DNA from: a virus
Taxonomy: Duplodnaviria > Caudoviricetes
Virus record (IMG/VR): IMGVR_UViG_3300033061_001635
Coordinates: 32,001-96,000 of that record
DNA: 64,000 bases
Direction: 5' to 3' (one strand)
A program made the translations under genes and the position numbers. The notes below the pieces were generated by a model. That model ran no database searches, was not told where the DNA came from, and saw nothing but the letters and a program-made list of their open reading frames with translations. Shown one piece after another: positions 1-64,000 of this stretch; the first letter of the stretch is position 1; every line of letters starts with the position of its first letter.

Positions 1-381
1 AAATTATTACATTATTATAAGAGCTTTTTTAATAAAAATAGTACTAAAAATCCTAATGAATTAGGTATTAATATTATATTAAAACCAAACTATGATATAG
101 ATATTCTTTTATCATATCCAGACATAAATAATATGGATATGCACAGTATACAGAATGTGGCCGAAAAATATGCAGAATTAGTGATGTACTCTAGTAGTTC
201 TGCTATGAAATATAAATTATTTTCTATATTACAAGACAAAGCGTATTCTTCTGAAAATATAAAAGACAAATTATTTTTTGATAATGTTTGTTCTTTCTAT
301 GAAATTATCAAACAAGAAATTAAAAATAACCAAAATAATGGACCTTTAATACGTCCAATGTCTGTTTTTAAAGGCAAATAG
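1..381 (+). CDS. Hypothetical protein, probably 5'-truncated by the window edge
   Basis: The frame of ORF 133..381 is open back to base 1 (KLLHYYKSFFNKNSTKNPNELGINIILKPNYDIDILLSYPDINN-MDMH...). Confidence 0.6.
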   Translation, partial: KLLHYYKSFFNKNSTKNPNELGINIILKPNYDIDILLSYPDINNMDMHSIQNVAEKYAELVMYSSSSAMKYKLFSILQDKAYSSENIKDKLFFDNVCSFYEIIKQEIKNNQNNGPLIRPMSVFKGK

Positions 382-445
382 CATTTCTTTTATGTTAGCG
401 TATCTTACTATAGAGTATCATAATCTTTTATAAGAAGCTAAAAAT

Positions 446-880
446 ATGGACATAGATACTCAACATAGAATTATATGGCAAAAATGGATAGACCCATTTG
501 GCCGCGACGAAGAGGCTTTTGATTTTGATCCATATGTTGGAGACTATGAAAATGATGAAGAAATTGATACAGATGATGAAAATGAAGAATTAAAAATACA
601 AAAAAATCCACAAGCAATAAAAGCAATAGCTACTCCTATGGGCATAATACCATTCAATGATAATACTGCCAGTGGGAAAATATTTAATTTTTGGATGGGT
701 CATACAAATTTTGATATATCTAAAAATATTGTAAACATTATAGAAAAAATAGATGGAGTAGAAACTCTGGACGTTTTCACTAGATATAGATTTAGAATTG
801 CCATAGGCAAAGCATTTGATGATTCGCAAATTATGAGAAATATTAATAAAAAAATATATAACGAGTTAAATAATGTCTAG
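446..880 (+). CDS. Hypothetical protein (144 aa, acidic linker)
   Basis: ORF overlaps the next start. An AGCGTATC promoter-like element lies 49 nt upstream. Confidence 0.7.
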   Translation: MDIDTQHRIIWQKWIDPFGRDEEAFDFDPYVGDYENDEEIDTDDENEELKIQKNPQAIKAIATPMGIIPFNDNTASGKIFNFWMGHTNFDISKNIVNIIEKIDGVETLDVFTRYRFRIAIGKAFDDSQIMRNINKKIYNELNNV

Positions 881-1532
881 AGTAAATACAAGAGACACCG
901 ACCTACAATCACTACATTCTTACAATATTGATATAAAAAACAGAGAAATATTTTTACATTCTAACTTCGATGATAATGAAGAAGCTGGTGTTGATTTTAG
1001 ATCATCAATTACATTTGAAAAAAATCTTAGATTTTTAAATCAACAATCAGGAGAAAATATACTAATTCATATGCATCTTCCAGGAGGAGACTGGGAGGAT
1101 TGTCTTAGTCTATATGATACAATTAAATATTCTAGATCAACAACAACAATCTTAGCATACGCAAAAGTTCAATCTGCAAGCAGTGTTGTTTTTCAAGCTG
1201 CTAATTTAAGAATATTAATGCCAAATGTTAATATGCTTATTCATTATGGGTCAATCAGTATAGATGACGAGCATAAAGCCGCTATTAGCAGTCTTCAATG
1301 GAGCGAAAGGGAATCAGTAAAAATGTTAGACATATTTGTTGAAAAATGGTTACATAGTCCTATGGCTAAAGAAAAAACATGGAAAAGACAAATAGCCAGA
1401 AAACATATACAAAGCCAACTAGCAAATAAAACAGATTGGATTCTAACAGCGGAAGAAGCGGTGTATTATGGTTTTGCTGATGGTATTCTTGGAGATAGAA
1501 AGTATCCAACAATTGAATCATTAAAAAAATAA
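873..1532 (+). CDS. clpP: ClpP-family serine protease (peptidase S14)
   Basis: HLPGGD..D...LYDTI, catalytic Ser in VQSASS, His in MLIHYG, and Asp in DWILTAEEAVYYGFADGI all match ClpP motifs. Confidence 0.85.
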   Translation: MSRVNTRDTDLQSLHSYNIDIKNREIFLHSNFDDNEEAGVDFRSSITFEKNLRFLNQQSGENILIHMHLPGGDWEDCLSLYDTIKYSRSTTTILAYAKVQSASSVVFQAANLRILMPNVNMLIHYGSISIDDEHKAAISSLQWSERESVKMLDIFVEKWLHSPMAKEKTWKRQIARKHIQSQLANKTDWILTAEEAVYYGFADGILGDRKYPTIESLKK

Positions 1533-1536
1533 TATT

Positions 1537-2184
1537 ATGTATATAGAATATGCTCACTACGATCTTGATGCAAAAGATAGTGAAATAACTGAAACTATTA
1601 ATGCAGCAGTGAATTATGATATACAGAGCATATCTGTATTTTATCCTTATATTAAATTAATCAAAAATCAAATTGATATCAATAAAATTCAAATTGCTTC
1701 GCCCATAGACTTTCCACTGGGCATTATGGATGCGAATTCCAGAATGTCAATGGCAGCAAACTGCTTCAAAAATGGTGCATCTATAATAGATGTTGTTTGT
1801 CCATCGCATTACTTATGTAATCGTAAATACGATAAATTCAGAGATGATATAAAAAACATGCAAGCTATATCTATGGACTATAATGGCCAAATAAGATACA
1901 TATTAGAATATAGAAAATTTACTTATGAATTATTATATAAAGTAGCTCAAATATTATTAGATCTAAATATTAAAACTATTTTTCCTTCTACAGGATATTT
2001 TTTAGACGATATATCTGATAATATCTTAGCAGCAGCTCTTATCAACAAAAGAGTTCCAGATATTAATATTGTTTGTAATGGAAATATATGGAACGAAACC
2101 CATGTAAAATTGGTCAAAAATAGTAAAATTTATGGATTAAGAGTTAATTCTATAAATGGTTTAAAATTAATAGCCAATAATTAA
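1537..2184 (+). CDS. DeoC (deoxyribose-phosphate aldolase)-like TIM barrel, probably catalytically inactive
   Basis: PIDFPLG, NGASIIDVV, RYILE and PSTG align with DeoC motifs (GFPLG, GAxEIDxV, KVILE, KTSTG), but the lysines are replaced. Confidence 0.75.
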   Translation: MYIEYAHYDLDAKDSEITETINAAVNYDIQSISVFYPYIKLIKNQIDINKIQIASPIDFPLGIMDANSRMSMAANCFKNGASIIDVVCPSHYLCNRKYDKFRDDIKNMQAISMDYNGQIRYILEYRKFTYELLYKVAQILLDLNIKTIFPSTGYFLDDISDNILAAALINKRVPDINIVCNGNIWNETHVKLVKNSKIYGLRVNSINGLKLIANN

Positions 2185-2212
2185 AATAAACAATTAAAAA
2201 ATCAACCTTTTA

Positions 2213-2220
2213 GGTGTATA
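2213..2220 (+). promoter_or_regulatory. GGTGTAT-type putative phage promoter
   Basis: Intergenic GGTGTATA 54 nt upstream of ATG 2267; one copy of a recurring motif. Confidence 0.55.
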
Positions 2221-2266
2221 AATCAGATGACAGGCCATAAAAACAAATATTTAATGGAGACAACAA

Positions 2267-2812
2267 ATGTCAACAGCTAATACATCCGGTTCAAATTATA
2301 CAACTCCACCAAATCTTAAAGGTAGCGGATCAGTTAATAATGGTGGAACATCAACCAGGGTAACATCAACTAGCTTACTAAGAAGCGTTGCAGTAAGTAA
2401 GGATAGATCTGGAGTTTTTGGTTCAACAGTAATTGATGGGAGTGACACAGACAAGGCTATTTCTGCTGGCCCAATCGCCCACAACCATGTAAAGCCCATC
2501 AGTCAAAAAGTAACAAAAGAAATTGCTGGACAAGTATCTTCTGTTCTATCTAATAGTGCGAATAATCCCGCTCAATTAAGAAGTATCAACAAAAGAGAAA
2601 GTTACAGATCACCCGGAACAGCAACAGCTATGAGAGCAGGCTATTTTAATCTTTATACTGGCAAATTCTCACCAGCACCAACACCAGTTTCAGAAACTCC
2701 TGGAACGGACACTGCTACTACAATCACCAGAAATGTTCCTGGAGATTTAGTTTTCAGAACAGGTGCAAAATTGCCGGTTCGTAATAGAGATTATAAAGCT
2801 AAAACAGGCTGA
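2267..2812 (+). CDS. Hypothetical Ser/Thr/Gly-rich protein, possibly a virion component
   Basis: GGAG RBS, its own promoter-like motif and a downstream terminator. Confidence 0.7.
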   Translation: MSTANTSGSNYTTPPNLKGSGSVNNGGTSTRVTSTSLLRSVAVSKDRSGVFGSTVIDGSDTDKAISAGPIAHNHVKPISQKVTKEIAGQVSSVLSNSANNPAQLRSINKRESYRSPGTATAMRAGYFNLYTGKFSPAPTPVSETPGTDTATTITRNVPGDLVFRTGAKLPVRNRDYKAKTG

Positions 2813-2842
2813 TACAATAAATAATACTTAAAACCAACAACT

Positions 2843-2876
2843 AAGCCAGCAATAATATTGTTGGCTTTTTGTTTTT
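2843..2876 (+). terminator. Rho-independent terminator
   Basis: AAGCCAGCAATA-a-TATTGTTGGCTT hairpin followed by TTTgTTTTT. Confidence 0.75.
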
Positions 2877-2925
2877 AGTGTATATAAATAATGTATGTAT
2901 TTTCTCAAAATAAAGGTTTTTAATT

Positions 2926-3243
2926 ATGAGCGATACCATAGTTCACTTTTGGGAAAGCATAGCAACTACTAGCATTGGTATTATAGTTACCATGATTGGT
3001 TTTTGGATAGCTATTGGTAAAAATATGGCCACCAAGTCGGAAGTTATTGAAATGATAGAAACCAAATCGCCATATTTACAAGATAGACAATTCATTATGG
3101 AAAGATTAGCAGTTAACAAAGAGACACAAGCCGCATTAACCGGAATGTTACAACGCAACACCGAAGTTATGAATGAGCTTAAAATACAAATTGCTATGTT
3201 GGGCAAAACATTAGAAGCATTAGAAGATAGAATTGAAAAATAA
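2926..3243 (+). CDS. Membrane protein with one N-terminal TM segment and a coiled coil (holin/lysis-like)
   Basis: Hydrophobic SIGIIVTMIGFWIAIG followed by a heptad-rich C-terminus. Confidence 0.55.
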   Translation: MSDTIVHFWESIATTSIGIIVTMIGFWIAIGKNMATKSEVIEMIETKSPYLQDRQFIMERLAVNKETQAALTGMLQRNTEVMNELKIQIAMLGKTLEALEDRIEK

Positions 3244-3272
3244 TTAATAAAATTAAATAATGGAGAACATTT

Positions 3273-3485
3273 ATGGCAAATGATATAACAAAAAGTAAAA
3301 GTGGTGAATCTATAAAGAACGGTACTATTGTTACTACATGTTCATTTACTGGCAGTTATAAAACTATAAATTCTTATGTCAACAATTCTCCAGTAATAGC
3401 AGATATACAATCTAAATATGATGATAAATTTGACGATCCTAGCTATTACTACGGTATTGGTAATGCTTCTGTGGTAGGAGGCTAA
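3273..3485 (+). CDS. Hypothetical protein (70 aa)
   Basis: GGAG RBS and tight packing with the next gene. Confidence 0.65.
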   Translation: MANDITKSKSGESIKNGTIVTTCSFTGSYKTINSYVNNSPVIADIQSKYDDKFDDPSYYYGIGNASVVGG

Positions 3486-3487
3486 TA

Positions 3488-3868
3488 ATGGGTATCAAAA
3501 GAATAAATGAATTTCCAACAGGTAGTGGATCACTAAGTGGTGATGATATATTTTTATTCATGGACAGCCCATCGGTTAGCGGAGTTACTAAAAAAATAAC
3601 TTTAAGCGAATTTAGTAACGTTATAGGAGTCGATAGATTAATTAAAGACGATAAAGAAGTTATACTGACTGGAAATGGTGAACTAACATTACCAGCAAGC
3701 GGTAGTATCACATTCCCAAATAACACAACCCAAACTTCTGCTGGAATACCAAGTAATACTGGACTAGTTCCAAATTCAATTAGTATTACTAATATAGTAG
3801 GTATATCTCAAGCAAATTATGATGCTCTTGTTACTAAAAATTCTAGCACCCTATATGTTATCTCATAA
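3488..3868 (+). CDS. Short fibre/adaptor-like virion protein
   Basis: N-terminal KRINEFP...GDD.F......TKKITL motif and C-terminal ISQANYDALVTKNSSTLYVI motif, both typical of phage fibre proteins. Confidence 0.55.
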   Translation: MGIKRINEFPTGSGSLSGDDIFLFMDSPSVSGVTKKITLSEFSNVIGVDRLIKDDKEVILTGNGELTLPASGSITFPNNTTQTSAGIPSNTGLVPNSISITNIVGISQANYDALVTKNSSTLYVIS

Positions 3869-4509
3869 TGTCTATATTTTTAAATAGTTCTAATATATCT
3901 TCTATTAAATTAGAAAATAGTGATGTTTCTAAAATATTTTTAGGAAATAATTTAGTTTTTCCAGCCTCATCTTTTGGTAGTTCAGGATTTCAATGGATGA
4001 CAATGACTTCTATCACAGAATCCGCAGCATCTGGAATAGGTCAAAATAATATCACAGTCGAGATTACTCAAAATGGCGGAGGTATGTTTCAACATAATGG
4101 TATGTATGCAGCTCAAACTTTTCCGATGGAATACGGCGTACCAATTGACGGAGTGCAGATTGCCAACACTCACGCTGGCGTATTTACTGCGACGTTTAGC
4201 TCTCCAATAACAGACGCCTTGGTTGCGTTTGCCAGTGTAGGTAATCCCAGTACCACTGTGCCGGTGCTTGTGTTTGATGAAAACGGCGCTCCAAAACCGT
4301 TTACTCCTATTTGGGCGTTAACCAGTGAGTCGTGGTCGCAAACAACGTATCTAAATCAAGTAAGTCCCACGCAGTACACACAATTTACCGGCGCAGAAGG
4401 TTTCAACATCATTCGCATCGACGGGACAATGAGTAGTGTAACGTTTAACTATACTGTTCCAGAGTATTACTGCACAGTTTGTTTTGGATTTGTGGATCAA
4501 AATACCTAA
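3868..4509 (+). CDS. Putative receptor-binding/fibre tip protein
   Basis: N-terminal IKLENSDVSKIFLGNNLVF motif, followed by a beta-rich domain encoded by GC-richer DNA. Confidence 0.5.
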   Translation: MSIFLNSSNISSIKLENSDVSKIFLGNNLVFPASSFGSSGFQWMTMTSITESAASGIGQNNITVEITQNGGGMFQHNGMYAAQTFPMEYGVPIDGVQIANTHAGVFTATFSSPITDALVAFASVGNPSTTVPVLVFDENGAPKPFTPIWALTSESWSQTTYLNQVSPTQYTQFTGAEGFNIIRIDGTMSSVTFNYTVPEYYCTVCFGFVDQNT

Positions 4510-4565
4510 TTTAGATTAGGTGTATCTAATAATAGGTGTTATTATTACATTTATTGGAGTTTAAA

Positions 4566-4901
4566 ATGGTCAAACCAGGTTATAAAACCAGTGAATTCTG
4601 GTTCACATTAGTAAGTTTTTTATTTAGCGGACTATATCTTGTTGGACTATTTGGAGAAGATGTTCAACAAAAAGACGATTTAATTAGAGATGTTAGTCAC
4701 GGTGTGGAAAGCATAATATTAATTGGTGGTCAAGTAGCATTATTAATGAGATATTTAAATGGTAGAAAAAGTATTAAAGAAACATGGTGGAGCACAGCAA
4801 GTCCAGAAGAAAGAATAGAAGCATCCAAAAAAAATAGTGGACAAACTACTACTAAAAAACCGCCATCTAAAAAACCAACGCCAAAAAAACCAAAAAAGTA
4901 A
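4566..4901 (+). CDS. Holin-like membrane protein (two hydrophobic segments, basic tail)
   Basis: Start reassigned to ATG 4566 after GGAG. KPGYKTSEFW motif, hydrophobic helices and a Lys/Pro-rich C-terminus. Confidence 0.55.
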   Translation: MVKPGYKTSEFWFTLVSFLFSGLYLVGLFGEDVQQKDDLIRDVSHGVESIILIGGQVALLMRYLNGRKSIKETWWSTASPEERIEASKKNSGQTTTKKPPSKKPTPKKPKK

Positions 4902-4938
4902 TCAATTTTACGGTGTATATATATTTAAGGAATTTATT

Positions 4939-5391
4939 ATGAATGAACAATCTTTAAAAATTGCTGATAGTCTACAAATAGAACTCAATAAATTTATTAC
5001 TGAATCTAAAGAGTCATTAACAATTGTAAAAAATGTAGCTGCTGCTCATGCCTGGAAAATTTTACAACTAGCTATAGCTATTAGTATTCAATTTTTAGAA
5101 AATATTGCTACAGACTTAAGTGGACCAGATAAGAAAAAAATAGCTATGCAAGCTTTGTCAGAATTTTATGATAAAGTATTCATTGTTGTTAATATCCCAT
5201 TCTTGCCATCTTTGATAGAGCCAGTTCTACATAAATATGTTAAAGCTTTCTTTATGGTTCTTGTGGGGGCAAGCATAGACGCTATGGTAACAACATTCAA
5301 ACAAATTGGAGTTTTTAAGGATAAGAACATAAATACATTGTCAGCTGCTATGAAGAAACAAACACTAAAAACTTCTAAAAAAAGGAAATAA
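4939..5391 (+). CDS. Hypothetical protein, possibly membrane-associated
   Basis: Start reassigned to ATG 4939 (AAGGA RBS). Contains LSGPDKKKIA and amphipathic helices. Confidence 0.6.
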   Translation: MNEQSLKIADSLQIELNKFITESKESLTIVKNVAAAHAWKILQLAIAISIQFLENIATDLSGPDKKKIAMQALSEFYDKVFIVVNIPFLPSLIEPVLHKYVKAFFMVLVGASIDAMVTTFKQIGVFKDKNINTLSAAMKKQTLKTSKKRK

Positions 5392-5392
5392 T

Positions 5393-5776
5393 ATGAATTA
5401 TACAGAAACATTTGATCAATTTGCTAGTAGACTTAGTGGCACAGATCTTGCTCTATATGCTGGGGCCGGATTAATTCTATGGGTGCTATTCAAGGACAAG
5501 CTTAGTCCAGTACAACAATTTATCTCATCATTAGTAGAAAAGGTGAGGGGCGGCGGTTCATCAAATACAACTGTTCCAGTAGTTGTTCCAGTAGTAAAGC
5601 CTGCTGTAGTCTCAAAAGAAGATATATTTTTTAAATTAGTAGTTTCGTGGAAACAAACACGCGACTTGGCTGTTGAATGTGGATGTGTGGAGGCTATTAA
5701 AGTAGCAGATCAGATGTTCCCGCATCTAAGTCCTGTTGTTTGCAATAAAGAAGTTAAGAAAGAGGAAGTTAAATGA
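5393..5776 (+). CDS. Membrane-anchored hypothetical protein
   Basis: TM segment LALYAGAGLILWVLF and a CGC motif. Confidence 0.65.
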   Translation: MNYTETFDQFASRLSGTDLALYAGAGLILWVLFKDKLSPVQQFISSLVEKVRGGGSSNTTVPVVVPVVKPAVVSKEDIFFKLVVSWKQTRDLAVECGCVEAIKVADQMFPHLSPVVCNKEVKKEEVK

Positions 5777-6270
5777 GTACTAAAAATATATTATTAGGCG
5801 TTGCTTTATTACTAATATCTATTGGAATTTTTAAACCCGACATTAGTTCCTGGGGCTTGCCAAATAGAAATCCTTCTGTTCCATCTGAGAATTTGGATTT
5901 AGTAAAACCATCAGAAGAATTACTTCCTATGGTTGATGATATAGTAAAAGCTTTATCTGTTAGTTCAGACAGAAAAGTAGACGGAAAAAAATTAGCTTCT
6001 TTATATAACGATATAGCTACTCTAATTAGTTTAGATAAAGAAAATGAAGTTATCAAAACCACAGAAGATATTAGACAAGCTAATAGATTATCTGGTTTAA
6101 TGCTAAAATTAGATATAAAAGGTAAATATCCAGATTTGCCAGAAGCTAATGAAGCATTAGTAAAACAAGCTATTGGAGATGATCAGGTTCTATTAAACCA
6201 AGACCTAAGAGAAAAAGCTGTTAATGGTTTTAAGGCTTTATCTTGGGCCTGTAACGAGGGTAGTAAATAA
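5773..6270 (+). CDS. Exported/signal-anchored hypothetical protein
   Basis: N-terminal KNILLGVALLLISIGIF; ATGA overlap with the previous gene. Confidence 0.65.
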   Translation: MSTKNILLGVALLLISIGIFKPDISSWGLPNRNPSVPSENLDLVKPSEELLPMVDDIVKALSVSSDRKVDGKKLASLYNDIATLISLDKENEVIKTTEDIRQANRLSGLMLKLDIKGKYPDLPEANEALVKQAIGDDQVLLNQDLREKAVNGFKALSWACNEGSK

Positions 6271-7196
6271 TGCCAAGATATTCTCCACAAGAACTATATG
6301 ATAATTATCGCAAGGGGTTTAGTGGTTGCTTATGGGAGCAGCACGTATTTGATGGATTAATGCAAAATAGCAAATATCCATTATTTGGAGCTGCTAGTAA
6401 AAAAATCAAGAGTAGCGGTAAAGGCAAGTTATCAACCCCGTACAAAAGCGTATTAAAATTTGATAAAAATCCTTATAATGAAAGACAAACTACTGGAGAT
6501 TGTGTAAGTCATGGAACGCGAAATGCTTGTGACGTTAGTCGAGCAGTAGAAATAGATATTGGTGGAGAAAGAGAGGCTTGGATAGCTAAAGGAGCAACAG
6601 AAGCTATTTATGGTGCTCGTGGTCATGGTGGAGAAGGAATGAGTTGCTCACGAGCCGCTGAGTTTGTGAGTAAAAACGGAGGAATACTATTAAGACAAAA
6701 CTATAAAGGAGTAGTTGATTTTAGTAAGTATAATGGCAATCTAGGAGCTTCTTGGGGTGGAAGAGGATTACCGGATAAAGTTATTGATTTAGCTAATGAT
6801 CATCAAATTAAAACAACAAGTCTGATACGAACAATAGAAGAAGCTCGTGACGCTCTTGCTAATGGATATGGATTAGCAGTATGTTCTAATTATGGTTTTT
6901 CTAATAAAAGAGATAAAAAAGGCATAGCAAATACTAGTGGTAGCTGGGGTCATTGCATGGCTTGGATAGCATGTGATGATACTGGTAGTGAACCATTATT
7001 CTTAGTTCAAAATAGCTGGGGCAAATGGAATGATGGTGGTCATCCAGAATGGGGGCCAATACCAGACGGTTCGTTTTTAATTCGTGCTGAAGTTGCTGCT
7101 GGAATGTTATCTCAAAATGGTTCTTATGCATTTAGCAATTTTGACGGATTTCCTTTACAAAAATTACCTTCTTACGGATTCGAGGAGTATCTATAA
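6270..7196 (+). CDS. Papain-like cysteine peptidase (C1 family)
   Basis: Q...C in RQTTGDCVSHG, His in WGHCMA, and Asn in VQNSWG. Confidence 0.85.
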   Translation: MPRYSPQELYDNYRKGFSGCLWEQHVFDGLMQNSKYPLFGAASKKIKSSGKGKLSTPYKSVLKFDKNPYNERQTTGDCVSHGTRNACDVSRAVEIDIGGEREAWIAKGATEAIYGARGHGGEGMSCSRAAEFVSKNGGILLRQNYKGVVDFSKYNGNLGASWGGRGLPDKVIDLANDHQIKTTSLIRTIEEARDALANGYGLAVCSNYGFSNKRDKKGIANTSGSWGHCMAWIACDDTGSEPLFLVQNSWGKWNDGGHPEWGPIPDGSFLIRAEVAAGMLSQNGSYAFSNFDGFPLQKLPSYGFEEYL

Positions 7197-8536
7197 TGGC
7201 AACACTTTATGCATATGTATCTTGTGCTGGCGATAGCAGGGCTAATGGCTTGTATTCTCTTGATACAAATACTCCAGGCATTTATAATCAATCGGGAGGC
7301 ACATCAAAAATAGAGTATGATTATGCTAATAATAGATGGGAATTAAAAGTATTAATTAATAGTACTTATACTACTCTATATAGATTCCAAAATGCAGGAG
7401 CATCTGGTGCTGATACAAATGTTATTAGTCAAATTAATTGGGAAGCAGTTGGTGCCGCATCATTACCAGTACCAAAAACATTTGATTGGAGTCCTGCTGG
7501 AATACCTACTATCAGAGTTAGCTTAGCTAGTGATATTCCCAATGGAAACTATACTTGGAATCCTAATATAACGTATGCTCCTGGACATAGTGTTTGGTCA
7601 AATGGATTAAGTGGAGCATTTGTGTCTGATAGTAATTCAAGTTATCTAATAGGTAGATATAGTACAGATTATTTTAGAATAGCAAATGCCTCAACAGCGT
7701 TTTATCAAGCATTTGAATCTTTAGAAATGCCATTAAATACATTATGGTATAAATTAAGTCCTTATGGGGCAAGTATTGTTACTACTTCGTTACCAGGAAG
7801 CACTATAACTCTTACCGGTGCTGGCACAGCAGGTGTCAACGGAACCTACACATGGAACAGTCACATACTAGTTAATTATAGTACAAATAGTTCAACTTAT
7901 AGTATGGGTTATTTGCATAGCGATGGCACATATGTGATAGCTGTAGATGGAACCCAAACTTGGTCAGTATTGAATGTTGCTAATGGAAGTAAATATTACT
8001 CATCCGCAATACCATATAGTCAAATTCCTACTGGGTCTTTTACTCATGACGGATTCTTTGACTTGGGAACACAACCGGCACCATCATCATCATATTCCTC
8101 TGCTAATTTATGTTCTGGTGGTGGCGGAGCGTCTGCTCCAGTTATGAAGATTTTAATGAAAACAGTACCTGTTGTTGTTATTACAGGGTCTTCACTTTAT
8201 CCACAAATTAATGGCATATATTATTTAGCCAACCCTGGTAATGGACACAATTCATTTTTTAGTAAAGACGGTGGTGATTCATATCCAAGAATAATATATG
8301 ATAATTCACACGACGCAGATTATCCATGGGTTATTAAATTAAATTTTTATGAGATTATTTATTATGGTGGTGGTAATTATGCTGAAGACTGGCCAGGGTT
8401 TGTAGGCTTTAATAGTCATGATTCAGTCTGGTATTATGAGGCTAGTGGCACTACTGCTGATATAACTACTTCCTCTAGCACAGTCAATAGACCTCATATT
8501 TATAAAAGAGGCAATACTGGATATGGCAGGACATAA
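7196..8536 (+). CDS. Repetitive beta-rich surface/virion protein
   Basis: About four degenerate units starting V/L-x-x-AG...NGxY; rich in Tyr, Trp, Ser and Gly. Confidence 0.6.
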   Translation: MATLYAYVSCAGDSRANGLYSLDTNTPGIYNQSGGTSKIEYDYANNRWELKVLINSTYTTLYRFQNAGASGADTNVISQINWEAVGAASLPVPKTFDWSPAGIPTIRVSLASDIPNGNYTWNPNITYAPGHSVWSNGLSGAFVSDSNSSYLIGRYSTDYFRIANASTAFYQAFESLEMPLNTLWYKLSPYGASIVTTSLPGSTITLTGAGTAGVNGTYTWNSHILVNYSTNSSTYSMGYLHSDGTYVIAVDGTQTWSVLNVANGSKYYSSAIPYSQIPTGSFTHDGFFDLGTQPAPSSSYSSANLCSGGGGASAPVMKILMKTVPVVVITGSSLYPQINGIYYLANPGNGHNSFFSKDGGDSYPRIIYDNSHDADYPWVIKLNFYEIIYYGGGNYAEDWPGFVGFNSHDSVWYYEASGTTADITTSSSTVNRPHIYKRGNTGYGRT

Positions 8537-8572
8537 TATGAATATAACTATTTTAGGAGATTTAATAATACT

Positions 8573-8737
8573 ATGAGACTTTTAGATAAAATAGCATTAA
8601 ATAGATTGATTAGTATAGTTACTAATTTTATTTTGGGTCTATTGAAAATATTTGCTCCTAAAACCATAGACGATATAGAAATACCGAAACCAAAACGTAA
8701 AAAAATACTACCATGGAGAAATCAAAATGAATCTTAA
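8573..8737 (+). CDS. Small amphipathic protein (54 aa), not in the ORF track
   Basis: MRLLDKIALNRLISIVTNFILGLLKIFAPK...PKPKRKKILPWRNQNES*, with AGGAG upstream. Fills the gap and overlaps the next start. Confidence 0.6.
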   Translation: MRLLDKIALNRLISIVTNFILGLLKIFAPKTIDDIEIPKPKRKKILPWRNQNES

Positions 8738-9071
8738 AGCAATAAACCTATTATTGATTTCTTCAATTTTACTATTTGGGTCATATGGATATAATGGCTC
8801 AACAACATCTGCCGTAACATTAGTTGGAGGAATAATTAAAAGTCAAAGTGTAGAAGTAAATAAAAAATATAAAAGAAAAGACTGTCCTATTTGCGAAGGC
8901 AAAGGATGGTATATTAGCGGAGATGGTATTAAAAAAGTTGATTGTGGTTATTGTGAACCAGACAAATCTCAACCGTCTCAAAAGGTTATGATTCATCCTC
9001 CTACTGTTATAAAACAGCAAGATTGTCCAAATGGTGTTTGTCCAATACCATCAAATAAGGTTGTCAAATAA
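8727..9071 (+). CDS. Exported Cys-rich protein with a CxxCxGxG zinc-finger-like motif
   Basis: Signal-like N-terminus, CPICEGKG...CGYC, and C-terminal CPNGVCP. Confidence 0.65.
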   Translation: MNLKAINLLLISSILLFGSYGYNGSTTSAVTLVGGIIKSQSVEVNKKYKRKDCPICEGKGWYISGDGIKKVDCGYCEPDKSQPSQKVMIHPPTVIKQQDCPNGVCPIPSNKVVK

Positions 9072-9466
9072 TGGAAAACGAAAATAAAAAATTAAGAGAA
9101 ATAGCTGAAAAGGTTTTAAAAAGAGCGCATATTCCTAATGACGAAAAATTTGGTAGCATAATCGCCATACTCATGATGATTAGTATCATATTAACAGTTA
9201 TAAGAGTTTTACAAGAATGTAATAAAAATAAAGCTGATAATATGACTAGTCAAGACAAATGTTCTCTCTATGGAGAGAGCATAAAATCTTATAGTCTTAA
9301 AAGAGGATGGTTCACCAGATTACGAATCAAAAAAATCTTAAGAAGAGAGTTAGATTCCAAACAATATCATAAATATAGTATCAAATTGACTGAAGCATTA
9401 TTAGACGTAGGAGAGGTTGTCACGGATGATGAAGTTTCAACACTAGTGGAGGCAGCAAATGTTTAA
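9071..9466 (+). CDS. Membrane protein, hypothetical
   Basis: TM segment FGSIIAILMMISIILTVIRVL. Confidence 0.65.
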   Translation: MENENKKLREIAEKVLKRAHIPNDEKFGSIIAILMMISIILTVIRVLQECNKNKADNMTSQDKCSLYGESIKSYSLKRGWFTRLRIKKILRRELDSKQYHKYSIKLTEALLDVGEVVTDDEVSTLVEAANV

Positions 9467-9716
9467 TTTATTAGTATGGTGTGTTTATGGATTATTTGTT
9501 GGTAGTGTGGCCAAAGCAATTGTTCCAGGTGAAGAAAATTTTGGTTTTATAAAAACAGTTGCATTAGGTGTTGCTGGTTCATATATGGGAGGGGCGGTTT
9601 TGTATATGTTAGGTAAATACGAATCCTTATCTCCAGCAGGGTTATTTATGGGAGTAGCAGGAGCTATTCTCTCTCTTGTTTTATATAATAAGCTCCAGCA
9701 ACAGACCAAATCTTGA
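9459..9716 (+). CDS. GlsB/YeaQ/YmgE (transglycosylase-associated) family membrane protein
   Basis: W...GL..G..AKAIVPG....G...T..LGVAGS..GG pattern with three TM segments. Confidence 0.8.
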   Translation: MFNLLVWCVYGLFVGSVAKAIVPGEENFGFIKTVALGVAGSYMGGAVLYMLGKYESLSPAGLFMGVAGAILSLVLYNKLQQQTKS

Positions 9717-9752
9717 TCAAATAGCTTGAATGAAGCTTATAAGAAAAAATAT

Positions 9753-9780
9753 TTGACTAGCAGCAGAATTCTGCTATCAT
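9753..9780 (+). promoter_or_regulatory. Sigma70-like promoter with a palindrome in the spacer
   Basis: TTGACT-16 nt-TATCAT with a TGn extended -10. Perfect 14-bp palindrome AGCAGAATTCTGCT at 9762-9775. Confidence 0.55.
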
Positions 9781-9787
9781 ATGCTAT

Positions 9788-10270
9788 ATGAAAACAACAC
9801 CCCTCGCTAGACCATCATGGAACGATTATTTCTTAGGTCTTGCTAAAGTCATTTCGCAACGCAGTCACGATTCTCAAACACAGCACGGTTGTGTAATTAC
9901 AGATCAAAATAATAGAATATTGGGTGTTGGATATAATGGTTTTGCACGAGGCTTGGACGATGACCTGTTACCAACCACTCGTCCTGATAAATATCCGTGG
10001 ATGATACATGCAGAAAGAAACGCATTAAGTAATTGTGTTGTTAGACCAGACAACGGAGTAGCATATGTTACTGGCCAATGCTGTAATGATTGTATTATGG
10101 CATTATGGCAAGAAGGTGTCTCCACAGTCATCATGATGGATGATCATGGTACACATTTATTTGATGACAAAGCACAAAAACACTTTGATTCTTTTGTCAA
10201 AATGAGTCAAATCAATATTAGATACATTAAGCCAAACTTCAATTGGCTGAGACAAATACCCGGTGTATAA
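9788..10270 (+). CDS. dCMP deaminase
   Basis: WNDYFLGLA..ISQRS.D, GYNG, HAERNA and CxxC zinc ligands (CNDC). Confidence 0.9.
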   Translation: MKTTPLARPSWNDYFLGLAKVISQRSHDSQTQHGCVITDQNNRILGVGYNGFARGLDDDLLPTTRPDKYPWMIHAERNALSNCVVRPDNGVAYVTGQCCNDCIMALWQEGVSTVIMMDDHGTHLFDDKAQKHFDSFVKMSQINIRYIKPNFNWLRQIPGV

Positions 10271-10413
10271 TGAACTTACCAACAATAATATTTTATGGCA
10301 GTTTAATTTATTATTTTTATAATAGAGTTTATACTGAAGATTTATTAATGACAAATTTTTCTTTTCAAACCGCAATCATTATAGGCATCATTGCCATTTT
10401 AAATAGGAGATAA
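10270..10413 (+). CDS. Small two-TM membrane protein (47 aa), not in the ORF track
   Basis: TAATG-coupled ORF MNLPTIIFYGSLIYYFYNRVYTEDLLMTNFSFQTAIIIGIIAILNRR* fills the gap to nrdJ. Confidence 0.5.
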   Translation: MNLPTIIFYGSLIYYFYNRVYTEDLLMTNFSFQTAIIIGIIAILNRR

Positions 10414-10414
10414 T

Positions 10415-12604
10415 ATGTCTGCCCTTCAAGAACTTCAGAATTATACGTTTGTAAGTAAGTATGCTCGATGGATAGAAGATAAGAATCGCAGAGAAACCTG
10501 GAAAGAAGCTGTTGATCGCGTCAAAAATATGATGCATACCCAGTACCCAGATATCAAAGAAGATATTGATTGGGCATATGATATGATGTATAAGAAGAAG
10601 ATTCTTGGTAGCCAAAGAGCATTACAGTTCGGTGGCGAACCGATCCTCAAAAGACACGCTAAGATATACAACTGCACAAGTTCATATTGTGATCGACTCC
10701 GATTTTTCCAAGAGTGTTTCTGGCTACTCTTATGTGGTAGCGGAACAGGATTTAGTGTTCAAAAGCACCATGTTGCAAAATTACCAACATTAGAACATGA
10801 TATTCCTGATAATAACGAAGGAACAAAATATGTTATTGAAGACAGCATAGAAGGATGGGCAGATGCTCTTGGAGTTCTTCTTAGTTCTTACTTTAGTAAG
10901 CCAATTGAAGAATTCAAAATATACAAAAATACTTACGTTGTTTTTGACTATTCAAATATTAGACCCAAAGGATCATCATTAGCTAGTGGCGTAGGAAAAG
11001 CTCCAGGCTTTGAACCGCTGCAAAATGGATTAGAGAAAATCAGAACTCTACTAGATCGTTGTATTGCTAATGGTCAAAAGAAACTAAGACCAGTTGATGC
11101 TTATGATATTGTTATGCATAGTAGTGACGCTGTGTTGAGTGGTGGAGTTAGGCGTAGTGCTAGCCTTGCTTTATTCAGTCGTGATGACGAAGAAATGGCA
11201 AAAGCAAAAACAGGCAATTGGTACATAGATAATCCACAAAGAGCAAGAAGTAATAATTCTGCACTTCTACTTAAAAATGAAACAACATTTGAAGAATTTC
11301 AAGAATTGATGGAGAGTGTTAAAGAATTCGGAGAACCAGGATTTATTTGGAGTGACTCAACAGAAATGACATTCAATCCTTGCGTAGAGGTCGGAATGTG
11401 GCCAGTAGATGAAGAAACTGGAAAGAGCGGATGGCAAGGATGTAATCTATCTACTATCAACTGTTCATCAATTGAAGATGAAGATGATTTTTATGAAAGA
11501 TGCAAGGCTGCTGCTATTATAGGAACTCTACAAGCTGGATTCACCAAACTAGATTATCTTGGAGAGATCACTTGCAGAATCTTTGAAAGAGAAGCCCTAC
11601 TCGGAGTTTCCTTAACTGGAACAATGGAAAAGCATGATCTTATTCTTTCAGAAAAGGTTCTTCGTGCTGGAGCTAAAATTGCAGTTGAAACAAATAAAGA
11701 TCTTTCCAAGAAAATAAAAATTAATCAAGCAGCAAGAGTAACATGCTTAAAGCCAGAAGGAACAAGTTCTAGTATGCTTGGAACAAGCTCTGGTATTCAC
11801 CCGCATCACGCCAAACGCTATATAAGACACGTACAGGCCAATATTTTAGAAGCACCGTACCAGCACTTCAAAAAACTAAACCCACAAGCCTGTGAAAAAT
11901 CTAGTTGGTCAGCAAATAATACAGATGAGGTAATTAAGTTTCCAATAGAGGTTCCAGATGGAGCCAAATTAAAGAACCAATTACCAGCAGTAGAAATGTT
12001 ATCTATTGTTAAAGATACTCAAAAAAACTGGGTTCAAAGTGGAAAAAATAGATCATTATGCACTCAAGAATATCTAAGTCATAATGTCAGTAATACCGTA
12101 ACTGTGAAACCAGATGAATGGGACGATGTTACTAAATATATTTATGATAACCGTAAATACTTTGCTGGTATAAGTTTAATTCCACAGAGCGGAGATAAAG
12201 ATTATACCCAAGCCCCATTCACAACAGTTTATACTAGTCGTGAAATAGTTAAAGAATATGGAGATGCTGCATTATGGTGCTCTGGACTAATCCAATTAGG
12301 CTTGAATGCTTTTAATAATAATCTATGGGCGGCTTGTGATTATGTTAGTATGAACCAAGCAAAAGAAAATGATAGTCAAGATAAATTATTATTTATTACC
12401 AAAATGAAAAATTTTGCTGGTAAATATTTTGATAGTGACCTTAAGAGACTAACATATTGTATGAAGGATGTTTATAATTGGAAAATCTATTGCGATCTAT
12501 ATAACGGATTTAAAAAAGTAGACTATACACAACTTCTGGAAAATGAAGATAATACTGTGGGGATTGAGGAAATAAGTTGTGCTGGTGGCGCCTGTTTATT
12601 ATAA
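10415..12604 (+). CDS. nrdJ: Class II (adenosylcobalamin-dependent) ribonucleotide reductase, monomeric RTPR type
   Basis: YNC, SGGVRRSA, FNPCVE (thiyl Cys), GCNL, KPEGTSS and C-terminal CAGGAC. No NrdB gene nearby. Confidence 0.9.
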   Translation: MSALQELQNYTFVSKYARWIEDKNRRETWKEAVDRVKNMMHTQYPDIKEDIDWAYDMMYKKKILGSQRALQFGGEPILKRHAKIYNCTSSYCDRLRFFQECFWLLLCGSGTGFSVQKHHVAKLPTLEHDIPDNNEGTKYVIEDSIEGWADALGVLLSSYFSKPIEEFKIYKNTYVVFDYSNIRPKGSSLASGVGKAPGFEPLQNGLEKIRTLLDRCIANGQKKLRPVDAYDIVMHSSDAVLSGGVRRSASLALFSRDDEEMAKAKTGNWYIDNPQRARSNNSALLLKNETTFEEFQELMESVKEFGEPGFIWSDSTEMTFNPCVEVGMWPVDEETGKSGWQGCNLSTINCSSIEDEDDFYERCKAAAIIGTLQAGFTKLDYLGEITCRIFEREALLGVSLTGTMEKHDLILSEKVLRAGAKIAVETNKDLSKKIKINQAARVTCLKPEGTSSSMLGTSSGIHPHHAKRYIRHVQANILEAPYQHFKKLNPQACEKSSWSANNTDEVIKFPIEVPDGAKLKNQLPAVEMLSIVKDTQKNWVQSGKNRSLCTQEYLSHNVSNTVTVKPDEWDDVTKYIYDNRKYFAGISLIPQSGDKDYTQAPFTTVYTSREIVKEYGDAALWCSGLIQLGLNAFNNNLWAACDYVSMNQAKENDSQDKLLFITKMKNFAGKYFDSDLKRLTYCMKDVYNWKIYCDLYNGFKKVDYTQLLENEDNTVGIEEISCAGGACLL

Positions 12605-12632
12605 GAACAATATTACTCGTTATTCTTATAAA

Positions 12633-12640
12633 GGTGTATT
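12633..12640 (+). promoter_or_regulatory. GGTGTAT-type putative phage promoter
   Basis: Intergenic GGTGTATT 53 nt upstream of phoH. Confidence 0.5.
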
Positions 12641-12685
12641 ATTATATAGTATTTTAATACTCCTTATATAAGAAAAGGGCACACA

Positions 12686-13417
12686 TTGAGAAAAACCAAT
12701 AAAAACTCAAAGAAAAAAACTAAGGTTATTGACGCAACAAATAGTTTGGAGCCCAAAGGAGTAGCTTATAGAAATCGATTAAAACCAAGAACAGAAAATC
12801 AAAAAGAATACATAAGGACTGTTGCAGAAAATACTATTACATTTTGTCAGGGCTTAGCCGGTAGTGGTAAAACACATATTGCTATAGGAATGGCTCTTGA
12901 ATATCTTTTAGACGAAAAAGTAAAAAAGATTATTATCACAAGACCAATATTAGAAGCTGGAGAAAAAATGGGGTACCTCCCAGGATCAGCAGAAGAAAAA
13001 CTGCATCCTTATTTATTGCCTATACTAGATGAAATCGTACACTTTATAAGCTCAGCACACTATGCTTCACTAAGATTAAATAATAAAGTCGAAGTAGTGC
13101 CGCTTGGACTTATGAGAGGTCGTAATTTTCATAATGCCTTTATTGTTGCTGATGAATGCCAAAATGCATCATATGAACAATTAAAAATGTTGATAACAAG
13201 AACAGGACAATCTAGTAAAATGGTTTTAACTGGTGACGTTGCTCAGTCTGATCTAAGCAGACACCTACAAGGTGGTTTTAGCGATATGATATCGGCCCTT
13301 AATGGAGTTGAAGGTATAGGTTATTCTAAATTAGAAGCCTCAGATATTGTAAGAAATCCTATTATCTCTAAAATCTTATATAGACTTGATGACTATGAGC
13401 AGCAAAGCCGAAAATAG
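12686..13417 (+). CDS. phoH: PhoH-family ATPase
   Basis: GLAGSGKT, ITRP, GYLPG, MRGRNF, DECQN, TGDxxQ.D and RNPII motifs; TTG start. Confidence 0.92.
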   Translation: MRKTNKNSKKKTKVIDATNSLEPKGVAYRNRLKPRTENQKEYIRTVAENTITFCQGLAGSGKTHIAIGMALEYLLDEKVKKIIITRPILEAGEKMGYLPGSAEEKLHPYLLPILDEIVHFISSAHYASLRLNNKVEVVPLGLMRGRNFHNAFIVADECQNASYEQLKMLITRTGQSSKMVLTGDVAQSDLSRHLQGGFSDMISALNGVEGIGYSKLEASDIVRNPIISKILYRLDDYEQQSRK

Positions 13418-13979
13418 TAAATGCTTATTATTAAATGCTGACTATAGTCCATTACGAATAATATCTTGGCAAAGAGCAATAGTTTGGTCCATTAGATATG
13501 AGAATAATAGTAACTATGGTATAGAAATTATAGAATACTATGAAAATAAATATATTCAAGGATCAGGAAATAAGAAACATCGTGTTCCATCAGTAGCAAA
13601 AACACTTAAATATTTTAATCCATATAGTAGAAAAATTAGTTTTTCTAGGCATAATTTATTTATTCGAGATCAACATACTTGTCAGTATTGCGGACAACAG
13701 TTATGCTCTTCTCAATTAACATATGATCACATTATACCAAAATGCAGATTTATGGAAAATAAAAAATTATCAACTAATTGGAATAACATTGTTACTGCAT
13801 GTAGACCATGTAATCATAAAAAGGGAAATAGAACTCCTAAAGAAGCTGGTATGCAATTGATAAAATCTCCTATACAACCTAGTTATTCTGTAGAGTACTT
13901 GCCTTGGTATCAGGAATTGACTACTATAGACAGTACCCATTACGGTCAGTGGAAACAATTCTTAGCTCAAAATTATTAA
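13395..13979 (+). CDS. HNH endonuclease (McrA-like)
   Basis: LLLNADYSPL, RDQHTCQYCG, TYDHIIP and WNNIVTACRPCNHKKGNRTP. Confidence 0.9.
   Translation: MSSKAENSKCLLLNADYSPLRIISWQRAIVWSIRYENNSNYGIEIIEYYENKYIQGSGNKKHRVPSVAKTLKYFNPYSRKISFSRHNLFIRDQHTCQYCGQQLCSSQLTYDHIIPKCRFMENKKLSTNWNNIVTACRPCNHKKGNRTPKEAGMQLIKSPIQPSYSVEYLPWYQELTTIDSTHYGQWKQFLAQNY
13899..13927 (+). promoter_or_regulatory. Sigma70-like promoter embedded in the HNH gene
   Basis: TTGCCT-17 nt-TACTAT, about 60 nt upstream of ATG 13986. Confidence 0.45.
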
Positions 13980-13985
13980 TTTTAT

Positions 13986-14396
13986 ATGGACAACTTTATT
14001 TTTAAGCCGAATGATAATTTTGCTGATGAGATGTATTATTGCTTAATTGGAACAGAAGATTTTATTGATGGAAACGGAAGTCCGAGAGTAAATGATGGAT
14101 CGTCTTCAAACATCGCCGCAAAATGCATACAAAATAAAAAAACTAAAGTTATTTCACAAAATAATAACACTAAATTTTCTTATTTTATTAGAAGCAGTCC
14201 AAACTCTGATTTATATAATCCTATAAATTTGTTATCCCCAATTAAAAATAAAAGACAATATAATTTTATAGATAACATTTGTAAAAACGAATGGTCATTT
14301 ATAGAAGTTAATAAAAATACATTTGATAAATATATAAAATTTTTAACTACCAAAAATATATCATGGCTAAAAGAAGCTATTAGGGATCTTAAGTAG
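13986..14396 (+). CDS. Hypothetical protein, paralog of 15111..15488
   Basis: Shared motifs MDxFIF, YYCxxGxEDFID, NP, DNxC and YxxFLxxKNxSWL. Confidence 0.75.
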   Translation: MDNFIFKPNDNFADEMYYCLIGTEDFIDGNGSPRVNDGSSSNIAAKCIQNKKTKVISQNNNTKFSYFIRSSPNSDLYNPINLLSPIKNKRQYNFIDNICKNEWSFIEVNKNTFDKYIKFLTTKNISWLKEAIRDLK

Positions 14397-14400
14397 TATA

Positions 14401-14745
14401 ATGCCAACATATTCATATATATGTAAAAAATGTAATTCAGAATTTGAATTATTCTTTTACATTAAACATTACCAAGAACATCCAAATTGTATTAAATGTG
14501 AGAGTAAAAATACTCAAAGACTGTATATAAAAGATGTCATCACACAAAATACCTGTATAAAAAAGATGGATTCTGAACTAAAAACTATTGGCGATTTAGC
14601 CAACAGAAACAGAGATAAAATGAGTGAAGATGAAAAAATAGCATTACATAATAAACACAATTCATACAAAGAAGAAATACCAGACAAACCACTGCCCAAA
14701 GGAATGAAACGACTTAAAAAACAACCAAAGACAAAATGGACATGA
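14401..14745 (+). CDS. FmdB-family zinc-ribbon protein
   Basis: MPTYSYICKKC...FE......CIKC. Confidence 0.8.
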   Translation: MPTYSYICKKCNSEFELFFYIKHYQEHPNCIKCESKNTQRLYIKDVITQNTCIKKMDSELKTIGDLANRNRDKMSEDEKIALHNKHNSYKEEIPDKPLPKGMKRLKKQPKTKWT

Positions 14746-14746
14746 C

Positions 14747-15118
14747 ATGATAGAAGAATTAACAGAAGAACAAAAAAATAAAATAATAGAATCTATAGAA
14801 CAAATTCATAAGCAACATTCTGGTAATAGTACAGAAAGTTTAGCTCAAATAATTTCAGAAGATACAACTAAGCTTATAGATTGTAGACATGAAATTGTTA
14901 TTAATGTTATAGCTAGTATTTATGAACAAGACGACGAAGGAAAGACTACTGGAATTAAAGAAGTGGCAAAAAATAATTACCACATTCCAGTACCTCCAAA
15001 TAAAGACTATAATCAATATACAAAAGGATTTTTTGATTTCCTAGAAGGATGTATGTCTCACTCAAGTATCAAAACAGACGAAATGACGCCAGATTCCGGA
15101 GAACAAAACAATGGATGA
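14747..15118 (+). CDS. Hypothetical protein
   Basis: ORF in a tightly packed operon. Confidence 0.65.
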   Translation: MIEELTEEQKNKIIESIEQIHKQHSGNSTESLAQIISEDTTKLIDCRHEIVINVIASIYEQDDEGKTTGIKEVAKNNYHIPVPPNKDYNQYTKGFFDFLEGCMSHSSIKTDEMTPDSGEQNNG

Positions 15119-15488
15119 TTTTATATTCTCTCCAAAAGAGAAAAATGATAAACTTATAACAGAATACTATTGTATGACGGGTTCAGAGGACTTCATTGAT
15201 AATAATAATTATCCTCGTAAAAAAATAGATTCCAAAGATGTTGTTGCTAAAAGAATACAAAAAACAGATAATCCTACTCAGTATTTCATTAAAATATCTA
15301 ATGCAAATAAATTATTCAATCCTTTGAAATCTGGACTAGATGATAAGTCTTATAGTATTGTCGATAATGTTTGCAGACCATCCGATAAGTTCAAAACAGT
15401 GAATGAAAAAGTGTTTAATATGTATTTACAGTTCTTATCTTCAAAAAATCTATCGTGGTTAAATCAAGCAGAAAGAGAGATTATATAA
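15111..15488 (+). CDS. Hypothetical protein, paralog of 13986..14396
   Basis: Collinear similarity to 13986..14396; GGAG RBS. Confidence 0.75.
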   Translation: MDDFIFSPKEKNDKLITEYYCMTGSEDFIDNNNYPRKKIDSKDVVAKRIQKTDNPTQYFIKISNANKLFNPLKSGLDDKSYSIVDNVCRPSDKFKTVNEKVFNMYLQFLSSKNLSWLNQAEREII

Positions 15489-15817
15489 TGTCAAGAATTA
15501 CTAAAGTTCAAAAATACGCAATACATTGGCTAAATCATTCTGGAAAAAGTATAGAAGAAATATCCAAAGAATTGGACATCAAACCTTCACAAATAAGTAC
15601 TATTATTCCCGCTAATTCTCAACCAGAACCAACAAATGTCACTCATCAATTAGCAAAAACAAAAGACTTAATGATCACCCATACTTCTGGAAAAAAAAGC
15701 AATTCTGTAGCCATAATGACAAAAGAAGCTTCTGAGATAGCTGATGAAGCAAAAAAGAAAGCACCGATAACAAAAGGTAGAGATAGTGAAAGAGGGATTT
15801 TTAGACCTAAAAAATAA
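15488..15817 (+). CDS. Putative helix-turn-helix protein
   Basis: Start reassigned to the TAATG-coupled ATG 15488. GKSIEEISKELDIKPSQI is HTH-like. Confidence 0.5.
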   Translation: MSRITKVQKYAIHWLNHSGKSIEEISKELDIKPSQISTIIPANSQPEPTNVTHQLAKTKDLMITHTSGKKSNSVAIMTKEASEIADEAKKKAPITKGRDSERGIFRPKK

Positions 15818-15820
15818 CAT

Positions 15821-16243
15821 ATGTATCCCTCAAGATATTCTAATGGTAAGGATGTTACAGCAGCTCAATATATAACTGAACTTATATGTGAACATAAAGC
15901 TGTATGTGATAAACTAGATCTTCATTATAAATTTTGGATCAACAAAGAATGGTCAAAATACTATAGAGATCAAATTGCTACAGCTAATAAGTTATTAAAA
16001 AAATATGATGCTAAATCTATTATTAGGGCTTTAAATGATGCCAAAGCTGCAAAAATCTATTCTTTGCGAGCACCTCATCTGATAGCTATAATAGAAAAAC
16101 ATGATACGATTGTCAAAAATGAATCTAACTCTCTCGAAATAGATATAAATAGATCAGAGAATAAGAGTTTTAGAAACAAAAACCAACAGAATAAAAATAT
16201 ATTTTCCAAATTAAAGGAATTAGATGATGGCAACAACGCTTAA
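15821..16243 (+). CDS. Hypothetical protein
   Basis: ORF overlapping the recA start. Confidence 0.7.
   Translation: MYPSRYSNGKDVTAAQYITELICEHKAVCDKLDLHYKFWINKEWSKYYRDQIATANKLLKKYDAKSIIRALNDAKAAKIYSLRAPHLIAIIEKHDTIVKNESNSLEIDINRSENKSFRNKNQQNKNIFSKLKELDDGNNA
16064..16092 (+). promoter_or_regulatory. Sigma70-like promoter embedded upstream of recA
   Basis: TTGCGA-17 nt-TATAAT within the preceding CDS. Confidence 0.5.
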
Positions 16244-17246
16244 AGAAGATGTGATGAAAACATTTGGCGATCAGATCATATTATCTGGTAATGCTTTAGT
16301 GGATAAAAAAGTACTAACTATTCCAGTAAGTCCATCATTAGACATTGCTTTAAATGGTGGAATACCAGAAGGTAGTTTCGTAGTCCTAACAGGACAACCA
16401 AAATGTGGTAAAACCACGTCATCACTAGATTTTGCAGCAACTGCTCAGAAATTAGAATATGCTCATGGTTCTTTTAAAGATGGTCGCCAAGTGTATTACC
16501 TAAATATCGAGGGTAGATTAAAAAAAAGAGATCTAGAAGGAATACCCGGATTGGATCTTGCTAGATTTCATGTGATAGGTAGTCAACAAGGGAAGATTTT
16601 ACACGGAGAAGAATATTTGCAAATAGGAGAAAGAATCATTAATGAGATTCCTGGATGCGTACTAATCATAGACTCGTATTCTGCTTTATGTACAGAGGCA
16701 GAAATTACCAGTGATATGGACAAAATGCAAAGGGCCGACGGTGCAAAACTGCTAGCTAAATTTTGTCGTAAAGTTGCAAATGTTATTCCTGTTAATAAAA
16801 ATATTGTAATAGGCATAACCCACTTAATGGGAAATCCTACCGGCTATGGTGCAGAATTTAAAGAGAAAAGCGGCCAAGCTATTGCTTATCAAACTGATAT
16901 TAAGCTCAGGGCTAAAACATTTAAACCATGGGTAGTTGGAACTGATAATACTCAAATCGGGCAGGAGATCGAATGGCAGGTGGTCTGCTCGGCACTTGGA
17001 CCTCCTGGCGCAGTAACTACTAGTTATATCCGCTATGGTCAAGGAATAGACAAGTGTACGGAATTGGTCAATTTGGCATCTGATCTAGGAATCATTAGTA
17101 AGGGTGGAGCTTGGTATACGATCACAACTCTTGATGATAAACCTAAATTTCAAGGAACAGAAAAGGTCAGAGCATTTTTATTAGAAAATCCCAAAGCATA
17201 CGATACTATTGAAAAGTCTGTAAAAGAGGTTTTAGGTATTAAATGA
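16224..17246 (+). CDS. recA: RecA/UvsX-like recombinase
   Basis: SLDIALNGGIP, Walker A GQPKCGKTT, NIEGR, Walker B IIDSYSAL and KGGAWY. Confidence 0.9.
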   Translation: MMATTLKEDVMKTFGDQIILSGNALVDKKVLTIPVSPSLDIALNGGIPEGSFVVLTGQPKCGKTTSSLDFAATAQKLEYAHGSFKDGRQVYYLNIEGRLKKRDLEGIPGLDLARFHVIGSQQGKILHGEEYLQIGERIINEIPGCVLIIDSYSALCTEAEITSDMDKMQRADGAKLLAKFCRKVANVIPVNKNIVIGITHLMGNPTGYGAEFKEKSGQAIAYQTDIKLRAKTFKPWVVGTDNTQIGQEIEWQVVCSALGPPGAVTTSYIRYGQGIDKCTELVNLASDLGIISKGGAWYTITTLDDKPKFQGTEKVRAFLLENPKAYDTIEKSVKEVLGIK

Positions 17247-17653
17247 TAGTTAAAGATTTAGATAATAATAATGTAAATTGGCATTTAACAGGACATATTG
17301 CCAAGGGTAGGATACAAGGAAAATCATCATTCCATTTGGCTGCTAGAAAAATATTAATAGAACTATTCCCCACATTACAAATTTTAGAAGAAGTACCGAT
17401 ACCATTAAGAAAATCAGAAACATTATATTTAGATTTTTATCTACCTTTGGTTAAAAGGGCCATAGAAGTTCATGGTGAACAACATTACAAATTCATACCG
17501 TTTTATCATTCAAACAGAATCAATTTTTTAAAAGCACAAAAAAGAGATAATGAAAAAAAAGAGTGGTGCGAAAAAAATGGTATAAAACATATTACTTTAC
17601 CATATTTTGAAAACAGTGAAAAATGGAAGGCAATGATATTATATGACAACTAG
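17243..17653 (+). CDS. DUF559/Vsr-like PD-(D/E)XK endonuclease
   Basis: LDFYLP..AIEVHGEQHY...RDNEKKEWCEKNGI. Confidence 0.75.
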   Translation: MIVKDLDNNNVNWHLTGHIAKGRIQGKSSFHLAARKILIELFPTLQILEEVPIPLRKSETLYLDFYLPLVKRAIEVHGEQHYKFIPFYHSNRINFLKAQKRDNEKKEWCEKNGIKHITLPYFENSEKWKAMILYDN

Positions 17654-18140
17654 ATCATCAAAAGAAGATATACAATATTGGGATACTATTCTTGATGAAT
17701 ATGAGTCCTCTCTTTCTTTACCCAAATACGCGGCGCAGTACGGAGTAGCTGAACAAGAGATTAATCAATACCTAAGCATGAGCAGAGACGAAATAGAAAA
17801 AATCTCTCCAGAAGATTGTGCTCAAATTTCTTTTAGATTAGCACAGTTTGCATTTCATATACAACGAACAATTAACAGAGAAATTGCTAGACACAATTGG
17901 TCAGAAGAAAGTATTAAAGAGACAATAGCAGATGAAATAAATAATTATAAAGGTTATGGTTTTATCGAAAAATCTTTACAAGCAATAAAGCATAATGAAA
18001 AAGCAAATAGTCTAAATCAAATTAAAAAATATTCTAAACAAAGAATAGACAGATTAAGTTATTTAGCCAACAGTATTAAAAATCTATCAGATATTATGAT
18101 GGCAATTCAAAAAACTAAGGTGCAACATGGACCCAAATGA
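17643..18140 (+). CDS. Helical hypothetical protein (possible recombination mediator)
   Basis: All-alpha, coiled-coil-like sequence two genes downstream of recA. The function is inferred from position only. Confidence 0.5.
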   Translation: MTTRSSKEDIQYWDTILDEYESSLSLPKYAAQYGVAEQEINQYLSMSRDEIEKISPEDCAQISFRLAQFAFHIQRTINREIARHNWSEESIKETIADEINNYKGYGFIEKSLQAIKHNEKANSLNQIKKYSKQRIDRLSYLANSIKNLSDIMMAIQKTKVQHGPK

Positions 18141-18564
18141 TTTATTAAAAGACCCAGAACAACTTAAAGCCCTAATATCAATTTTACAAAGTCTTGTTGA
18201 TCAGACTCCTCAAGAAACTAAACAAAAACAAGATGTGGCACCAGCAAAGGAGTCGCCTACTATAAAGACGAAGGGTCGCCAAAAGGCAGGGACTAATAAT
18301 TCAATAAAAACCAAACAAACTAAAAAAATAACAACAGACAATATAAATAAATTTGATAAAATGTCTGAATTTAGAATGCATAAGGATGATTGTGCGGTTG
18401 ATAAAAAACTATCAAAACACCCTCCTGTAGCACGAATGAGGGACTTTGAATTTATTGATGTAGTATGTCGAGTTTGTGGTAAAAAAGAAACTGTTCCACC
18501 TACTCTGCTTTTTGATATACCTTCTAGATATAAATGCAATAATTGCTCAACACACTCTGGATAA
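18127..18564 (+). CDS. Hypothetical protein with a C-terminal zinc ribbon
   Basis: CRVCG...CNNC. Confidence 0.65.
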   Translation: MDPNDLLKDPEQLKALISILQSLVDQTPQETKQKQDVAPAKESPTIKTKGRQKAGTNNSIKTKQTKKITTDNINKFDKMSEFRMHKDDCAVDKKLSKHPPVARMRDFEFIDVVCRVCGKKETVPPTLLFDIPSRYKCNNCSTHSG

Positions 18565-18567
18565 AAT

Positions 18568-20040
18568 ATGATTTTATGTGACCCGTCCGCAGAACGCGCT
18601 ATATTAAGTGGAATTTTGAAATACGGAGAGGATGCCTATTTGGATATTGCGGATATTATCCAGGAATCTTCTTTTACAATTGACAGTAATCAAATAATAT
18701 TTAAGTGTTTAAAAAACATTTGTGAAAAAGAACCAAAGCCGAACATTGATCTTGCGTCAGTGTACTCTTCGGCTCAAGAGCTTAATTTATCACATATATT
18801 GTCTAAAAAAGAAGAAACCCAACACCTAAAAGCTATTTTTGATTTTCCGGTACATTTAGAAAATATTAGAAAATTTGCATCCAAGATTAAAAAATTAGAG
18901 ATAGCTAGACTCTTACACAAGGAAATGGAGGATGTGCAAGAAAAGCTATTGGATGTTACTGGTTCAGAGTCAATATCTGCCATATTGGGTATTGCTGAAG
19001 AAAAGATATTCAATTTTACAAACGCACTTTCTGCAGAGAGCGATTCTGCTCCTAAGTTTATAGCAGAGAGTATAGATAATTACATAGAGTTTCTACAAAG
19101 TAATAAAGTAGATCAAATAGGAATACCTACTGGATTTCCAGCATACGATCAGGCGATAGGTGGAGGTTTAAGAAAAGGAACAGTTAATGTTATAGCGGCA
19201 CGACCAAAAGTAGGAAAAACGCTGCTCTCTGATAATATTGGATACTATATTGCGAGCAAGTTACAAATTCCTGTATTAAACATGGATACAGAAATGACCA
19301 AAGAAGATCATATCCATAGAATTTTGGCTATGTCATCAGAAATAGAAATATCAAAGATCGAGACAGGCAAGTTCACGGATACCCCAAGTTCTGCAACCAA
19401 AATAAAACAGGCAATAGACGAACTTAAAAATAGTAAGTTATATCATAAAAGCATAGCAGGAAAACCATTCGAGGAACAACTGTCTATTATGCGAAGATGG
19501 ATATCTAAAGAAGTTGGACTTAATGATGACGGAACAGCAAAAGACTGTGTTATTATTTATGACTATTTAAAACTAATGGATAGTACAGGAATAAACCAAG
19601 ATATGAAAGAATATCAGGTTCTTGGCTTTATGATGACAAGTTTACATAATTTTGCTATACAATATAAAGTCCCAATATTATCTTTTATACAATTAAATAG
19701 AGACGGTATCACAAAAGAAAGCACTGATACTGCGAGTGGATCAGATAGAATTATTTGGCTATGTAGTAATTTTACAATATTCAAAAGAAAAAGTGACGAA
19801 GAAATTGCTGAGGATGGGCAAGATGCGGGTAATAGGAAATTGGTTCCATTAATCAGTCGCCACGGCGGTGGATTAGATGACAATGATTATATTAATTGTC
19901 ACATGAAGGGCTGGTGTGCTAAAATAACAGAGGGACAAACCAGATTAGAACTACTACATGGATCAAAAAAGCAAAAAGGCGGATTTATAATCAATGACAA
20001 TAATGAAGATGAAGAAAAACAAGACATACCATTCGTATGA
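18568..20040 (+). CDS. dnaB: Replicative DNA helicase (DnaB family)
   Basis: AERAILSG, GIPTGF..YD, AARPKVGKT, DTEM, IYDYLKLM and QLNR. Confidence 0.92.
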   Translation: MILCDPSAERAILSGILKYGEDAYLDIADIIQESSFTIDSNQIIFKCLKNICEKEPKPNIDLASVYSSAQELNLSHILSKKEETQHLKAIFDFPVHLENIRKFASKIKKLEIARLLHKEMEDVQEKLLDVTGSESISAILGIAEEKIFNFTNALSAESDSAPKFIAESIDNYIEFLQSNKVDQIGIPTGFPAYDQAIGGGLRKGTVNVIAARPKVGKTLLSDNIGYYIASKLQIPVLNMDTEMTKEDHIHRILAMSSEIEISKIETGKFTDTPSSATKIKQAIDELKNSKLYHKSIAGKPFEEQLSIMRRWISKEVGLNDDGTAKDCVIIYDYLKLMDSTGINQDMKEYQVLGFMMTSLHNFAIQYKVPILSFIQLNRDGITKESTDTASGSDRIIWLCSNFTIFKRKSDEEIAEDGQDAGNRKLVPLISRHGGGLDDNDYINCHMKGWCAKITEGQTRLELLHGSKKQKGGFIINDNNEDEEKQDIPFV

Positions 20041-21172
20041 TCAATATCAACTTAAGAATTTATCAGACTTAGTGTGTGATGATATCGAGAATTTATTAAA
20101 TTCTTTAGGTATAGAATCATATAAAATATTTGATAAAATGGTCACTATGAGTTGCCCAATTCATGGTGGAGATAATGATTCTGCACTGAATCTATACTAC
20201 AAGGGAGACTCATATAGAGGAAACTGGAAATGTAGAACTCACCAGTGTGAGAATATTTTTAAGTCATCAATTATTGGTTTTATAAGAGGATGCTTGTCTA
20301 AAGATGGCGGATGGAATAAAGAAGGTGATGACATGGTGTCTTTTAAAGACGCTATAGACTTTGCTATTAAATTTTCTAATCACGACCCGGTCAATGATAA
20401 ACAAACGAGAAAAGTAAAAGAAAAAAATACGTTTGTTAATACTATAAAAAATATTTCTATAGACGTTAGTAATAAACCAAATGAAGTTGTTGTTCCAAGG
20501 AATTTGGTCATTAAGGCGCTAGACATACCATCACAATATTTCTTAGACAGAGGATTTTCTAAAGAAGTATTAATAAAGTACGACGTAGGAGACTGTATCA
20601 ATTCATCAAAAGAAATGAATAATAGAGCAGTTGTGCCGGTATATGATCAAAATATGAGGGGGATGATAGGCTGCACTGGCAGAAGCATACACGATAAATG
20701 TACAAACTGTAATTCTTTTCACGATATTAATGAAAAGTGTCCTAATGATAATGAAAAATGGCTTAGTTCCAAATGGAGACATAGTAAAAATTTTAAGACC
20801 CAGGAACATCTATATAATTATTGGTTTGCTAAAAAACATATCTTAGCATCAAAAACTGTGGTTATAGTCGAAAGCCCTGGCAATGTTTGGAGATTAGAAG
20901 AAGCAGGGATACATAATAGTATAGCAATATTTGGTTCGTCACTCGGATACAAACAAAAGGCCTTATTAGATATATCTGGAGCTATGAATATAGTAACAAT
21001 AATGGATAACGATAAGGCTGGTAAAGATGCAGCAAAACAAATCGAAGACAAATGTGGAAGAATATATAATATAAAACACATAGAGATTAATGCAAATGAT
21101 ATTGCAGAAATGAGCATTGATGATATAGTAACAACCATATCCCCACAGATAAAGGAATACGAATTATGTTAG
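19994..21172 (+). CDS. dnaG: DNA primase (zinc finger plus TOPRIM)
   Basis: CPIHGGDN...WKCRTHQC, YFLDRG, GCTGR, VES and MDNDKAG. The exact start is uncertain. Confidence 0.85.
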   Translation: MTIMKMKKNKTYHSYDQYQLKNLSDLVCDDIENLLNSLGIESYKIFDKMVTMSCPIHGGDNDSALNLYYKGDSYRGNWKCRTHQCENIFKSSIIGFIRGCLSKDGGWNKEGDDMVSFKDAIDFAIKFSNHDPVNDKQTRKVKEKNTFVNTIKNISIDVSNKPNEVVVPRNLVIKALDIPSQYFLDRGFSKEVLIKYDVGDCINSSKEMNNRAVVPVYDQNMRGMIGCTGRSIHDKCTNCNSFHDINEKCPNDNEKWLSSKWRHSKNFKTQEHLYNYWFAKKHILASKTVVIVESPGNVWRLEEAGIHNSIAIFGSSLGYKQKALLDISGAMNIVTIMDNDKAGKDAAKQIEDKCGRIYNIKHIEINANDIAEMSIDDIVTTISPQIKEYELC

Positions 21173-21924
21173 TTTTAGGTATATCTGGCAAAAAACAGTC
21201 GGGTAAAACCACAGCAGGAAATTTTATTCTATCGCTATATCTTGCCAAACTAAATGCGAGTGAAAAACTTTATATAGATAATGATGGAAATATACTAATA
21301 TCAGATTTGTGTGGTGATAAATCATATGAGGGTATTTTTTCTATACAATCTATATTATCAAGAGAAATAATTTCTAGTGATATTTTATTATTTTTAGAGA
21401 AATTACAGAATGAAATAAAAATCTATAATTTTGCAGATATATTAAAAACAGACATATGCATGAATATACTAGGCTTGACTTATGAACAGTGCTATGGATC
21501 AGATGAAAATAAAAATGAATTAACGTCTGTTAAGTGGCCGTCAGAAATAGCCAATGATAAATCTAGTAAATTTATGACAGCGAGAGAAGTTATGCAATAT
21601 GTGGGTACGGATATCTTTAGAAAGATGGATACTAATGTTTGGGTAAAGTCAACCATTAATAAAATACTTAAAGAAAATCCTGAGTTAGCAATTATTACAG
21701 ATTGTCGATTTCCAAATGAAGTAGAAGCAATAAAAAATATTGGTGGAAAAGTATTGAGATTAACTAGGAGTCCATTTTTATCTAATCATATTAGTGAGAC
21801 AGTATTAGATAAAGAAAACTATGATTGGAATAATTTTGATCATGTTATTAATAACGAAAATAATAATCTATATGATCAATTCTCTGAGCTTAAAACCATT
21901 TTAGAAAAACTATTAAATCTATGA
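21166..21924 (+). CDS. Deoxynucleoside monophosphate kinase (T4 gp1-like)
   Basis: GISGKKQSGKTT, FADILK, REVMQYVGTD.FR and ITDCRFPNE. Confidence 0.85.
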   Translation: MLVLGISGKKQSGKTTAGNFILSLYLAKLNASEKLYIDNDGNILISDLCGDKSYEGIFSIQSILSREIISSDILLFLEKLQNEIKIYNFADILKTDICMNILGLTYEQCYGSDENKNELTSVKWPSEIANDKSSKFMTAREVMQYVGTDIFRKMDTNVWVKSTINKILKENPELAIITDCRFPNEVEAIKNIGGKVLRLTRSPFLSNHISETVLDKENYDWNNFDHVINNENNNLYDQFSELKTILEKLLNL

Positions 21925-22961
21925 TTATTACATACTTTCGAAGCAGTTCTTATAATACCCACAATATGTGTGAACAACAGTATTTTGGAGAATATGTGTT
22001 GGGATGGAGGGGTTTGTCTGGGCAGAAAGCAGATAAAGGAACTATCACTCATAAAATATTAGAAATATTAGCTGTTATTAAAAAAGCGCAGCAAGATCAG
22101 CAAGATACTATTAATGACGATTTGATCGGAGAAGTTAGTGTTCATAATTATGATTTAGATAATATAATAGATCAAGTGTACTCATACTACACTTCTAATG
22201 CACAACATCATAAGTGGTCACCGAAAGACCATAAAGATTGTAAAAATTGGGTCTATAAAGCTATAGAATTTAATAATGGAATGTTTGATCCAAGAAATCG
22301 AAACATACTATGTCCAGAGCAGCATTTTGATTTTGAAATTAAGAAATCTTGGGCTAAATATAGTTATGATACTAATGGAGAAAAATTAGAGGGTAATTTA
22401 GCTTTAAAGGGCACTATTGATCTGATAACACTAGTTAATGATTCTACCATAGAGATTATAGACTGGAAAACTGGTCGTAGATTAGACTGGGCAACAGGAG
22501 AAGAAAAAACTCAAGAAAAACTAGAAAAAGATCCTCAGTTAAAAATATATCATTACGCAATAAAACATCTATATCCTCATATTAAAAATATAATATTCTC
22601 AATATATTTTATTAATGATGGAGGTCCATTTTCTATATGTTTTCATGATTCTGATCTCAGTTCTACTGAAGATATGTTGAGACAAAAATTTGAAGCAGTT
22701 AGGAGCACCAAAAAACCGCGACTTAATAAAAGCTGGATGTGCAGTAAATTATGTCATTTTGGCAAAACAACATTTGAAGGAACTCATATACAGCCGATAG
22801 AAGAATATAGAGATGGACAAGTATGCAAAATTGGTCAAATAATGACAAAGTGTGAACAAATAAAGCATGATCTTGACCTTTATGGTATCGACACTACAAT
22901 GGGTTTGTATAAAAACAAAAATCACTCATTTGGAAGTTACAAGGCCCCAGGATCGATATGA
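21921..22961 (+). CDS. PD-(D/E)XK exonuclease, Cas4/AddB-like with probable Fe-S cysteines
   Basis: N-terminal MCEQ, GTITH, GTIDL, IIDWKTG, QLKIY and C-terminal CSKLC...C. Confidence 0.8.
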   Translation: MIITYFRSSSYNTHNMCEQQYFGEYVLGWRGLSGQKADKGTITHKILEILAVIKKAQQDQQDTINDDLIGEVSVHNYDLDNIIDQVYSYYTSNAQHHKWSPKDHKDCKNWVYKAIEFNNGMFDPRNRNILCPEQHFDFEIKKSWAKYSYDTNGEKLEGNLALKGTIDLITLVNDSTIEIIDWKTGRRLDWATGEEKTQEKLEKDPQLKIYHYAIKHLYPHIKNIIFSIYFINDGGPFSICFHDSDLSSTEDMLRQKFEAVRSTKKPRLNKSWMCSKLCHFGKTTFEGTHIQPIEEYRDGQVCKIGQIMTKCEQIKHDLDLYGIDTTMGLYKNKNHSFGSYKAPGSI

Positions 22962-24829
22962 AACAAAAAACTTATTCTGTTTTACATGCACATTCTCACT
23001 ATAGTCTATTGGACGGATTAAGCAAGCCTAGTCAAATAGCCGAAAGATGCTTTAATGCTGGAATTAAAACCTGTGCAATAACTGATCATGGAACTATTTC
23101 CGGATGTGTTCAGTTTTATCAGGCGATGAAGGCCAAAAAGATTAAACCAATATTAGGTTGTGAACTTTACATACCTAAAAATGACTCATTTGTTAAAGAA
23201 AAAGAAAACAATAATCTGAGTCACTTCCTGGTTCTTGCTAAAAATTTAGCAGGATGGAATACTCTTGTGAAAATCATATCTGAAACAAATAGAATAGACA
23301 ACTTTTATCATAAGCCAAGAATCAGTTTTGATAGACTGGCCCCTATGTTGGATGGAAATATTATAGGCTTTTGTGGTCATTTAGGATCAAGTATATCAGA
23401 CTTGGTTGAGGAAAATCCTGATAACTATACTGATAAGGCAATATCTTTTATAGATCATATGAAAGAAATATTTGGAAAAGATAATTTCTTTCTAGAAGCT
23501 CAACTCATGGATCAGGAACTGAATCCTAAACAAAAAGAAATGACAGATATAATGAGAGAATTATCTGTTAAGACTAAAACCAAAATAATAGCCACCCCAG
23601 ATGCTCACTATTGTGAAAGAAAAGATGCTATTGATCAAAGAATTTTATTATGTAATAATCTTAAGACAACTTTGATAGATATAAATAAGAAACTCTTAGC
23701 CAACCAGGATGTGCCAATGAGTTGCTTTTTTAAATCGGACAATTATCATATTCCAGATCCAGAAGAAATGATGGAGTGGCATACTAAGGAAGAAATTGAA
23801 AATACTTTATATGTAGATTCAATATGCGAGGAGTATTCTATTCTTAACAAGCCATTACTTCCCGCTTTCGAATGCCCAAATAATTCTAATCCAGAAGAAT
23901 ATCTGAGACAATTATGTAGAGATGGTTGGAGAGAAAAGATAATGAATGATATTCCAGAATCTGAACATACAAAATATGCAGATAGAGTAAAATTAGAATT
24001 AGATATTTTACAAAAAGCTGGATTATCTAGTTACTTTCTTATAGTGCAAGATATTGTAAACTATGTCAAGAAGAGTGGATGGCTTCCCGGACCAGGAAGA
24101 GGAAGTGCTGCAGGGTGTTTGGTTTCCTATTTAATTGGTATTACTCAAATTGATCCGATCAAATATGATTTACTCTTTGAGAGATTTTATAATGAGGGCC
24201 GTAACACCGCAGATCATATCTCCATGCCAGATATTGATGTTGACGTTCCTATTACAAAAAGAGAACAAATTATAGAATATATTAAGAATAAATACGGTAT
24301 AGATAAAGTTAGTCAAATGATCACTTTTAATACTATGAAAGGTCGTGGCGCCTTAAAAGAAGTATTGAGAGTATATGATAATATTTCTTTCGAAGAGACA
24401 AACCGTATAACCAAGTTTATACCAGATGAGGCCAAAATTGCAGACGAACTACAAGAAATGAAGGAAGATACTGGAGAAGCTTCAATTATTCGTTGGGCGT
24501 TAGAAAATAATGTTGACAAACTCAAAGAATGGTGCTATATATCTAGTGACGGTTCATTGGCCGGACCGTTGGCAAAAAGATTCGAACAGGCTATTAGACT
24601 AGAAGGAACAAAATCTAATCAATCTAAACACGCGGCCGGTGTAGTAATTAGCAGCAAGAGCCTTGGCAGTGTATGCCCTATGGTTTATGATAATAAAAAC
24701 AAGCAGTCCATCGCGGGCATGGAAATGCAAGACTTAGAAAGTTTGGGTCTGATTAAATTTGATATTTTGGGAGTTGCTATGTTAGACAAAATCATGACAA
24801 TATCAGAAATTTTATCAAAAGGAGAATAA
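22958..24829 (+). CDS. dnaE: DNA polymerase III alpha, N-terminal half (PHP plus palm)
   Basis: HAHSHYSLLDG, TDHG, GCELY, DAHY, GPGRGSAAG, LLFERF, PDIDVD, KHAAG and KFDILG. Confidence 0.92.
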   Translation: MKQKTYSVLHAHSHYSLLDGLSKPSQIAERCFNAGIKTCAITDHGTISGCVQFYQAMKAKKIKPILGCELYIPKNDSFVKEKENNNLSHFLVLAKNLAGWNTLVKIISETNRIDNFYHKPRISFDRLAPMLDGNIIGFCGHLGSSISDLVEENPDNYTDKAISFIDHMKEIFGKDNFFLEAQLMDQELNPKQKEMTDIMRELSVKTKTKIIATPDAHYCERKDAIDQRILLCNNLKTTLIDINKKLLANQDVPMSCFFKSDNYHIPDPEEMMEWHTKEEIENTLYVDSICEEYSILNKPLLPAFECPNNSNPEEYLRQLCRDGWREKIMNDIPESEHTKYADRVKLELDILQKAGLSSYFLIVQDIVNYVKKSGWLPGPGRGSAAGCLVSYLIGITQIDPIKYDLLFERFYNEGRNTADHISMPDIDVDVPITKREQIIEYIKNKYGIDKVSQMITFNTMKGRGALKEVLRVYDNISFEETNRITKFIPDEAKIADELQEMKEDTGEASIIRWALENNVDKLKEWCYISSDGSLAGPLAKRFEQAIRLEGTKSNQSKHAAGVVISSKSLGSVCPMVYDNKNKQSIAGMEMQDLESLGLIKFDILGVAMLDKIMTISEILSKGE

Positions 24830-24831
24830 AG

Positions 24832-25011
24832 ATGGAGAAAAAGTTTGCAGATTTAGCTGTTGGTGAAAAATTTAGTGTTAACGGTACGGAATACATTAAG
24901 TCAGACGAAGTTAGGATTAGCTGTTGCAGATCAGTGAATTGTTATGCAACTGCTGATTCTTCTCAAAAAGGACATTTTCCTGGTGACACAGTAGTAGTGG
25001 TAAATGGCTAA
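24832..25011 (+). CDS. Small Cys-containing protein (59 aa), not in the ORF track
   Basis: AAGGAG RBS; MEKKFADLAVGEKFSVNGTEYIKSDEVRISCCRSVNCYATADSSQKGHFPGDTVVVVNG*. Overlaps the exonuclease start. Confidence 0.7.
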   Translation: MEKKFADLAVGEKFSVNGTEYIKSDEVRISCCRSVNCYATADSSQKGHFPGDTVVVVNG

Positions 25012-25699
25012 TACACAAAAAATTTGCGTTTTCGATTTGGAAACAGATGGTGCCAATCCAGATTTGTGCAGTCCTGTGCAAATAGCTGCGATTATGGTAG
25101 ATCCATTCAAATTGGAAATAATTAAAAATTCGGAATTCAATATTAATGTTAAACCATTAGCAATAGAAAATAATCCTGAATACTCATATGAAGATTCAGA
25201 CGTATTAGATTTTCATGCAAAGGTTAGAGGCTCTACAAAAGAAAGCGTTTTAGAGTCTTGGAAAACTTATCAAAAGCAAGAACATGGCTGGGGAATGTTT
25301 GTATCTTACCTAGATATGTATCATATTCGTAGTCATAGCAAAAAATCCTGCTTCTCAGCACCAATCGCAGCCGGATACAATATAAACAGATTTGATTTGC
25401 GTATTATAGAAAAATTAAGTACAAAGTACAATAATCTTAATAAAGAAGGAAGATCATCTTTATTTTATCCAAGAGATGTAATTGATATTATGAACTTAGT
25501 TTTTTATTGGTTTGAAGGCAATAACGAGCTTAAAAATTATACTCTTGATAACTTAAGAGATTATCTTGGTATAGATAAAACAGGATCACACGACGCTCTA
25601 AAAGATGTGAAAGATACTGCACAAATTTTAATTAGATTTTTAAAATTGCACAGGAATATTGCTAACAAAGTTAAGTTTAAATCATCATTCATTGGATAA
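25004..25699 (+). CDS. DEDDh 3'-5' exonuclease (DnaQ/epsilon-like)
   Basis: ExoI VFDLETDG, ExoII GYNINRFD and ExoIII HDALKD. Confidence 0.88.
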   Translation: MANTQKICVFDLETDGANPDLCSPVQIAAIMVDPFKLEIIKNSEFNINVKPLAIENNPEYSYEDSDVLDFHAKVRGSTKESVLESWKTYQKQEHGWGMFVSYLDMYHIRSHSKKSCFSAPIAAGYNINRFDLRIIEKLSTKYNNLNKEGRSSLFYPRDVIDIMNLVFYWFEGNNELKNYTLDNLRDYLGIDKTGSHDALKDVKDTAQILIRFLKLHRNIANKVKFKSSFIG

Positions 25700-25710
25700 T
25701 AGTATTTATA

Positions 25711-27336
25711 ATGGCAGAGATATTTGCATTTGATTGTGGTTGTCAATTCAATATTATTGAAAACAATTCTAATTTTCCAAAAATAGAGTTTTCTCCAAAA
25801 ATCTCAAATATTAATTTGGAGTGTACAAAAACATGGGAATTAATATCATCAGGTAATACAAAGGGGTGTTTTCAGTTAGAATCTAGGCTTGGTCAAACCA
25901 TGGCAAGAAAACTAAAGCCACAAAATATACAGCAATTATCTGGGCTAATTAGTATTCTTAGACCAGGATGCTTGGAAGCTATGAGAGATGGTAAAAGCGT
26001 TTCTAATCATTATATAGATAAAAAAAATGGATTAGAGTCTATCGATTACTTTCATCCGGCATTAGAACCCATTCTTAAAGATACATATTCAGAAATGATA
26101 TATCAAGAACAGGCTATGTCTATAGCTAAAGAGTTGGCTGGCTTTAATCTTAAAGAAGCAGATGATCTTAGAAAGGCTATTGGCAAAAAACAAGCAGATA
26201 AAATGGCAAAGGTAAAAGAAAAGTTTATAGAGGGAGCTCATAAAAAGGGGCTTATAAACACAAGTGAAGCAGAACAAATATTTGAATGGGTGGAAAAAAG
26301 TCAAAGATATTTATTTAATGCTAGTCATTCTATTAGCTATGCTATGAATGCTTATCTATCTGCCTATGCTAAAGCCCACTTTCCAAAAATCTTTTTTGCT
26401 TCTTATCTCAGATTTGCAAAAGACAAAATAGACCCCCAACAAGAGATTAAAGAGTTGGTGCGTAATGCCGTGGAAATGGACATCAATGTTAGCATTCCTG
26501 ATTTTAGGAATCTAAATTCTTTATTTATTCTTAAGGACAAAAAAATATATTTTGGATTAACAGACATAAAAGGAGTTGGACAGTCAGTATATAATAAAAT
26601 AATTGAATTAAGTAAAAATGTAGACATAAATAACATGTCCTGGTTAAAAATGTTATGTCATATATTATTAAACATAAACTCTACAGCAACTAAGGCCCTA
26701 ATAAGCTGTGGTGCCTTTGATTATTATAAAAAACATAGAACAGAATTATTATTTGAATATGATATATGCAGCAAATTAACCAAAAAAGAATTATCTGAAT
26801 TTGTCAACTATATTGACTCAAATGATAAAGCCAATATGATTAATGCATTAAAGCATATACTAGAAAATACAAAACTAACTAAAAATAGAAGAGAAACTAT
26901 TGAGAATTGTATATACTTATTGGGCAATCCTCCCTATTCATTAACAGACAAGATAGAATGGCTTGCAGATTCTGAGAATGGTCTATTAGGAGCAAACATA
27001 ACATGCTCCAAACTAGATATATACGACGTCGGATCAACGAACTGCAATTGTAAAACTTTTAAAACATCATTATTAAAAGACAATATTATTATTGTTGGAG
27101 AAATTGCTAATATAAATATTACAAAAACTAAAACTGGTAAAAATCCAGGATTAGAGATGGCATTTCTAACAATAGAAGATCAATACGGCACTCTTGATAC
27201 GGTCGTATTTTTCCCAGAAGCATTTAGTAAATATAAAACTCATTTATTTATCGATAATATCTTAGTATTTGTTGGAAATAAAAGCAAATCCAAAGATGGT
27301 TTGATCGTTGAAAAATGTTTTATTCCGTCATCTTGA
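25711..27336 (+). CDS. dnaE: DNA polymerase III alpha, C-terminal half (fingers, HhH, OB)
   Basis: GCFQLES, LRPG, IYQEQ, AGF...EADDLRKAIGKK, YLFNASHS, KAHFP, FGLTDIKGVG and MAFLTIEDQYG. Confidence 0.92.
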   Translation: MAEIFAFDCGCQFNIIENNSNFPKIEFSPKISNINLECTKTWELISSGNTKGCFQLESRLGQTMARKLKPQNIQQLSGLISILRPGCLEAMRDGKSVSNHYIDKKNGLESIDYFHPALEPILKDTYSEMIYQEQAMSIAKELAGFNLKEADDLRKAIGKKQADKMAKVKEKFIEGAHKKGLINTSEAEQIFEWVEKSQRYLFNASHSISYAMNAYLSAYAKAHFPKIFFASYLRFAKDKIDPQQEIKELVRNAVEMDINVSIPDFRNLNSLFILKDKKIYFGLTDIKGVGQSVYNKIIELSKNVDINNMSWLKMLCHILLNINSTATKALISCGAFDYYKKHRTELLFEYDICSKLTKKELSEFVNYIDSNDKANMINALKHILENTKLTKNRRETIENCIYLLGNPPYSLTDKIEWLADSENGLLGANITCSKLDIYDVGSTNCNCKTFKTSLLKDNIIIVGEIANINITKTKTGKNPGLEMAFLTIEDQYGTLDTVVFFPEAFSKYKTHLFIDNILVFVGNKSKSKDGLIVEKCFIPSS

Positions 27337-27361
27337 CATGTGCGTGTGGTCAGGATATAAT
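27333..27361 (+). promoter_or_regulatory. Consensus sigma70 promoter for ssb
   Basis: Perfect TTGACA-17 nt-TATAAT. Confidence 0.85.
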
Positions 27362-27398
27362 AGTTAGATTGAGGTTTTTATAAACAAGGAGTTTGATT

Positions 27399-27770
27399 AT
27401 GAATATAACTTTGCTAAAAGGTAATCTTGCTAGGGATCCGGAACTAAGAACAGTGAACACTGGAGGCAAGCAAACGTCTGTAGTTAATTTTACAGTTGCT
27501 GTCTCCAGAGATTATACAAAAGCCAATGGAGAAAAGGATAAGATTACATCTTTTATTAATTGCGAGGCTTGGGACAGTGGTGCTGAAATGATTTCGGAAT
27601 CCTTTAAAAAGGGGGATTTAGTAATGGTCGAAGGATCATTAAGAAATGATTCGTGGGAGAAGGATGGAGTTAAGCACAGCAGTCTGAAGGTTAGAGTAAA
27701 TAACTTTTCTAAGATTACTAGGCTAAGCAAAAATACTAAACAAGAAACTAGTGAGCCTGTTGCTTTCTAA
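27399..27770 (+). CDS. ssb: Single-stranded DNA-binding protein
   Basis: GNLARDPELR, FINCEAW, KGDLVMVEGSL and C-terminal PVAF; AAGGAG RBS. Confidence 0.93.
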   Translation: MNITLLKGNLARDPELRTVNTGGKQTSVVNFTVAVSRDYTKANGEKDKITSFINCEAWDSGAEMISESFKKGDLVMVEGSLRNDSWEKDGVKHSSLKVRVNNFSKITRLSKNTKQETSEPVAF

Positions 27771-27796
27771 TTTATAACTATTTATACCATGAAGAT

Positions 27797-27825
27797 GGGG
27801 GGTGGCAAAAACACCCCCCGTTTTT
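27797..27825 (+). terminator. Rho-independent terminator after ssb
   Basis: GGGGGGTG-gcaaaaa-CACCCCCC followed by gTTTTT. Confidence 0.85.
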
Positions 27826-27830
27826 ATACT

Positions 27831-29492
27831 ATGCCAAAACTAAAAGTACTAATGTGTTCAGAAGCCAGTTTTATACACTCTGGTTTCGGTATATATACCA
27901 AAGAACTCTTATCAAGACTACATGCTACTCAAAAATATGAAATAGCAGAATTTGCATCTTACGGATTTGTTAATGATCCAAGAGACGTTAATATTCATTG
28001 GAAATATTATGCAAATGCTGTTAGAGATGACGATTACAGACATAAGGAATATGTATCCAGAGGAGACAATCAATTCGGCCGATGGAGATTTGAGAAAGTA
28101 TTACTGGATTTCAAACCAGATGTTGTTATTGATATCAGAGACTATTGGATGACAGCATATCAAAGAACATCTCCTTTAAGAAAATTTTTCCATTGGATTT
28201 TAATGCCAACAGTGGACTCATGCCCCCAGCAAGAAGAATGGATTGATACATTTTTAAATGCCAATGCAATATTTACGTATTCAGATTGGGGCGCTGAGGT
28301 TCTAAATAAACAGTCATCTGGTAAAATCAATTATATAGATACTGCGTCTCCGGGCATTGACTGTGATGTTTTTAAGCCCAAAAACAGGAATAAAATCAGA
28401 GCAAACTTTGATATCCCGCAGGACAGCATCGTTGTTGGTTCTGTTATGAGAAACCAAAAAAGAAAACTAATACCAGAGTTATTAACTACATTCAAAAAGG
28501 TATTAGATAATCTAAAAGAAAATAATCAAGAAAATCTATCTAAAAAATTATTTCTTTATCTGCACACAAGTTATCCTGATATGGGTTGGGACATTCCAGA
28601 ACTACTAAGACAATCTGGATTATCTAATAAGGTACTATTCACGTATTTATGCAAAAACTGTAGAGACGTCACATGTTCTAAGTTTCAGGGTCCAAATAAA
28701 ATATGTACCAAATGTCATAGTAAGACATGTAATTTACCATCTGTTACTGACGGGGTAACCTCAGAAACTCTAAGTAATATATACAATATATTTGATTTAT
28801 ATGTACAATATTCTATATGCGAGGGATTCGGGATGCCACAGGTTGAGGCTGGTGCTTGCGGCGTTCCTATTGCAACCGTTAATTATAGTGCAATGTGTGA
28901 TATTGTAAATAAATTAAATGCATATCCTATTAAGATAAAATCAGAATTTAAAGAATTAGAGACAAAAGCTATTAGAGTATATCCAGATAATGATGATTTA
29001 GCTAAATATATATTGGATTTTATTAAACAACCAGATTCCATTCTTAATAAGAAAAGATTTGAAATACATGAATTAACGCATAAGCATTATGATTGGACAA
29101 ATATTGCAAAAAAGTGGGAGAACTATTTAGATAAACTAGATAATTCTGGCTATAGAGCAAATTGGAATAATTCAAATTTTCTAGAACCAATACAAAAAAT
29201 GCCGGACAGTAACATAACAAATAATTTTGATAATATATTGATGTTACTGAATAATAATCTAAAAGATATTTCTCTAATTGGTAGTCAAAAAATATTAGAA
29301 CTATTGAATAATGCAGACTACGGCTTTATTCAAAATGGACCAACTAATCTAGGGCCATTTAGTTTTAAAGAAGTATATGAATATCTAAAAAATATTGTAG
29401 ATAATAATAATCAAGCAAAATCAGCACAGGATAGTAATGTGTCATTTGACGAAGACTTTATTGCTTATTCTAACATGAAAAGAAACTCATAA
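27831..29492 (+). CDS. GT-B fold glycosyltransferase (GT4-like) with a Cys-rich insertion
   Basis: SGFGIY, FKPDVVID, RNQKRK and the signature EGFGMPQVEAGACGVP. Start reassigned to ATG 27831, downstream of the terminator. Confidence 0.88.
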   Translation: MPKLKVLMCSEASFIHSGFGIYTKELLSRLHATQKYEIAEFASYGFVNDPRDVNIHWKYYANAVRDDDYRHKEYVSRGDNQFGRWRFEKVLLDFKPDVVIDIRDYWMTAYQRTSPLRKFFHWILMPTVDSCPQQEEWIDTFLNANAIFTYSDWGAEVLNKQSSGKINYIDTASPGIDCDVFKPKNRNKIRANFDIPQDSIVVGSVMRNQKRKLIPELLTTFKKVLDNLKENNQENLSKKLFLYLHTSYPDMGWDIPELLRQSGLSNKVLFTYLCKNCRDVTCSKFQGPNKICTKCHSKTCNLPSVTDGVTSETLSNIYNIFDLYVQYSICEGFGMPQVEAGACGVPIATVNYSAMCDIVNKLNAYPIKIKSEFKELETKAIRVYPDNDDLAKYILDFIKQPDSILNKKRFEIHELTHKHYDWTNIAKKWENYLDKLDNSGYRANWNNSNFLEPIQKMPDSNITNNFDNILMLLNNNLKDISLIGSQKILELLNNADYGFIQNGPTNLGPFSFKEVYEYLKNIVDNNNQAKSAQDSNVSFDEDFIAYSNMKRNS

Positions 29493-30493
29493 TGAATATT
29501 CTTTATATAGGTCCATATAGACAAAGGTCAATGGTTGGCCTTACATCTCTGTTTATATTGATGAATCTTTTGCAAAATAAACAACACAAGATATCATCCA
29601 GACCGTTATATCAGGAAACAGAACCGGTCAATCAAAACATAATACAAGATATTGTAAGAGCAGAGCATGAAAGATACGATAGCTATGATATTGTTATTCA
29701 GCACACAACTCCTGATATGGCTATCAAAATAAATGCCGTTAAAAAGAATATAATTATTCTAATAAATAATGAAGAAATTTTATCAGAAGATGTGGTAGAA
29801 AAATTGGCTGGATTCGATACTATATTAGTAGACAATAAAACCACATACAATTTGTATAAAGAATACTATCCAAGAATAGCGAGTAAACTAACAACATATG
29901 ATTATGATTTACTTATACCTCCTATGCAACTTACTCAATTTGATGTAAATCCATTTGGAATAACTAAGAAACTATATTTTATTGGAGACTATAAAGACAA
30001 TATAAATAATATATATAATATTTGTCATGCTTTTATCAAACATTCTGTTAACTGTGTTGATGAGTATAGTCTAATATTGTATCTATTTAATATAGATCCC
30101 AGCATTAAACAAAACATTACTAGTAATATTAATCAAATATATTCGTCTTATGGAATTAAATATGCTATAAATAGAATTATGATAGCTCCTATAGACTGTA
30201 CTTTAGAAAATATAATAACAGCCCACAATACAGCATCCATATTTATCAATATAAACGAAAGTAATTCTAATTCTTTAAATTGTAAAATTTGTAATTCCTT
30301 AAATAAGAACGTATTAAGTTTTAATGATACTGATTATATTTTTGAATTTACTAGAAATAATAGAGTATCCGGTAAAAGATGTTTAGGAATTTCGTGTGGC
30401 TCTATAGACAATAAAATAAATAAGGCATTGAATAACAATTATACAGACCAACCGCAACCATTTAAAAAACAACATATTAGCACCCTCATATGA
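29492..30493 (+). CDS. Divergent glycosyltransferase-like protein
   Basis: GT-B-like N-terminus (MNILYIGPY, YDIVIQHTTP). No EGFG/EA motif. Confidence 0.5.
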   Translation: MNILYIGPYRQRSMVGLTSLFILMNLLQNKQHKISSRPLYQETEPVNQNIIQDIVRAEHERYDSYDIVIQHTTPDMAIKINAVKKNIIILINNEEILSEDVVEKLAGFDTILVDNKTTYNLYKEYYPRIASKLTTYDYDLLIPPMQLTQFDVNPFGITKKLYFIGDYKDNINNIYNICHAFIKHSVNCVDEYSLILYLFNIDPSIKQNITSNINQIYSSYGIKYAINRIMIAPIDCTLENIITAHNTASIFININESNSNSLNCKICNSLNKNVLSFNDTDYIFEFTRNNRVSGKRCLGISCGSIDNKINKALNNNYTDQPQPFKKQHISTLI

Positions 30494-31365
30494 ATAATCC
30501 CATATTAAACATAGCCTACGGTGTCTTAGATTCTCAAATAAATGTTCTATATGAACCAGGATCAAGGATATTCGATATTGCTATTAATAATACAGATAAT
30601 ATAAATTTTTGTCTTACTAATGATATATGTCAAAATTATTATTATGATATGTATTTTTCTAATAACATTCTAACAGTATCTGATAAAAAAACAATTAATG
30701 ATAAAAGACATATTAAAACTGTGGTAGCAATTCATGACCCTCCTCCGCCATCTTTTAAAAAAGAAGATATAATAATCTTTCATAATAAATGTAAAGATAT
30801 ATATAAAATTATTTTAGGTCAAGATATAGCAAATTTTTGGGGATTTAAAAAATCAGAAAAAACTTTCATAATAGACTATGGAATACCAAAAATATCAGAA
30901 TTAGAAGACAATAAAACAAAAAATTTATTAATATTTAATTTAGAAAATAACCCACAAGTAGATTTATTTTATAAAAACATTAACGCATCAACTGCTAATG
31001 GAATTGATATTATTAAAAAAATAGATCCAAATACTTCCATAGATTATTTAGTATCATTAATTTCTAAATATAAAGTTTGCATGGATAATGGAAATAAAGA
31101 AAATATACTATATTCGCTATCAGCAGGAGTGCCCTGTATAACAACTAAAAACTTCCATTTATCAAACAACCTTATTATTAAAGTGGAAAGCTTCCAAGAA
31201 GCCGCTGACATGATAAATAAACTTATTAATACCAGCTTAGCCAAAGAAGAATCACAAGCCTGCTCACAAAAGATTATTAATGAGTATGACTACAATACAT
31301 TTAAAACACGAATTGTACAAACACTATCTGCAATAAAAAGAAATGAGATATTTTATTATGAATAG
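30490..31365 (+). CDS. Divergent glycosyltransferase-like protein
   Basis: IDYGIP and YSLSAGVPCITT, a remnant of LEAxAxGxPVxTT. Confidence 0.5.
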   Translation: MNNPILNIAYGVLDSQINVLYEPGSRIFDIAINNTDNINFCLTNDICQNYYYDMYFSNNILTVSDKKTINDKRHIKTVVAIHDPPPPSFKKEDIIIFHNKCKDIYKIILGQDIANFWGFKKSEKTFIIDYGIPKISELEDNKTKNLLIFNLENNPQVDLFYKNINASTANGIDIIKKIDPNTSIDYLVSLISKYKVCMDNGNKENILYSLSAGVPCITTKNFHLSNNLIIKVESFQEAADMINKLINTSLAKEESQACSQKIINEYDYNTFKTRIVQTLSAIKRNEIFYYE

Positions 31366-31774
31366 AAATTATCATATATTATATAAAAACTACATAACAA
31401 ATAGTAATAATAGAATAAATTTAGATATTAGTGAAATAGATACTATAGTTAATCATTCTGCTGATTCTATCTTTTGCTCTTGTCTTAATTATATTGATAA
31501 GTCCAAATTTTCAGATATGATCGCCCTACTGCTAGAAAAAATTAAACCATCTGGCAAATTGAATATTGAGTGCATTAATATTAAAAAATATATGAACAAT
31601 TTTTTACAAAAAAAAATATCTGGCGATGATTTAATGTCTAAAATTAAAAATATTGAATCAATAATATCGGAAGAAGATTTTTATGTAGCACTTAATACTA
31701 AAGATTTTAGAATTATTCAAATTGAATCGTCTAACTCTTCTTTGTCTGTTTCTATAGAAAGAACAGGAATATAA
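31358..31774 (+). CDS. Truncated/divergent class I SAM methyltransferase-like protein
   Basis: HSADSIFCSCLNYI...LLEKIKPSGKLNI resembles the later MTase motifs; no GxG motif I. Confidence 0.4.
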   Translation: MNRNYHILYKNYITNSNNRINLDISEIDTIVNHSADSIFCSCLNYIDKSKFSDMIALLLEKIKPSGKLNIECINIKKYMNNFLQKKISGDDLMSKIKNIESIISEEDFYVALNTKDFRIIQIESSNSSLSVSIERTGI

Positions 31775-31779
31775 TAAGT

Positions 31780-32466
31780 ATGATTCATGGTTTGATATTA
31801 GTACCAGAAATAACAAAAGGAATGAAATCATTAGGATCAAAAGCCTTATTGCAAATTAAAAAAAAAATTTCTGTACTAGAATATCAGATAGACTCAATAC
31901 TAGATATAGATAAAAATATTAAAATCACTATCTGTTCTGGATTTGAACATGAAAAAATATCATTCCTATTAAACAATAAATACTCAAATAATATAAATTA
32001 TGTATACAATCCAGACTATAAAAATAGTAACCAGGGCCATTCGATAAAATTATTTTTTGATACTATATACAAAAAGTCTGATAATGTATTAATATTAAAT
32101 AATGGAATTATATTAAAGAAAAAATGTTTGAATAAATCAATGCTTGGCAATGAATCTAAAATATTTATCTTAAATAAGAAAAAAGAAGAATTTAAATTAG
32201 GTTGTTCATCATCCAAAAATTTAGACTATATTTTTTATGATTTACCAGAAAGTTGGTCGGAATGTATTTATTTAAACCAAATAAGTATCGAAGTTTTACA
32301 GAAAATTATTGAGCACTCGTCAATTAATCAAATGTATCTTTTTGAAATTATAAACCAGGTAATAAGTCATAAAAATATTACTATAGAAAAAGAATATATT
32401 GATAAAAAAATGATTATGAAAGTAAACACACCAAAAGACATACTTAAGGCTAGATATTATATATGA
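31780..32466 (+). CDS. Divergent sugar/choline-phosphate nucleotidyltransferase-like protein
   Basis: ILVPEITKGMKSLGSKALL...LEYQI, GFEHEKI and NPDYKNSNQGHSI follow the NTP_transferase/LicC layout with key residues changed. Confidence 0.55.
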   Translation: MIHGLILVPEITKGMKSLGSKALLQIKKKISVLEYQIDSILDIDKNIKITICSGFEHEKISFLLNNKYSNNINYVYNPDYKNSNQGHSIKLFFDTIYKKSDNVLILNNGIILKKKCLNKSMLGNESKIFILNKKKEEFKLGCSSSKNLDYIFYDLPESWSECIYLNQISIEVLQKIIEHSSINQMYLFEIINQVISHKNITIEKEYIDKKMIMKVNTPKDILKARYYI

Positions 32467-33200
32467 CAAAAAAATTATTAGTTCAAAATTTTAATACAAA
32501 ATTTATTAAAAATACAATCTATTCAATTATAGATGATGTTACCATAATAAATACCGATATAGATAATAATTTATATAAATTATATTATCGTTATAATTTT
32601 ACTCATACTATATTTGCTGCATCTCTGCTTTCTACAGAGATTACTCAATTTATTTCTGATTTCTCAGAATCTGTAAAAGTCTTTTTGTATCATGATACAT
32701 TTATTGATGATGCTGCTAGTATTTTATCTAATACTAATATTACACACATAGTAAATGATAACTATACTAGTGATAAATATAATATTATTAATATTAATCC
32801 ATATATAATTAATACAAATTTATTTAATAAAGATGGACAAAGTGAAGCTCGTAATAATTCTATTGTAGGTTTTTTAGATCACTATAATTTTATACCAAAT
32901 CATTTAAATAATTATTTATACCCAAAAACAAAATTACCAATTAAGATATTTAATGCTGTTAATTCTGAACATCATCAAAATTTAGGATTGGTTAATGACT
33001 TTGAAAAATCACAATTATTAAAATCTAATAAGTATTACTTGTCATTAGACTATGAAAAAGACTATTCTATAGAAGCACAGGCTTGTGGGGCAATAATTGT
33101 AAACCCAGATCAACTGTCTATTATAAATAATGTATCCTACACTGATCATCCTGAAATAATGGATCACAAACAATTTATTATAGAAAGAATTCTAGTATGA
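32463..33200 (+). CDS. Divergent glycosyltransferase-like protein
   Basis: YSIEAQACGAIIV motif near the C-terminus. Confidence 0.5.
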   Translation: MTKKLLVQNFNTKFIKNTIYSIIDDVTIINTDIDNNLYKLYYRYNFTHTIFAASLLSTEITQFISDFSESVKVFLYHDTFIDDAASILSNTNITHIVNDNYTSDKYNIININPYIINTNLFNKDGQSEARNNSIVGFLDHYNFIPNHLNNYLYPKTKLPIKIFNAVNSEHHQNLGLVNDFEKSQLLKSNKYYLSLDYEKDYSIEAQACGAIIVNPDQLSIINNVSYTDHPEIMDHKQFIIERILV

Positions 33201-33655
33201 CAGATATTGGCTTTGTTCTATTAAAGATGAATAATGATAAAATTTATGATGATATTTTACAGACAATAAAAGAGTTTGAAAATAATTATCCAAATAATCA
33301 AATGGTTATTTTTAATAGCTATTCTGAAAAAATAAACACATACAATTTACCAATATTACATTTAAATCAATCTCAGTTTTTAAAAGGAACTTTGATAATA
33401 TTTGATCTGCCTAGTATTATAGTTACTAATAAATTTCCCAATATTAATAAAAGAATACTATTTGCTAATAATATTCCATGGCAAAATAATACACAAACCA
33501 CATATTCAGAATGGCTATCGTTATACGATCAAGACAACTTAGACATTATAACTTCTTCAAAAGAATTATATGACATATATAATATATGCTGGAAAGAACC
33601 CCTAGGTATTTGCGAAGGATTCAAATATGAAAACGTCAAAAAATTCATACAATAA
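33197..33655 (+). CDS. Hypothetical protein, possibly a single GT-B-like Rossmann domain
   Basis: Alternating beta/alpha pattern; last gene of the coupled cluster. Confidence 0.4.
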   Translation: MTDIGFVLLKMNNDKIYDDILQTIKEFENNYPNNQMVIFNSYSEKINTYNLPILHLNQSQFLKGTLIIFDLPSIIVTNKFPNINKRILFANNIPWQNNTQTTYSEWLSLYDQDNLDIITSSKELYDIYNICWKEPLGICEGFKYENVKKFIQ

Positions 33656-34424
33656 ATTATCAGATGCTGAGAAGAAAGATCTGATAGAACAATGGTATAT
33701 TGTTAATAAACTTAGTTTTGCCGATATAGCTACTAAATTTGATACATATGCTAATAAAATACGAAGAGATGCTAAAAAATTTAATCTAGAAATAAGAGAT
33801 AAATCTAAAGCTCAAAAAAATGCTTTGACAACAGGAAAGCACAATCATCCAACAAAAGGACAAACAAGATCAGAATCTACAAAACAAAAGATAGGTTTTG
33901 GAGTAATGCAGTCGTGGGACGGCCTAACTGAAAAAGAATTAGAAGACAGAAAAGAGAAAGCAAAATTAAATTGGGAAAAATTAGATAATAATGTAAAAAT
34001 TAATATGCAACAATCAGCAATAAAAGCTGTGAGAGAAACTAGCAAGACAGGATCCAAATTAGAAAAATTTATACATAAAAAGTTATTAAGCCTGGGGTAT
34101 CAGGTTCAGTTTCATAAAGAGCAATCTTTGATAACTACCAAGTTGCAAATTGATATTTTTCTACCTACTATAAATACGGCCATCGAAGTTGATGGGCCTT
34201 CACATTTTGAGCCAGTATGGGGCGAAAAAAGTTTAGCAAGAAATATTGGATATGACCAAAAGAAAGAAGGATTAATAACTGGTAGAGGATGGCACTTAAT
34301 AAGAATTAAACAATTAAAAGATTATTCTCCAACAAGAGCATCCGAGGTTATTACTAAATTGATTCCGATCTTAGAAAGATTATCAAAGGAAACTGTACCA
34401 CAAAAAATTAATATAGAGGATTGA
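33627..34424 (+). CDS. Putative free-standing homing endonuclease (HTH plus NUMOD3-like plus Vsr/DUF559-like nuclease)
   Basis: LSFADIATKF HTH, HPTKGQTRSESTKQKIG, GSKLEK and IDIFLP..NTAIEVDGPSHF. Confidence 0.65.
   Translation: MKTSKNSYNKLSDAEKKDLIEQWYIVNKLSFADIATKFDTYANKIRRDAKKFNLEIRDKSKAQKNALTTGKHNHPTKGQTRSESTKQKIGFGVMQSWDGLTEKELEDRKEKAKLNWEKLDNNVKINMQQSAIKAVRETSKTGSKLEKFIHKKLLSLGYQVQFHKEQSLITTKLQIDIFLPTINTAIEVDGPSHFEPVWGEKSLARNIGYDQKKEGLITGRGWHLIRIKQLKDYSPTRASEVITKLIPILERLSKETVPQKINIED
34143..34171 (+). promoter_or_regulatory. Sigma70-like promoter embedded upstream of the annealing-protein gene
   Basis: TTGCAA-17 nt-TACTAT. Confidence 0.45.
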
Positions 34425-34429
34425 TTATT

Positions 34430-35158
34430 ATGGCTAAAAAGGAAAAGATAGAGAAAATGGAAGAAACTAATAACGTTGTGGAAACAAAAAAGATCCCAAA
34501 TACGACCGATTTGGAATGGACCGATTATGTATTAAGCTTATTATCTGATGATGAAAAAATTAATGGCAATCCCACAACAGATGGATTAAGGAGAATATTT
34601 GAAATAGCATTAAATTGCAGAGTAGTAGCCTCAACCTCAAATGTTGTACAATCTCCTGATCCAAACAACGAAAAAAGAGCAACCGTGGTTCATACGCTAT
34701 GTTATTATTTAAACGATTTGACTCCTGAGACCAGTCATTTAAATATGGTAACTGTGGATGGCGCAGCGGACGTTTATTGGGGTAATTGTGACAAGGTTTA
34801 TAGGAACCATCCGGTGGCCGTGGCAGAAACAAGAGCAGAAGGACGATCTTTACGAAGAGCGCTTAAGCTAAGAAAAGTTGTGGCTGCTGAAGAATTGGCC
34901 AAAGATATTGAAGATAATCCAGATAATGCTAGTGTTTCTAAGATTAGTAATAATCAGATTAATTTTATTGACGTTATGGCACAAAGACTTAATATAAGTG
35001 TGGTTAAGCTATTTAAAAATAATCAATTGCCCGTAGATAATGTTTATTCTATGTCTCATGATGATGCTGTTAATATAATTAGATTATTATCTAAGTATCA
35101 ACAGAATATATCAGAGATTTCGGATGACATTATGGGTTACTCTAGTGACTGGAAATAA
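34430..35158 (+). CDS. Rad52/Sak-like single-strand annealing protein
   Basis: GLRRI, AVAETRAEGRSLRRAL and C-terminal ISNNQINFI; GAGGA RBS before ATG 34430. Confidence 0.65.
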   Translation: MAKKEKIEKMEETNNVVETKKIPNTTDLEWTDYVLSLLSDDEKINGNPTTDGLRRIFEIALNCRVVASTSNVVQSPDPNNEKRATVVHTLCYYLNDLTPETSHLNMVTVDGAADVYWGNCDKVYRNHPVAVAETRAEGRSLRRALKLRKVVAAEELAKDIEDNPDNASVSKISNNQINFIDVMAQRLNISVVKLFKNNQLPVDNVYSMSHDDAVNIIRLLSKYQQNISEISDDIMGYSSDWK

Positions 35159-35160
35159 AT

Positions 35161-35481
35161 ATGAAAGTTTTATACAAAGCGAGTGATAAGCTAACATTTG
35201 AACTAGAAGGCTCTGGACAAAAAGAAATTTTTAAAGAGCTAGCACTAATACAAGAAATTTTTGCAGAAGAAAAGTGTGGATTATGTGGTAGTCATAATTT
35301 ACGATTCATTGTTAGGAACGTAGAAGGAAATGATTATTATGAAATTCGCTGTGCAGACTGTGGTGCTATCTTAGCATTTGGCCAACATAAAAAGGGCGGA
35401 ACACTATTTCCAAAACGCAAAGATGACGAAGGAAATAATTTACCCAATAAAGGTTGGCACAAGTGGACAGCGAAAGCTTAG
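35161..35481 (+). CDS. Zinc-ribbon hypothetical protein
   Basis: CGLCGS...CADCGA. Confidence 0.7.
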   Translation: MKVLYKASDKLTFELEGSGQKEIFKELALIQEIFAEEKCGLCGSHNLRFIVRNVEGNDYYEIRCADCGAILAFGQHKKGGTLFPKRKDDEGNNLPNKGWHKWTAKA

Positions 35482-35789
35482 TCTTCTTTAGTCCATTTTA
35501 ATTCAGGACATTCTTGATCCTTAAAAAATAGTTTATTCATATAGTTTAAATTTCGAGTAATAATACAGTCACATTTAGTACATGTGTTGTTATTAAAAAA
35601 CTCGCAAGTATTACATACAGAATATCTTTTTTCTACTTGATCATTAGTGCATAAATTATCCACCCCAGATGGTTTATGAATCATACATGGAAATATGGGG
35701 GGATATCCGTCCTCTGTTATTATTCTTAATCCACAATTTAAGCACTGATATTCATTATTATGAAAGTTGATAAAATTACATAGGGCCAT
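35478..35789 (-). CDS. Cys-rich small protein (DUF6171-like)
   Basis: RYSVCNTCEF....CTKCDC.....K......CPELKW. The likely start is MALCNF at 35789. Confidence 0.6.
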   Translation of the reverse strand: MALCNFINFHNNEYQCLNCGLRIITEDGYPPIFPCMIHKPSGVDNLCTNDQVEKRYSVCNTCEFFNNNTCTKCDCIITRNLNYMNKLFFKDQECPELKWTKED

Positions 35790-38700
35790 ATGAGCTATCA
35801 TATTCAAAAGGTATTAATTCCCATGGGAATCCAGTAACTATGGAATCTGTTTTATTCTCTATCCTGTCAACACTGCCAAAAAAAGATCTAAAAATCATTT
35901 CATTTTGTAATTTGAAAAAATCTGGCAATGGTGCATATTGTAGTTGATTATTTTGTATATTAAGAGCATACCACACATAAAAACTATTATTTATCGGTTC
36001 TGGCATATCACCAAAATCAGTAGGTATATCTGGTTTACCTACTCCTTGTCTATAGTTATTCGTTGTTCCGGGACGATATATTGTTGTTAATCTATCTACG
36101 CCACGCAATAGTCTTGGTATTTTTTTTACCATTACCGATATATTATTTTGATCGAATAGATTTACAGTTGCTGCTATTGTAGTTGGCTTTCCCGTTCTGT
36201 CGCCATCTTGTAGTAAGCCAATTCCTCCAGGACTACCGTTGCTACCATTGCAAGGCGGCATACCCGGCAAACTAACAGTATCAATAGTTTCAGGAGCAGG
36301 AGTATAGTTCTGTACTGGTATCTTATATGTTTCTTGGACTATGACGATTATTTCTTCATTGGGTAATGCATCTTGAAATGCATCCCGATAAAAGGTTTGG
36401 TCTCCATTAATATTAAAGGTTCTTTTTTTTACAATCTCTTTCCAAGAACTAATAGCCGATCCATATTCAGATTGTATTCTAGTCATTTCTTGATTAACAA
36501 ATGCTTCATCAACAGTATACGTATAATCCTGACCCTGAATGCTTGGACCACTATTCTTAAAGGTCATGTTTTCTCCTTGCATATCTGATGGGGCCTTAGC
36601 ATTACAAACATTATCATTAGCATTCCGTGACTGAGTCATACCATAGTTTGAAACTTTACAACTATAGGCAGTTTTTACTAATACTTTTGGGTTTGCTTCA
36701 TAATCCGGGAAACATCCTTGATTAGGATCTAAATTAATCCAATAGTGATTTTCGTTTAATTTTTTGTATTCTATGGATATAGGCCCAGTACCAGATATTA
36801 CGGGTCCGTATTTTGGTAAAACATCAGTATTAATTTTTAATGGATGAGCATCTGGTAAACTTGATCTTAAAGTAGGGATGTTATTTATTAATACTGTTTG
36901 ACTTCTTATAAGATCAGCAATATCGTACTCCTCCTGATATAGCTGTTCCATTTTATTAAAAGTATTTTTTTTATGACAATTTGTAAATGATGTAGTCGTT
37001 CTAGAATCACAAGATCCAGAATCGGCAGGCAACGAATTATAATGTTGAACAATATATTTTAAATTATCAGATGCTAAAATAGTAGATGTTCGATCAGGCT
37101 TCCCAACAATATTATCTAATGATGTTTGTATGCCAGTATTTGTAATCAGATTGAACCTGTCTTTTAATGTTGTTAATTCAGAGCTGGTAATGCTTCCAAT
37201 TGGTATATGATTATAATAATCTCCTTCTACCTCTAGTATGCCACTTTGAACTCCAGTAGGCAAGGTTTGATTATAGTATGTACGAATAATAGATATATTT
37301 TTAGGCATATCGTTATATGCTGATGATAAATTAAGATTTTCAAATATTGCCTGTTCTTTTTCTCCTGATGCAATAATTACAACTTCTCGATTTAATTTTT
37401 CTGTTCTATAAAGCAATGGCTTAACGAATTCATCTTTGCTATACGAATATCCATAAGTTTTGCTTGCGAACCACGCTGGAGACGGGGTTAAATTAGTTAT
37501 GCTTTCGTTTATAGTCCCAGTGCCTGATGGTTGAAATAATGTAATTTTAGCATGTTTAATTTTGTCGTTCTCATGGTTATTTAATATTTCCGAAATATTT
37601 TTTAATTTATTACTACAAATATTATTTGATAATACATTCTTTTCTAAAAATATTGAAGCATCACCATATGATCCTATGGAATTGCATGTAGATTGCAAAT
37701 CAATAGTATCGTTTATCGTTTTACTAGTATTATTTAAGCCCCATATATTATATTTGTTTTTGACTTTGTCTTGAACTGTTGTTTCGTTTTTATAAGTTAA
37801 AAATATAGTATCATTATCATTAGGACACATGATATCATAGCCCGACTGTATAGGGCTAGACATTACAAATACTGAATTATAAGTATTATTTTGCAATATT
37901 AAAGCTTTTTTAGCTATTGTATTAGATAAGGTTGTTGTTCCAGACATCAGAATAATAGAATCATTATAACTAAAAATATCATATGGTATTCTTCCAGACA
38001 TGGTTATCATTTTATTCCCGCTAATATCAACATTAATAATATCATTATGCCAAAACTGTTGAGTAGAACTACCAAAAGACAAAACTGCATTTTGACTCAA
38101 ATATAAATTAGCTTTATTGAGATTTTCAAATTTATTACTGGTATTGTTGGCATTTGTAATTAGTGCAGCGGTTTGACCAGCTAAATATAATCCACTATTA
38201 ACTATATCATATAAAATATCACCACTGTTAACAACTGTATTGTTGTAAGAGTTTGGGGGATTTAAAGCAGTACCATCAGAAACCCCTGATATATTTTTAA
38301 TAAATTTGGGATCTATTAATTCTTTATATGATGTAATTTTTTTATATGTAAATTTTCCAAAGTTGTTATGTCTAGATAATCTAACAAATTTATATTGATT
38401 ATTTTTTAATATTGGAGTATTATGATATTTAAAAATGCTCGCCTCGGCAGTATGCCATAAAGAAGTAGGTGTTTTAAAATTTAATAGAATTTTTTCAGAA
38501 GACCCGAACGGATATTTTTTATAGTCAGGCATCCATACGTCTTTACCTTCGTTTTCTAATTCTGTAGCATATGATGTTGCTCTTAAAAATGATATTATAG
38601 CTGAGTAAGCTGCATCATTATTTATTCCCGCAATACCAGCTAAAACTCCAACAGCACCCATACCTCCCATTGCTCCGGCAGCAGCAGTAGAAGTCATTAT

Positions 38701-41700
38701 AGCAAGAATAGCCCAGCTTGGAAATTGTGGAGGCTTTTGCACAGTTATTGATCCAGTAGGATCATTGTCTGGACTAGAGCACATATTTTCATCCGATATG
38801 CAACAGTGGGGAGCATTATAATTTGCCAAAGGCAATAAGTGTTTATATGCACTTAAATCTGCAATAAAACTATGTCCATTATATATTAAACCTTTTTTAT
38901 AATCTATTAATGATAAAACATCACTATTTCCATAGGATGTTAAACTAGGTTTAGTTTCTGGTACAAAGTCTCTTTCTTTTTCGGTATGTAATATCAGTTC
39001 CCAACTACATAAAGAGTTTGATATTAAGCTAGATTTTGATATATTTTTGACCGTTTCAAACTCAGATAAATATTGAGCATTAATTGTATTATCTCGTGGA
39101 ACCATATCATCTTCTTCATCTAAAACCATTATATTTAGTTTAAATTTTGTTTCACCATCTAACGAGCCTGAAACACATGATGATGTGGGAGTGTTTCTAA
39201 ATAAAGAATCTGAAACAAATTTATTAAAAGTATTATTACTAATATTTAAATTATTTAATTTTATTATTGAGGAATGATAACAGGCTTGTCTATCAGAAAA
39301 CCCCGTTGCTGCTGTAGTTGGTAAAACTTCGTGATTATTTTGACAAATTGTTTGTTTTGATCTTATTGGATCTAGGAGATAAGAATATTCAGAACCAGAT
39401 GCTGCGCTATAATAGTTTTGAGAATTAACTATTTCGTATGGAGAGTTATGTTTTGAGGCGTGGTCTGAGAATTTAATACTAAAATTATATCCATTATTAT
39501 ATAATGTTTCCTGATTTAATAAAACTAATTTAAAATTACTATTATCTAGTCCAGATACGCTATTAAAGTTTAATAAATTCTTGAGATAGTCATTTAATCC
39601 AGAATTTGATAAAATATTAATTTTACTCTGATTATATGTATAGTCTCCAAAAAATACATTCTGATTTATGGTTTGATTAATAAAATCCTTACTTCTTAAT
39701 AGTAAAGGAGAATCTGTAGCTTCTGCTCTGGCGGCTTTTTCTTTTGAGTCATATTCTACATCCAACCATACTATAAGGTTTTTAGTATTAACATAATTTA
39801 AAAAATTTAATTTAACTTCAATATCTTTAATGCTTAAATTATTAATTTTTGGAATTCTCTTATTTTTTGATCCGACAACACTAGAAAATGGTCCTGTTAC
39901 TGCAAATTTATAATATGAAGTATCTATTTCTTGCATATATTCAAACTCGTCATTAACTACTGGATTATTATTAGAATATAAAGATTCGTAATCTTTTGGT
40001 TCTCCCTTATTTAGTATTCTATAGCCATGACTACCATTAAAGATGCTTAAATCAATGTCCGCATAGTTTTTATGTAGTTGATTTGCAGCGTCCGTTCCTG
40101 CACAACACTCCCAACGAACTCCATCTGAAATTGATAACGATATTGTACTAGACAATATTTTAGGTATTGTCTGATTTGCAACTAAGTCTGATTGATTAGA
40201 TTTTAATCTATCTATTTTTGGTCCTATGAAACTGAAAGAGTCACGACCACCAGGATTGAATTTTAGTACGGATGATTTATTCGCATGAGCAGAATATAAC
40301 CTGCCGCTATGTGGTATCCATCCGCTGGCAGGATGAAATATTCCTTTAATAAAAGGCATTTTTAAACCAGAGCCATCTAACTGTATAGACTTTTGCATAC
40401 AAATTATATTTGGCTGATTTAAAGGATGTCCGGTAACATGTGGTAATATAGTAGGATTATTACTAACTATAGGACTAGGAACATTGGGCAAAGCTGTATT
40501 TTCTGATGGTTTGGTTAGACCAGTAACATTTATTCCTAGAGAGTCTAAAAAAGATCTACTATATCCACCATAACTTTTAATTGGTGGAGCAAATTTAGTA
40601 GATATTTGAGGGAAACTATAAGTGCTAGAGTGGCCCTCCTTTACAGTATCAACGCTTTTATACCCATTCCATTCTGGTCGATATACATATTTTTCTAGCT
40701 CAAAACTACCCCCAGCGCCCTCCTGTCCAGAATACTTATTCTGTCTTAATGTAACATTGCGATTGACATCCGTTTCTCCACCATTTAGATACTGATTGCT
40801 TTTTTCTACAGTAATTTTAGGATAATACATACTCAAACACTGAGAGCATTTAGGATCATCTGTTCTTATTCTTTCAAGATATATGCTGTAAAGTTTACCT
40901 GTGGTATTATTTGGCTTATATTGAATACTAAGTACTGGACTATTTCGTAGTGTAAATGTATTACTAAAGTCAAAAACACATTCTGATCCCATATTGTTTA
41001 TTTCCGATAGCATTGTTGTACCTAATCCCAAATTACCCAATGATCTTCTTGTCGCACAGTTTGTTTGTATTGGAAGAAAAACTCCAGCAATATTATTAAT
41101 TGCAATTTGATTAAATTTAATAGTATTACATAGTATATTGTCTTTATCAATGACCAAAGGAGCTGGCCATTGATTAATTGCTATAGGACTTATCCAAGAT
41201 TTAGATGTTGGATCCCAATATTTGCCATATTGCGCTTCATTATTCAAATTTTTCCCATCAACAACATAAAATGTTTTGTATTTAGTAAATGAACCAAATG
41301 GCGTAGATGCTGTACATTTGATAGTATATTTTCCGGTATATTCTGGATAAAACTGAGTTTTATGTCCAAATCCTGTCGCATTTCGATAGTCTGTGCCCTG
41401 AAAATTTGTTCCAAAATATCCCGTCCTGCCGCCAACCTGTTCCCAAACAAAAGACATAGACTGTTCTAGATATGAGTCGGGTAATCCAATAACATCACTT
41501 TGCGGAGTCCCAAGATCGTGACCAACAACTCGATCAAAACTGTTCAACATGATACCTACAAGTTCTATGCCATTATCATCATTATTTTCGTTACGTATTC
41601 CTTGTATTCCTTTAAATGTCCGAACCTGTAATGGTGGAGAGCCATCCTCCCCATCGTTATATAAATTAGATATATGAGTAGCGTATGGATCAGAATTCAA

Positions 41701-43404
41701 TTTTATTTGAGCATTTAGATCAACCTGGGCATAATAAATATTATCCGGATTATTTAATGCCATTGTTACTTCTGGTTTATATTCAGTATCGTCCGCTCTA
41801 TAGAATTTTTGAACATATCCTGAATATGCAATATATGGTTTAAAAACAGAAGATTGACCATAAGTATTAAAAGAGGGCCTTGCAGTATTGTATAAAGGTA
41901 TTTGTATCAATAGTGATGCGTCATTAGTGTTAGTAATATTTATCAAATTCTGTCTTGTATCAAATACTGTAGAAATAACAGTGTTATCAAATGTTATAGT
42001 TTGATTATTGTATAATGTTAGACTATTAAAAGGATCCATTTGACCAGATAATGTTTTATCACAATAATACTCGATATTTTGGAATATGGATATTGCACGG
42101 TTATCCACTTTTAACTTATCGGTTTTTACTGTAAAGGTAGTATCAGTAGTAATATTAGCATAAGATCCATATTTTTGAAATAATTTATAAAATAGATCAT
42201 TTTGATTTCTAATTACATTATTATGAATTGTATTTTTAGAAAATTTCGTGTCTAGATATAATGAATCATTAGGAACAGTAGAAATGGTTTTTTGTAATTG
42301 TGTGCTAATATTTATCAATAATGTGTTTAATAGGGCCTGTGATGCGGCCGCATTAGCAAATGCTACCGTGTTGACATACTGTGTTATAAGATTCCTTATA
42401 GGAGTAGTATCTAGGGCCTTAATAGAGAATTCAGTAATAAACGGACTAGTACTTAGAGCATGAGCCAACGAACGATATAGTCTAGATCTTCTTAAATTCT
42501 TTGGTTTAATATTTCTTTCTTCATCTAGTGTTATAATTCTATATATTAAATTATAGCTTTTGTATAATGAAGACGATATGTAAGATTTAGGGGGTATATT
42601 ATTAGTTGATGAAAGAGTCACGTCCTCTGTATTATCATAATAAAAAAAACAATCTCCATCCGGAATCCAAAAGGTAGGATTTAAATTATTATCTTTGGTG
42701 GTGGTCTCTGTATCTTTTTCTTTATGAGCTAACTTAAAGGTTGCAGTTGATGATGCTTCCACTATGGAAGTATTTGCTTCAGCATTAAACGTCCAAACAT
42801 CATTTTGAAAAATTTTACTAGGATTACTAATGTCATATAATTTATTATCGTTTAATTTAATATATATTTTATCAGTACCGGTTGATGGTGTTAATCTGGA
42901 ACCATTAGGGAATTTATCAAGAGTTTGCGCTTTACCATCCATAATATTTGGATTATCTGAGAAATTATTATATCTATACCAACATAAAATTCCATAACAT
43001 AAATAATATGGTATATTAGAGCTATTTATTATCCAATCTATACTCATATTAGCAGTATTAGAAAATGATTTAAAATTACCAGTAAAACTATAAAAATTTT
43101 CTATACCTAATCTGCAACTCTTTAAATTAGGATTAGAGTTGTGATAGCTTCCATATGATGATAATAACTTTGTATTAATATTAGTATCATTATTAATAAA
43201 GATTGGTTGCCAAACATCTAATAAGGTACTATTAGCAGCCAAAGAATTTAACGTACTATATTTTGATGTTAAGTTACCAGCAAGACCAGAATCATAATTT
43301 AATTGATTATTAGAGTTCAAACTGAATGGTAGCAGATCATCTGATAATGAGTGCTTAAGCACATTACAGTAATCACTATTATCTAATAATATAGGTTTAA
43401 ACAT
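35776..43404 (-). CDS. Giant virion/tail protein (2542 aa) with PKD-like and proprotein-convertase P-domain-like segments
   Basis: SFVWEQVGG...TGKYTIKCTAS (PKD-like), IKDIEVKLNF...NLIVWL...WELILHT (P-domain-like), and a Gly/Ala-rich hydrophobic segment; AAGGA RBS. Confidence 0.65.
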   Translation of the reverse strand: MFKPILLDNSDYCNVLKHSLSDDLLPFSLNSNNQLNYDSGLAGNLTSKYSTLNSLAANSTLLDVWQPIFINNDTNINTKLLSSYGSYHNSNPNLKSCRLGIENFYSFTGNFKSFSNTANMSIDWIINSSNIPYYLCYGILCWYRYNNFSDNPNIMDGKAQTLDKFPNGSRLTPSTGTDKIYIKLNDNKLYDISNPSKIFQNDVWTFNAEANTSIVEASSTATFKLAHKEKDTETTTKDNNLNPTFWIPDGDCFFYYDNTEDVTLSSTNNIPPKSYISSSLYKSYNLIYRIITLDEERNIKPKNLRRSRLYRSLAHALSTSPFITEFSIKALDTTPIRNLITQYVNTVAFANAAASQALLNTLLINISTQLQKTISTVPNDSLYLDTKFSKNTIHNNVIRNQNDLFYKLFQKYGSYANITTDTTFTVKTDKLKVDNRAISIFQNIEYYCDKTLSGQMDPFNSLTLYNNQTITFDNTVISTVFDTRQNLINITNTNDASLLIQIPLYNTARPSFNTYGQSSVFKPYIAYSGYVQKFYRADDTEYKPEVTMALNNPDNIYYAQVDLNAQIKLNSDPYATHISNLYNDGEDGSPPLQVRTFKGIQGIRNENNDDNGIELVGIMLNSFDRVVGHDLGTPQSDVIGLPDSYLEQSMSFVWEQVGGRTGYFGTNFQGTDYRNATGFGHKTQFYPEYTGKYTIKCTASTPFGSFTKYKTFYVVDGKNLNNEAQYGKYWDPTSKSWISPIAINQWPAPLVIDKDNILCNTIKFNQIAINNIAGVFLPIQTNCATRRSLGNLGLGTTMLSEINNMGSECVFDFSNTFTLRNSPVLSIQYKPNNTTGKLYSIYLERIRTDDPKCSQCLSMYYPKITVEKSNQYLNGGETDVNRNVTLRQNKYSGQEGAGGSFELEKYVYRPEWNGYKSVDTVKEGHSSTYSFPQISTKFAPPIKSYGGYSRSFLDSLGINVTGLTKPSENTALPNVPSPIVSNNPTILPHVTGHPLNQPNIICMQKSIQLDGSGLKMPFIKGIFHPASGWIPHSGRLYSAHANKSSVLKFNPGGRDSFSFIGPKIDRLKSNQSDLVANQTIPKILSSTISLSISDGVRWECCAGTDAANQLHKNYADIDLSIFNGSHGYRILNKGEPKDYESLYSNNNPVVNDEFEYMQEIDTSYYKFAVTGPFSSVVGSKNKRIPKINNLSIKDIEVKLNFLNYVNTKNLIVWLDVEYDSKEKAARAEATDSPLLLRSKDFINQTINQNVFFGDYTYNQSKINILSNSGLNDYLKNLLNFNSVSGLDNSNFKLVLLNQETLYNNGYNFSIKFSDHASKHNSPYEIVNSQNYYSAASGSEYSYLLDPIRSKQTICQNNHEVLPTTAATGFSDRQACYHSSIIKLNNLNISNNTFNKFVSDSLFRNTPTSSCVSGSLDGETKFKLNIMVLDEEDDMVPRDNTINAQYLSEFETVKNISKSSLISNSLCSWELILHTEKERDFVPETKPSLTSYGNSDVLSLIDYKKGLIYNGHSFIADLSAYKHLLPLANYNAPHCCISDENMCSSPDNDPTGSITVQKPPQFPSWAILAIMTSTAAAGAMGGMGAVGVLAGIAGINNDAAYSAIISFLRATSYATELENEGKDVWMPDYKKYPFGSSEKILLNFKTPTSLWHTAEASIFKYHNTPILKNNQYKFVRLSRHNNFGKFTYKKITSYKELIDPKFIKNISGVSDGTALNPPNSYNNTVVNSGDILYDIVNSGLYLAGQTAALITNANNTSNKFENLNKANLYLSQNAVLSFGSSTQQFWHNDIINVDISGNKMITMSGRIPYDIFSYNDSIILMSGTTTLSNTIAKKALILQNNTYNSVFVMSSPIQSGYDIMCPNDNDTIFLTYKNETTVQDKVKNKYNIWGLNNTSKTINDTIDLQSTCNSIGSYGDASIFLEKNVLSNNICSNKLKNISEILNNHENDKIKHAKITLFQPSGTGTINESITNLTPSPAWFASKTYGYSYSKDEFVKPLLYRTEKLNREVVIIASGEKEQAIFENLNLSSAYNDMPKNISIIRTYYNQTLPTGVQSGILEVEGDYYNHIPIGSITSSELTTLKDRFNLITNTGIQTSLDNIVGKPDRTSTILASDNLKYIVQHYNSLPADSGSCDSRTTTSFTNCHKKNTFNKMEQLYQEEYDIADLIRSQTVLINNIPTLRSSLPDAHPLKINTDVLPKYGPVISGTGPISIEYKKLNENHYWINLDPNQGCFPDYEANPKVLVKTAYSCKVSNYGMTQSRNANDNVCNAKAPSDMQGENMTFKNSGPSIQGQDYTYTVDEAFVNQEMTRIQSEYGSAISSWKEIVKKRTFNINGDQTFYRDAFQDALPNEEIIVIVQETYKIPVQNYTPAPETIDTVSLPGMPPCNGSNGSPGGIGLLQDGDRTGKPTTIAATVNLFDQNNISVMVKKIPRLLRGVDRLTTIYRPGTTNNYRQGVGKPDIPTDFGDMPEPINNSFYVWYALNIQNNQLQYAPLPDFFKLQNEMIFRSFFGSVDRIENKTDSIVTGFPWELIPFEYDSSYGPM

Positions 43405-43430
43405 TGTATTCGTCCTTTTAACTTAATCTA

Positions 43431-46400
43431 TTATTGTTTTATAGAAGTTAATGTCCATTGACTGTCTATAAAAGAAAAAACTCCTATTTCATTCGTTGGA
43501 GTAGCAAATCCAAGGGGGTTAACATAGTTTACAGTAGATGTTGGAATAACATTACTTCTACGACTGGGAGTATATAATAAATTCAATAACACTTGATTTG
43601 AGCTTATGATTTTCCCCGTTGTTGTTATAACAGGCTTGCTCACTGGCTCATAAAATCCTGTTTTTGAATTATATCTACAGAGCAGTTTTGTTCCTTTTGG
43701 AGCACAGTATCCTGTTTTATCTTTAATATATATTAATCTCCTATATCCTTGGAGTAAAGGCTCGCTACTATATTCTATGTCATCAAAGAATCCTCTTGTC
43801 ACATATGTTTCATTAAAGTCTGGTTGTTTTATTAAATCCTCTTCTAATACAGCATAGATCATTCTGTATATATATTTTTTCTTTGTTTTTTTAGCAATAA
43901 ATTCATCTAAAGTAATAATATCATTAGAATTAGTAATTATATAGGGCGGATCAATTTCTTCTGCTCCTCCTCCTCCAGACCACACCCTTCTTTCTTCATC
44001 CCAGAACAAATCAATAGGACCGACCTTCCATAAGTCTGGTCTTTCGGCCCAATTTAGATAAAATTCATCTAATTTAACTTTATCTGACCATTTACCACCA
44101 CTAAATGTTTGAGTTTTGCTAATGATACTGCCTTTATATCCAACAAATGGTCCATCAGCACCAGGATCAGTTCCTCCATCAACATTATAATTGTCTTTAA
44201 TTTCAAATGAAGTAACTATAGTGTCTTTGCTAAACGTAGCAGGCAGGTAGGTTAATTCCTCTTCGTTGATAGTTTTAACATAATCAGCATTATTATATGT
44301 AAATTGCTCGCCATTAGAAAGATCTTTATAAGCCTTTGCTGTTCCATTAACTTTGATCAGTTGAAATCTTTTTGGTCTTCCATACAGATCAACAGCCACA
44401 GGCTCATCAGCAGCATTAGGAACAGGATATCCATCAGCATCATATCCCCAAGAATGTAATACTAATGGGCCTCTCAATCCAAAAAATCTTTGATTATTTT
44501 CATGTACGATTGTATTTGAAGGGTCTCCTCTTTTTTGTCTTTGACGATATAATCCACTATCTTTACTATAATAATCTAAATTATAAGGACTTGTGCTCTT
44601 ATTAATATTTTTGCTAATTTCTAAATAATATCCTTGTTTGTTTGGAGGAACTGATCCTCTACCAACAATTTCTATAGAATGTCTTGATCTGTCTCGGAAT
44701 ACTCGTCCTCCAGGAATTGAAGACGTTAAATCACCATGTTTTTTGTCTGGATGAACGCCGCTATAATTTTGGATATTAGCATTTTTGAATTCTCCATGAG
44801 GAACCACTATAGGATTAAGAGTAATAAGATTGATTGGAATTGTTTCATTATTTCCAACAGAAAGTTTAGCATTAAGTCTATTAGACCAATCCGTACATTT
44901 ATCACATGCTACACTCAGATTGGGCACAATAGTTTTTGTAGCAGAACCATACTGAGATATTTTGAATTTTCTAACCTTAGTACCTTTGCAAAATGGACAA
45001 AATGCAGTATTGTGTAAAGAATAAGCAAAAGTTGAATTTTTAAATGTAGGATAAAAAGATATTGGAGATAATAATCCATCTAAACTCATTGCTGATTGCA
45101 TTCCATAATCTTTTTGCAACTGATTTTCTACTTCTTTTCTTTCATATAGCCCAACAGTTGTTGTTATTCTACCAATATTCTTCAATAGTGGGGATGACGT
45201 TCCAGCGGTTAACGAAAAATTATTGTTACTATCTAAACCAGGATCTCCGCTAGATCTTGTTAGTTCCCATGAGGTTACATTATTTGATCTTGTTCCAAGA
45301 GTATTAAGGGCTGGACTATTAGCATAAGAAAAATCCTCTATATAATCCGGAGTTCTGGTAGGTTCGTGGATTAATGGTGATGCTTGACCTATTAATACTG
45401 TTGTGGGGCTCCATCCAAATAACTTGGATGCAAAATCATTGCTTCCAAATTGAGCTTGATTTAATCTTTCTTGTAGTAGATTCTCTCTTTCTTTATTCAT
45501 CATGTCATTAACATCTTGACGAACTTTAGCTATTTGTTTTCCTCTATATAAATTAGCTCTATTAATTTTCTTTATTCTATCAGTTTCTATTTTATTAAAA
45601 GCTCCTAGTTTTCGAGTATATGTTCTAAAAGTATAAGTACATGATATTCCTTGTTGTCCAACGCTAGTCTGTATGGATGTGACAATTGGTCCTTCGACAA
45701 AATTAGGACGTTGTCTTAAGTCTATAAGTCTATATTGATAATCAAAAGAACCATCCACACTGTTAGGATATGATATATACTGAACACCAGGTATATAATT
45801 TAAATTTATAGATGGAATAGTTGCTAATCCTTTAACGTCTTTTCCTGTAACTTCGCAATCTTTAATTTCTGCGGGGAGATATTTAACTCCAGTATTGGCA
45901 TTAATGATATTAAAATTTCCACCAAGATCCCACAGGGGCAATCCTGGCATTTCTAATTGGGCAGTTTCCAAAACTGATTGATAATTGGCTCGTCCTTCTA
46001 TCTCATTAAATGCTGCAATATCCATATAATGCATTCCGCCATAATTCCACGGAACAAATTCTTCATTAAAATCGATATCAACAGACGTGATCAGATTGTT
46101 CAAAGCCTGTTTAGCTTTCTCTATAGTGATTGCTGTTGTATTCGTTCTGGTGCAACTAACTAGAGATCCGTTAGCAACAGTTTGTTTTATTGTAAAACCT
46201 GTCGGGAACAGTCCAGTTGTTCCAGGAAAACATTGATTAAGAGGATAATTTGTCCAGGGTCCGTATGTGAATTGATTTGATTTAATTGGTATACCAGCAA
46301 AAAATGGATGGGCCGCTTTAGGAGCAAGCTCAACATTGTTGGCGGTATGATTAGAAGAAACAGTATATAATCCCAAAAAATAAGGATTTGCAACATCAGA

Positions 46401-49400
46401 TATAACAGCAGGACTAATATAGTTATACATAAATCCAATCCAAGCCCAATCCCAACTATCCTTTTGGGTACTTTTCATATAGATCATCAGATCTTCTGCC
46501 GCAACATTAGCTATAACTGTTCTGTTAGGATCTTTGGAATTTTCTTCACTAGTCATATTAATATTAACACCAGGAGAATCTATTAAGATTCTAGGATCTC
46601 GTGGAACCCAATTTTGCCCTACTATATTTTGAGGATTTAAAAATGCAAAATCTTCATCAACTGTTGTAGAAAGAAATAATTTTGATCTGGGTAAAATGTT
46701 TCCTGTATCAGTAATTAGTCTGTTCCAAGCATCATAAGACGGAAGATTAATATTAAGCTGAAGCTTACTAAGACTTGCTGACTCACCATACATTTGTGCC
46801 AAAACAGTAGCTGGAGTTGCTTGGTATTGTTGATCTATCACAACATAATCTTCTGAATTTAAAGAAGAATAATCTATAGAAGGAAATACGTAACTATTTG
46901 TGCAAGTTGTTGTTTTTGCTTCAAATAATGTTAGCCAGTTATTATAGCTAAAATAAGGATTAGCTTCTACGGTCTTCAGTTCATTTGTAGTATCGGCATT
47001 AGCGGCCAAACACTTTGCTTGTCTAACATAATCATAGTTATAATTATTATTATATCCTAATATGGGTTTGATCTTTCCTTGATCATCAGACAAAGTCATC
47101 CATTCTAAACCTCCAACAGTAAAAGCATCGTCAATAATATTTCCATACTCTTCCCAAGCTCCATCATTAGTTGGTTGATAATTATATTTTAATCTTCCAC
47201 CTCCTGCGAAAACGTAACCATAACCATTTCTTGTTGGAAATGCTACTCCTGCTGATGTATAGTCTTTATAGCCACCAAGAGAATCAGCATAAACCATATA
47301 TTTTTTACCATAATACTTAGCAATTTGTGTAATAAATTGATGTATTAATTTTAAATCTTGCATTGCTTTTTCTTGAATATATTGACTACCATCAGTTTTG
47401 TCAGGATGATATATTGTTGGATATAAATCGTCTCCTCCAATATTAGACCCCAAAAGTTTCCAATACCAATCTGTTTCTTCGAATGCTATTTTTTGAGCAT
47501 CTGCCACACTAAGAGACGGGTAACTACTCTTTAACTTATTTCTAGTATCAATATAATATGCTCGTCTAACCATTTCTATAATATCTGGTTTGTACGTTTT
47601 AGATAAAGAATATACAAGAAAGTTATCAAATCCCGCTAATGCTGCTCTAATTTCGCTCTCTGTTAATACAAAATATTCAACAGGATCGTATGTTGTTATG
47701 AATCCAGCATTATCAACAACACTGTTAGCAGCAGGGTTCGCAGGAGTAAACGTATAAGGCATATCAAAAGTATAATTTCCTTGATTATTAACAACTGAAT
47801 TAGCTTCTAAATAAAGTCTTGTGAGTGGAAGATTTAATGTTGGTAATTCTGATGTTCTTATCACCACGGCAGTTTGTCCTGTCCAAGAATCAAACCATAC
47901 AGGCCTTATTTCTCTAAGTTCATTAACAGCATCTTTATCAGTTCCTATTTTTACTCCTATTCTATTATCATTCACAAAACCAAAAAACGGACATATTGTG
48001 TCTAAAAATAATGGTATCCATCTGCCGCTAGATGGTATAGTAATAGAATGGCTAATTTTAAAAGAATTAAGATAATTGCCATTATTAACAGCAATACTAC
48101 TATTTAGTTCATTTGTTTTCCAATCGGTATCTTCCGTAGTAAACGGATTTGTTATTACCATTTCATTCTGATCATTGATAATCTGAACAAAACTTTGAGC
48201 CAATTGATTACTAGTTCCTATATAATCATTTAATAGTTTGTTGCGTGTTGATGTAAAATTTGGAAATCTAACTTTACCATGTCCATATTGGTAATTAAGA
48301 GGAGAAGCTGGCGCGTTATTTACATTGCTTTCGTTTATTGGATTTTGCAAGCTAAAATAATTAACAAACTCTTTAGTACGAGGATTCATTACAAAGTTAT
48401 TTTGACTATATGCTAATCTATAGCTTTTAACTTGATATAATCGTTGTTGTTGTCCTCCAACTAATAAACATCTACTAGGAGTATCATTTTTTTCTTTTCC
48501 AAAAGAATGAGAAGATATTCGATATCCATCACATTCTAAACTTTTGATAGTATTTTCTATTACTGCTGGATGAGGCTGTTTTAATCTTGATATTGTTTTA
48601 ACTTTAATAACATTATATAATCTACCAGTATAAGTTATAGGATCCATTTCTATATTAAAATCATTACCAGATTGTTCTCCTATGATATTTAAAAATTCAG
48701 TTATGCTTAATGATGGTTCATTAATTCTGAAACTGTCCGGAAATCTTTTAATTGTTCTGTTAGCATCAGCCCAATAAACATCATTTAAATCTAATACAAA
48801 TTGACATCTAGTATCATTATTATTAACCATATGTAGAAAATTTTGAGGATAAACTATACCAAAAGTATAACAAGATGTTGTATTATAAATACTAGCAATT
48901 GGCGACTCTTGTTGCATCATTTTTGATATGATACGACCAAAAGGAGAAAATGCTCTTTTTATAGCATAGGCTTCGCGGCCAGTAACAATAGTATCTAATT
49001 TGTGAGTACTATTATGAGTTGTTGAAGTTAATGCCATTAATGCTTGTAATATGCTATTAACACTAATTCCAGATTCGTTACTATGAGCTCCTCCGAAACT
49101 GTTGTATCCTAGAGATTCTAAAAAGCCGTAAATATTAAAAATATTTGGCATAGCTCCTTCGTACAATTGAGTTTTAGTAAAATCTATTCCTTGAGATAGC
49201 AAATAATTTCCAGGAGCACCATAGATTGTGGTCGGTGAAGCTGATTTTTTTCCAAAAATTGATCCGCCATAACTATTTAAAATCATCATACAGGAATTGA
49301 GTATTGACTGAGGGCCGTTAATTATAACGGTAAATCGTCTTCCTCCACTACTAGTATCTTTGGTCCATGACTGAACAAATCCTCCAAATGTAAAATTACC

Positions 49401-49922
49401 CATTTTAAAATAAACAGGAACATCAATAATATCATATCTATAATCGGGGTGTGCTGCATCTGTTGGGCCCGGCGTGTCTACTGTTCCGTCGGGCTTGATC
49501 CTAGTTTTGTGTCCTATGAACCCTGGGTCGGGTCTTTTCCAATATCTTGACTGTAACCCAACATCACTTAATTGATAATATACTTTTCCCTTTACTATTC
49601 TATTTTCTACTGGAGTATTTGTTGATGCAACACCTCCTGTGTATTTGTCCACAAAACAACTTATTCCGGCGCAACCATCAAAATGACCAACGCTGGTATC
49701 GTCAGAACCTTGAAACTGCATATAGCTGGATCCATCTGAATCTTTTCTAGCCACGTTGTCAGGATCACAAAGCCATGATAATTCGTCTTCTATAAGATTA
49801 ACAGTTAATTGAGATGGTTGAGTTCCCCATCCCATATTTGTGGAAAAACTTGATACACTAGCTCCTAAGAATAGTGTTTGAGCAATAGGCTTATCTGTTC
49901 CTGAGCACGGTACTGTTGGCAT
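43431..49922 (-). CDS. Large tail/baseplate-hub-like virion protein (2163 aa)
   Basis: N-terminal FLGASVSSF...LTVNLIED...FTFGGFVQSW resembles hub-type beta folds; lies in the structural operon. Confidence 0.6.
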   Translation of the reverse strand: MPTVPCSGTDKPIAQTLFLGASVSSFSTNMGWGTQPSQLTVNLIEDELSWLCDPDNVARKDSDGSSYMQFQGSDDTSVGHFDGCAGISCFVDKYTGGVASTNTPVENRIVKGKVYYQLSDVGLQSRYWKRPDPGFIGHKTRIKPDGTVDTPGPTDAAHPDYRYDIIDVPVYFKMGNFTFGGFVQSWTKDTSSGGRRFTVIINGPQSILNSCMMILNSYGGSIFGKKSASPTTIYGAPGNYLLSQGIDFTKTQLYEGAMPNIFNIYGFLESLGYNSFGGAHSNESGISVNSILQALMALTSTTHNSTHKLDTIVTGREAYAIKRAFSPFGRIISKMMQQESPIASIYNTTSCYTFGIVYPQNFLHMVNNNDTRCQFVLDLNDVYWADANRTIKRFPDSFRINEPSLSITEFLNIIGEQSGNDFNIEMDPITYTGRLYNVIKVKTISRLKQPHPAVIENTIKSLECDGYRISSHSFGKEKNDTPSRCLLVGGQQQRLYQVKSYRLAYSQNNFVMNPRTKEFVNYFSLQNPINESNVNNAPASPLNYQYGHGKVRFPNFTSTRNKLLNDYIGTSNQLAQSFVQIINDQNEMVITNPFTTEDTDWKTNELNSSIAVNNGNYLNSFKISHSITIPSSGRWIPLFLDTICPFFGFVNDNRIGVKIGTDKDAVNELREIRPVWFDSWTGQTAVVIRTSELPTLNLPLTRLYLEANSVVNNQGNYTFDMPYTFTPANPAANSVVDNAGFITTYDPVEYFVLTESEIRAALAGFDNFLVYSLSKTYKPDIIEMVRRAYYIDTRNKLKSSYPSLSVADAQKIAFEETDWYWKLLGSNIGGDDLYPTIYHPDKTDGSQYIQEKAMQDLKLIHQFITQIAKYYGKKYMVYADSLGGYKDYTSAGVAFPTRNGYGYVFAGGGRLKYNYQPTNDGAWEEYGNIIDDAFTVGGLEWMTLSDDQGKIKPILGYNNNYNYDYVRQAKCLAANADTTNELKTVEANPYFSYNNWLTLFEAKTTTCTNSYVFPSIDYSSLNSEDYVVIDQQYQATPATVLAQMYGESASLSKLQLNINLPSYDAWNRLITDTGNILPRSKLFLSTTVDEDFAFLNPQNIVGQNWVPRDPRILIDSPGVNINMTSEENSKDPNRTVIANVAAEDLMIYMKSTQKDSWDWAWIGFMYNYISPAVISDVANPYFLGLYTVSSNHTANNVELAPKAAHPFFAGIPIKSNQFTYGPWTNYPLNQCFPGTTGLFPTGFTIKQTVANGSLVSCTRTNTTAITIEKAKQALNNLITSVDIDFNEEFVPWNYGGMHYMDIAAFNEIEGRANYQSVLETAQLEMPGLPLWDLGGNFNIINANTGVKYLPAEIKDCEVTGKDVKGLATIPSINLNYIPGVQYISYPNSVDGSFDYQYRLIDLRQRPNFVEGPIVTSIQTSVGQQGISCTYTFRTYTRKLGAFNKIETDRIKKINRANLYRGKQIAKVRQDVNDMMNKERENLLQERLNQAQFGSNDFASKLFGWSPTTVLIGQASPLIHEPTRTPDYIEDFSYANSPALNTLGTRSNNVTSWELTRSSGDPGLDSNNNFSLTAGTSSPLLKNIGRITTTVGLYERKEVENQLQKDYGMQSAMSLDGLLSPISFYPTFKNSTFAYSLHNTAFCPFCKGTKVRKFKISQYGSATKTIVPNLSVACDKCTDWSNRLNAKLSVGNNETIPINLITLNPIVVPHGEFKNANIQNYSGVHPDKKHGDLTSSIPGGRVFRDRSRHSIEIVGRGSVPPNKQGYYLEISKNINKSTSPYNLDYYSKDSGLYRQRQKRGDPSNTIVHENNQRFFGLRGPLVLHSWGYDADGYPVPNAADEPVAVDLYGRPKRFQLIKVNGTAKAYKDLSNGEQFTYNNADYVKTINEEELTYLPATFSKDTIVTSFEIKDNYNVDGGTDPGADGPFVGYKGSIISKTQTFSGGKWSDKVKLDEFYLNWAERPDLWKVGPIDLFWDEERRVWSGGGGAEEIDPPYIITNSNDIITLDEFIAKKTKKKYIYRMIYAVLEEDLIKQPDFNETYVTRGFFDDIEYSSEPLLQGYRRLIYIKDKTGYCAPKGTKLLCRYNSKTGFYEPVSKPVITTTGKIISSNQVLLNLLYTPSRRSNVIPTSTVNYVNPLGFATPTNEIGVFSFIDSQWTLTSIKQ

Positions 49923-49925
49923 ATA

Positions 49926-51866
49926 TTAATGATCCAGGTAAGATTTGGCTGATGTACATTGCTGATAAATCCAACCAACTGTTCTAACGTATCTTCCGCT
50001 ATTTGGTTCCCATTGTTGATTATCCTGAGTAAGATAAGCTTGGCCGGCCATATTTGTTCTGGTATTAGCGCTTCCAAATATATTAGCTATTCTATCTCCA
50101 AATGGCTTAAATCCTTCTATCATTCCTGACACAGTTCTGTATATTGTTCCACCAGTCCACAAAGGACAATCCGAATGAGTAATAAAAAATCCATTCATAC
50201 TAGTTGGAGGAACAACTCCAAGTTCTATCGTAATTGTTTTTTTAGCAGATGTTGTGGTATTTAAGGACTGTAGTACGGGACCAAGTGCTCTTCCTAATAC
50301 GAAAGCTTCTCCAATAACAGCAGTTGGTCCAGTATCGTCCATTGATACATTTTCATACAATACTCCACTAATAATAGTAAATTTATTATGAAATTGATAA
50401 CTATAAGATATGGATCCTTTTTTAACATTATGTGTTTCAGATGTTGCTATTGGTATAATATTTAATACATTATGTTTAGAATAAATAGGATTATTTGGTG
50501 GTTGAGGAGGATTAGTGGGCGTTCCAACATATCCTTTGTTTCTATCATGTATACAATTCATTCCTATGCAAGCTCTGCGATATAAATACGGTTTAACGTC
50601 ATTAATCCATCCACTCAATGCATTTTGATATTTACTAGCTTTTATTACGGCATAAGGCGAAGCGGTATTTGCTGTTTGATTAGATTCTATTGTTGGCACA
50701 GGTACAAATGCCAGATCTTTTAATAGTCCTGATCCTATGCTAAAGTCCAATTTAATCGGATTGCCACTTCCGCTAACATAAGGAACTCCTGTTATATTAG
50801 AGCTAGCAATATTTAATCCTCTAATTTCTCCCTGTACACTAACAGTATGAATATATTTATCATCAGTTGTAGTTTCTATAGTATAATCCTCAATGAATGA
50901 TATTCCTGTTGGCATGCCTAACCAAGTGTCTGTTATTTCATATTTTGCAGAATGAATATCAAAATTTATAGCTCTTAAATGATTATATAAATATCCTTTA
51001 CCAACACCCATAGGAGTCCAAAAAGGAGAAGGAGAAGAGAATACCGAGCTAGCTCTTCCTTCTACCCACTTTTTGGCCTCATGAAAAGCGGAAACTGCTA
51101 AGGCAGGATATCTATCAAGAGGAATGGTAGATCCTATAGGATTACAAGACCCTGTGCCAGAGGGTATGCCAACGGCACTGATTGTACGAGATACTTTAAA
51201 TTGTGGTATATTCCGGTAATTTATATCATAAGTAGCTGTTGGAGTTGCTCCAACTGGTTGCGCACTACTTCGTCCTGCTGCTGCCTGTATAATTTTTGGA
51301 TTATCTTTTTCAACTTTATGAGTTATATTTATTTTATCATCAGCATAAACATAGTCTTCTAATGGTTCAATACTCCAATTATCACTATATGATTTTACAT
51401 ACCATCCGCTATATCCTGGTTCAAGATACTCTAATGTTGCTGAATAATCAGCGGTATTTACCCAATTATCATTTGTTTTAGTAAAATCTAAACTAACAAA
51501 TCTTACTCCACTAGCACTATATATATCAGCATTGTCACAGGTTATCTTAAAAAGTCCACAAGAATCTGGTTTAAAAATATTTTTAATTTTTTGTATACCC
51601 TCCATCACATTTTTAATACCACTATTTTTTACAATTTTACCCATAACTGTAATTTTATTATTAATAACTAATGGCTCTCCAATGTCATTTCTTTCAACGT
51701 TAGCTGAAAGCTCAACCATAGGAGTTGGTCCAGCAGCATCATGTATTCCGCTACCATTAAAATAAACAATAACGGATCTGGTTGATGCAGGCGCGCCTGG
51801 ACTTTGTATAAATACTTGGTTATCTTCACTAATTTTACTATTTAATATATCCAAAGAATAAACCAT
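49926..51866 (-). CDS. Virion structural protein (646 aa)
   Basis: Beta-rich and Ser-Gly-rich; AAAGGA RBS; structural operon. Confidence 0.6.
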   Translation of the reverse strand: MVYSLDILNSKISEDNQVFIQSPGAPASTRSVIVYFNGSGIHDAAGPTPMVELSANVERNDIGEPLVINNKITVMGKIVKNSGIKNVMEGIQKIKNIFKPDSCGLFKITCDNADIYSASGVRFVSLDFTKTNDNWVNTADYSATLEYLEPGYSGWYVKSYSDNWSIEPLEDYVYADDKINITHKVEKDNPKIIQAAAGRSSAQPVGATPTATYDINYRNIPQFKVSRTISAVGIPSGTGSCNPIGSTIPLDRYPALAVSAFHEAKKWVEGRASSVFSSPSPFWTPMGVGKGYLYNHLRAINFDIHSAKYEITDTWLGMPTGISFIEDYTIETTTDDKYIHTVSVQGEIRGLNIASSNITGVPYVSGSGNPIKLDFSIGSGLLKDLAFVPVPTIESNQTANTASPYAVIKASKYQNALSGWINDVKPYLYRRACIGMNCIHDRNKGYVGTPTNPPQPPNNPIYSKHNVLNIIPIATSETHNVKKGSISYSYQFHNKFTIISGVLYENVSMDDTGPTAVIGEAFVLGRALGPVLQSLNTTTSAKKTITIELGVVPPTSMNGFFITHSDCPLWTGGTIYRTVSGMIEGFKPFGDRIANIFGSANTRTNMAGQAYLTQDNQQWEPNSGRYVRTVGWIYQQCTSAKSYLDH

Positions 51867-51884
51867 ATTTGTCCTTTCGATCCT

Positions 51885-53180
51885 TTAAGCTACTGACACC
51901 CATATTTTGGGTGATATTGTTCTTTGAGTCCAAGATATTCCATTTGATGATGTAAGAGCAGTCGATGATTCATCACCAATCATTATGAATCCATTTTTAT
52001 AAACTAAATCATTCCAATTAGTTCCATATATTGAATATTCAGTATAAGATACCCCATTATTTGTTGAAACGGCAACATATCCGCTATTACTAAATATAAC
52101 AATATTGTTATTACCATAAACTGCTTTTTTCCATAATCTCTGATTAGGTAAAAGATTACTGCTAGTCCAGTTAATCCCATTAGAAGAAGTTAAAACTGTT
52201 CTCGAATCTGATGCTACAGCAATAAACTTATTATTAACAAACGATAAGCTTTGCCAATCTTCACCAGTGCCAACAGACGCCTGATTCCAATTAATTCCGT
52301 CAGAACTCGTTGCGACAACATCGGATTGTGAAGCTAATATAACATACGCGCCGTTCCCATAAGCTGCTCCTGCCCAATTTGACACTATTGGCAAAGTTAT
52401 TTCAGACCAATTTATTCCATTAGATGATATTGCCCCAACGGATGACGATGATGATAATATTATATATTTATTATTACCAAAAAGTATTTTAGTACATAAA
52501 TTATTGAAATTGCTCAATAGCTGGCCAGTAGAATTTGTTCCATCGGCAGATATATAAGATGCTGTCCATAATGTTCCATTGGTTGATTTATTTAATTTAT
52601 TACTGTTATAAGCACATGCTACATATTGATTAGATCCATATGTTATACTGGTCCAATTTAAACTATCAGCCATAGTATGATCAATCCATGATTCTCCATT
52701 ATTTGTACTTACTGTTGCCGAATTTCCTAGTGATATTACTACAGCTTTATCTCTGGTATTATTATTTGTTACAGTTGGAGTTGGAGTATTTGTTCTAGTA
52801 GCCGTGGGAGTAGTAGTCTTTGTAATAGTATTCGTAGGAGTTGTTGTATTTGTAATGCTCGGCGTTGGGGTGGATGTTTGTGTTCCGGTAGGCGTTTTGG
52901 TTGGAGTAACTGTAGGAGTTTGAGTTTTTGTTGGTGTTTTTGTTTGAGTTGGCGTAGGAGTATGAGTTAGTCTTGGTATAACTGTAGAATTTGGTGGCTC
53001 ATATAGTATTGTATTTTTTGATAGCAATTTTCCTGTAAAATTATATCCTTTATAATATATTGAAATATTATTATTGTTATAGATATTGCCATCATATATC
53101 ATCTGTCCAATAGGCAGAAGGTATCTTGTAGCACTAACTGTTGGAGTAACTGTATTAGTTGGGGTTGGCGTACTCACCAA
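51885..53180 (-). CDS. Pro/Thr-linker protein with an Asp-box/BNR-type beta-propeller
   Basis: TPTPT repeats followed by about seven S(T/S)(N/D)GxxW repeats; AAGGAG RBS. Confidence 0.75.
   Translation of the reverse strand: MVSTPTPTNTVTPTVSATRYLLPIGQMIYDGNIYNNNNISIYYKGYNFTGKLLSKNTILYEPPNSTVIPRLTHTPTPTQTKTPTKTQTPTVTPTKTPTGTQTSTPTPSITNTTTPTNTITKTTTPTATRTNTPTPTVTNNNTRDKAVVISLGNSATVSTNNGESWIDHTMADSLNWTSITYGSNQYVACAYNSNKLNKSTNGTLWTASYISADGTNSTGQLLSNFNNLCTKILFGNNKYIILSSSSSVGAISSNGINWSEITLPIVSNWAGAAYGNGAYVILASQSDVVATSSDGINWNQASVGTGEDWQSLSFVNNKFIAVASDSRTVLTSSNGINWTSSNLLPNQRLWKKAVYGNNNIVIFSNSGYVAVSTNNGVSYTEYSIYGTNWNDLVYKNGFIMIGDESSTALTSSNGISWTQRTISPKIWVSVA
52770..52965 (-). repeat. Low-complexity Thr/Pro coding repeat
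   Basis: Encodes THTPTPTQTKTPTKTQTPTVTPTKTPTGTQTSTPTPSITNTTTPTNTITKTTTPTATRTNTPTPTVT. Confidence 0.85.
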
Positions 53181-53213
53181 TGATCTCCTTGTATTAAGTC
53201 CTTATTCATGATA

Positions 53214-55838
53214 TTATAGGAAAGAATCACGACTGTCGCATTCTGACGATCTGATTTCCCAAAAGCCTAGAGAATTGATAGGATATTGAGTTAGCATCGG
53301 TCCTGATCTCCATGAACTAAATATTGATGAAGCATAATAAAATATTGATGTGCCAGCATTGTTTGTTAATTCCCACCTAGAAGACGTTCCATTATAAAAT
53401 AATTTATAACTCAAGTTGTCGCCTGATTTATAATATATATTTCCTGATCTAATATATTTTCCTGATAATATATCAACATTATTAGATGCATCTATAAAAT
53501 TACAAGCATAAATAGAAGTTGTTGGTTCAGTAGGGGTTGTGGTATTGGTTGCTGTTAGGCTTGGAGTAGGTGTTTTTGTTTTGGTAACAGTTCTTGTTGG
53601 AGTAGGAGTACTAGTACTAATTGGGGTTTTAGTAGGTGTTACTGTTATTGTCGGAGTCATGGTATTTGTAGGAAGTGGCGTTCTGGGTAATCTAGTAAAG
53701 CATGAGTTACTCGATTTCTGACAAGTTACCAAATGAGTCTTCTCTTCAACCATTAAAGAACCATTATTCTGTATTAGTTGTGAGCTTAATACCACAGCCA
53801 AAACACTAGAATATCTAGTAATTGGGACTAATATCGTTTCTGATGTCTTAGATGCTATAAAATTAATCGTACTGGTAGGCAAAAAAGCATCATACTTATC
53901 TGGTTTAGTAATAGATAAATTAAGAGTATAAGAGTCTCCAACTCTTAAGTCATTAAAAACAATAGGCTGTATCTGGTTAATAAGTCTTGGACCTTCGCCG
54001 TATTGATCGTAATCAGAGCAAGATGGTTGTGTGTCTGATTGTGTTGCATATTTAAAATATCCACTATACACTGGTCCCGCTGTAAATTTGTTTAAACTAA
54101 AATAAGCACTTTTATACCATTCATTTATATTTGGTAAAAAGTATTTTGCGTTAGATGATCTAACCAGTCCACTATTAGCAGATATTCCTCCATCGTAAGA
54201 TGTTGCTGTAAAATTATAGACTCCAGTGTTTGTGATTAAAGAACTATTATCAGAGACTTTATTGTGCAGCCAATTGCAGTATCTTGCTGCCATAGGCCAT
54301 GTAATAAATACAGCAGGTTTATCACGCATATATCTTTTTACTGCATATTTTTGACCAGCATTATTGCCTGGAGTATATGAAATACCCCCTCTATCCGAAT
54401 CCATCAAATATGTATATAATATTCCGGTAGAAGACGTAGCATTTTGATTATATCCATTATCATAAGATTCTAATTGAATCTGATCTCCCAGAGGATCAAC
54501 AGTATTCAAAAAATTTACATAATCTTGATTTGTAATTTGAAAAGCTTCAGCTTTATAGCCAGTAGCAACGGCACCAACCGAACAGCTTGTTCCACCACAC
54601 ATATCAGTAAATTTTGGAAAAAATATATTATTATTATATGCATCTCTAATTAGGGTCGTTTGACCAAAATTAGAATTTAATTCTGTATTTATACTATACC
54701 ATGTTTGATTATCATAGCTGTGTCCATAAAGTACACTATTACTATAGTCGAAGGTTGTTTGTAAAGTTCTTCCGGCGGCATCTCCAGTAATTTTAGCTCC
54801 TGTGATATATACTGGATTTTGTCCCACCATCGTTGGAGTTAAATCAAAACAATATAAAAATCCAAACCTAGTTGTTGCATAAAGATATCCTTTGGTGGAA
54901 CTACCAGAGATAGAAATATCTCCAAATTGATTATCATAAAGATTTGGTAGAATAGGAATAGCCGGTAGAGTAAAAGAAGTAAAGCTATTACCACTAACAG
55001 CAAGTCCATTATTTGGTACTGAGGTAAAAGATATTTTGCTTAAGACACCTGTAGATTCAGACATAAACCAATAACCGCCTGACCCACTAATATTATTCCA
55101 ATATGAAGCATTATATATGGGTTTAGTAATATAGCTACTCCAATTAGAAACTCCTGTAATATTAGTTAGCGATGGAGTATTATTAACATTATAGTTTATT
55201 TTAACAGAGTATAGTCCTGATCCATTATTGCCTGCTATTCCAAATGGCAACGATCCCGAACCATAATACATAAATAGTAAATGATTTGTCTGATTATTGT
55301 AAGCAAGAGCATTGCTTCCTGTCGGAAGTGAAAGAACAGTGCTCATGATTTTTACAATCTGCTGAGAATCTGGCTGAACTCTCCATATGGTATTATCTTT
55401 ATCAATACCATAAATATTACCCTTTGAAATATTTTTAGATTGATTATTTTGGCCAGAAATTGTTACAAAGTTTGATAGATTTAATGGATTGGTATATGAG
55501 AATACTCTGAATCCATTTTCATTAGTTGCATTTAAGCTATTATATAAAGAAGGATCATTTAGTCCTGGTCTGGTATATTGACCATAGTTGTCACTACTAA
55601 TACCAGAAGCATTGGTGGACCAAGATCCGCCATACGCTACTCTACTAAAAACATATTCATTATCTCCTCCCAAATATGTTTGTTCTTCAGTCCATTCTAG
55701 AACATTCCCTCCCTGATCATAGGTTCCCCAAAAACTTGGATCTCCATTTTGACCAACACTACTAACATTGCCATTAAAATTGTTCCATGATACACATTTA
55801 TTATAATTTGCAGTATTTAATCCTGAAATAGTAGCCAT
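53214..55838 (-). CDS. Circularly permuted FGE-sulfatase (C-type lectin fold) protein with an inserted probable beta-propeller and a PT linker
   Basis: GTYDQGGNVLEW/YGGSW/GFRV come before ITNQDYVNFLN/TWPMAARYCNWLHN/LPNINEWYKSAY. Confidence 0.8.
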   Translation of the reverse strand: MATISGLNTANYNKCVSWNNFNGNVSSVGQNGDPSFWGTYDQGGNVLEWTEEQTYLGGDNEYVFSRVAYGGSWSTNASGISSDNYGQYTRPGLNDPSLYNSLNATNENGFRVFSYTNPLNLSNFVTISGQNNQSKNISKGNIYGIDKDNTIWRVQPDSQQIVKIMSTVLSLPTGSNALAYNNQTNHLLFMYYGSGSLPFGIAGNNGSGLYSVKINYNVNNTPSLTNITGVSNWSSYITKPIYNASYWNNISGSGGYWFMSESTGVLSKISFTSVPNNGLAVSGNSFTSFTLPAIPILPNLYDNQFGDISISGSSTKGYLYATTRFGFLYCFDLTPTMVGQNPVYITGAKITGDAAGRTLQTTFDYSNSVLYGHSYDNQTWYSINTELNSNFGQTTLIRDAYNNNIFFPKFTDMCGGTSCSVGAVATGYKAEAFQITNQDYVNFLNTVDPLGDQIQLESYDNGYNQNATSSTGILYTYLMDSDRGGISYTPGNNAGQKYAVKRYMRDKPAVFITWPMAARYCNWLHNKVSDNSSLITNTGVYNFTATSYDGGISANSGLVRSSNAKYFLPNINEWYKSAYFSLNKFTAGPVYSGYFKYATQSDTQPSCSDYDQYGEGPRLINQIQPIVFNDLRVGDSYTLNLSITKPDKYDAFLPTSTINFIASKTSETILVPITRYSSVLAVVLSSQLIQNNGSLMVEEKTHLVTCQKSSNSCFTRLPRTPLPTNTMTPTITVTPTKTPISTSTPTPTRTVTKTKTPTPSLTATNTTTPTEPTTSIYACNFIDASNNVDILSGKYIRSGNIYYKSGDNLSYKLFYNGTSSRWELTNNAGTSIFYYASSIFSSWRSGPMLTQYPINSLGFWEIRSSECDSRDSFL
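53515..53685 (-). repeat. Low-complexity Thr/Pro coding repeat
   Basis: Encodes PRTPLPTNTMTPTITVTPTKTPISTSTPTPTRTVTKTKTPTPSLTATNTTTPTEPTT. Confidence 0.85.
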
Positions 55839-55853
55839 GTAATTCCTTTTATA

Positions 55854-58800
55854 TTATGTTGCACATTCATTTGGTCCACATTTTAGACCAAGATAATCAT
55901 TAGCTTCTATTCCATTATTTTCATTGAATAGTCTAAATCTAACAACACCCTCATCATAATTACTCAAGGATGTATTAGCAATCCCCATAACAACTCCTGA
56001 GCCATTTTTGGTGAATGTCATGTAGCCACTAGATGGTTGATTAAATGTAACATTAGTTGTTAATGATGAGAATTCATATTTATATCTATCGCTAGAAGAT
56101 GCTCCCTTAATATCAACAAGCATTAATCTGGTTCCAGAACAGCATGATCCTAGGTCTAATAATGGACCACCAGATATTGCCACGGAAACAGGATTGTTTG
56201 GTACGCAATCATTACACTCTATCTTATAGTCTTTACCATAGGCTATAGACTGTGGGCATCCAGATTGTTGCACACTAATATTTACCATAACGAATTCTGT
56301 TCGATTTTTATTATATAAACTATTTGTTCTATACTTGAGTATAACGTCTTTAGTATTCATGGCGCATTCACCACTTGGGAAACAAAACCCAACATCAGTA
56401 TAGATTACTTTATTATCTTGGGTTGCAATAAATGATCCACTTTGTGGAGTTATCACTACTGGCCAATTACTATCTAGGTAATTAACAGTATATTCATATT
56501 TTTCTCCCACTAGTAATCCAGAAGCTTTGGTTCTTAAAGAGAAAGCTCCCTGTGAAACACTATTTAACGTAATTCCATCATTACTTCCTATAACAGTGCC
56601 GCCATCAGTACTTAACGGGGGATTATAACTAATCTCTAATCCTCCTATATTATTAGTCATAGTTAATAATGATGCATTACTATATACTTTTGACAATCCA
56701 GGAGCTGCTAATGGCTCAACCTCAAGAATAAAATTCACAAATTTAGTAAATGCTAGCTCATTATTTGTTGTTTGACACACAGAGTCTAAATCATAAGAGA
56801 GAACACTAGTATTAACATTATTAGGACATAATCCTGTGGATTTACAAAATTGAATGGACGTGGGTATTTCATAAACACTAGCATTTCTAATAATTCCACT
56901 GGTAGGATATACTATAGACGGCCAATTTGCATCTAAAGATTTGTATTTATATGTATAAACAATATCTGGTAGTAGATTTTTGATGATGGGAGTAATATTA
57001 TAAGAATCACGGAAACTAATTCCTCCAGTTGCAGGGATTCCTGATATGGTTACTTTTGGCAAGCAATCTTCGCTATCGCACTTTATAGAAAATACATTAC
57101 TAAATGCTTCAGCTTCTGGTAAATTACTATTTAGTGCTTTTACTTTTGCTCTAACATTAAATTGTTTACGATTTGGACTATCAGAGGTATATGTATATGG
57201 TAATACATATAAGCTATCAGTAGGACATAGTCCTGTAGAATAGCATATATCATAATATATAGTAGCTTCACCAGAGGTATTGGGAGAGACCAATGTTCCA
57301 CTAATCGGATTAACTATCATCGGCCAGTTATTTTTAACAGACTCTAGAACATAAGAATATTCAATGCCTGGAACTAGACCTTTTAAATTTAATTTAACAT
57401 TATTATTTGCATTAGCTTTTGAAGGATTATTAACAATTGATGTTTTGAATTCAGCAGATAAAGGATTTAAGCAACCAGAGCATAAAATTGTTATTTCATT
57501 ACTGTATACAGTTTGTAGTCCTGGTAAATTTGGAACTAATTCTAACTTAACTTTAGTAACTTTAGATAACGATGCAAGCCTATATTGACTATCATTTGCT
57601 AATGTATAATTTAATACATTTTTTGATCCTGTTGGGCATATTCCTGTTCCTGCGCAAAAAGAGATCTCTACGGGTATATCAAAACTTGTACTACTGATAA
57701 TATTACCGCTGATCGGGTTCAATATTGTTGGCCAATTACTATCTAGTCCAATAAATCGATATTTATACTCTACTCCCTCCAATAAATTAATGCCCGATAT
57801 AGAAAATCTTTTAGGGTTTATATCATCAAGAACGATAGTGTCTGCCATTCCAATCTCTGGATCAGGTATACAGTTAGAACATCTAATTAATGACTCGTTA
57901 CTATAAACTGTTGGTAGATCATCGTCAACAGGATCAAATTCAACCTGGAATTTACTAGACTTCTGCAATGAACCTAAAGTAAATTGATTATATGATGTTA
58001 CTGCGCTATATGGTAGAATATTTTTATTACCATTTGGACAAATTCCTGTTGATGCACAAAAGGCTATTGACAAAGCAATATCGCATGTTGCACTATTTAC
58101 TATAGTACCACTCATTGGATTAATAACAGTAGGCCAATTACTATCAATAGATAATACTTTATATTTATATGATGTATTTGGTGATAAATCAGTTCCAACC
58201 ATATTTATGGTAGCAGTATTGCTGGGCCCTACTGTAACATCTCTTGGAACTTGAATAACAGGTGCAGAAATACAATCGTCACATTTGATTATTGCTTCAT
58301 TGCTATATACTGTTGCTAAGTCATTGTTTAATGGTAATACTGGATCTATTTCTAATCTAATTTTTGCAAATTTATTTAAAGATCCAAAATTAAATTGCTT
58401 TTTTGATCCTGCACTATATGGCAATATATTTGGACTGCCGTTCGGACATACCCCGGTAGTTTGACAAAAAGAAGTAGATACAGATAATGTATGGCTACTA
58501 ACTGAACTAATTATTCCGCTTATGGGACTGATACTAACAGGCCAATTAGCATCTAAACTAACAAACTTATATCGGTATTCTGAAGTTGGTGAAAGATTGT
58601 TAACGGGAACATTAAATAGACCCTCGTTATTATTATTTACAATAACATTTGGTATAGTAGCAGTTGGCTGATCGATGCAATCATTACAGGTTACAATATA
58701 AGCATTGCTATTTACTGATGGAATATCATATCCAACAGCAGTAACTTCTGCTTTAAATCTTGCAACTTTATTATTGCAATTTGTGGCTGCTGTATATGTT

Positions 58801-60239
58801 AGAACATTAGCACAACCATTTGGACAAAGTCCTGTAGATTGACATAATGTAATAGAGGCTGGAACAGTATGGGTTATACCGCCTCCATTATTCCTTATGA
58901 TACTTCCACTTAGTGGGTTTATAATGGCTGGCCAATTACTATCAATATTTTTAAATACATACTGATATTCAATTCCAGGAACCATATTATCTATTTGAAG
59001 ATCAAAAGCCGCATAGTTTCCATCACCAAAAGATAAAGCAGTACTGGATGGTAATCTAGCCTTTAGTAATGGTAGGCAGTCGTTACAAACCGCTACAATA
59101 TCATTACTATAAGCAACAGGAGTAGCATAGGCGTTTTGGTTCAAAGACATTTTGAACCTGGATTGTTTTTTTATAGAATTAAGAGCAACGCTTGATGATC
59201 TTAGGTTTGTGTACGGCATAATTCCAGGACTACCGCTTGGACATAATCCTGTAGCAGTACAAAAGGTTGCTACAACAGGTATTCTCATAGAGTCTGAGGT
59301 GGCCACAACACTACCAGACTGTGGAGACAATATGAGTGGCCAATTTCCATCAAGACCAGCAAAAGAATAATTATATCTTTCTCCAATAACAAGATTATTG
59401 ACTGTTACTTCAAACTCATTATTACTATGGTTGCTTCCTATATTAACAAAATTAGGAGACAGTATCTGTATTGATGGTATGCAATCTAAGCAAGTTGCAG
59501 CAAAAGATCCAGCAACTTTATTTTGGAATGTGTCATCATTTGGCACTAAAGACACATTAACAAGGGAATAAGGATCTTCACTAAATCTTCTATTTTCTAT
59601 ATTCTGATAATTTATTATAGAAGGATCTGTGCTTGGACAAGCTCCTGTAGACGGACAGAAAGATAGTAGTCCATTAATAGTAAAATCAGAAGACGAAGTT
59701 GTAATTATTCCTGATCTTGGTGTTATCTTTAGAGGCCAATTGCCTCCTCCTCCGTTCAAGAAATAAGTATATTCTTGATTTGGAATTAAACCAGTACATT
59801 TAATATTAAATGTCTTTGAGTTCCCATCCTCTTTTGTTAATGATAGATCACCATTACCATTATTAAAAGATAAAGACAATGGAGGAATACATTGATCGCA
59901 CTGCACTATGCAGGGATGAGTGTATAAAAGTTCATTAGAGCTATTATCTCTGATTTCTAAGTCTAGTACGGTATACAAACTTTTATTGTTTAGATCTAAT
60001 CCGGGTGCAATAAGGCTATTTTCTGGAACATTATAAAATACGTTAGGGTCAGATTCTGGGCATTCTCCAGAATTCGAACAAAAATAAGCATATGACTTAA
60101 CACTATTAGGAAAAAACACTCCGGACAATGGAGATACTCTAACTGGCCAGTTTCCACCATTATTCTTAAAAATAAATTTATATTTTGTGTCCGGATCAAA
60201 TCCACTTACTTGAACATTTATTGCTTGGATAGTTGACAT
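55854..60239 (-). CDS. Tandem-repeat virion protein (1461 aa; ten Cys-rich NWP repeats of about 130 aa)
   Basis: Repeated L..G..Y.Y.F....NWP..I.P.SG...FC..TG.CP...YSN...I.C..C; AGAGG RBS. Confidence 0.8.
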   Translation of the reverse strand: MSTIQAINVQVSGFDPDTKYKFIFKNNGGNWPVRVSPLSGVFFPNSVKSYAYFCSNSGECPESDPNVFYNVPENSLIAPGLDLNNKSLYTVLDLEIRDNSSNELLYTHPCIVQCDQCIPPLSLSFNNGNGDLSLTKEDGNSKTFNIKCTGLIPNQEYTYFLNGGGGNWPLKITPRSGIITTSSSDFTINGLLSFCPSTGACPSTDPSIINYQNIENRRFSEDPYSLVNVSLVPNDDTFQNKVAGSFAATCLDCIPSIQILSPNFVNIGSNHSNNEFEVTVNNLVIGERYNYSFAGLDGNWPLILSPQSGSVVATSDSMRIPVVATFCTATGLCPSGSPGIMPYTNLRSSSVALNSIKKQSRFKMSLNQNAYATPVAYSNDIVAVCNDCLPLLKARLPSSTALSFGDGNYAAFDLQIDNMVPGIEYQYVFKNIDSNWPAIINPLSGSIIRNNGGGITHTVPASITLCQSTGLCPNGCANVLTYTAATNCNNKVARFKAEVTAVGYDIPSVNSNAYIVTCNDCIDQPTATIPNVIVNNNNEGLFNVPVNNLSPTSEYRYKFVSLDANWPVSISPISGIISSVSSHTLSVSTSFCQTTGVCPNGSPNILPYSAGSKKQFNFGSLNKFAKIRLEIDPVLPLNNDLATVYSNEAIIKCDDCISAPVIQVPRDVTVGPSNTATINMVGTDLSPNTSYKYKVLSIDSNWPTVINPMSGTIVNSATCDIALSIAFCASTGICPNGNKNILPYSAVTSYNQFTLGSLQKSSKFQVEFDPVDDDLPTVYSNESLIRCSNCIPDPEIGMADTIVLDDINPKRFSISGINLLEGVEYKYRFIGLDSNWPTILNPISGNIISSTSFDIPVEISFCAGTGICPTGSKNVLNYTLANDSQYRLASLSKVTKVKLELVPNLPGLQTVYSNEITILCSGCLNPLSAEFKTSIVNNPSKANANNNVKLNLKGLVPGIEYSYVLESVKNNWPMIVNPISGTLVSPNTSGEATIYYDICYSTGLCPTDSLYVLPYTYTSDSPNRKQFNVRAKVKALNSNLPEAEAFSNVFSIKCDSEDCLPKVTISGIPATGGISFRDSYNITPIIKNLLPDIVYTYKYKSLDANWPSIVYPTSGIIRNASVYEIPTSIQFCKSTGLCPNNVNTSVLSYDLDSVCQTTNNELAFTKFVNFILEVEPLAAPGLSKVYSNASLLTMTNNIGGLEISYNPPLSTDGGTVIGSNDGITLNSVSQGAFSLRTKASGLLVGEKYEYTVNYLDSNWPVVITPQSGSFIATQDNKVIYTDVGFCFPSGECAMNTKDVILKYRTNSLYNKNRTEFVMVNISVQQSGCPQSIAYGKDYKIECNDCVPNNPVSVAISGGPLLDLGSCCSGTRLMLVDIKGASSSDRYKYEFSSLTTNVTFNQPSSGYMTFTKNGSGVVMGIANTSLSNYDEGVVRFRLFNENNGIEANDYLGLKCGPNECAT

Positions 60240-60258
60240 TATTTCCTCTTTATTTTTA

Positions 60259-61074
60259 TTAAGTACAATTTGATGGCGTGTTAATTGATATGTCTACGCT
60301 TCTTGCAGTCGATTTTGATTGACAATCAGAACAATAAAATTTAGCTATATTACTATCATGAACAACATCAGGATACTCTGTGTCAGAATATGATAGTCTA
60401 ATAGTAACTTCAGGATTATACCAATGCAATTTTGGATGATTATTAATTGAATAGTTTAAAACTCCATATCTGCCATTATAACAAACCCCTGTATTCTGAC
60501 AGAATCCAGCGTCTATGTTCAATATCACTGGATTGGCCGGTGTTCCACCGCTACCAGAATGGAAATATCCTGTTGGCGAAGAAACAACAAATGGCCAATT
60601 GGCATCTAAAGAGTATATAGAATATTGGTATGTTTTTTGCGGAGTAAGATTAATAAATCTAGTACTCAAATTTGTTTCGTCATTCGTAGTCAACAATGTC
60701 TGGGAGGCTGTTATCTCGGCTTTTGGTAGACTATAATTAGAGCTTAATTTAAATGCAGAACTTTGATAAACCTTTGTTGGATCTCTTACTAGATTAAAAT
60801 CAATAACGATATTACTAAAATAATCATCTCCTACAGTACAAAAGTGTTCTGTGCAAGCAAGATATCCTTCATAATTTTCATCACAACTATTTTTAGTTGG
60901 ACAAAAATAAGCAGAAGCAGATATGGTTCCGCTGGTACTGGTCGAAGAAAATATTCCACTAATAGGAGTTATGGTTATGGGCCAATTAGAACTTATGCTT
61001 TTGAAAGTATAGTTATACTTTTCATTAGGTTTTAAATTGGTCAATGTTGCAGTAACGTCTTTTGGATTTGGCAT
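60259..61074 (-). CDS. Protein with two NWP repeats
   Basis: SSNWPITITPISG...FCP and DANWPFVVSSPTG...FCQNTGVC. Confidence 0.75.
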   Translation of the reverse strand: MPNPKDVTATLTNLKPNEKYNYTFKSISSNWPITITPISGIFSSTSTSGTISASAYFCPTKNSCDENYEGYLACTEHFCTVGDDYFSNIVIDFNLVRDPTKVYQSSAFKLSSNYSLPKAEITASQTLLTTNDETNLSTRFINLTPQKTYQYSIYSLDANWPFVVSSPTGYFHSGSGGTPANPVILNIDAGFCQNTGVCYNGRYGVLNYSINNHPKLHWYNPEVTIRLSYSDTEYPDVVHDSNIAKFYCSDCQSKSTARSVDISINTPSNCT

Positions 61075-61108
61075 TATAATACCTCAAAACATATGGTAAT
61101 CAATGGTT

Positions 61109-61116
61109 AATACACC
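61109..61116 (-). promoter_or_regulatory. GGTGTAT-type putative phage promoter
   Basis: The reverse complement reads GGTGTATT, 42 nt upstream of ATG 61074. Confidence 0.5.
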
Positions 61117-61141
61117 ATATTAGATTGTTAAATTTGATCAA

Positions 61142-62131
61142 TTATTCTGTTATTTTAAAACTAATATCTGGCAAAGATGGTGTCGTATTAGGGTTCGAAG
61201 TGGCATATTTTAATATAATATAATCACTATATACAGTATTATCATTTAGGCAATCATCACATTTAAGTGATGCTCTAATGATTACTCTATAGTCGATACT
61301 GGATCGCCAAAGAATAGGATAATCAGGTGTTGTATATGGATTCAATATTTCTGGATAAGAATCACAGGCACCAGATGCACAAAATACTAATCGGTTAGTT
61401 ACAGATGATATATCTTCTATTGTGTCTAATGTATTTTTACCAGTAGTTAATGTGCCAGAAGGTTTTCCAACAAAATAGGTTGGCCATTCAGCATCAATAA
61501 CATCAACACTATAGGTGTAGTTTTTATAAGATTGTAATCCAGTAACGGCTATATTAAAACTATAAATATTATTAGTCGCATTAAGCGAATTAGGTATAAT
61601 GGCTTGGGCGCTAATTGGCTCATTACTAGCAGTACCTACTTCAGATCCTTGAACAACAGAAGGAACAACAACTGGATCATTTTCTGAAGATGCTATAGAA
61701 GCAGATGGATAGGACATTACTGTTAAATTAGAAACAGGGATTGTTGAAGTTATTATTCTTATAGAAGGTAGATTCTGTATATCATCTATAAATCCTTCTA
61801 GTGGACCTCCAGCTGCTGGAATATTTATTGGTAGTTGTGCAGATTCTCTCATTATGAAATAATACGATTCTCTGGGTTGTAATGATACAAGAGTAGAGGC
61901 TGGGTCTGGTTGATAAGTCTTAACTCCATTCTGAACCGATAATAGTTTTGTCCAGAAGGCCGGGACTGCTCCATTGGAAGGATTTTGACTTGCATATATA
62001 GTGCTAACAGATTGTAATAGTTTATTAAAATTTACTAATTGATCCGGAGTCAAATTTGATGATTGACCAGTTAAATTTAATGGATTTTGTCCAGCATAGT
62101 GTGTTATACATAATGGACTATTTATTATCAT
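61142..62131 (-). CDS. Virion protein with one C-terminal NWP-like repeat
   Basis: GLQSYKNYTYSV...AEWPTYFVGKPSG...FCASGAC...VYSD. Confidence 0.7.
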   Translation of the reverse strand: MIINSPLCITHYAGQNPLNLTGQSSNLTPDQLVNFNKLLQSVSTIYASQNPSNGAVPAFWTKLLSVQNGVKTYQPDPASTLVSLQPRESYYFIMRESAQLPINIPAAGGPLEGFIDDIQNLPSIRIITSTIPVSNLTVMSYPSASIASSENDPVVVPSVVQGSEVGTASNEPISAQAIIPNSLNATNNIYSFNIAVTGLQSYKNYTYSVDVIDAEWPTYFVGKPSGTLTTGKNTLDTIEDISSVTNRLVFCASGACDSYPEILNPYTTPDYPILWRSSIDYRVIIRASLKCDDCLNDNTVYSDYIILKYATSNPNTTPSLPDISFKITE

Positions 62132-62173
62132 AATAGACTCTTTTAATAATGAAGTTTATATAACTGTAATTGA

Positions 62174-62181
62174 TATACACC
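62174..62181 (-). promoter_or_regulatory. GGTGTAT-type putative phage promoter
   Basis: The reverse complement reads GGTGTATA, 50 nt upstream of ATG 62131. Confidence 0.5.
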
Positions 62182-62182
62182 C

Positions 62183-63076
62183 TTATATATTCGTGACAGG
62201 AGTAAACATGTGACCAACTGTTCCTCCAACAACGACTGATGAAATAAAAGGTATACTCTGTGGCTGATTGTCATCCAAAAGAGAAAAATCTTTTAAAGGC
62301 AGCATAATCACAGAATCATAACTGTCTCCCATATTATTTGGGATAAATTGGGCTAATATTTTATTGTTTATTGAATATGTCCAATTATTAGATTGATCTA
62401 ATATAGTATATTTGGGATATTTATGTAAATTAATTCCTATACATTCTGATTTTGTTATTGTGAAACTTCCAGAATATTCATTTTTATTTAATTTAGGATT
62501 ATTAATAGAAGATTCAATTAGTCCAGCTGTAGGAGCTACATTCAACTCAAATGTAAAAGGATCTATATTTTTCCCTATTTTTATACTAAGAGTGTCTGGT
62601 ATTGATGGATTGGTTAAAGTGTCTCCTTCTGTTACCAATGACGGAGCCAATTGATTAGATTCTGACATCACAAATAGTCTGCCACCATTAGGACCATAAT
62701 TAGCAGGAGTTTCAGCTAAAATCTTTCCATTAATAGAGAAAGATGTATTGACAGGAGAACAATTAACCAAGATATAGTCTGTATGAACAATAACATTAGA
62801 GATATCTTTTATTTGTAATCTAATTAAAATTTTTGTATATATCTTATGAGACAATTTTCCTTTTGCTATTGCTGTGATGGGACTATTATTTGACCCGCTT
62901 ATTGCGTAAGAAGAAGGAGTAAAAGTAATATCTGTTAAAACATTATCTGGTATAATATTAGTAGTGCTAAAATAGCAAATGTATTCTTGATGTAAACTCA
63001 AAGAGCTTGGAGACGGAAAAGTTAATATAATACCATTTTCTAAATTATTTATATTAGTATTGAATTCGTTAATCAT
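62183..63076 (-). CDS. Hypothetical virion-associated protein
   Basis: Beta-rich ORF in the structural operon. Confidence 0.6.
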   Translation of the reverse strand: MINEFNTNINNLENGIILTFPSPSSLSLHQEYICYFSTTNIIPDNVLTDITFTPSSYAISGSNNSPITAIAKGKLSHKIYTKILIRLQIKDISNVIVHTDYILVNCSPVNTSFSINGKILAETPANYGPNGGRLFVMSESNQLAPSLVTEGDTLTNPSIPDTLSIKIGKNIDPFTFELNVAPTAGLIESSINNPKLNKNEYSGSFTITKSECIGINLHKYPKYTILDQSNNWTYSINNKILAQFIPNNMGDSYDSVIMLPLKDFSLLDDNQPQSIPFISSVVVGGTVGHMFTPVTNI

Positions 63077-63080
63077 AGTA

Positions 63081-63611
63081 TTACACGCACTGTATTGTTA
63101 TTAGTTTTTCAATAATTTTTTGACTAATATCTGTTCTTGATACTGAAAACTTGAAAATACTAGTTGATTGTTGTGGATTAGGTATAGATAAAGTAACACG
63201 AACAGAAACCTTTGATTGAGTTATTCCAGTATCTGTATATGTACTATAAACAGGTTCAGATATAGCTATATTACCAACAGAAGAATTATTCGTTAGTTCT
63301 ACAAATTCAAAAGAGTAATCGGTAAAATCGTTTATTATGGGTAGAACTTCAAATTCCAGAGCATCACCAGTGCTGCAAAAGTTACTAATTAAATTTGTAC
63401 TTACTAGCGAAGATTTATAGTATAATCTAGCATCTGTTGATAGAGTGTTACTAGGACAAACAATTTTACCAGACCATTCTATTATTGATCCATCAGTAAG
63501 TTTGGAATATAATTTACCAGTTTTACTATTCATAACTAATTCACCAATGCTCACCTGATCTGGGCCAGGGAACCCTAGGCTTGTTTCATCTCTTTTTAAT
63601 AAAATTTTCAT
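63081..63611 (-). CDS. Fibre-like protein with an Mtd/hyaluronidase-type N-terminal motif
   Basis: Start reassigned to ATG 63611 (AGGAG RBS, TAATG coupling). Begins MKILLKR.....P....GELVMNSKTGKLY. Confidence 0.6.
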   Translation of the reverse strand: MKILLKRDETSLGFPGPDQVSIGELVMNSKTGKLYSKLTDGSIIEWSGKIVCPSNTLSTDARLYYKSSLVSTNLISNFCSTGDALEFEVLPIINDFTDYSFEFVELTNNSSVGNIAISEPVYSTYTDTGITQSKVSVRVTLSIPNPQQSTSIFKFSVSRTDISQKIIEKLITIQCV

Positions 63612-64000
63612 TAACACACTCCTGTAAATAATACCATACCAAAGTCCCAATTAGAAAAACTACTATCTATTGTATCAAATGGCGCTCCAGGATTTGTTCC
63701 AGAAACGTAGGAGTAAGCAAATGCGCTTTGATTATTTAAACTATTATAATTATTCCAAGCAGAAACTCTATAATAATAATCTAAACTAGAACTTGTTCCA
63801 TATATGGTTTCTGACGTATCATCTATTAAATTAGACGTATTATTATAATCCTGCCATGTTAAACCCTTATCTGTTGACTCTTGAATAGTATAGCCTATAA
63901 TTGCAGATCCTCCAGCATCGCTTGCCGACCAACTTAATGCAATACTTGATGTATTATTCTCATTAAAAGTTCTAGTATATATTATGTTATTTACGGCTTT
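63611..64000 (-). CDS. Fibronectin type III domain protein, 5'-truncated by the window edge; not in the ORF track
   Basis: Open frame from 64000: ...SIALSWSASDAGGSAIIGYTIQESTDKGLTWQ...YYYRVSAWN...GVC*. Confidence 0.75.
   Translation of the reverse strand, partial: KAVNNIIYTRTFNENNTSSIALSWSASDAGGSAIIGYTIQESTDKGLTWQDYNNTSNLIDDTSETIYGTSSSLDYYYRVSAWNNYNSLNNQSAFAYSYVSGTNPGAPFDTIDSSFSNWDFGMVLFTGVC

Follow-up and report, generated by a model that had tools for sequence, protein, structure and literature searches.

A phage DNA polymerase III alpha encoded in two halves around an exonuclease gene and a micro-protein gene

How does a phage build a replicase when the gene for its DNA polymerase III (Pol III) alpha is cut in two beside the active site? 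To our knowledge, Pol III alpha is regarded as obligately single-chain unless an intein rejoins it. In the window analyzed here, a stretch of 64,000 nt from the 175-kb genome of an uncultured phage (CheckV completeness 100%), the single chain of ~1100–1200 aa that marks the DnaE type is replaced by an ORF of 623 aa and another of 541 aa, and this split is kept across the clade. The split Pol III alpha arrangement is real, and it is new among split polymerases. No description of it was found in the literature.

The four-gene polymerase block and its relatives

The block and the genes next to it are laid out as follows.

18568..22961, + strand: upstream replication genes, namely DnaB-type helicase, primase, dNMP kinase, and PD-(D/E)XK nuclease (Pfam, synteny)
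22958..24829, + strand: DnaE-N, 623 aa, the PHP, palm, and thumb half of Pol III alpha (ORF list, Pfam, PHROG, Taq alignment)
24819..24824, + strand: Shine-Dalgarno sequence AAGGAG for the micro-protein ORF (read from the sequence)
24832..25011, + strand: micro-protein ORF, 59 aa (ORF list, sequence alignment, structure prediction)
25004..25699, + strand: DEDDh 3'-5' exonuclease, DnaQ/epsilon-like, 231 aa (Pfam, PHROG, residue conservation)
25711..27336, + strand: DnaE-C, 541 aa, the fingers, HhH, and OB half of Pol III alpha (Pfam, PHROG, Taq alignment)
25711..25785, + strand: DnaE-C leader, ~25 aa, with the motif F-D-C-G-C-x-F (comparison of split and contiguous forms)
27393..27770, + strand: SSB, directly downstream of DnaE-C (Pfam, synteny)

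An ORF check returned four ORFs that lie exactly as in a preliminary description of this DNA. The distances between DnaE-N, the micro-protein ORF, the exonuclease, and DnaE-C are +2, -8, and +11 nt. The Shine-Dalgarno sequence of the micro-protein ORF is embedded in the final codons of DnaE-N, 7 nt ahead of the ATG at 24832, and the exonuclease start overlaps the micro-protein stop by 8 nt, as it does in most loci. DnaE-N and DnaE-C lie in different frames, and the 881 nt between them are almost wholly coding. The upstream replication genes have the same orientation as the block, and their synteny is conserved in relatives. A full helicase, primase, and SSB gene set surrounds the polymerase halves. 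No PolA, PolB, or second DnaE was found in the complete 175-kb genome, and a search of the genome found no clamp or clamp loader.

The preliminary description had read a full DnaE running in order over the two ORFs. This reading is borne out by alignments that partition cleanly between them. On the full-length polymerase profile PHROG 405, DnaE-N covers 40–612 and DnaE-C covers 622–1052; on Taq alpha, DnaE-N aligns up to residue 626 and DnaE-C from 648 on. DnaE-N matches the Pfam families PHP (125 bits) and DNA_pol3_alpha (253 bits) above their cut-offs. DnaE-C matches DNA_pol3_finger above cut-off (152 bits) and HHH_6 (40 bits), and its OB match is weak (23.2 bits, under the cut-off of 27). 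All three catalytic Asp residues (D425, D427, and D602) are located in DnaE-N, where they match the PDIDTD and KMDFLG motifs of Taq alpha and are invariant in 57 aligned sequences. The break falls 21 residues past the third of them, at the palm/fingers boundary. Only ~25 surplus residues are present at the junction in both the profile and the Taq alignments. The DnaE-C leader, of about the same length, occurs only in split forms and is absent from contiguous relatives. Its CGC (25735–25743; residues C9, G10, and C11) is invariant in 38 of 42 sequences and absent in the other four. The metal ligands of the PHP domain had also been described as kept, and nine of them are indeed present in DnaE-N and invariant (H10, H12, D19, H44, E69, H89, H141, D215, and H217). 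However, the 'CGH' in that description was misread: the ligand is H141, which aligns with a Taq Cys, and C139 is variable.

The exonuclease matches RNase_T (PF00929) at 43.5 bits, above the cut-off of 24 bits, and displays the Exo I, II, and III motifs in the H-x4-D form. Its residues D11, E13, D131, H196, and D201 are invariant, and its gene is present in a single copy in the genome. The gene is coupled to the operon, and the protein has a conserved C-terminal tail (K-x-K-F-K-x-x-F); it may bind the polymerase and excise 3' mismatches. Judging from the intact residues of both the PHP and DEDDh sites, two proofreading activities may be possible.

Is the arrangement a peculiarity of one genome? 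Gene order and tight coupling are kept in each of the 71 IMG/VR relatives whose contigs cover the whole block, which bears out the conservation check proposed in the preliminary description. Proteins of ~620 aa with PHP and palm only number in the thousands and come from many samples. Purifying selection acts on all four genes (dN/dS 0.005–0.28), with values of 0.02–0.07 for DnaE-N and DnaE-C, which always co-occur, and 0.05–0.28 for the micro-protein gene. GenBank phages gave no match above 35% identity. The multi-CDS DnaE of Bacillus phage WH1 is a different case.

The relatives also include phages with other gene arrangements. Contiguous DnaE sisters (P0121–P0144; loci L081, L082, and L090) have chains of 1124–1146 aa at 45–57% identity. 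Their exonuclease is orthologous to that of the split locus (E 1e-40 to 6e-44) and is found at another location, after SSB-GT1 in one fused group (group 1) and directly upstream of the contiguous dnaE in the other (group 2). In a second split lineage (lineage II, L088-like), the break is at the same site and the halves have the same architecture, and the small protein is a different one. The lineage II halves lie up to ~6 kb apart, with seven unrelated (metabolic) genes between them.

Rejoined product, relic, or two-chain enzyme

Are the two halves rejoined after transcription or translation? An unrecognized intein, an intron, trans-splicing, or translational bypass could do so, and there is precedent in the split inteins that rejoin DnaE in cyanobacteria and at three metagenomic dnaE loci (PMC2677866). 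One relative of the phage (L034) carries a true split intein elsewhere in DnaE-C, at another site than this break. The Pfam search that detected the L034 intein, and so had a positive control, gave zero matches to Hint, Intein_splicing, or PT-HINT in either half at E<=0.01. Furthermore, the ~25 surplus residues are too few for an intein, as the reported N-intein parts alone measure 88–105 aa (PMC2677866), and leaderless members have practically no surplus residues at the junction. The junctions are thus free of inteins, as had been described. An intron, which the preliminary description had named as a finding that would overturn it, did not turn up: apart from two chance matches to eukaryotic small RNAs, Rfam gave no match at E<=1 in 22000–28000, the spacer is taken up by two genes that are under selection and read in other frames, and in lineage II ~6 kb of genes divide the halves. 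Nor was a homing endonuclease found between the halves, whose occupants are the RNase_T-family exonuclease and the 59-aa barrel protein. Rejoining is already largely refuted, and we give it an extremely small chance. A mobile-element footprint at the break was rejected, the repeats flanking 24830/25710 being at chance level only. At L070 only, an HNH gene is present as an additional insertion.

An assembly artefact, or a recent pseudogenization of a contiguous dnaE, has virtually no chance of being the explanation. Contiguous relatives are known, as noted above, but the halves show no sign of decay, since selection on them is strong and their catalytic residues are invariant. The identical order in 71 independent contigs and the thousands of ~620-aa proteins speak against misassembly, and what looks like an extra break at L087 consists of Ns filling a gap in the scaffold. 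Conservation has already refuted this reading, and with it the two remaining objections that the preliminary description had anticipated. It is also highly unlikely that the two products are no longer a polymerase and that one or both now serve some other function (with DnaE-N acting as a PHP nuclease, for example) while a host polymerase replicates the phage. The missing clamp and clamp loader would fit such a role, and the assembly of the halves is something we infer. However, the Asp triad in the N half and the fingers in the C half are conserved at low dN/dS over deep divergence. Both genes are always found together amid replication genes, and the complete genome is devoid of any other polymerase.

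With two separate proteins and nothing to splice them, the enzyme is most likely a non-covalent complex. In other words, the sole replicative polymerase of the phage is probably a DnaE-N and DnaE-C heteromer, with the exonuclease and the micro-protein as co-expressed partners. The two chains would be translated separately from one tightly coupled operon. DnaE-N would supply the PHP proofreading/metal site, the palm with its three catalytic Asp, and the thumb; DnaE-C would supply the fingers, which bind the incoming dNTP and the template, as well as HhH and OB. One active site would then be rebuilt non-covalently over the palm/fingers boundary. Aquatic phages that are abundant and form a very large group, thousands of relatives of this one among them, apparently replicate with such a two-chain Pol III alpha cut beside its active site. 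For C-family polymerases, the break is a natural split site already tested by evolution, with possible use in engineering and in studies of palm/fingers communication, and the locus shows a proofreader gene lying within the gene of its polymerase.

The micro-protein and the cysteine motifs

What does the 59-aa protein do? Its predicted fold is a small all-beta, SH3/KOW-like barrel of five beta strands (pLDDT 94). F14, C31, C32, and V55 are invariant in 52 sequences, and the codons of the Cys31-Cys32 doublet are located at 24922–24927. The family (141 clusters) was found in one position only, immediately following a DnaE-N half; its HMM has no match at the contiguous-dnaE loci L081, L082, and L090, and a Pfam search with the micro-protein gave no match. 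Three candidate identities were rejected. It is not theta (HolE/HOT), as there is no Pfam match and theta is helical; it does not derive from the OB domain of DnaE by duplication and degeneration (hhalign probability 0.2%); and it is not homologous to the small protein of lineage II (hhalign probability 0.2–0.4%, with different predicted folds). The fold matches of both small proteins are generic only (Z <= 4.9 and <= 6.7), and their ESM Atlas matches are unnamed viral clusters only.

The two split lineages also have cysteine motifs in common. The DnaE-C leader FDCGCxF is common to both, and the small proteins of both bear a Cys-Cys doublet. Among P0121–P0156, no contiguous DnaE has a CGC segment as a loop, and a search with the leader region gave no match in long proteins, which is weak evidence. 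As a guess, the Cys-Cys doublet and the Cys-Gly-Cys of DnaE-C could jointly bind a metal and so act as a clasp on the complex. Extended to both lineages, the proposal is that DnaE broke separately in each of them, at one and the same palm/fingers position, each time enclosing a proofreader gene and each time gaining a C-x-C leader and a Cys-Cys on an unrelated small protein, the two making an intermolecular metal clasp. We consider this unlikely. It is consistent with lineage II, where the doublet is present only when the leader is present. However, the idea is weakened by the L062 subclade, which has no CGC leader and retains the doublet, and vicinal cysteines are unusual co-ligands for one metal. 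If true, the clasp would be a new assembly principle and, in its two-lineage form, a previously unknown way of building a C-family replicase.

Alternatively, the micro-protein may be a theta-like accessory that stabilizes the proofreading exonuclease, with a structural or redox role for its Cys-Cys. The 8-nt overlap with the exonuclease start points this way, as does the small gene of fused group 2, which lies immediately ahead of the exonuclease and likewise overlaps it by 8 nt, and so does the persistence of the doublet where the CGC leader is missing. Against it, the family was found only in split arrangements and in no case next to the exonuclease in fused relatives, the small gene of lineage II stays with DnaE-N even though a 6-kb cassette parts it from the exonuclease, and the doublet and leader go together in that lineage. 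The predicted all-beta fold also differs from helical theta. A theta-like role is therefore conceivable and somewhat doubtful.

Origin of the split and comparison with known systems

The locus is a tractable case of gene fission, and the sister lineages preserve intermediate orders ('small-exo-dnaE', 'dnaE...exo', and 'N-small-exo-C'). Since the exonuclease is orthologous to a stand-alone gene in the contiguous sisters, the split would have arisen when the block of small gene and exonuclease exchanged places with the 5' portion of dnaE. Duplication and then reciprocal loss would be a simple way to turn 'small-exo-dnaE' into 'N-small-exo-C'. The polymerase tree places the two split lineages apart, and a single clade of all split forms was rejected with an AU p of 1.4e-33, a value to be read with the caveat that the group of split forms was named after the tree had been seen. 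As a result, convergence or re-fusions must be invoked for the break site and leader that both have in common, which leaves this account of the origin incomplete. An IMG/VR search with the fused P0128 as query gave no match.

The contiguous DnaE sister phages share the replication module of the split phage (DnaB, primase, dNMP kinase, PD-(D/E)XK, DnaE, SSB, and glycosyltransferases). They differ in having one polymerase chain, an exonuclease elsewhere, no member of the micro-protein family, and no CGC leader. The E. coli Pol III core (alpha-epsilon-theta) likewise combines a C-family polymerase with a separate DEDDh proofreader and a very small third subunit. However, E. coli alpha is a single polypeptide whose PHP domain is degenerate, the phage exonuclease lacks the long C-terminal tail of epsilon, and the predicted all-beta barrel of the micro-protein contrasts with the helical fold of theta.

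Some phages have a split enzyme of family B (rather than C), in which the products of two genes make up one stable replicative polymerase; the halves of these enzymes do not enclose a proofreader gene. The Aeromonas phage gp43A/B is such an intein-free split polymerase. PhiKZ gp82 and gp50 are another, split within the palm and seen as a stable complex by cryo-EM (PMC13648687). Closer by family is the minimal Pol III alpha catalytic module of group 2.2 jumbo phages, which is predicted as two proteins (Iyer et al. 2021, PMC7824862). That module has no PHP or other domains, is encoded by distant genes, and accompanies a family-B polymerase (PMC7824862), whereas the phage studied here has PHP, HhH, and OB, places both halves in one operon flanking the exonuclease, and has no PolB. 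In the fractured genes described by Dassa et al. (2009, PMC2677866), as in cyanobacteria, dnaE is encoded in pieces that split inteins rejoin; at one locus the ORF between the pieces is a homing endonuclease, and an intein-less SbcD-like case has inserted regions beside its break (PMC2677866). The phage locus differs from these fractured genes (PMC2677866) in its intein-less halves, in its break site, and in the proofreader and small conserved gene that lie between the halves.

Organization and conservation of the split polymerase

The Pol III alpha (DnaE) of this virus is encoded in two halves with two other genes between them. An ORF analysis returned exactly the positions given for the four genes in the preliminary description:

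22958-24829: DnaE-N, the N-terminal half, 623 aa
24832-25011: micro-ORF, 59 aa
25004-25699: exonuclease, 231 aa
25711-27336: DnaE-C, the C-terminal half, 541 aa

From one ORF to the next the reading frame alternates between two, and the intergenic distances are, in order, +2, -8, and +11 nt. The 3' end of DnaE-N contains a Shine-Dalgarno sequence, AAGGAG. That one DnaE is divided between two ORFs was borne out by Pfam, which placed PHP and DNA_pol3_alpha in DnaE-N and DNA_pol3_finger, HHH_6, and a below-threshold OB fold in DnaE-C. Likewise, phrog_405, a full-length phage polymerase profile of 1190 positions, was covered from 40 to 612 by DnaE-N and from 622 to 1052 by DnaE-C. The break occurs 21 residues past the third catalytic Asp, at the palm/fingers boundary as given by the domain limits of the E. 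coli structure. The 231-aa protein matched RNase_T in Pfam. A conserved tail at its C-terminus (25652-25699), K-x-(K/N)-F-(K/R/E)-x-x-(F/L), is common to split forms (also seen in L088) and to relatives with a contiguous (fused) dnaE (L081, L082), and is a candidate polymerase-docking peptide.

Further evidence comes from relatives. The IMG/VR search confirmed 157 relatives; the best 80 of these, at 67-97% identity, were retained. Both the split and the gene order were conserved in all 71 loci spanning the block (dNMP kinase, PD-(D/E)XK, DnaE-N, micro-ORF, exonuclease, DnaE-C, SSB); the remaining 9 end inside it. Most gaps among the four genes fell between -20 and +11 nt; in most loci the micro-ORF and the exonuclease gene overlapped by 8 nt. 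A protein search gave 8000 matches, the best 120 of which were all ~606-628 aa and contained PHP and palm only. In pairwise comparisons, dN/dS ranged from 0.02 to 0.07 in both DnaE halves, from 0.005 to 0.09 in the exonuclease, and from 0.05 to 0.28 in the micro-ORF. The polymerase Asp triad (D425, D427, D602), all of it in DnaE-N, was invariant, as were the DEDDh residues of the exonuclease (D11, E13, D131, H196, D201). The PHP metal ligands are retained as described earlier, with D19, H44, E69, H89, H141, D215, and H217 invariant; a few exceptions at H10/H12 look like artefacts of start-codon calling.

The window is part of an IMG/VR virus record of 175,133 bp, 100% complete by CheckV. This genome has a single exonuclease copy, a single DnaE palm, and no family-A or family-B polymerase. 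Therefore, the split DnaE is its only recognisable replicative polymerase. Neither a beta clamp (PF00712) nor a clamp loader (PF13177) was detected in the genome, despite the Pol III-type replicase; processivity may come from the host clamp or from something intrinsic.

Inteins, introns, and inserted genes

Are the two halves rejoined? In an alignment with Taq Pol III alpha, DnaE-N corresponds to residues 7-626 and DnaE-C resumes at 648. The surplus over a contiguous enzyme at the junction is only ~25 residues; split-intein N parts alone are reported to be 88-105 residues (PMC2677866). Pfam found no Hint-type family in either half. The same search detected a true split intein in a relative, L034, which served as an internal positive control, and the absence of an intein at the junctions claimed earlier thus stands. 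The break is not an intron either: Rfam found none, and two genes, both under purifying selection, fill almost all of the 881-nt spacer. No repeats were found flanking the inserted block. By these searches, nothing rejoins the two halves.

In L034 (8669-11682), DnaE-C is split a second time as a true 'fractured gene'. Part 1 carries an N-intein at its end (Hint matches at residues 231-308); between it and part 2, which opens with a C-intein-like segment ending in ...ATSN|S, is a free-standing gene for a LAGLIDADG-type endonuclease (9660-10577). The L034 DnaE is therefore encoded in three pieces. In one other relative, a gene for an HNH endonuclease of 231 aa (L070:7872-8567; phrog_374, E 8.5e-24) separates DnaE-N from the micro-ORF; homing-type genes seem to be tolerated at this junction or attracted to it. 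Bacillus phage vB_BceM_WH1 (L089; LC597490.1 194353-198551) represents a different kind of interrupted phage dnaE. There the annotation divides DnaE into three CDS (gp235-237), with 724 and 403 nt of unannotated DNA between them, perhaps holding introns or endonuclease genes.

Two split lineages and their small proteins

Among contiguous DnaE proteins, the nearest have 45-57% identity and are encoded in the same type of replication module. In fused group 1 (L081, L082, and the contig of P0123), an orthologous 221-227-aa exonuclease (tblastn E 1e-40 to 6e-44) is encoded downstream, between the first and second glycosyltransferase. In fused group 2 (the contig of P0139, and L090), a 230-aa exonuclease gene lies directly upstream of dnaE; in L090 it runs 4 nt into the start of dnaE, and it shares 8 nt with an 83-aa gene just before it. 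Within these phages, then, the proofreader gene has changed place relative to dnaE, and split forms carry it inside dnaE.

A second split lineage (lineage II) comprises L088, five contigs 78-82% identical to it (L091, L093, L094, L096, L098), and L095 (69%). In L088 and those five, DnaE-N is followed by a 75-76-aa gene and a ~6-kb cassette, possibly a phage-borne amino-acid or polyamine pathway:

L088:12135-18036: six metabolic genes between the halves (glyoxalase, aldehyde dehydrogenase, DDAH/amidinotransferase-like, class-III aminotransferase, UDP-glucose-dehydrogenase-like, saccharopine-dehydrogenase-like)

The exonuclease, DnaE-C, and SSB follow the cassette in L088 and in the four contigs reaching far enough (all but L098). 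L095 lacks the cassette and is compact. N-half, C-half, and concatenated trees all recovered the main split clade as monophyletic and L088 as sister to fused group 2. A single clade of all split forms was rejected by the AU test (log-likelihood difference 89.6, p 1.4e-33, for a group named after the tree had been seen). Both lineages nevertheless share the break position: DnaE-N ends in ...L-x-x-G-(E/K), give or take one or two residues, and DnaE-C starts with a leader, (Y/F)-x-F-D-C-G-C-x-F, absent from every contiguous relative examined. Either fission occurred twice at a uniquely permissive site, or an older fission was followed by the re-formation of contiguous genes.

The small proteins of the two lineages are distinct. 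The 76-aa protein has a homologue in the 83-aa gene product of fused group 2 (BLASTP E 1e-11); a relationship to the micro-protein was rejected by profile comparison and by predicted fold (alpha-beta4-alpha, pLDDT 91, versus an all-beta barrel, pLDDT 94). For the micro-protein, all fold-search matches were of a generic SH3/KOW/Tudor-like kind (Foldseek E >= 0.14; Z <= 4.9). Its profile, searched against 1.84 billion representatives, gave 141 clusters, nearly all free-standing 55-70-aa proteins. Three distant members examined are each encoded directly after a DnaE-N half or DnaE-N end (the complete halves being 602 and 619 aa), and each overlaps the gene that follows. None was found in fused loci. 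A weak match to the first beta-hairpin (profile positions 3-24; HMM E ~4e-4) lies at 44271-44336 (minus strand) in a 2,164-aa ORF (43434-49925) for a giant tail-region protein, and several large unrelated proteins (P0275, P0300) contain repeats of this 22-27-residue motif. These matches lack the Cys-Cys part, so they reflect a short common motif, and domain homology with the tail-region protein was rejected.

The Cys-Cys doublet of the micro-protein is invariant in 52 of 52 distinct sequences and is also present in distant family members. In the lineage II protein, Cys-Cys (along with additional Cys) is confined to members that have the leader; leaderless L095 and fused L090 have Cys-Asp at this position. 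This pattern suggests a possible intermolecular Cys4 metal site, which the small protein would form with the DnaE-C leader. We consider such a site rather unlikely, because the leaderless L062 subclade retains Cys-Cys (leaderless main-lineage members are L062, L069, L073, L075, and L078).

Comparison with known split polymerases

Aeromonas phage gp43A/B is a split family-B polymerase without an intein. In PhiKZ, an intein-free split family-B polymerase is established by a cryo-EM structure (PMC13648687). For the C family, there is the prediction by Iyer et al. 2021 that some jumbo phages encode a minimal Pol III alpha module in split form (PMC7824862). However, that module lacks PHP and other domains, its genes are distant, and it occurs alongside a family-B polymerase (PMC7824862). 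The three dnaE 'fractured genes' of Dassa et al. 2009 (PMC2677866) all have split inteins and homing endonucleases; the same study also reported an SbcD-like case that has no intein. The surveys of viral and bacterial C-family polymerases examined do not mention the nested arrangement, and literature searches turned up no description of it. The split DnaE is real and widespread, and the original reading of it was correct; its evolutionary intermediates and Cys motifs make it readily testable. What is new among split polymerases is a full-length, sole, intein-free two-chain DnaE with a proofreader gene nested in the break.
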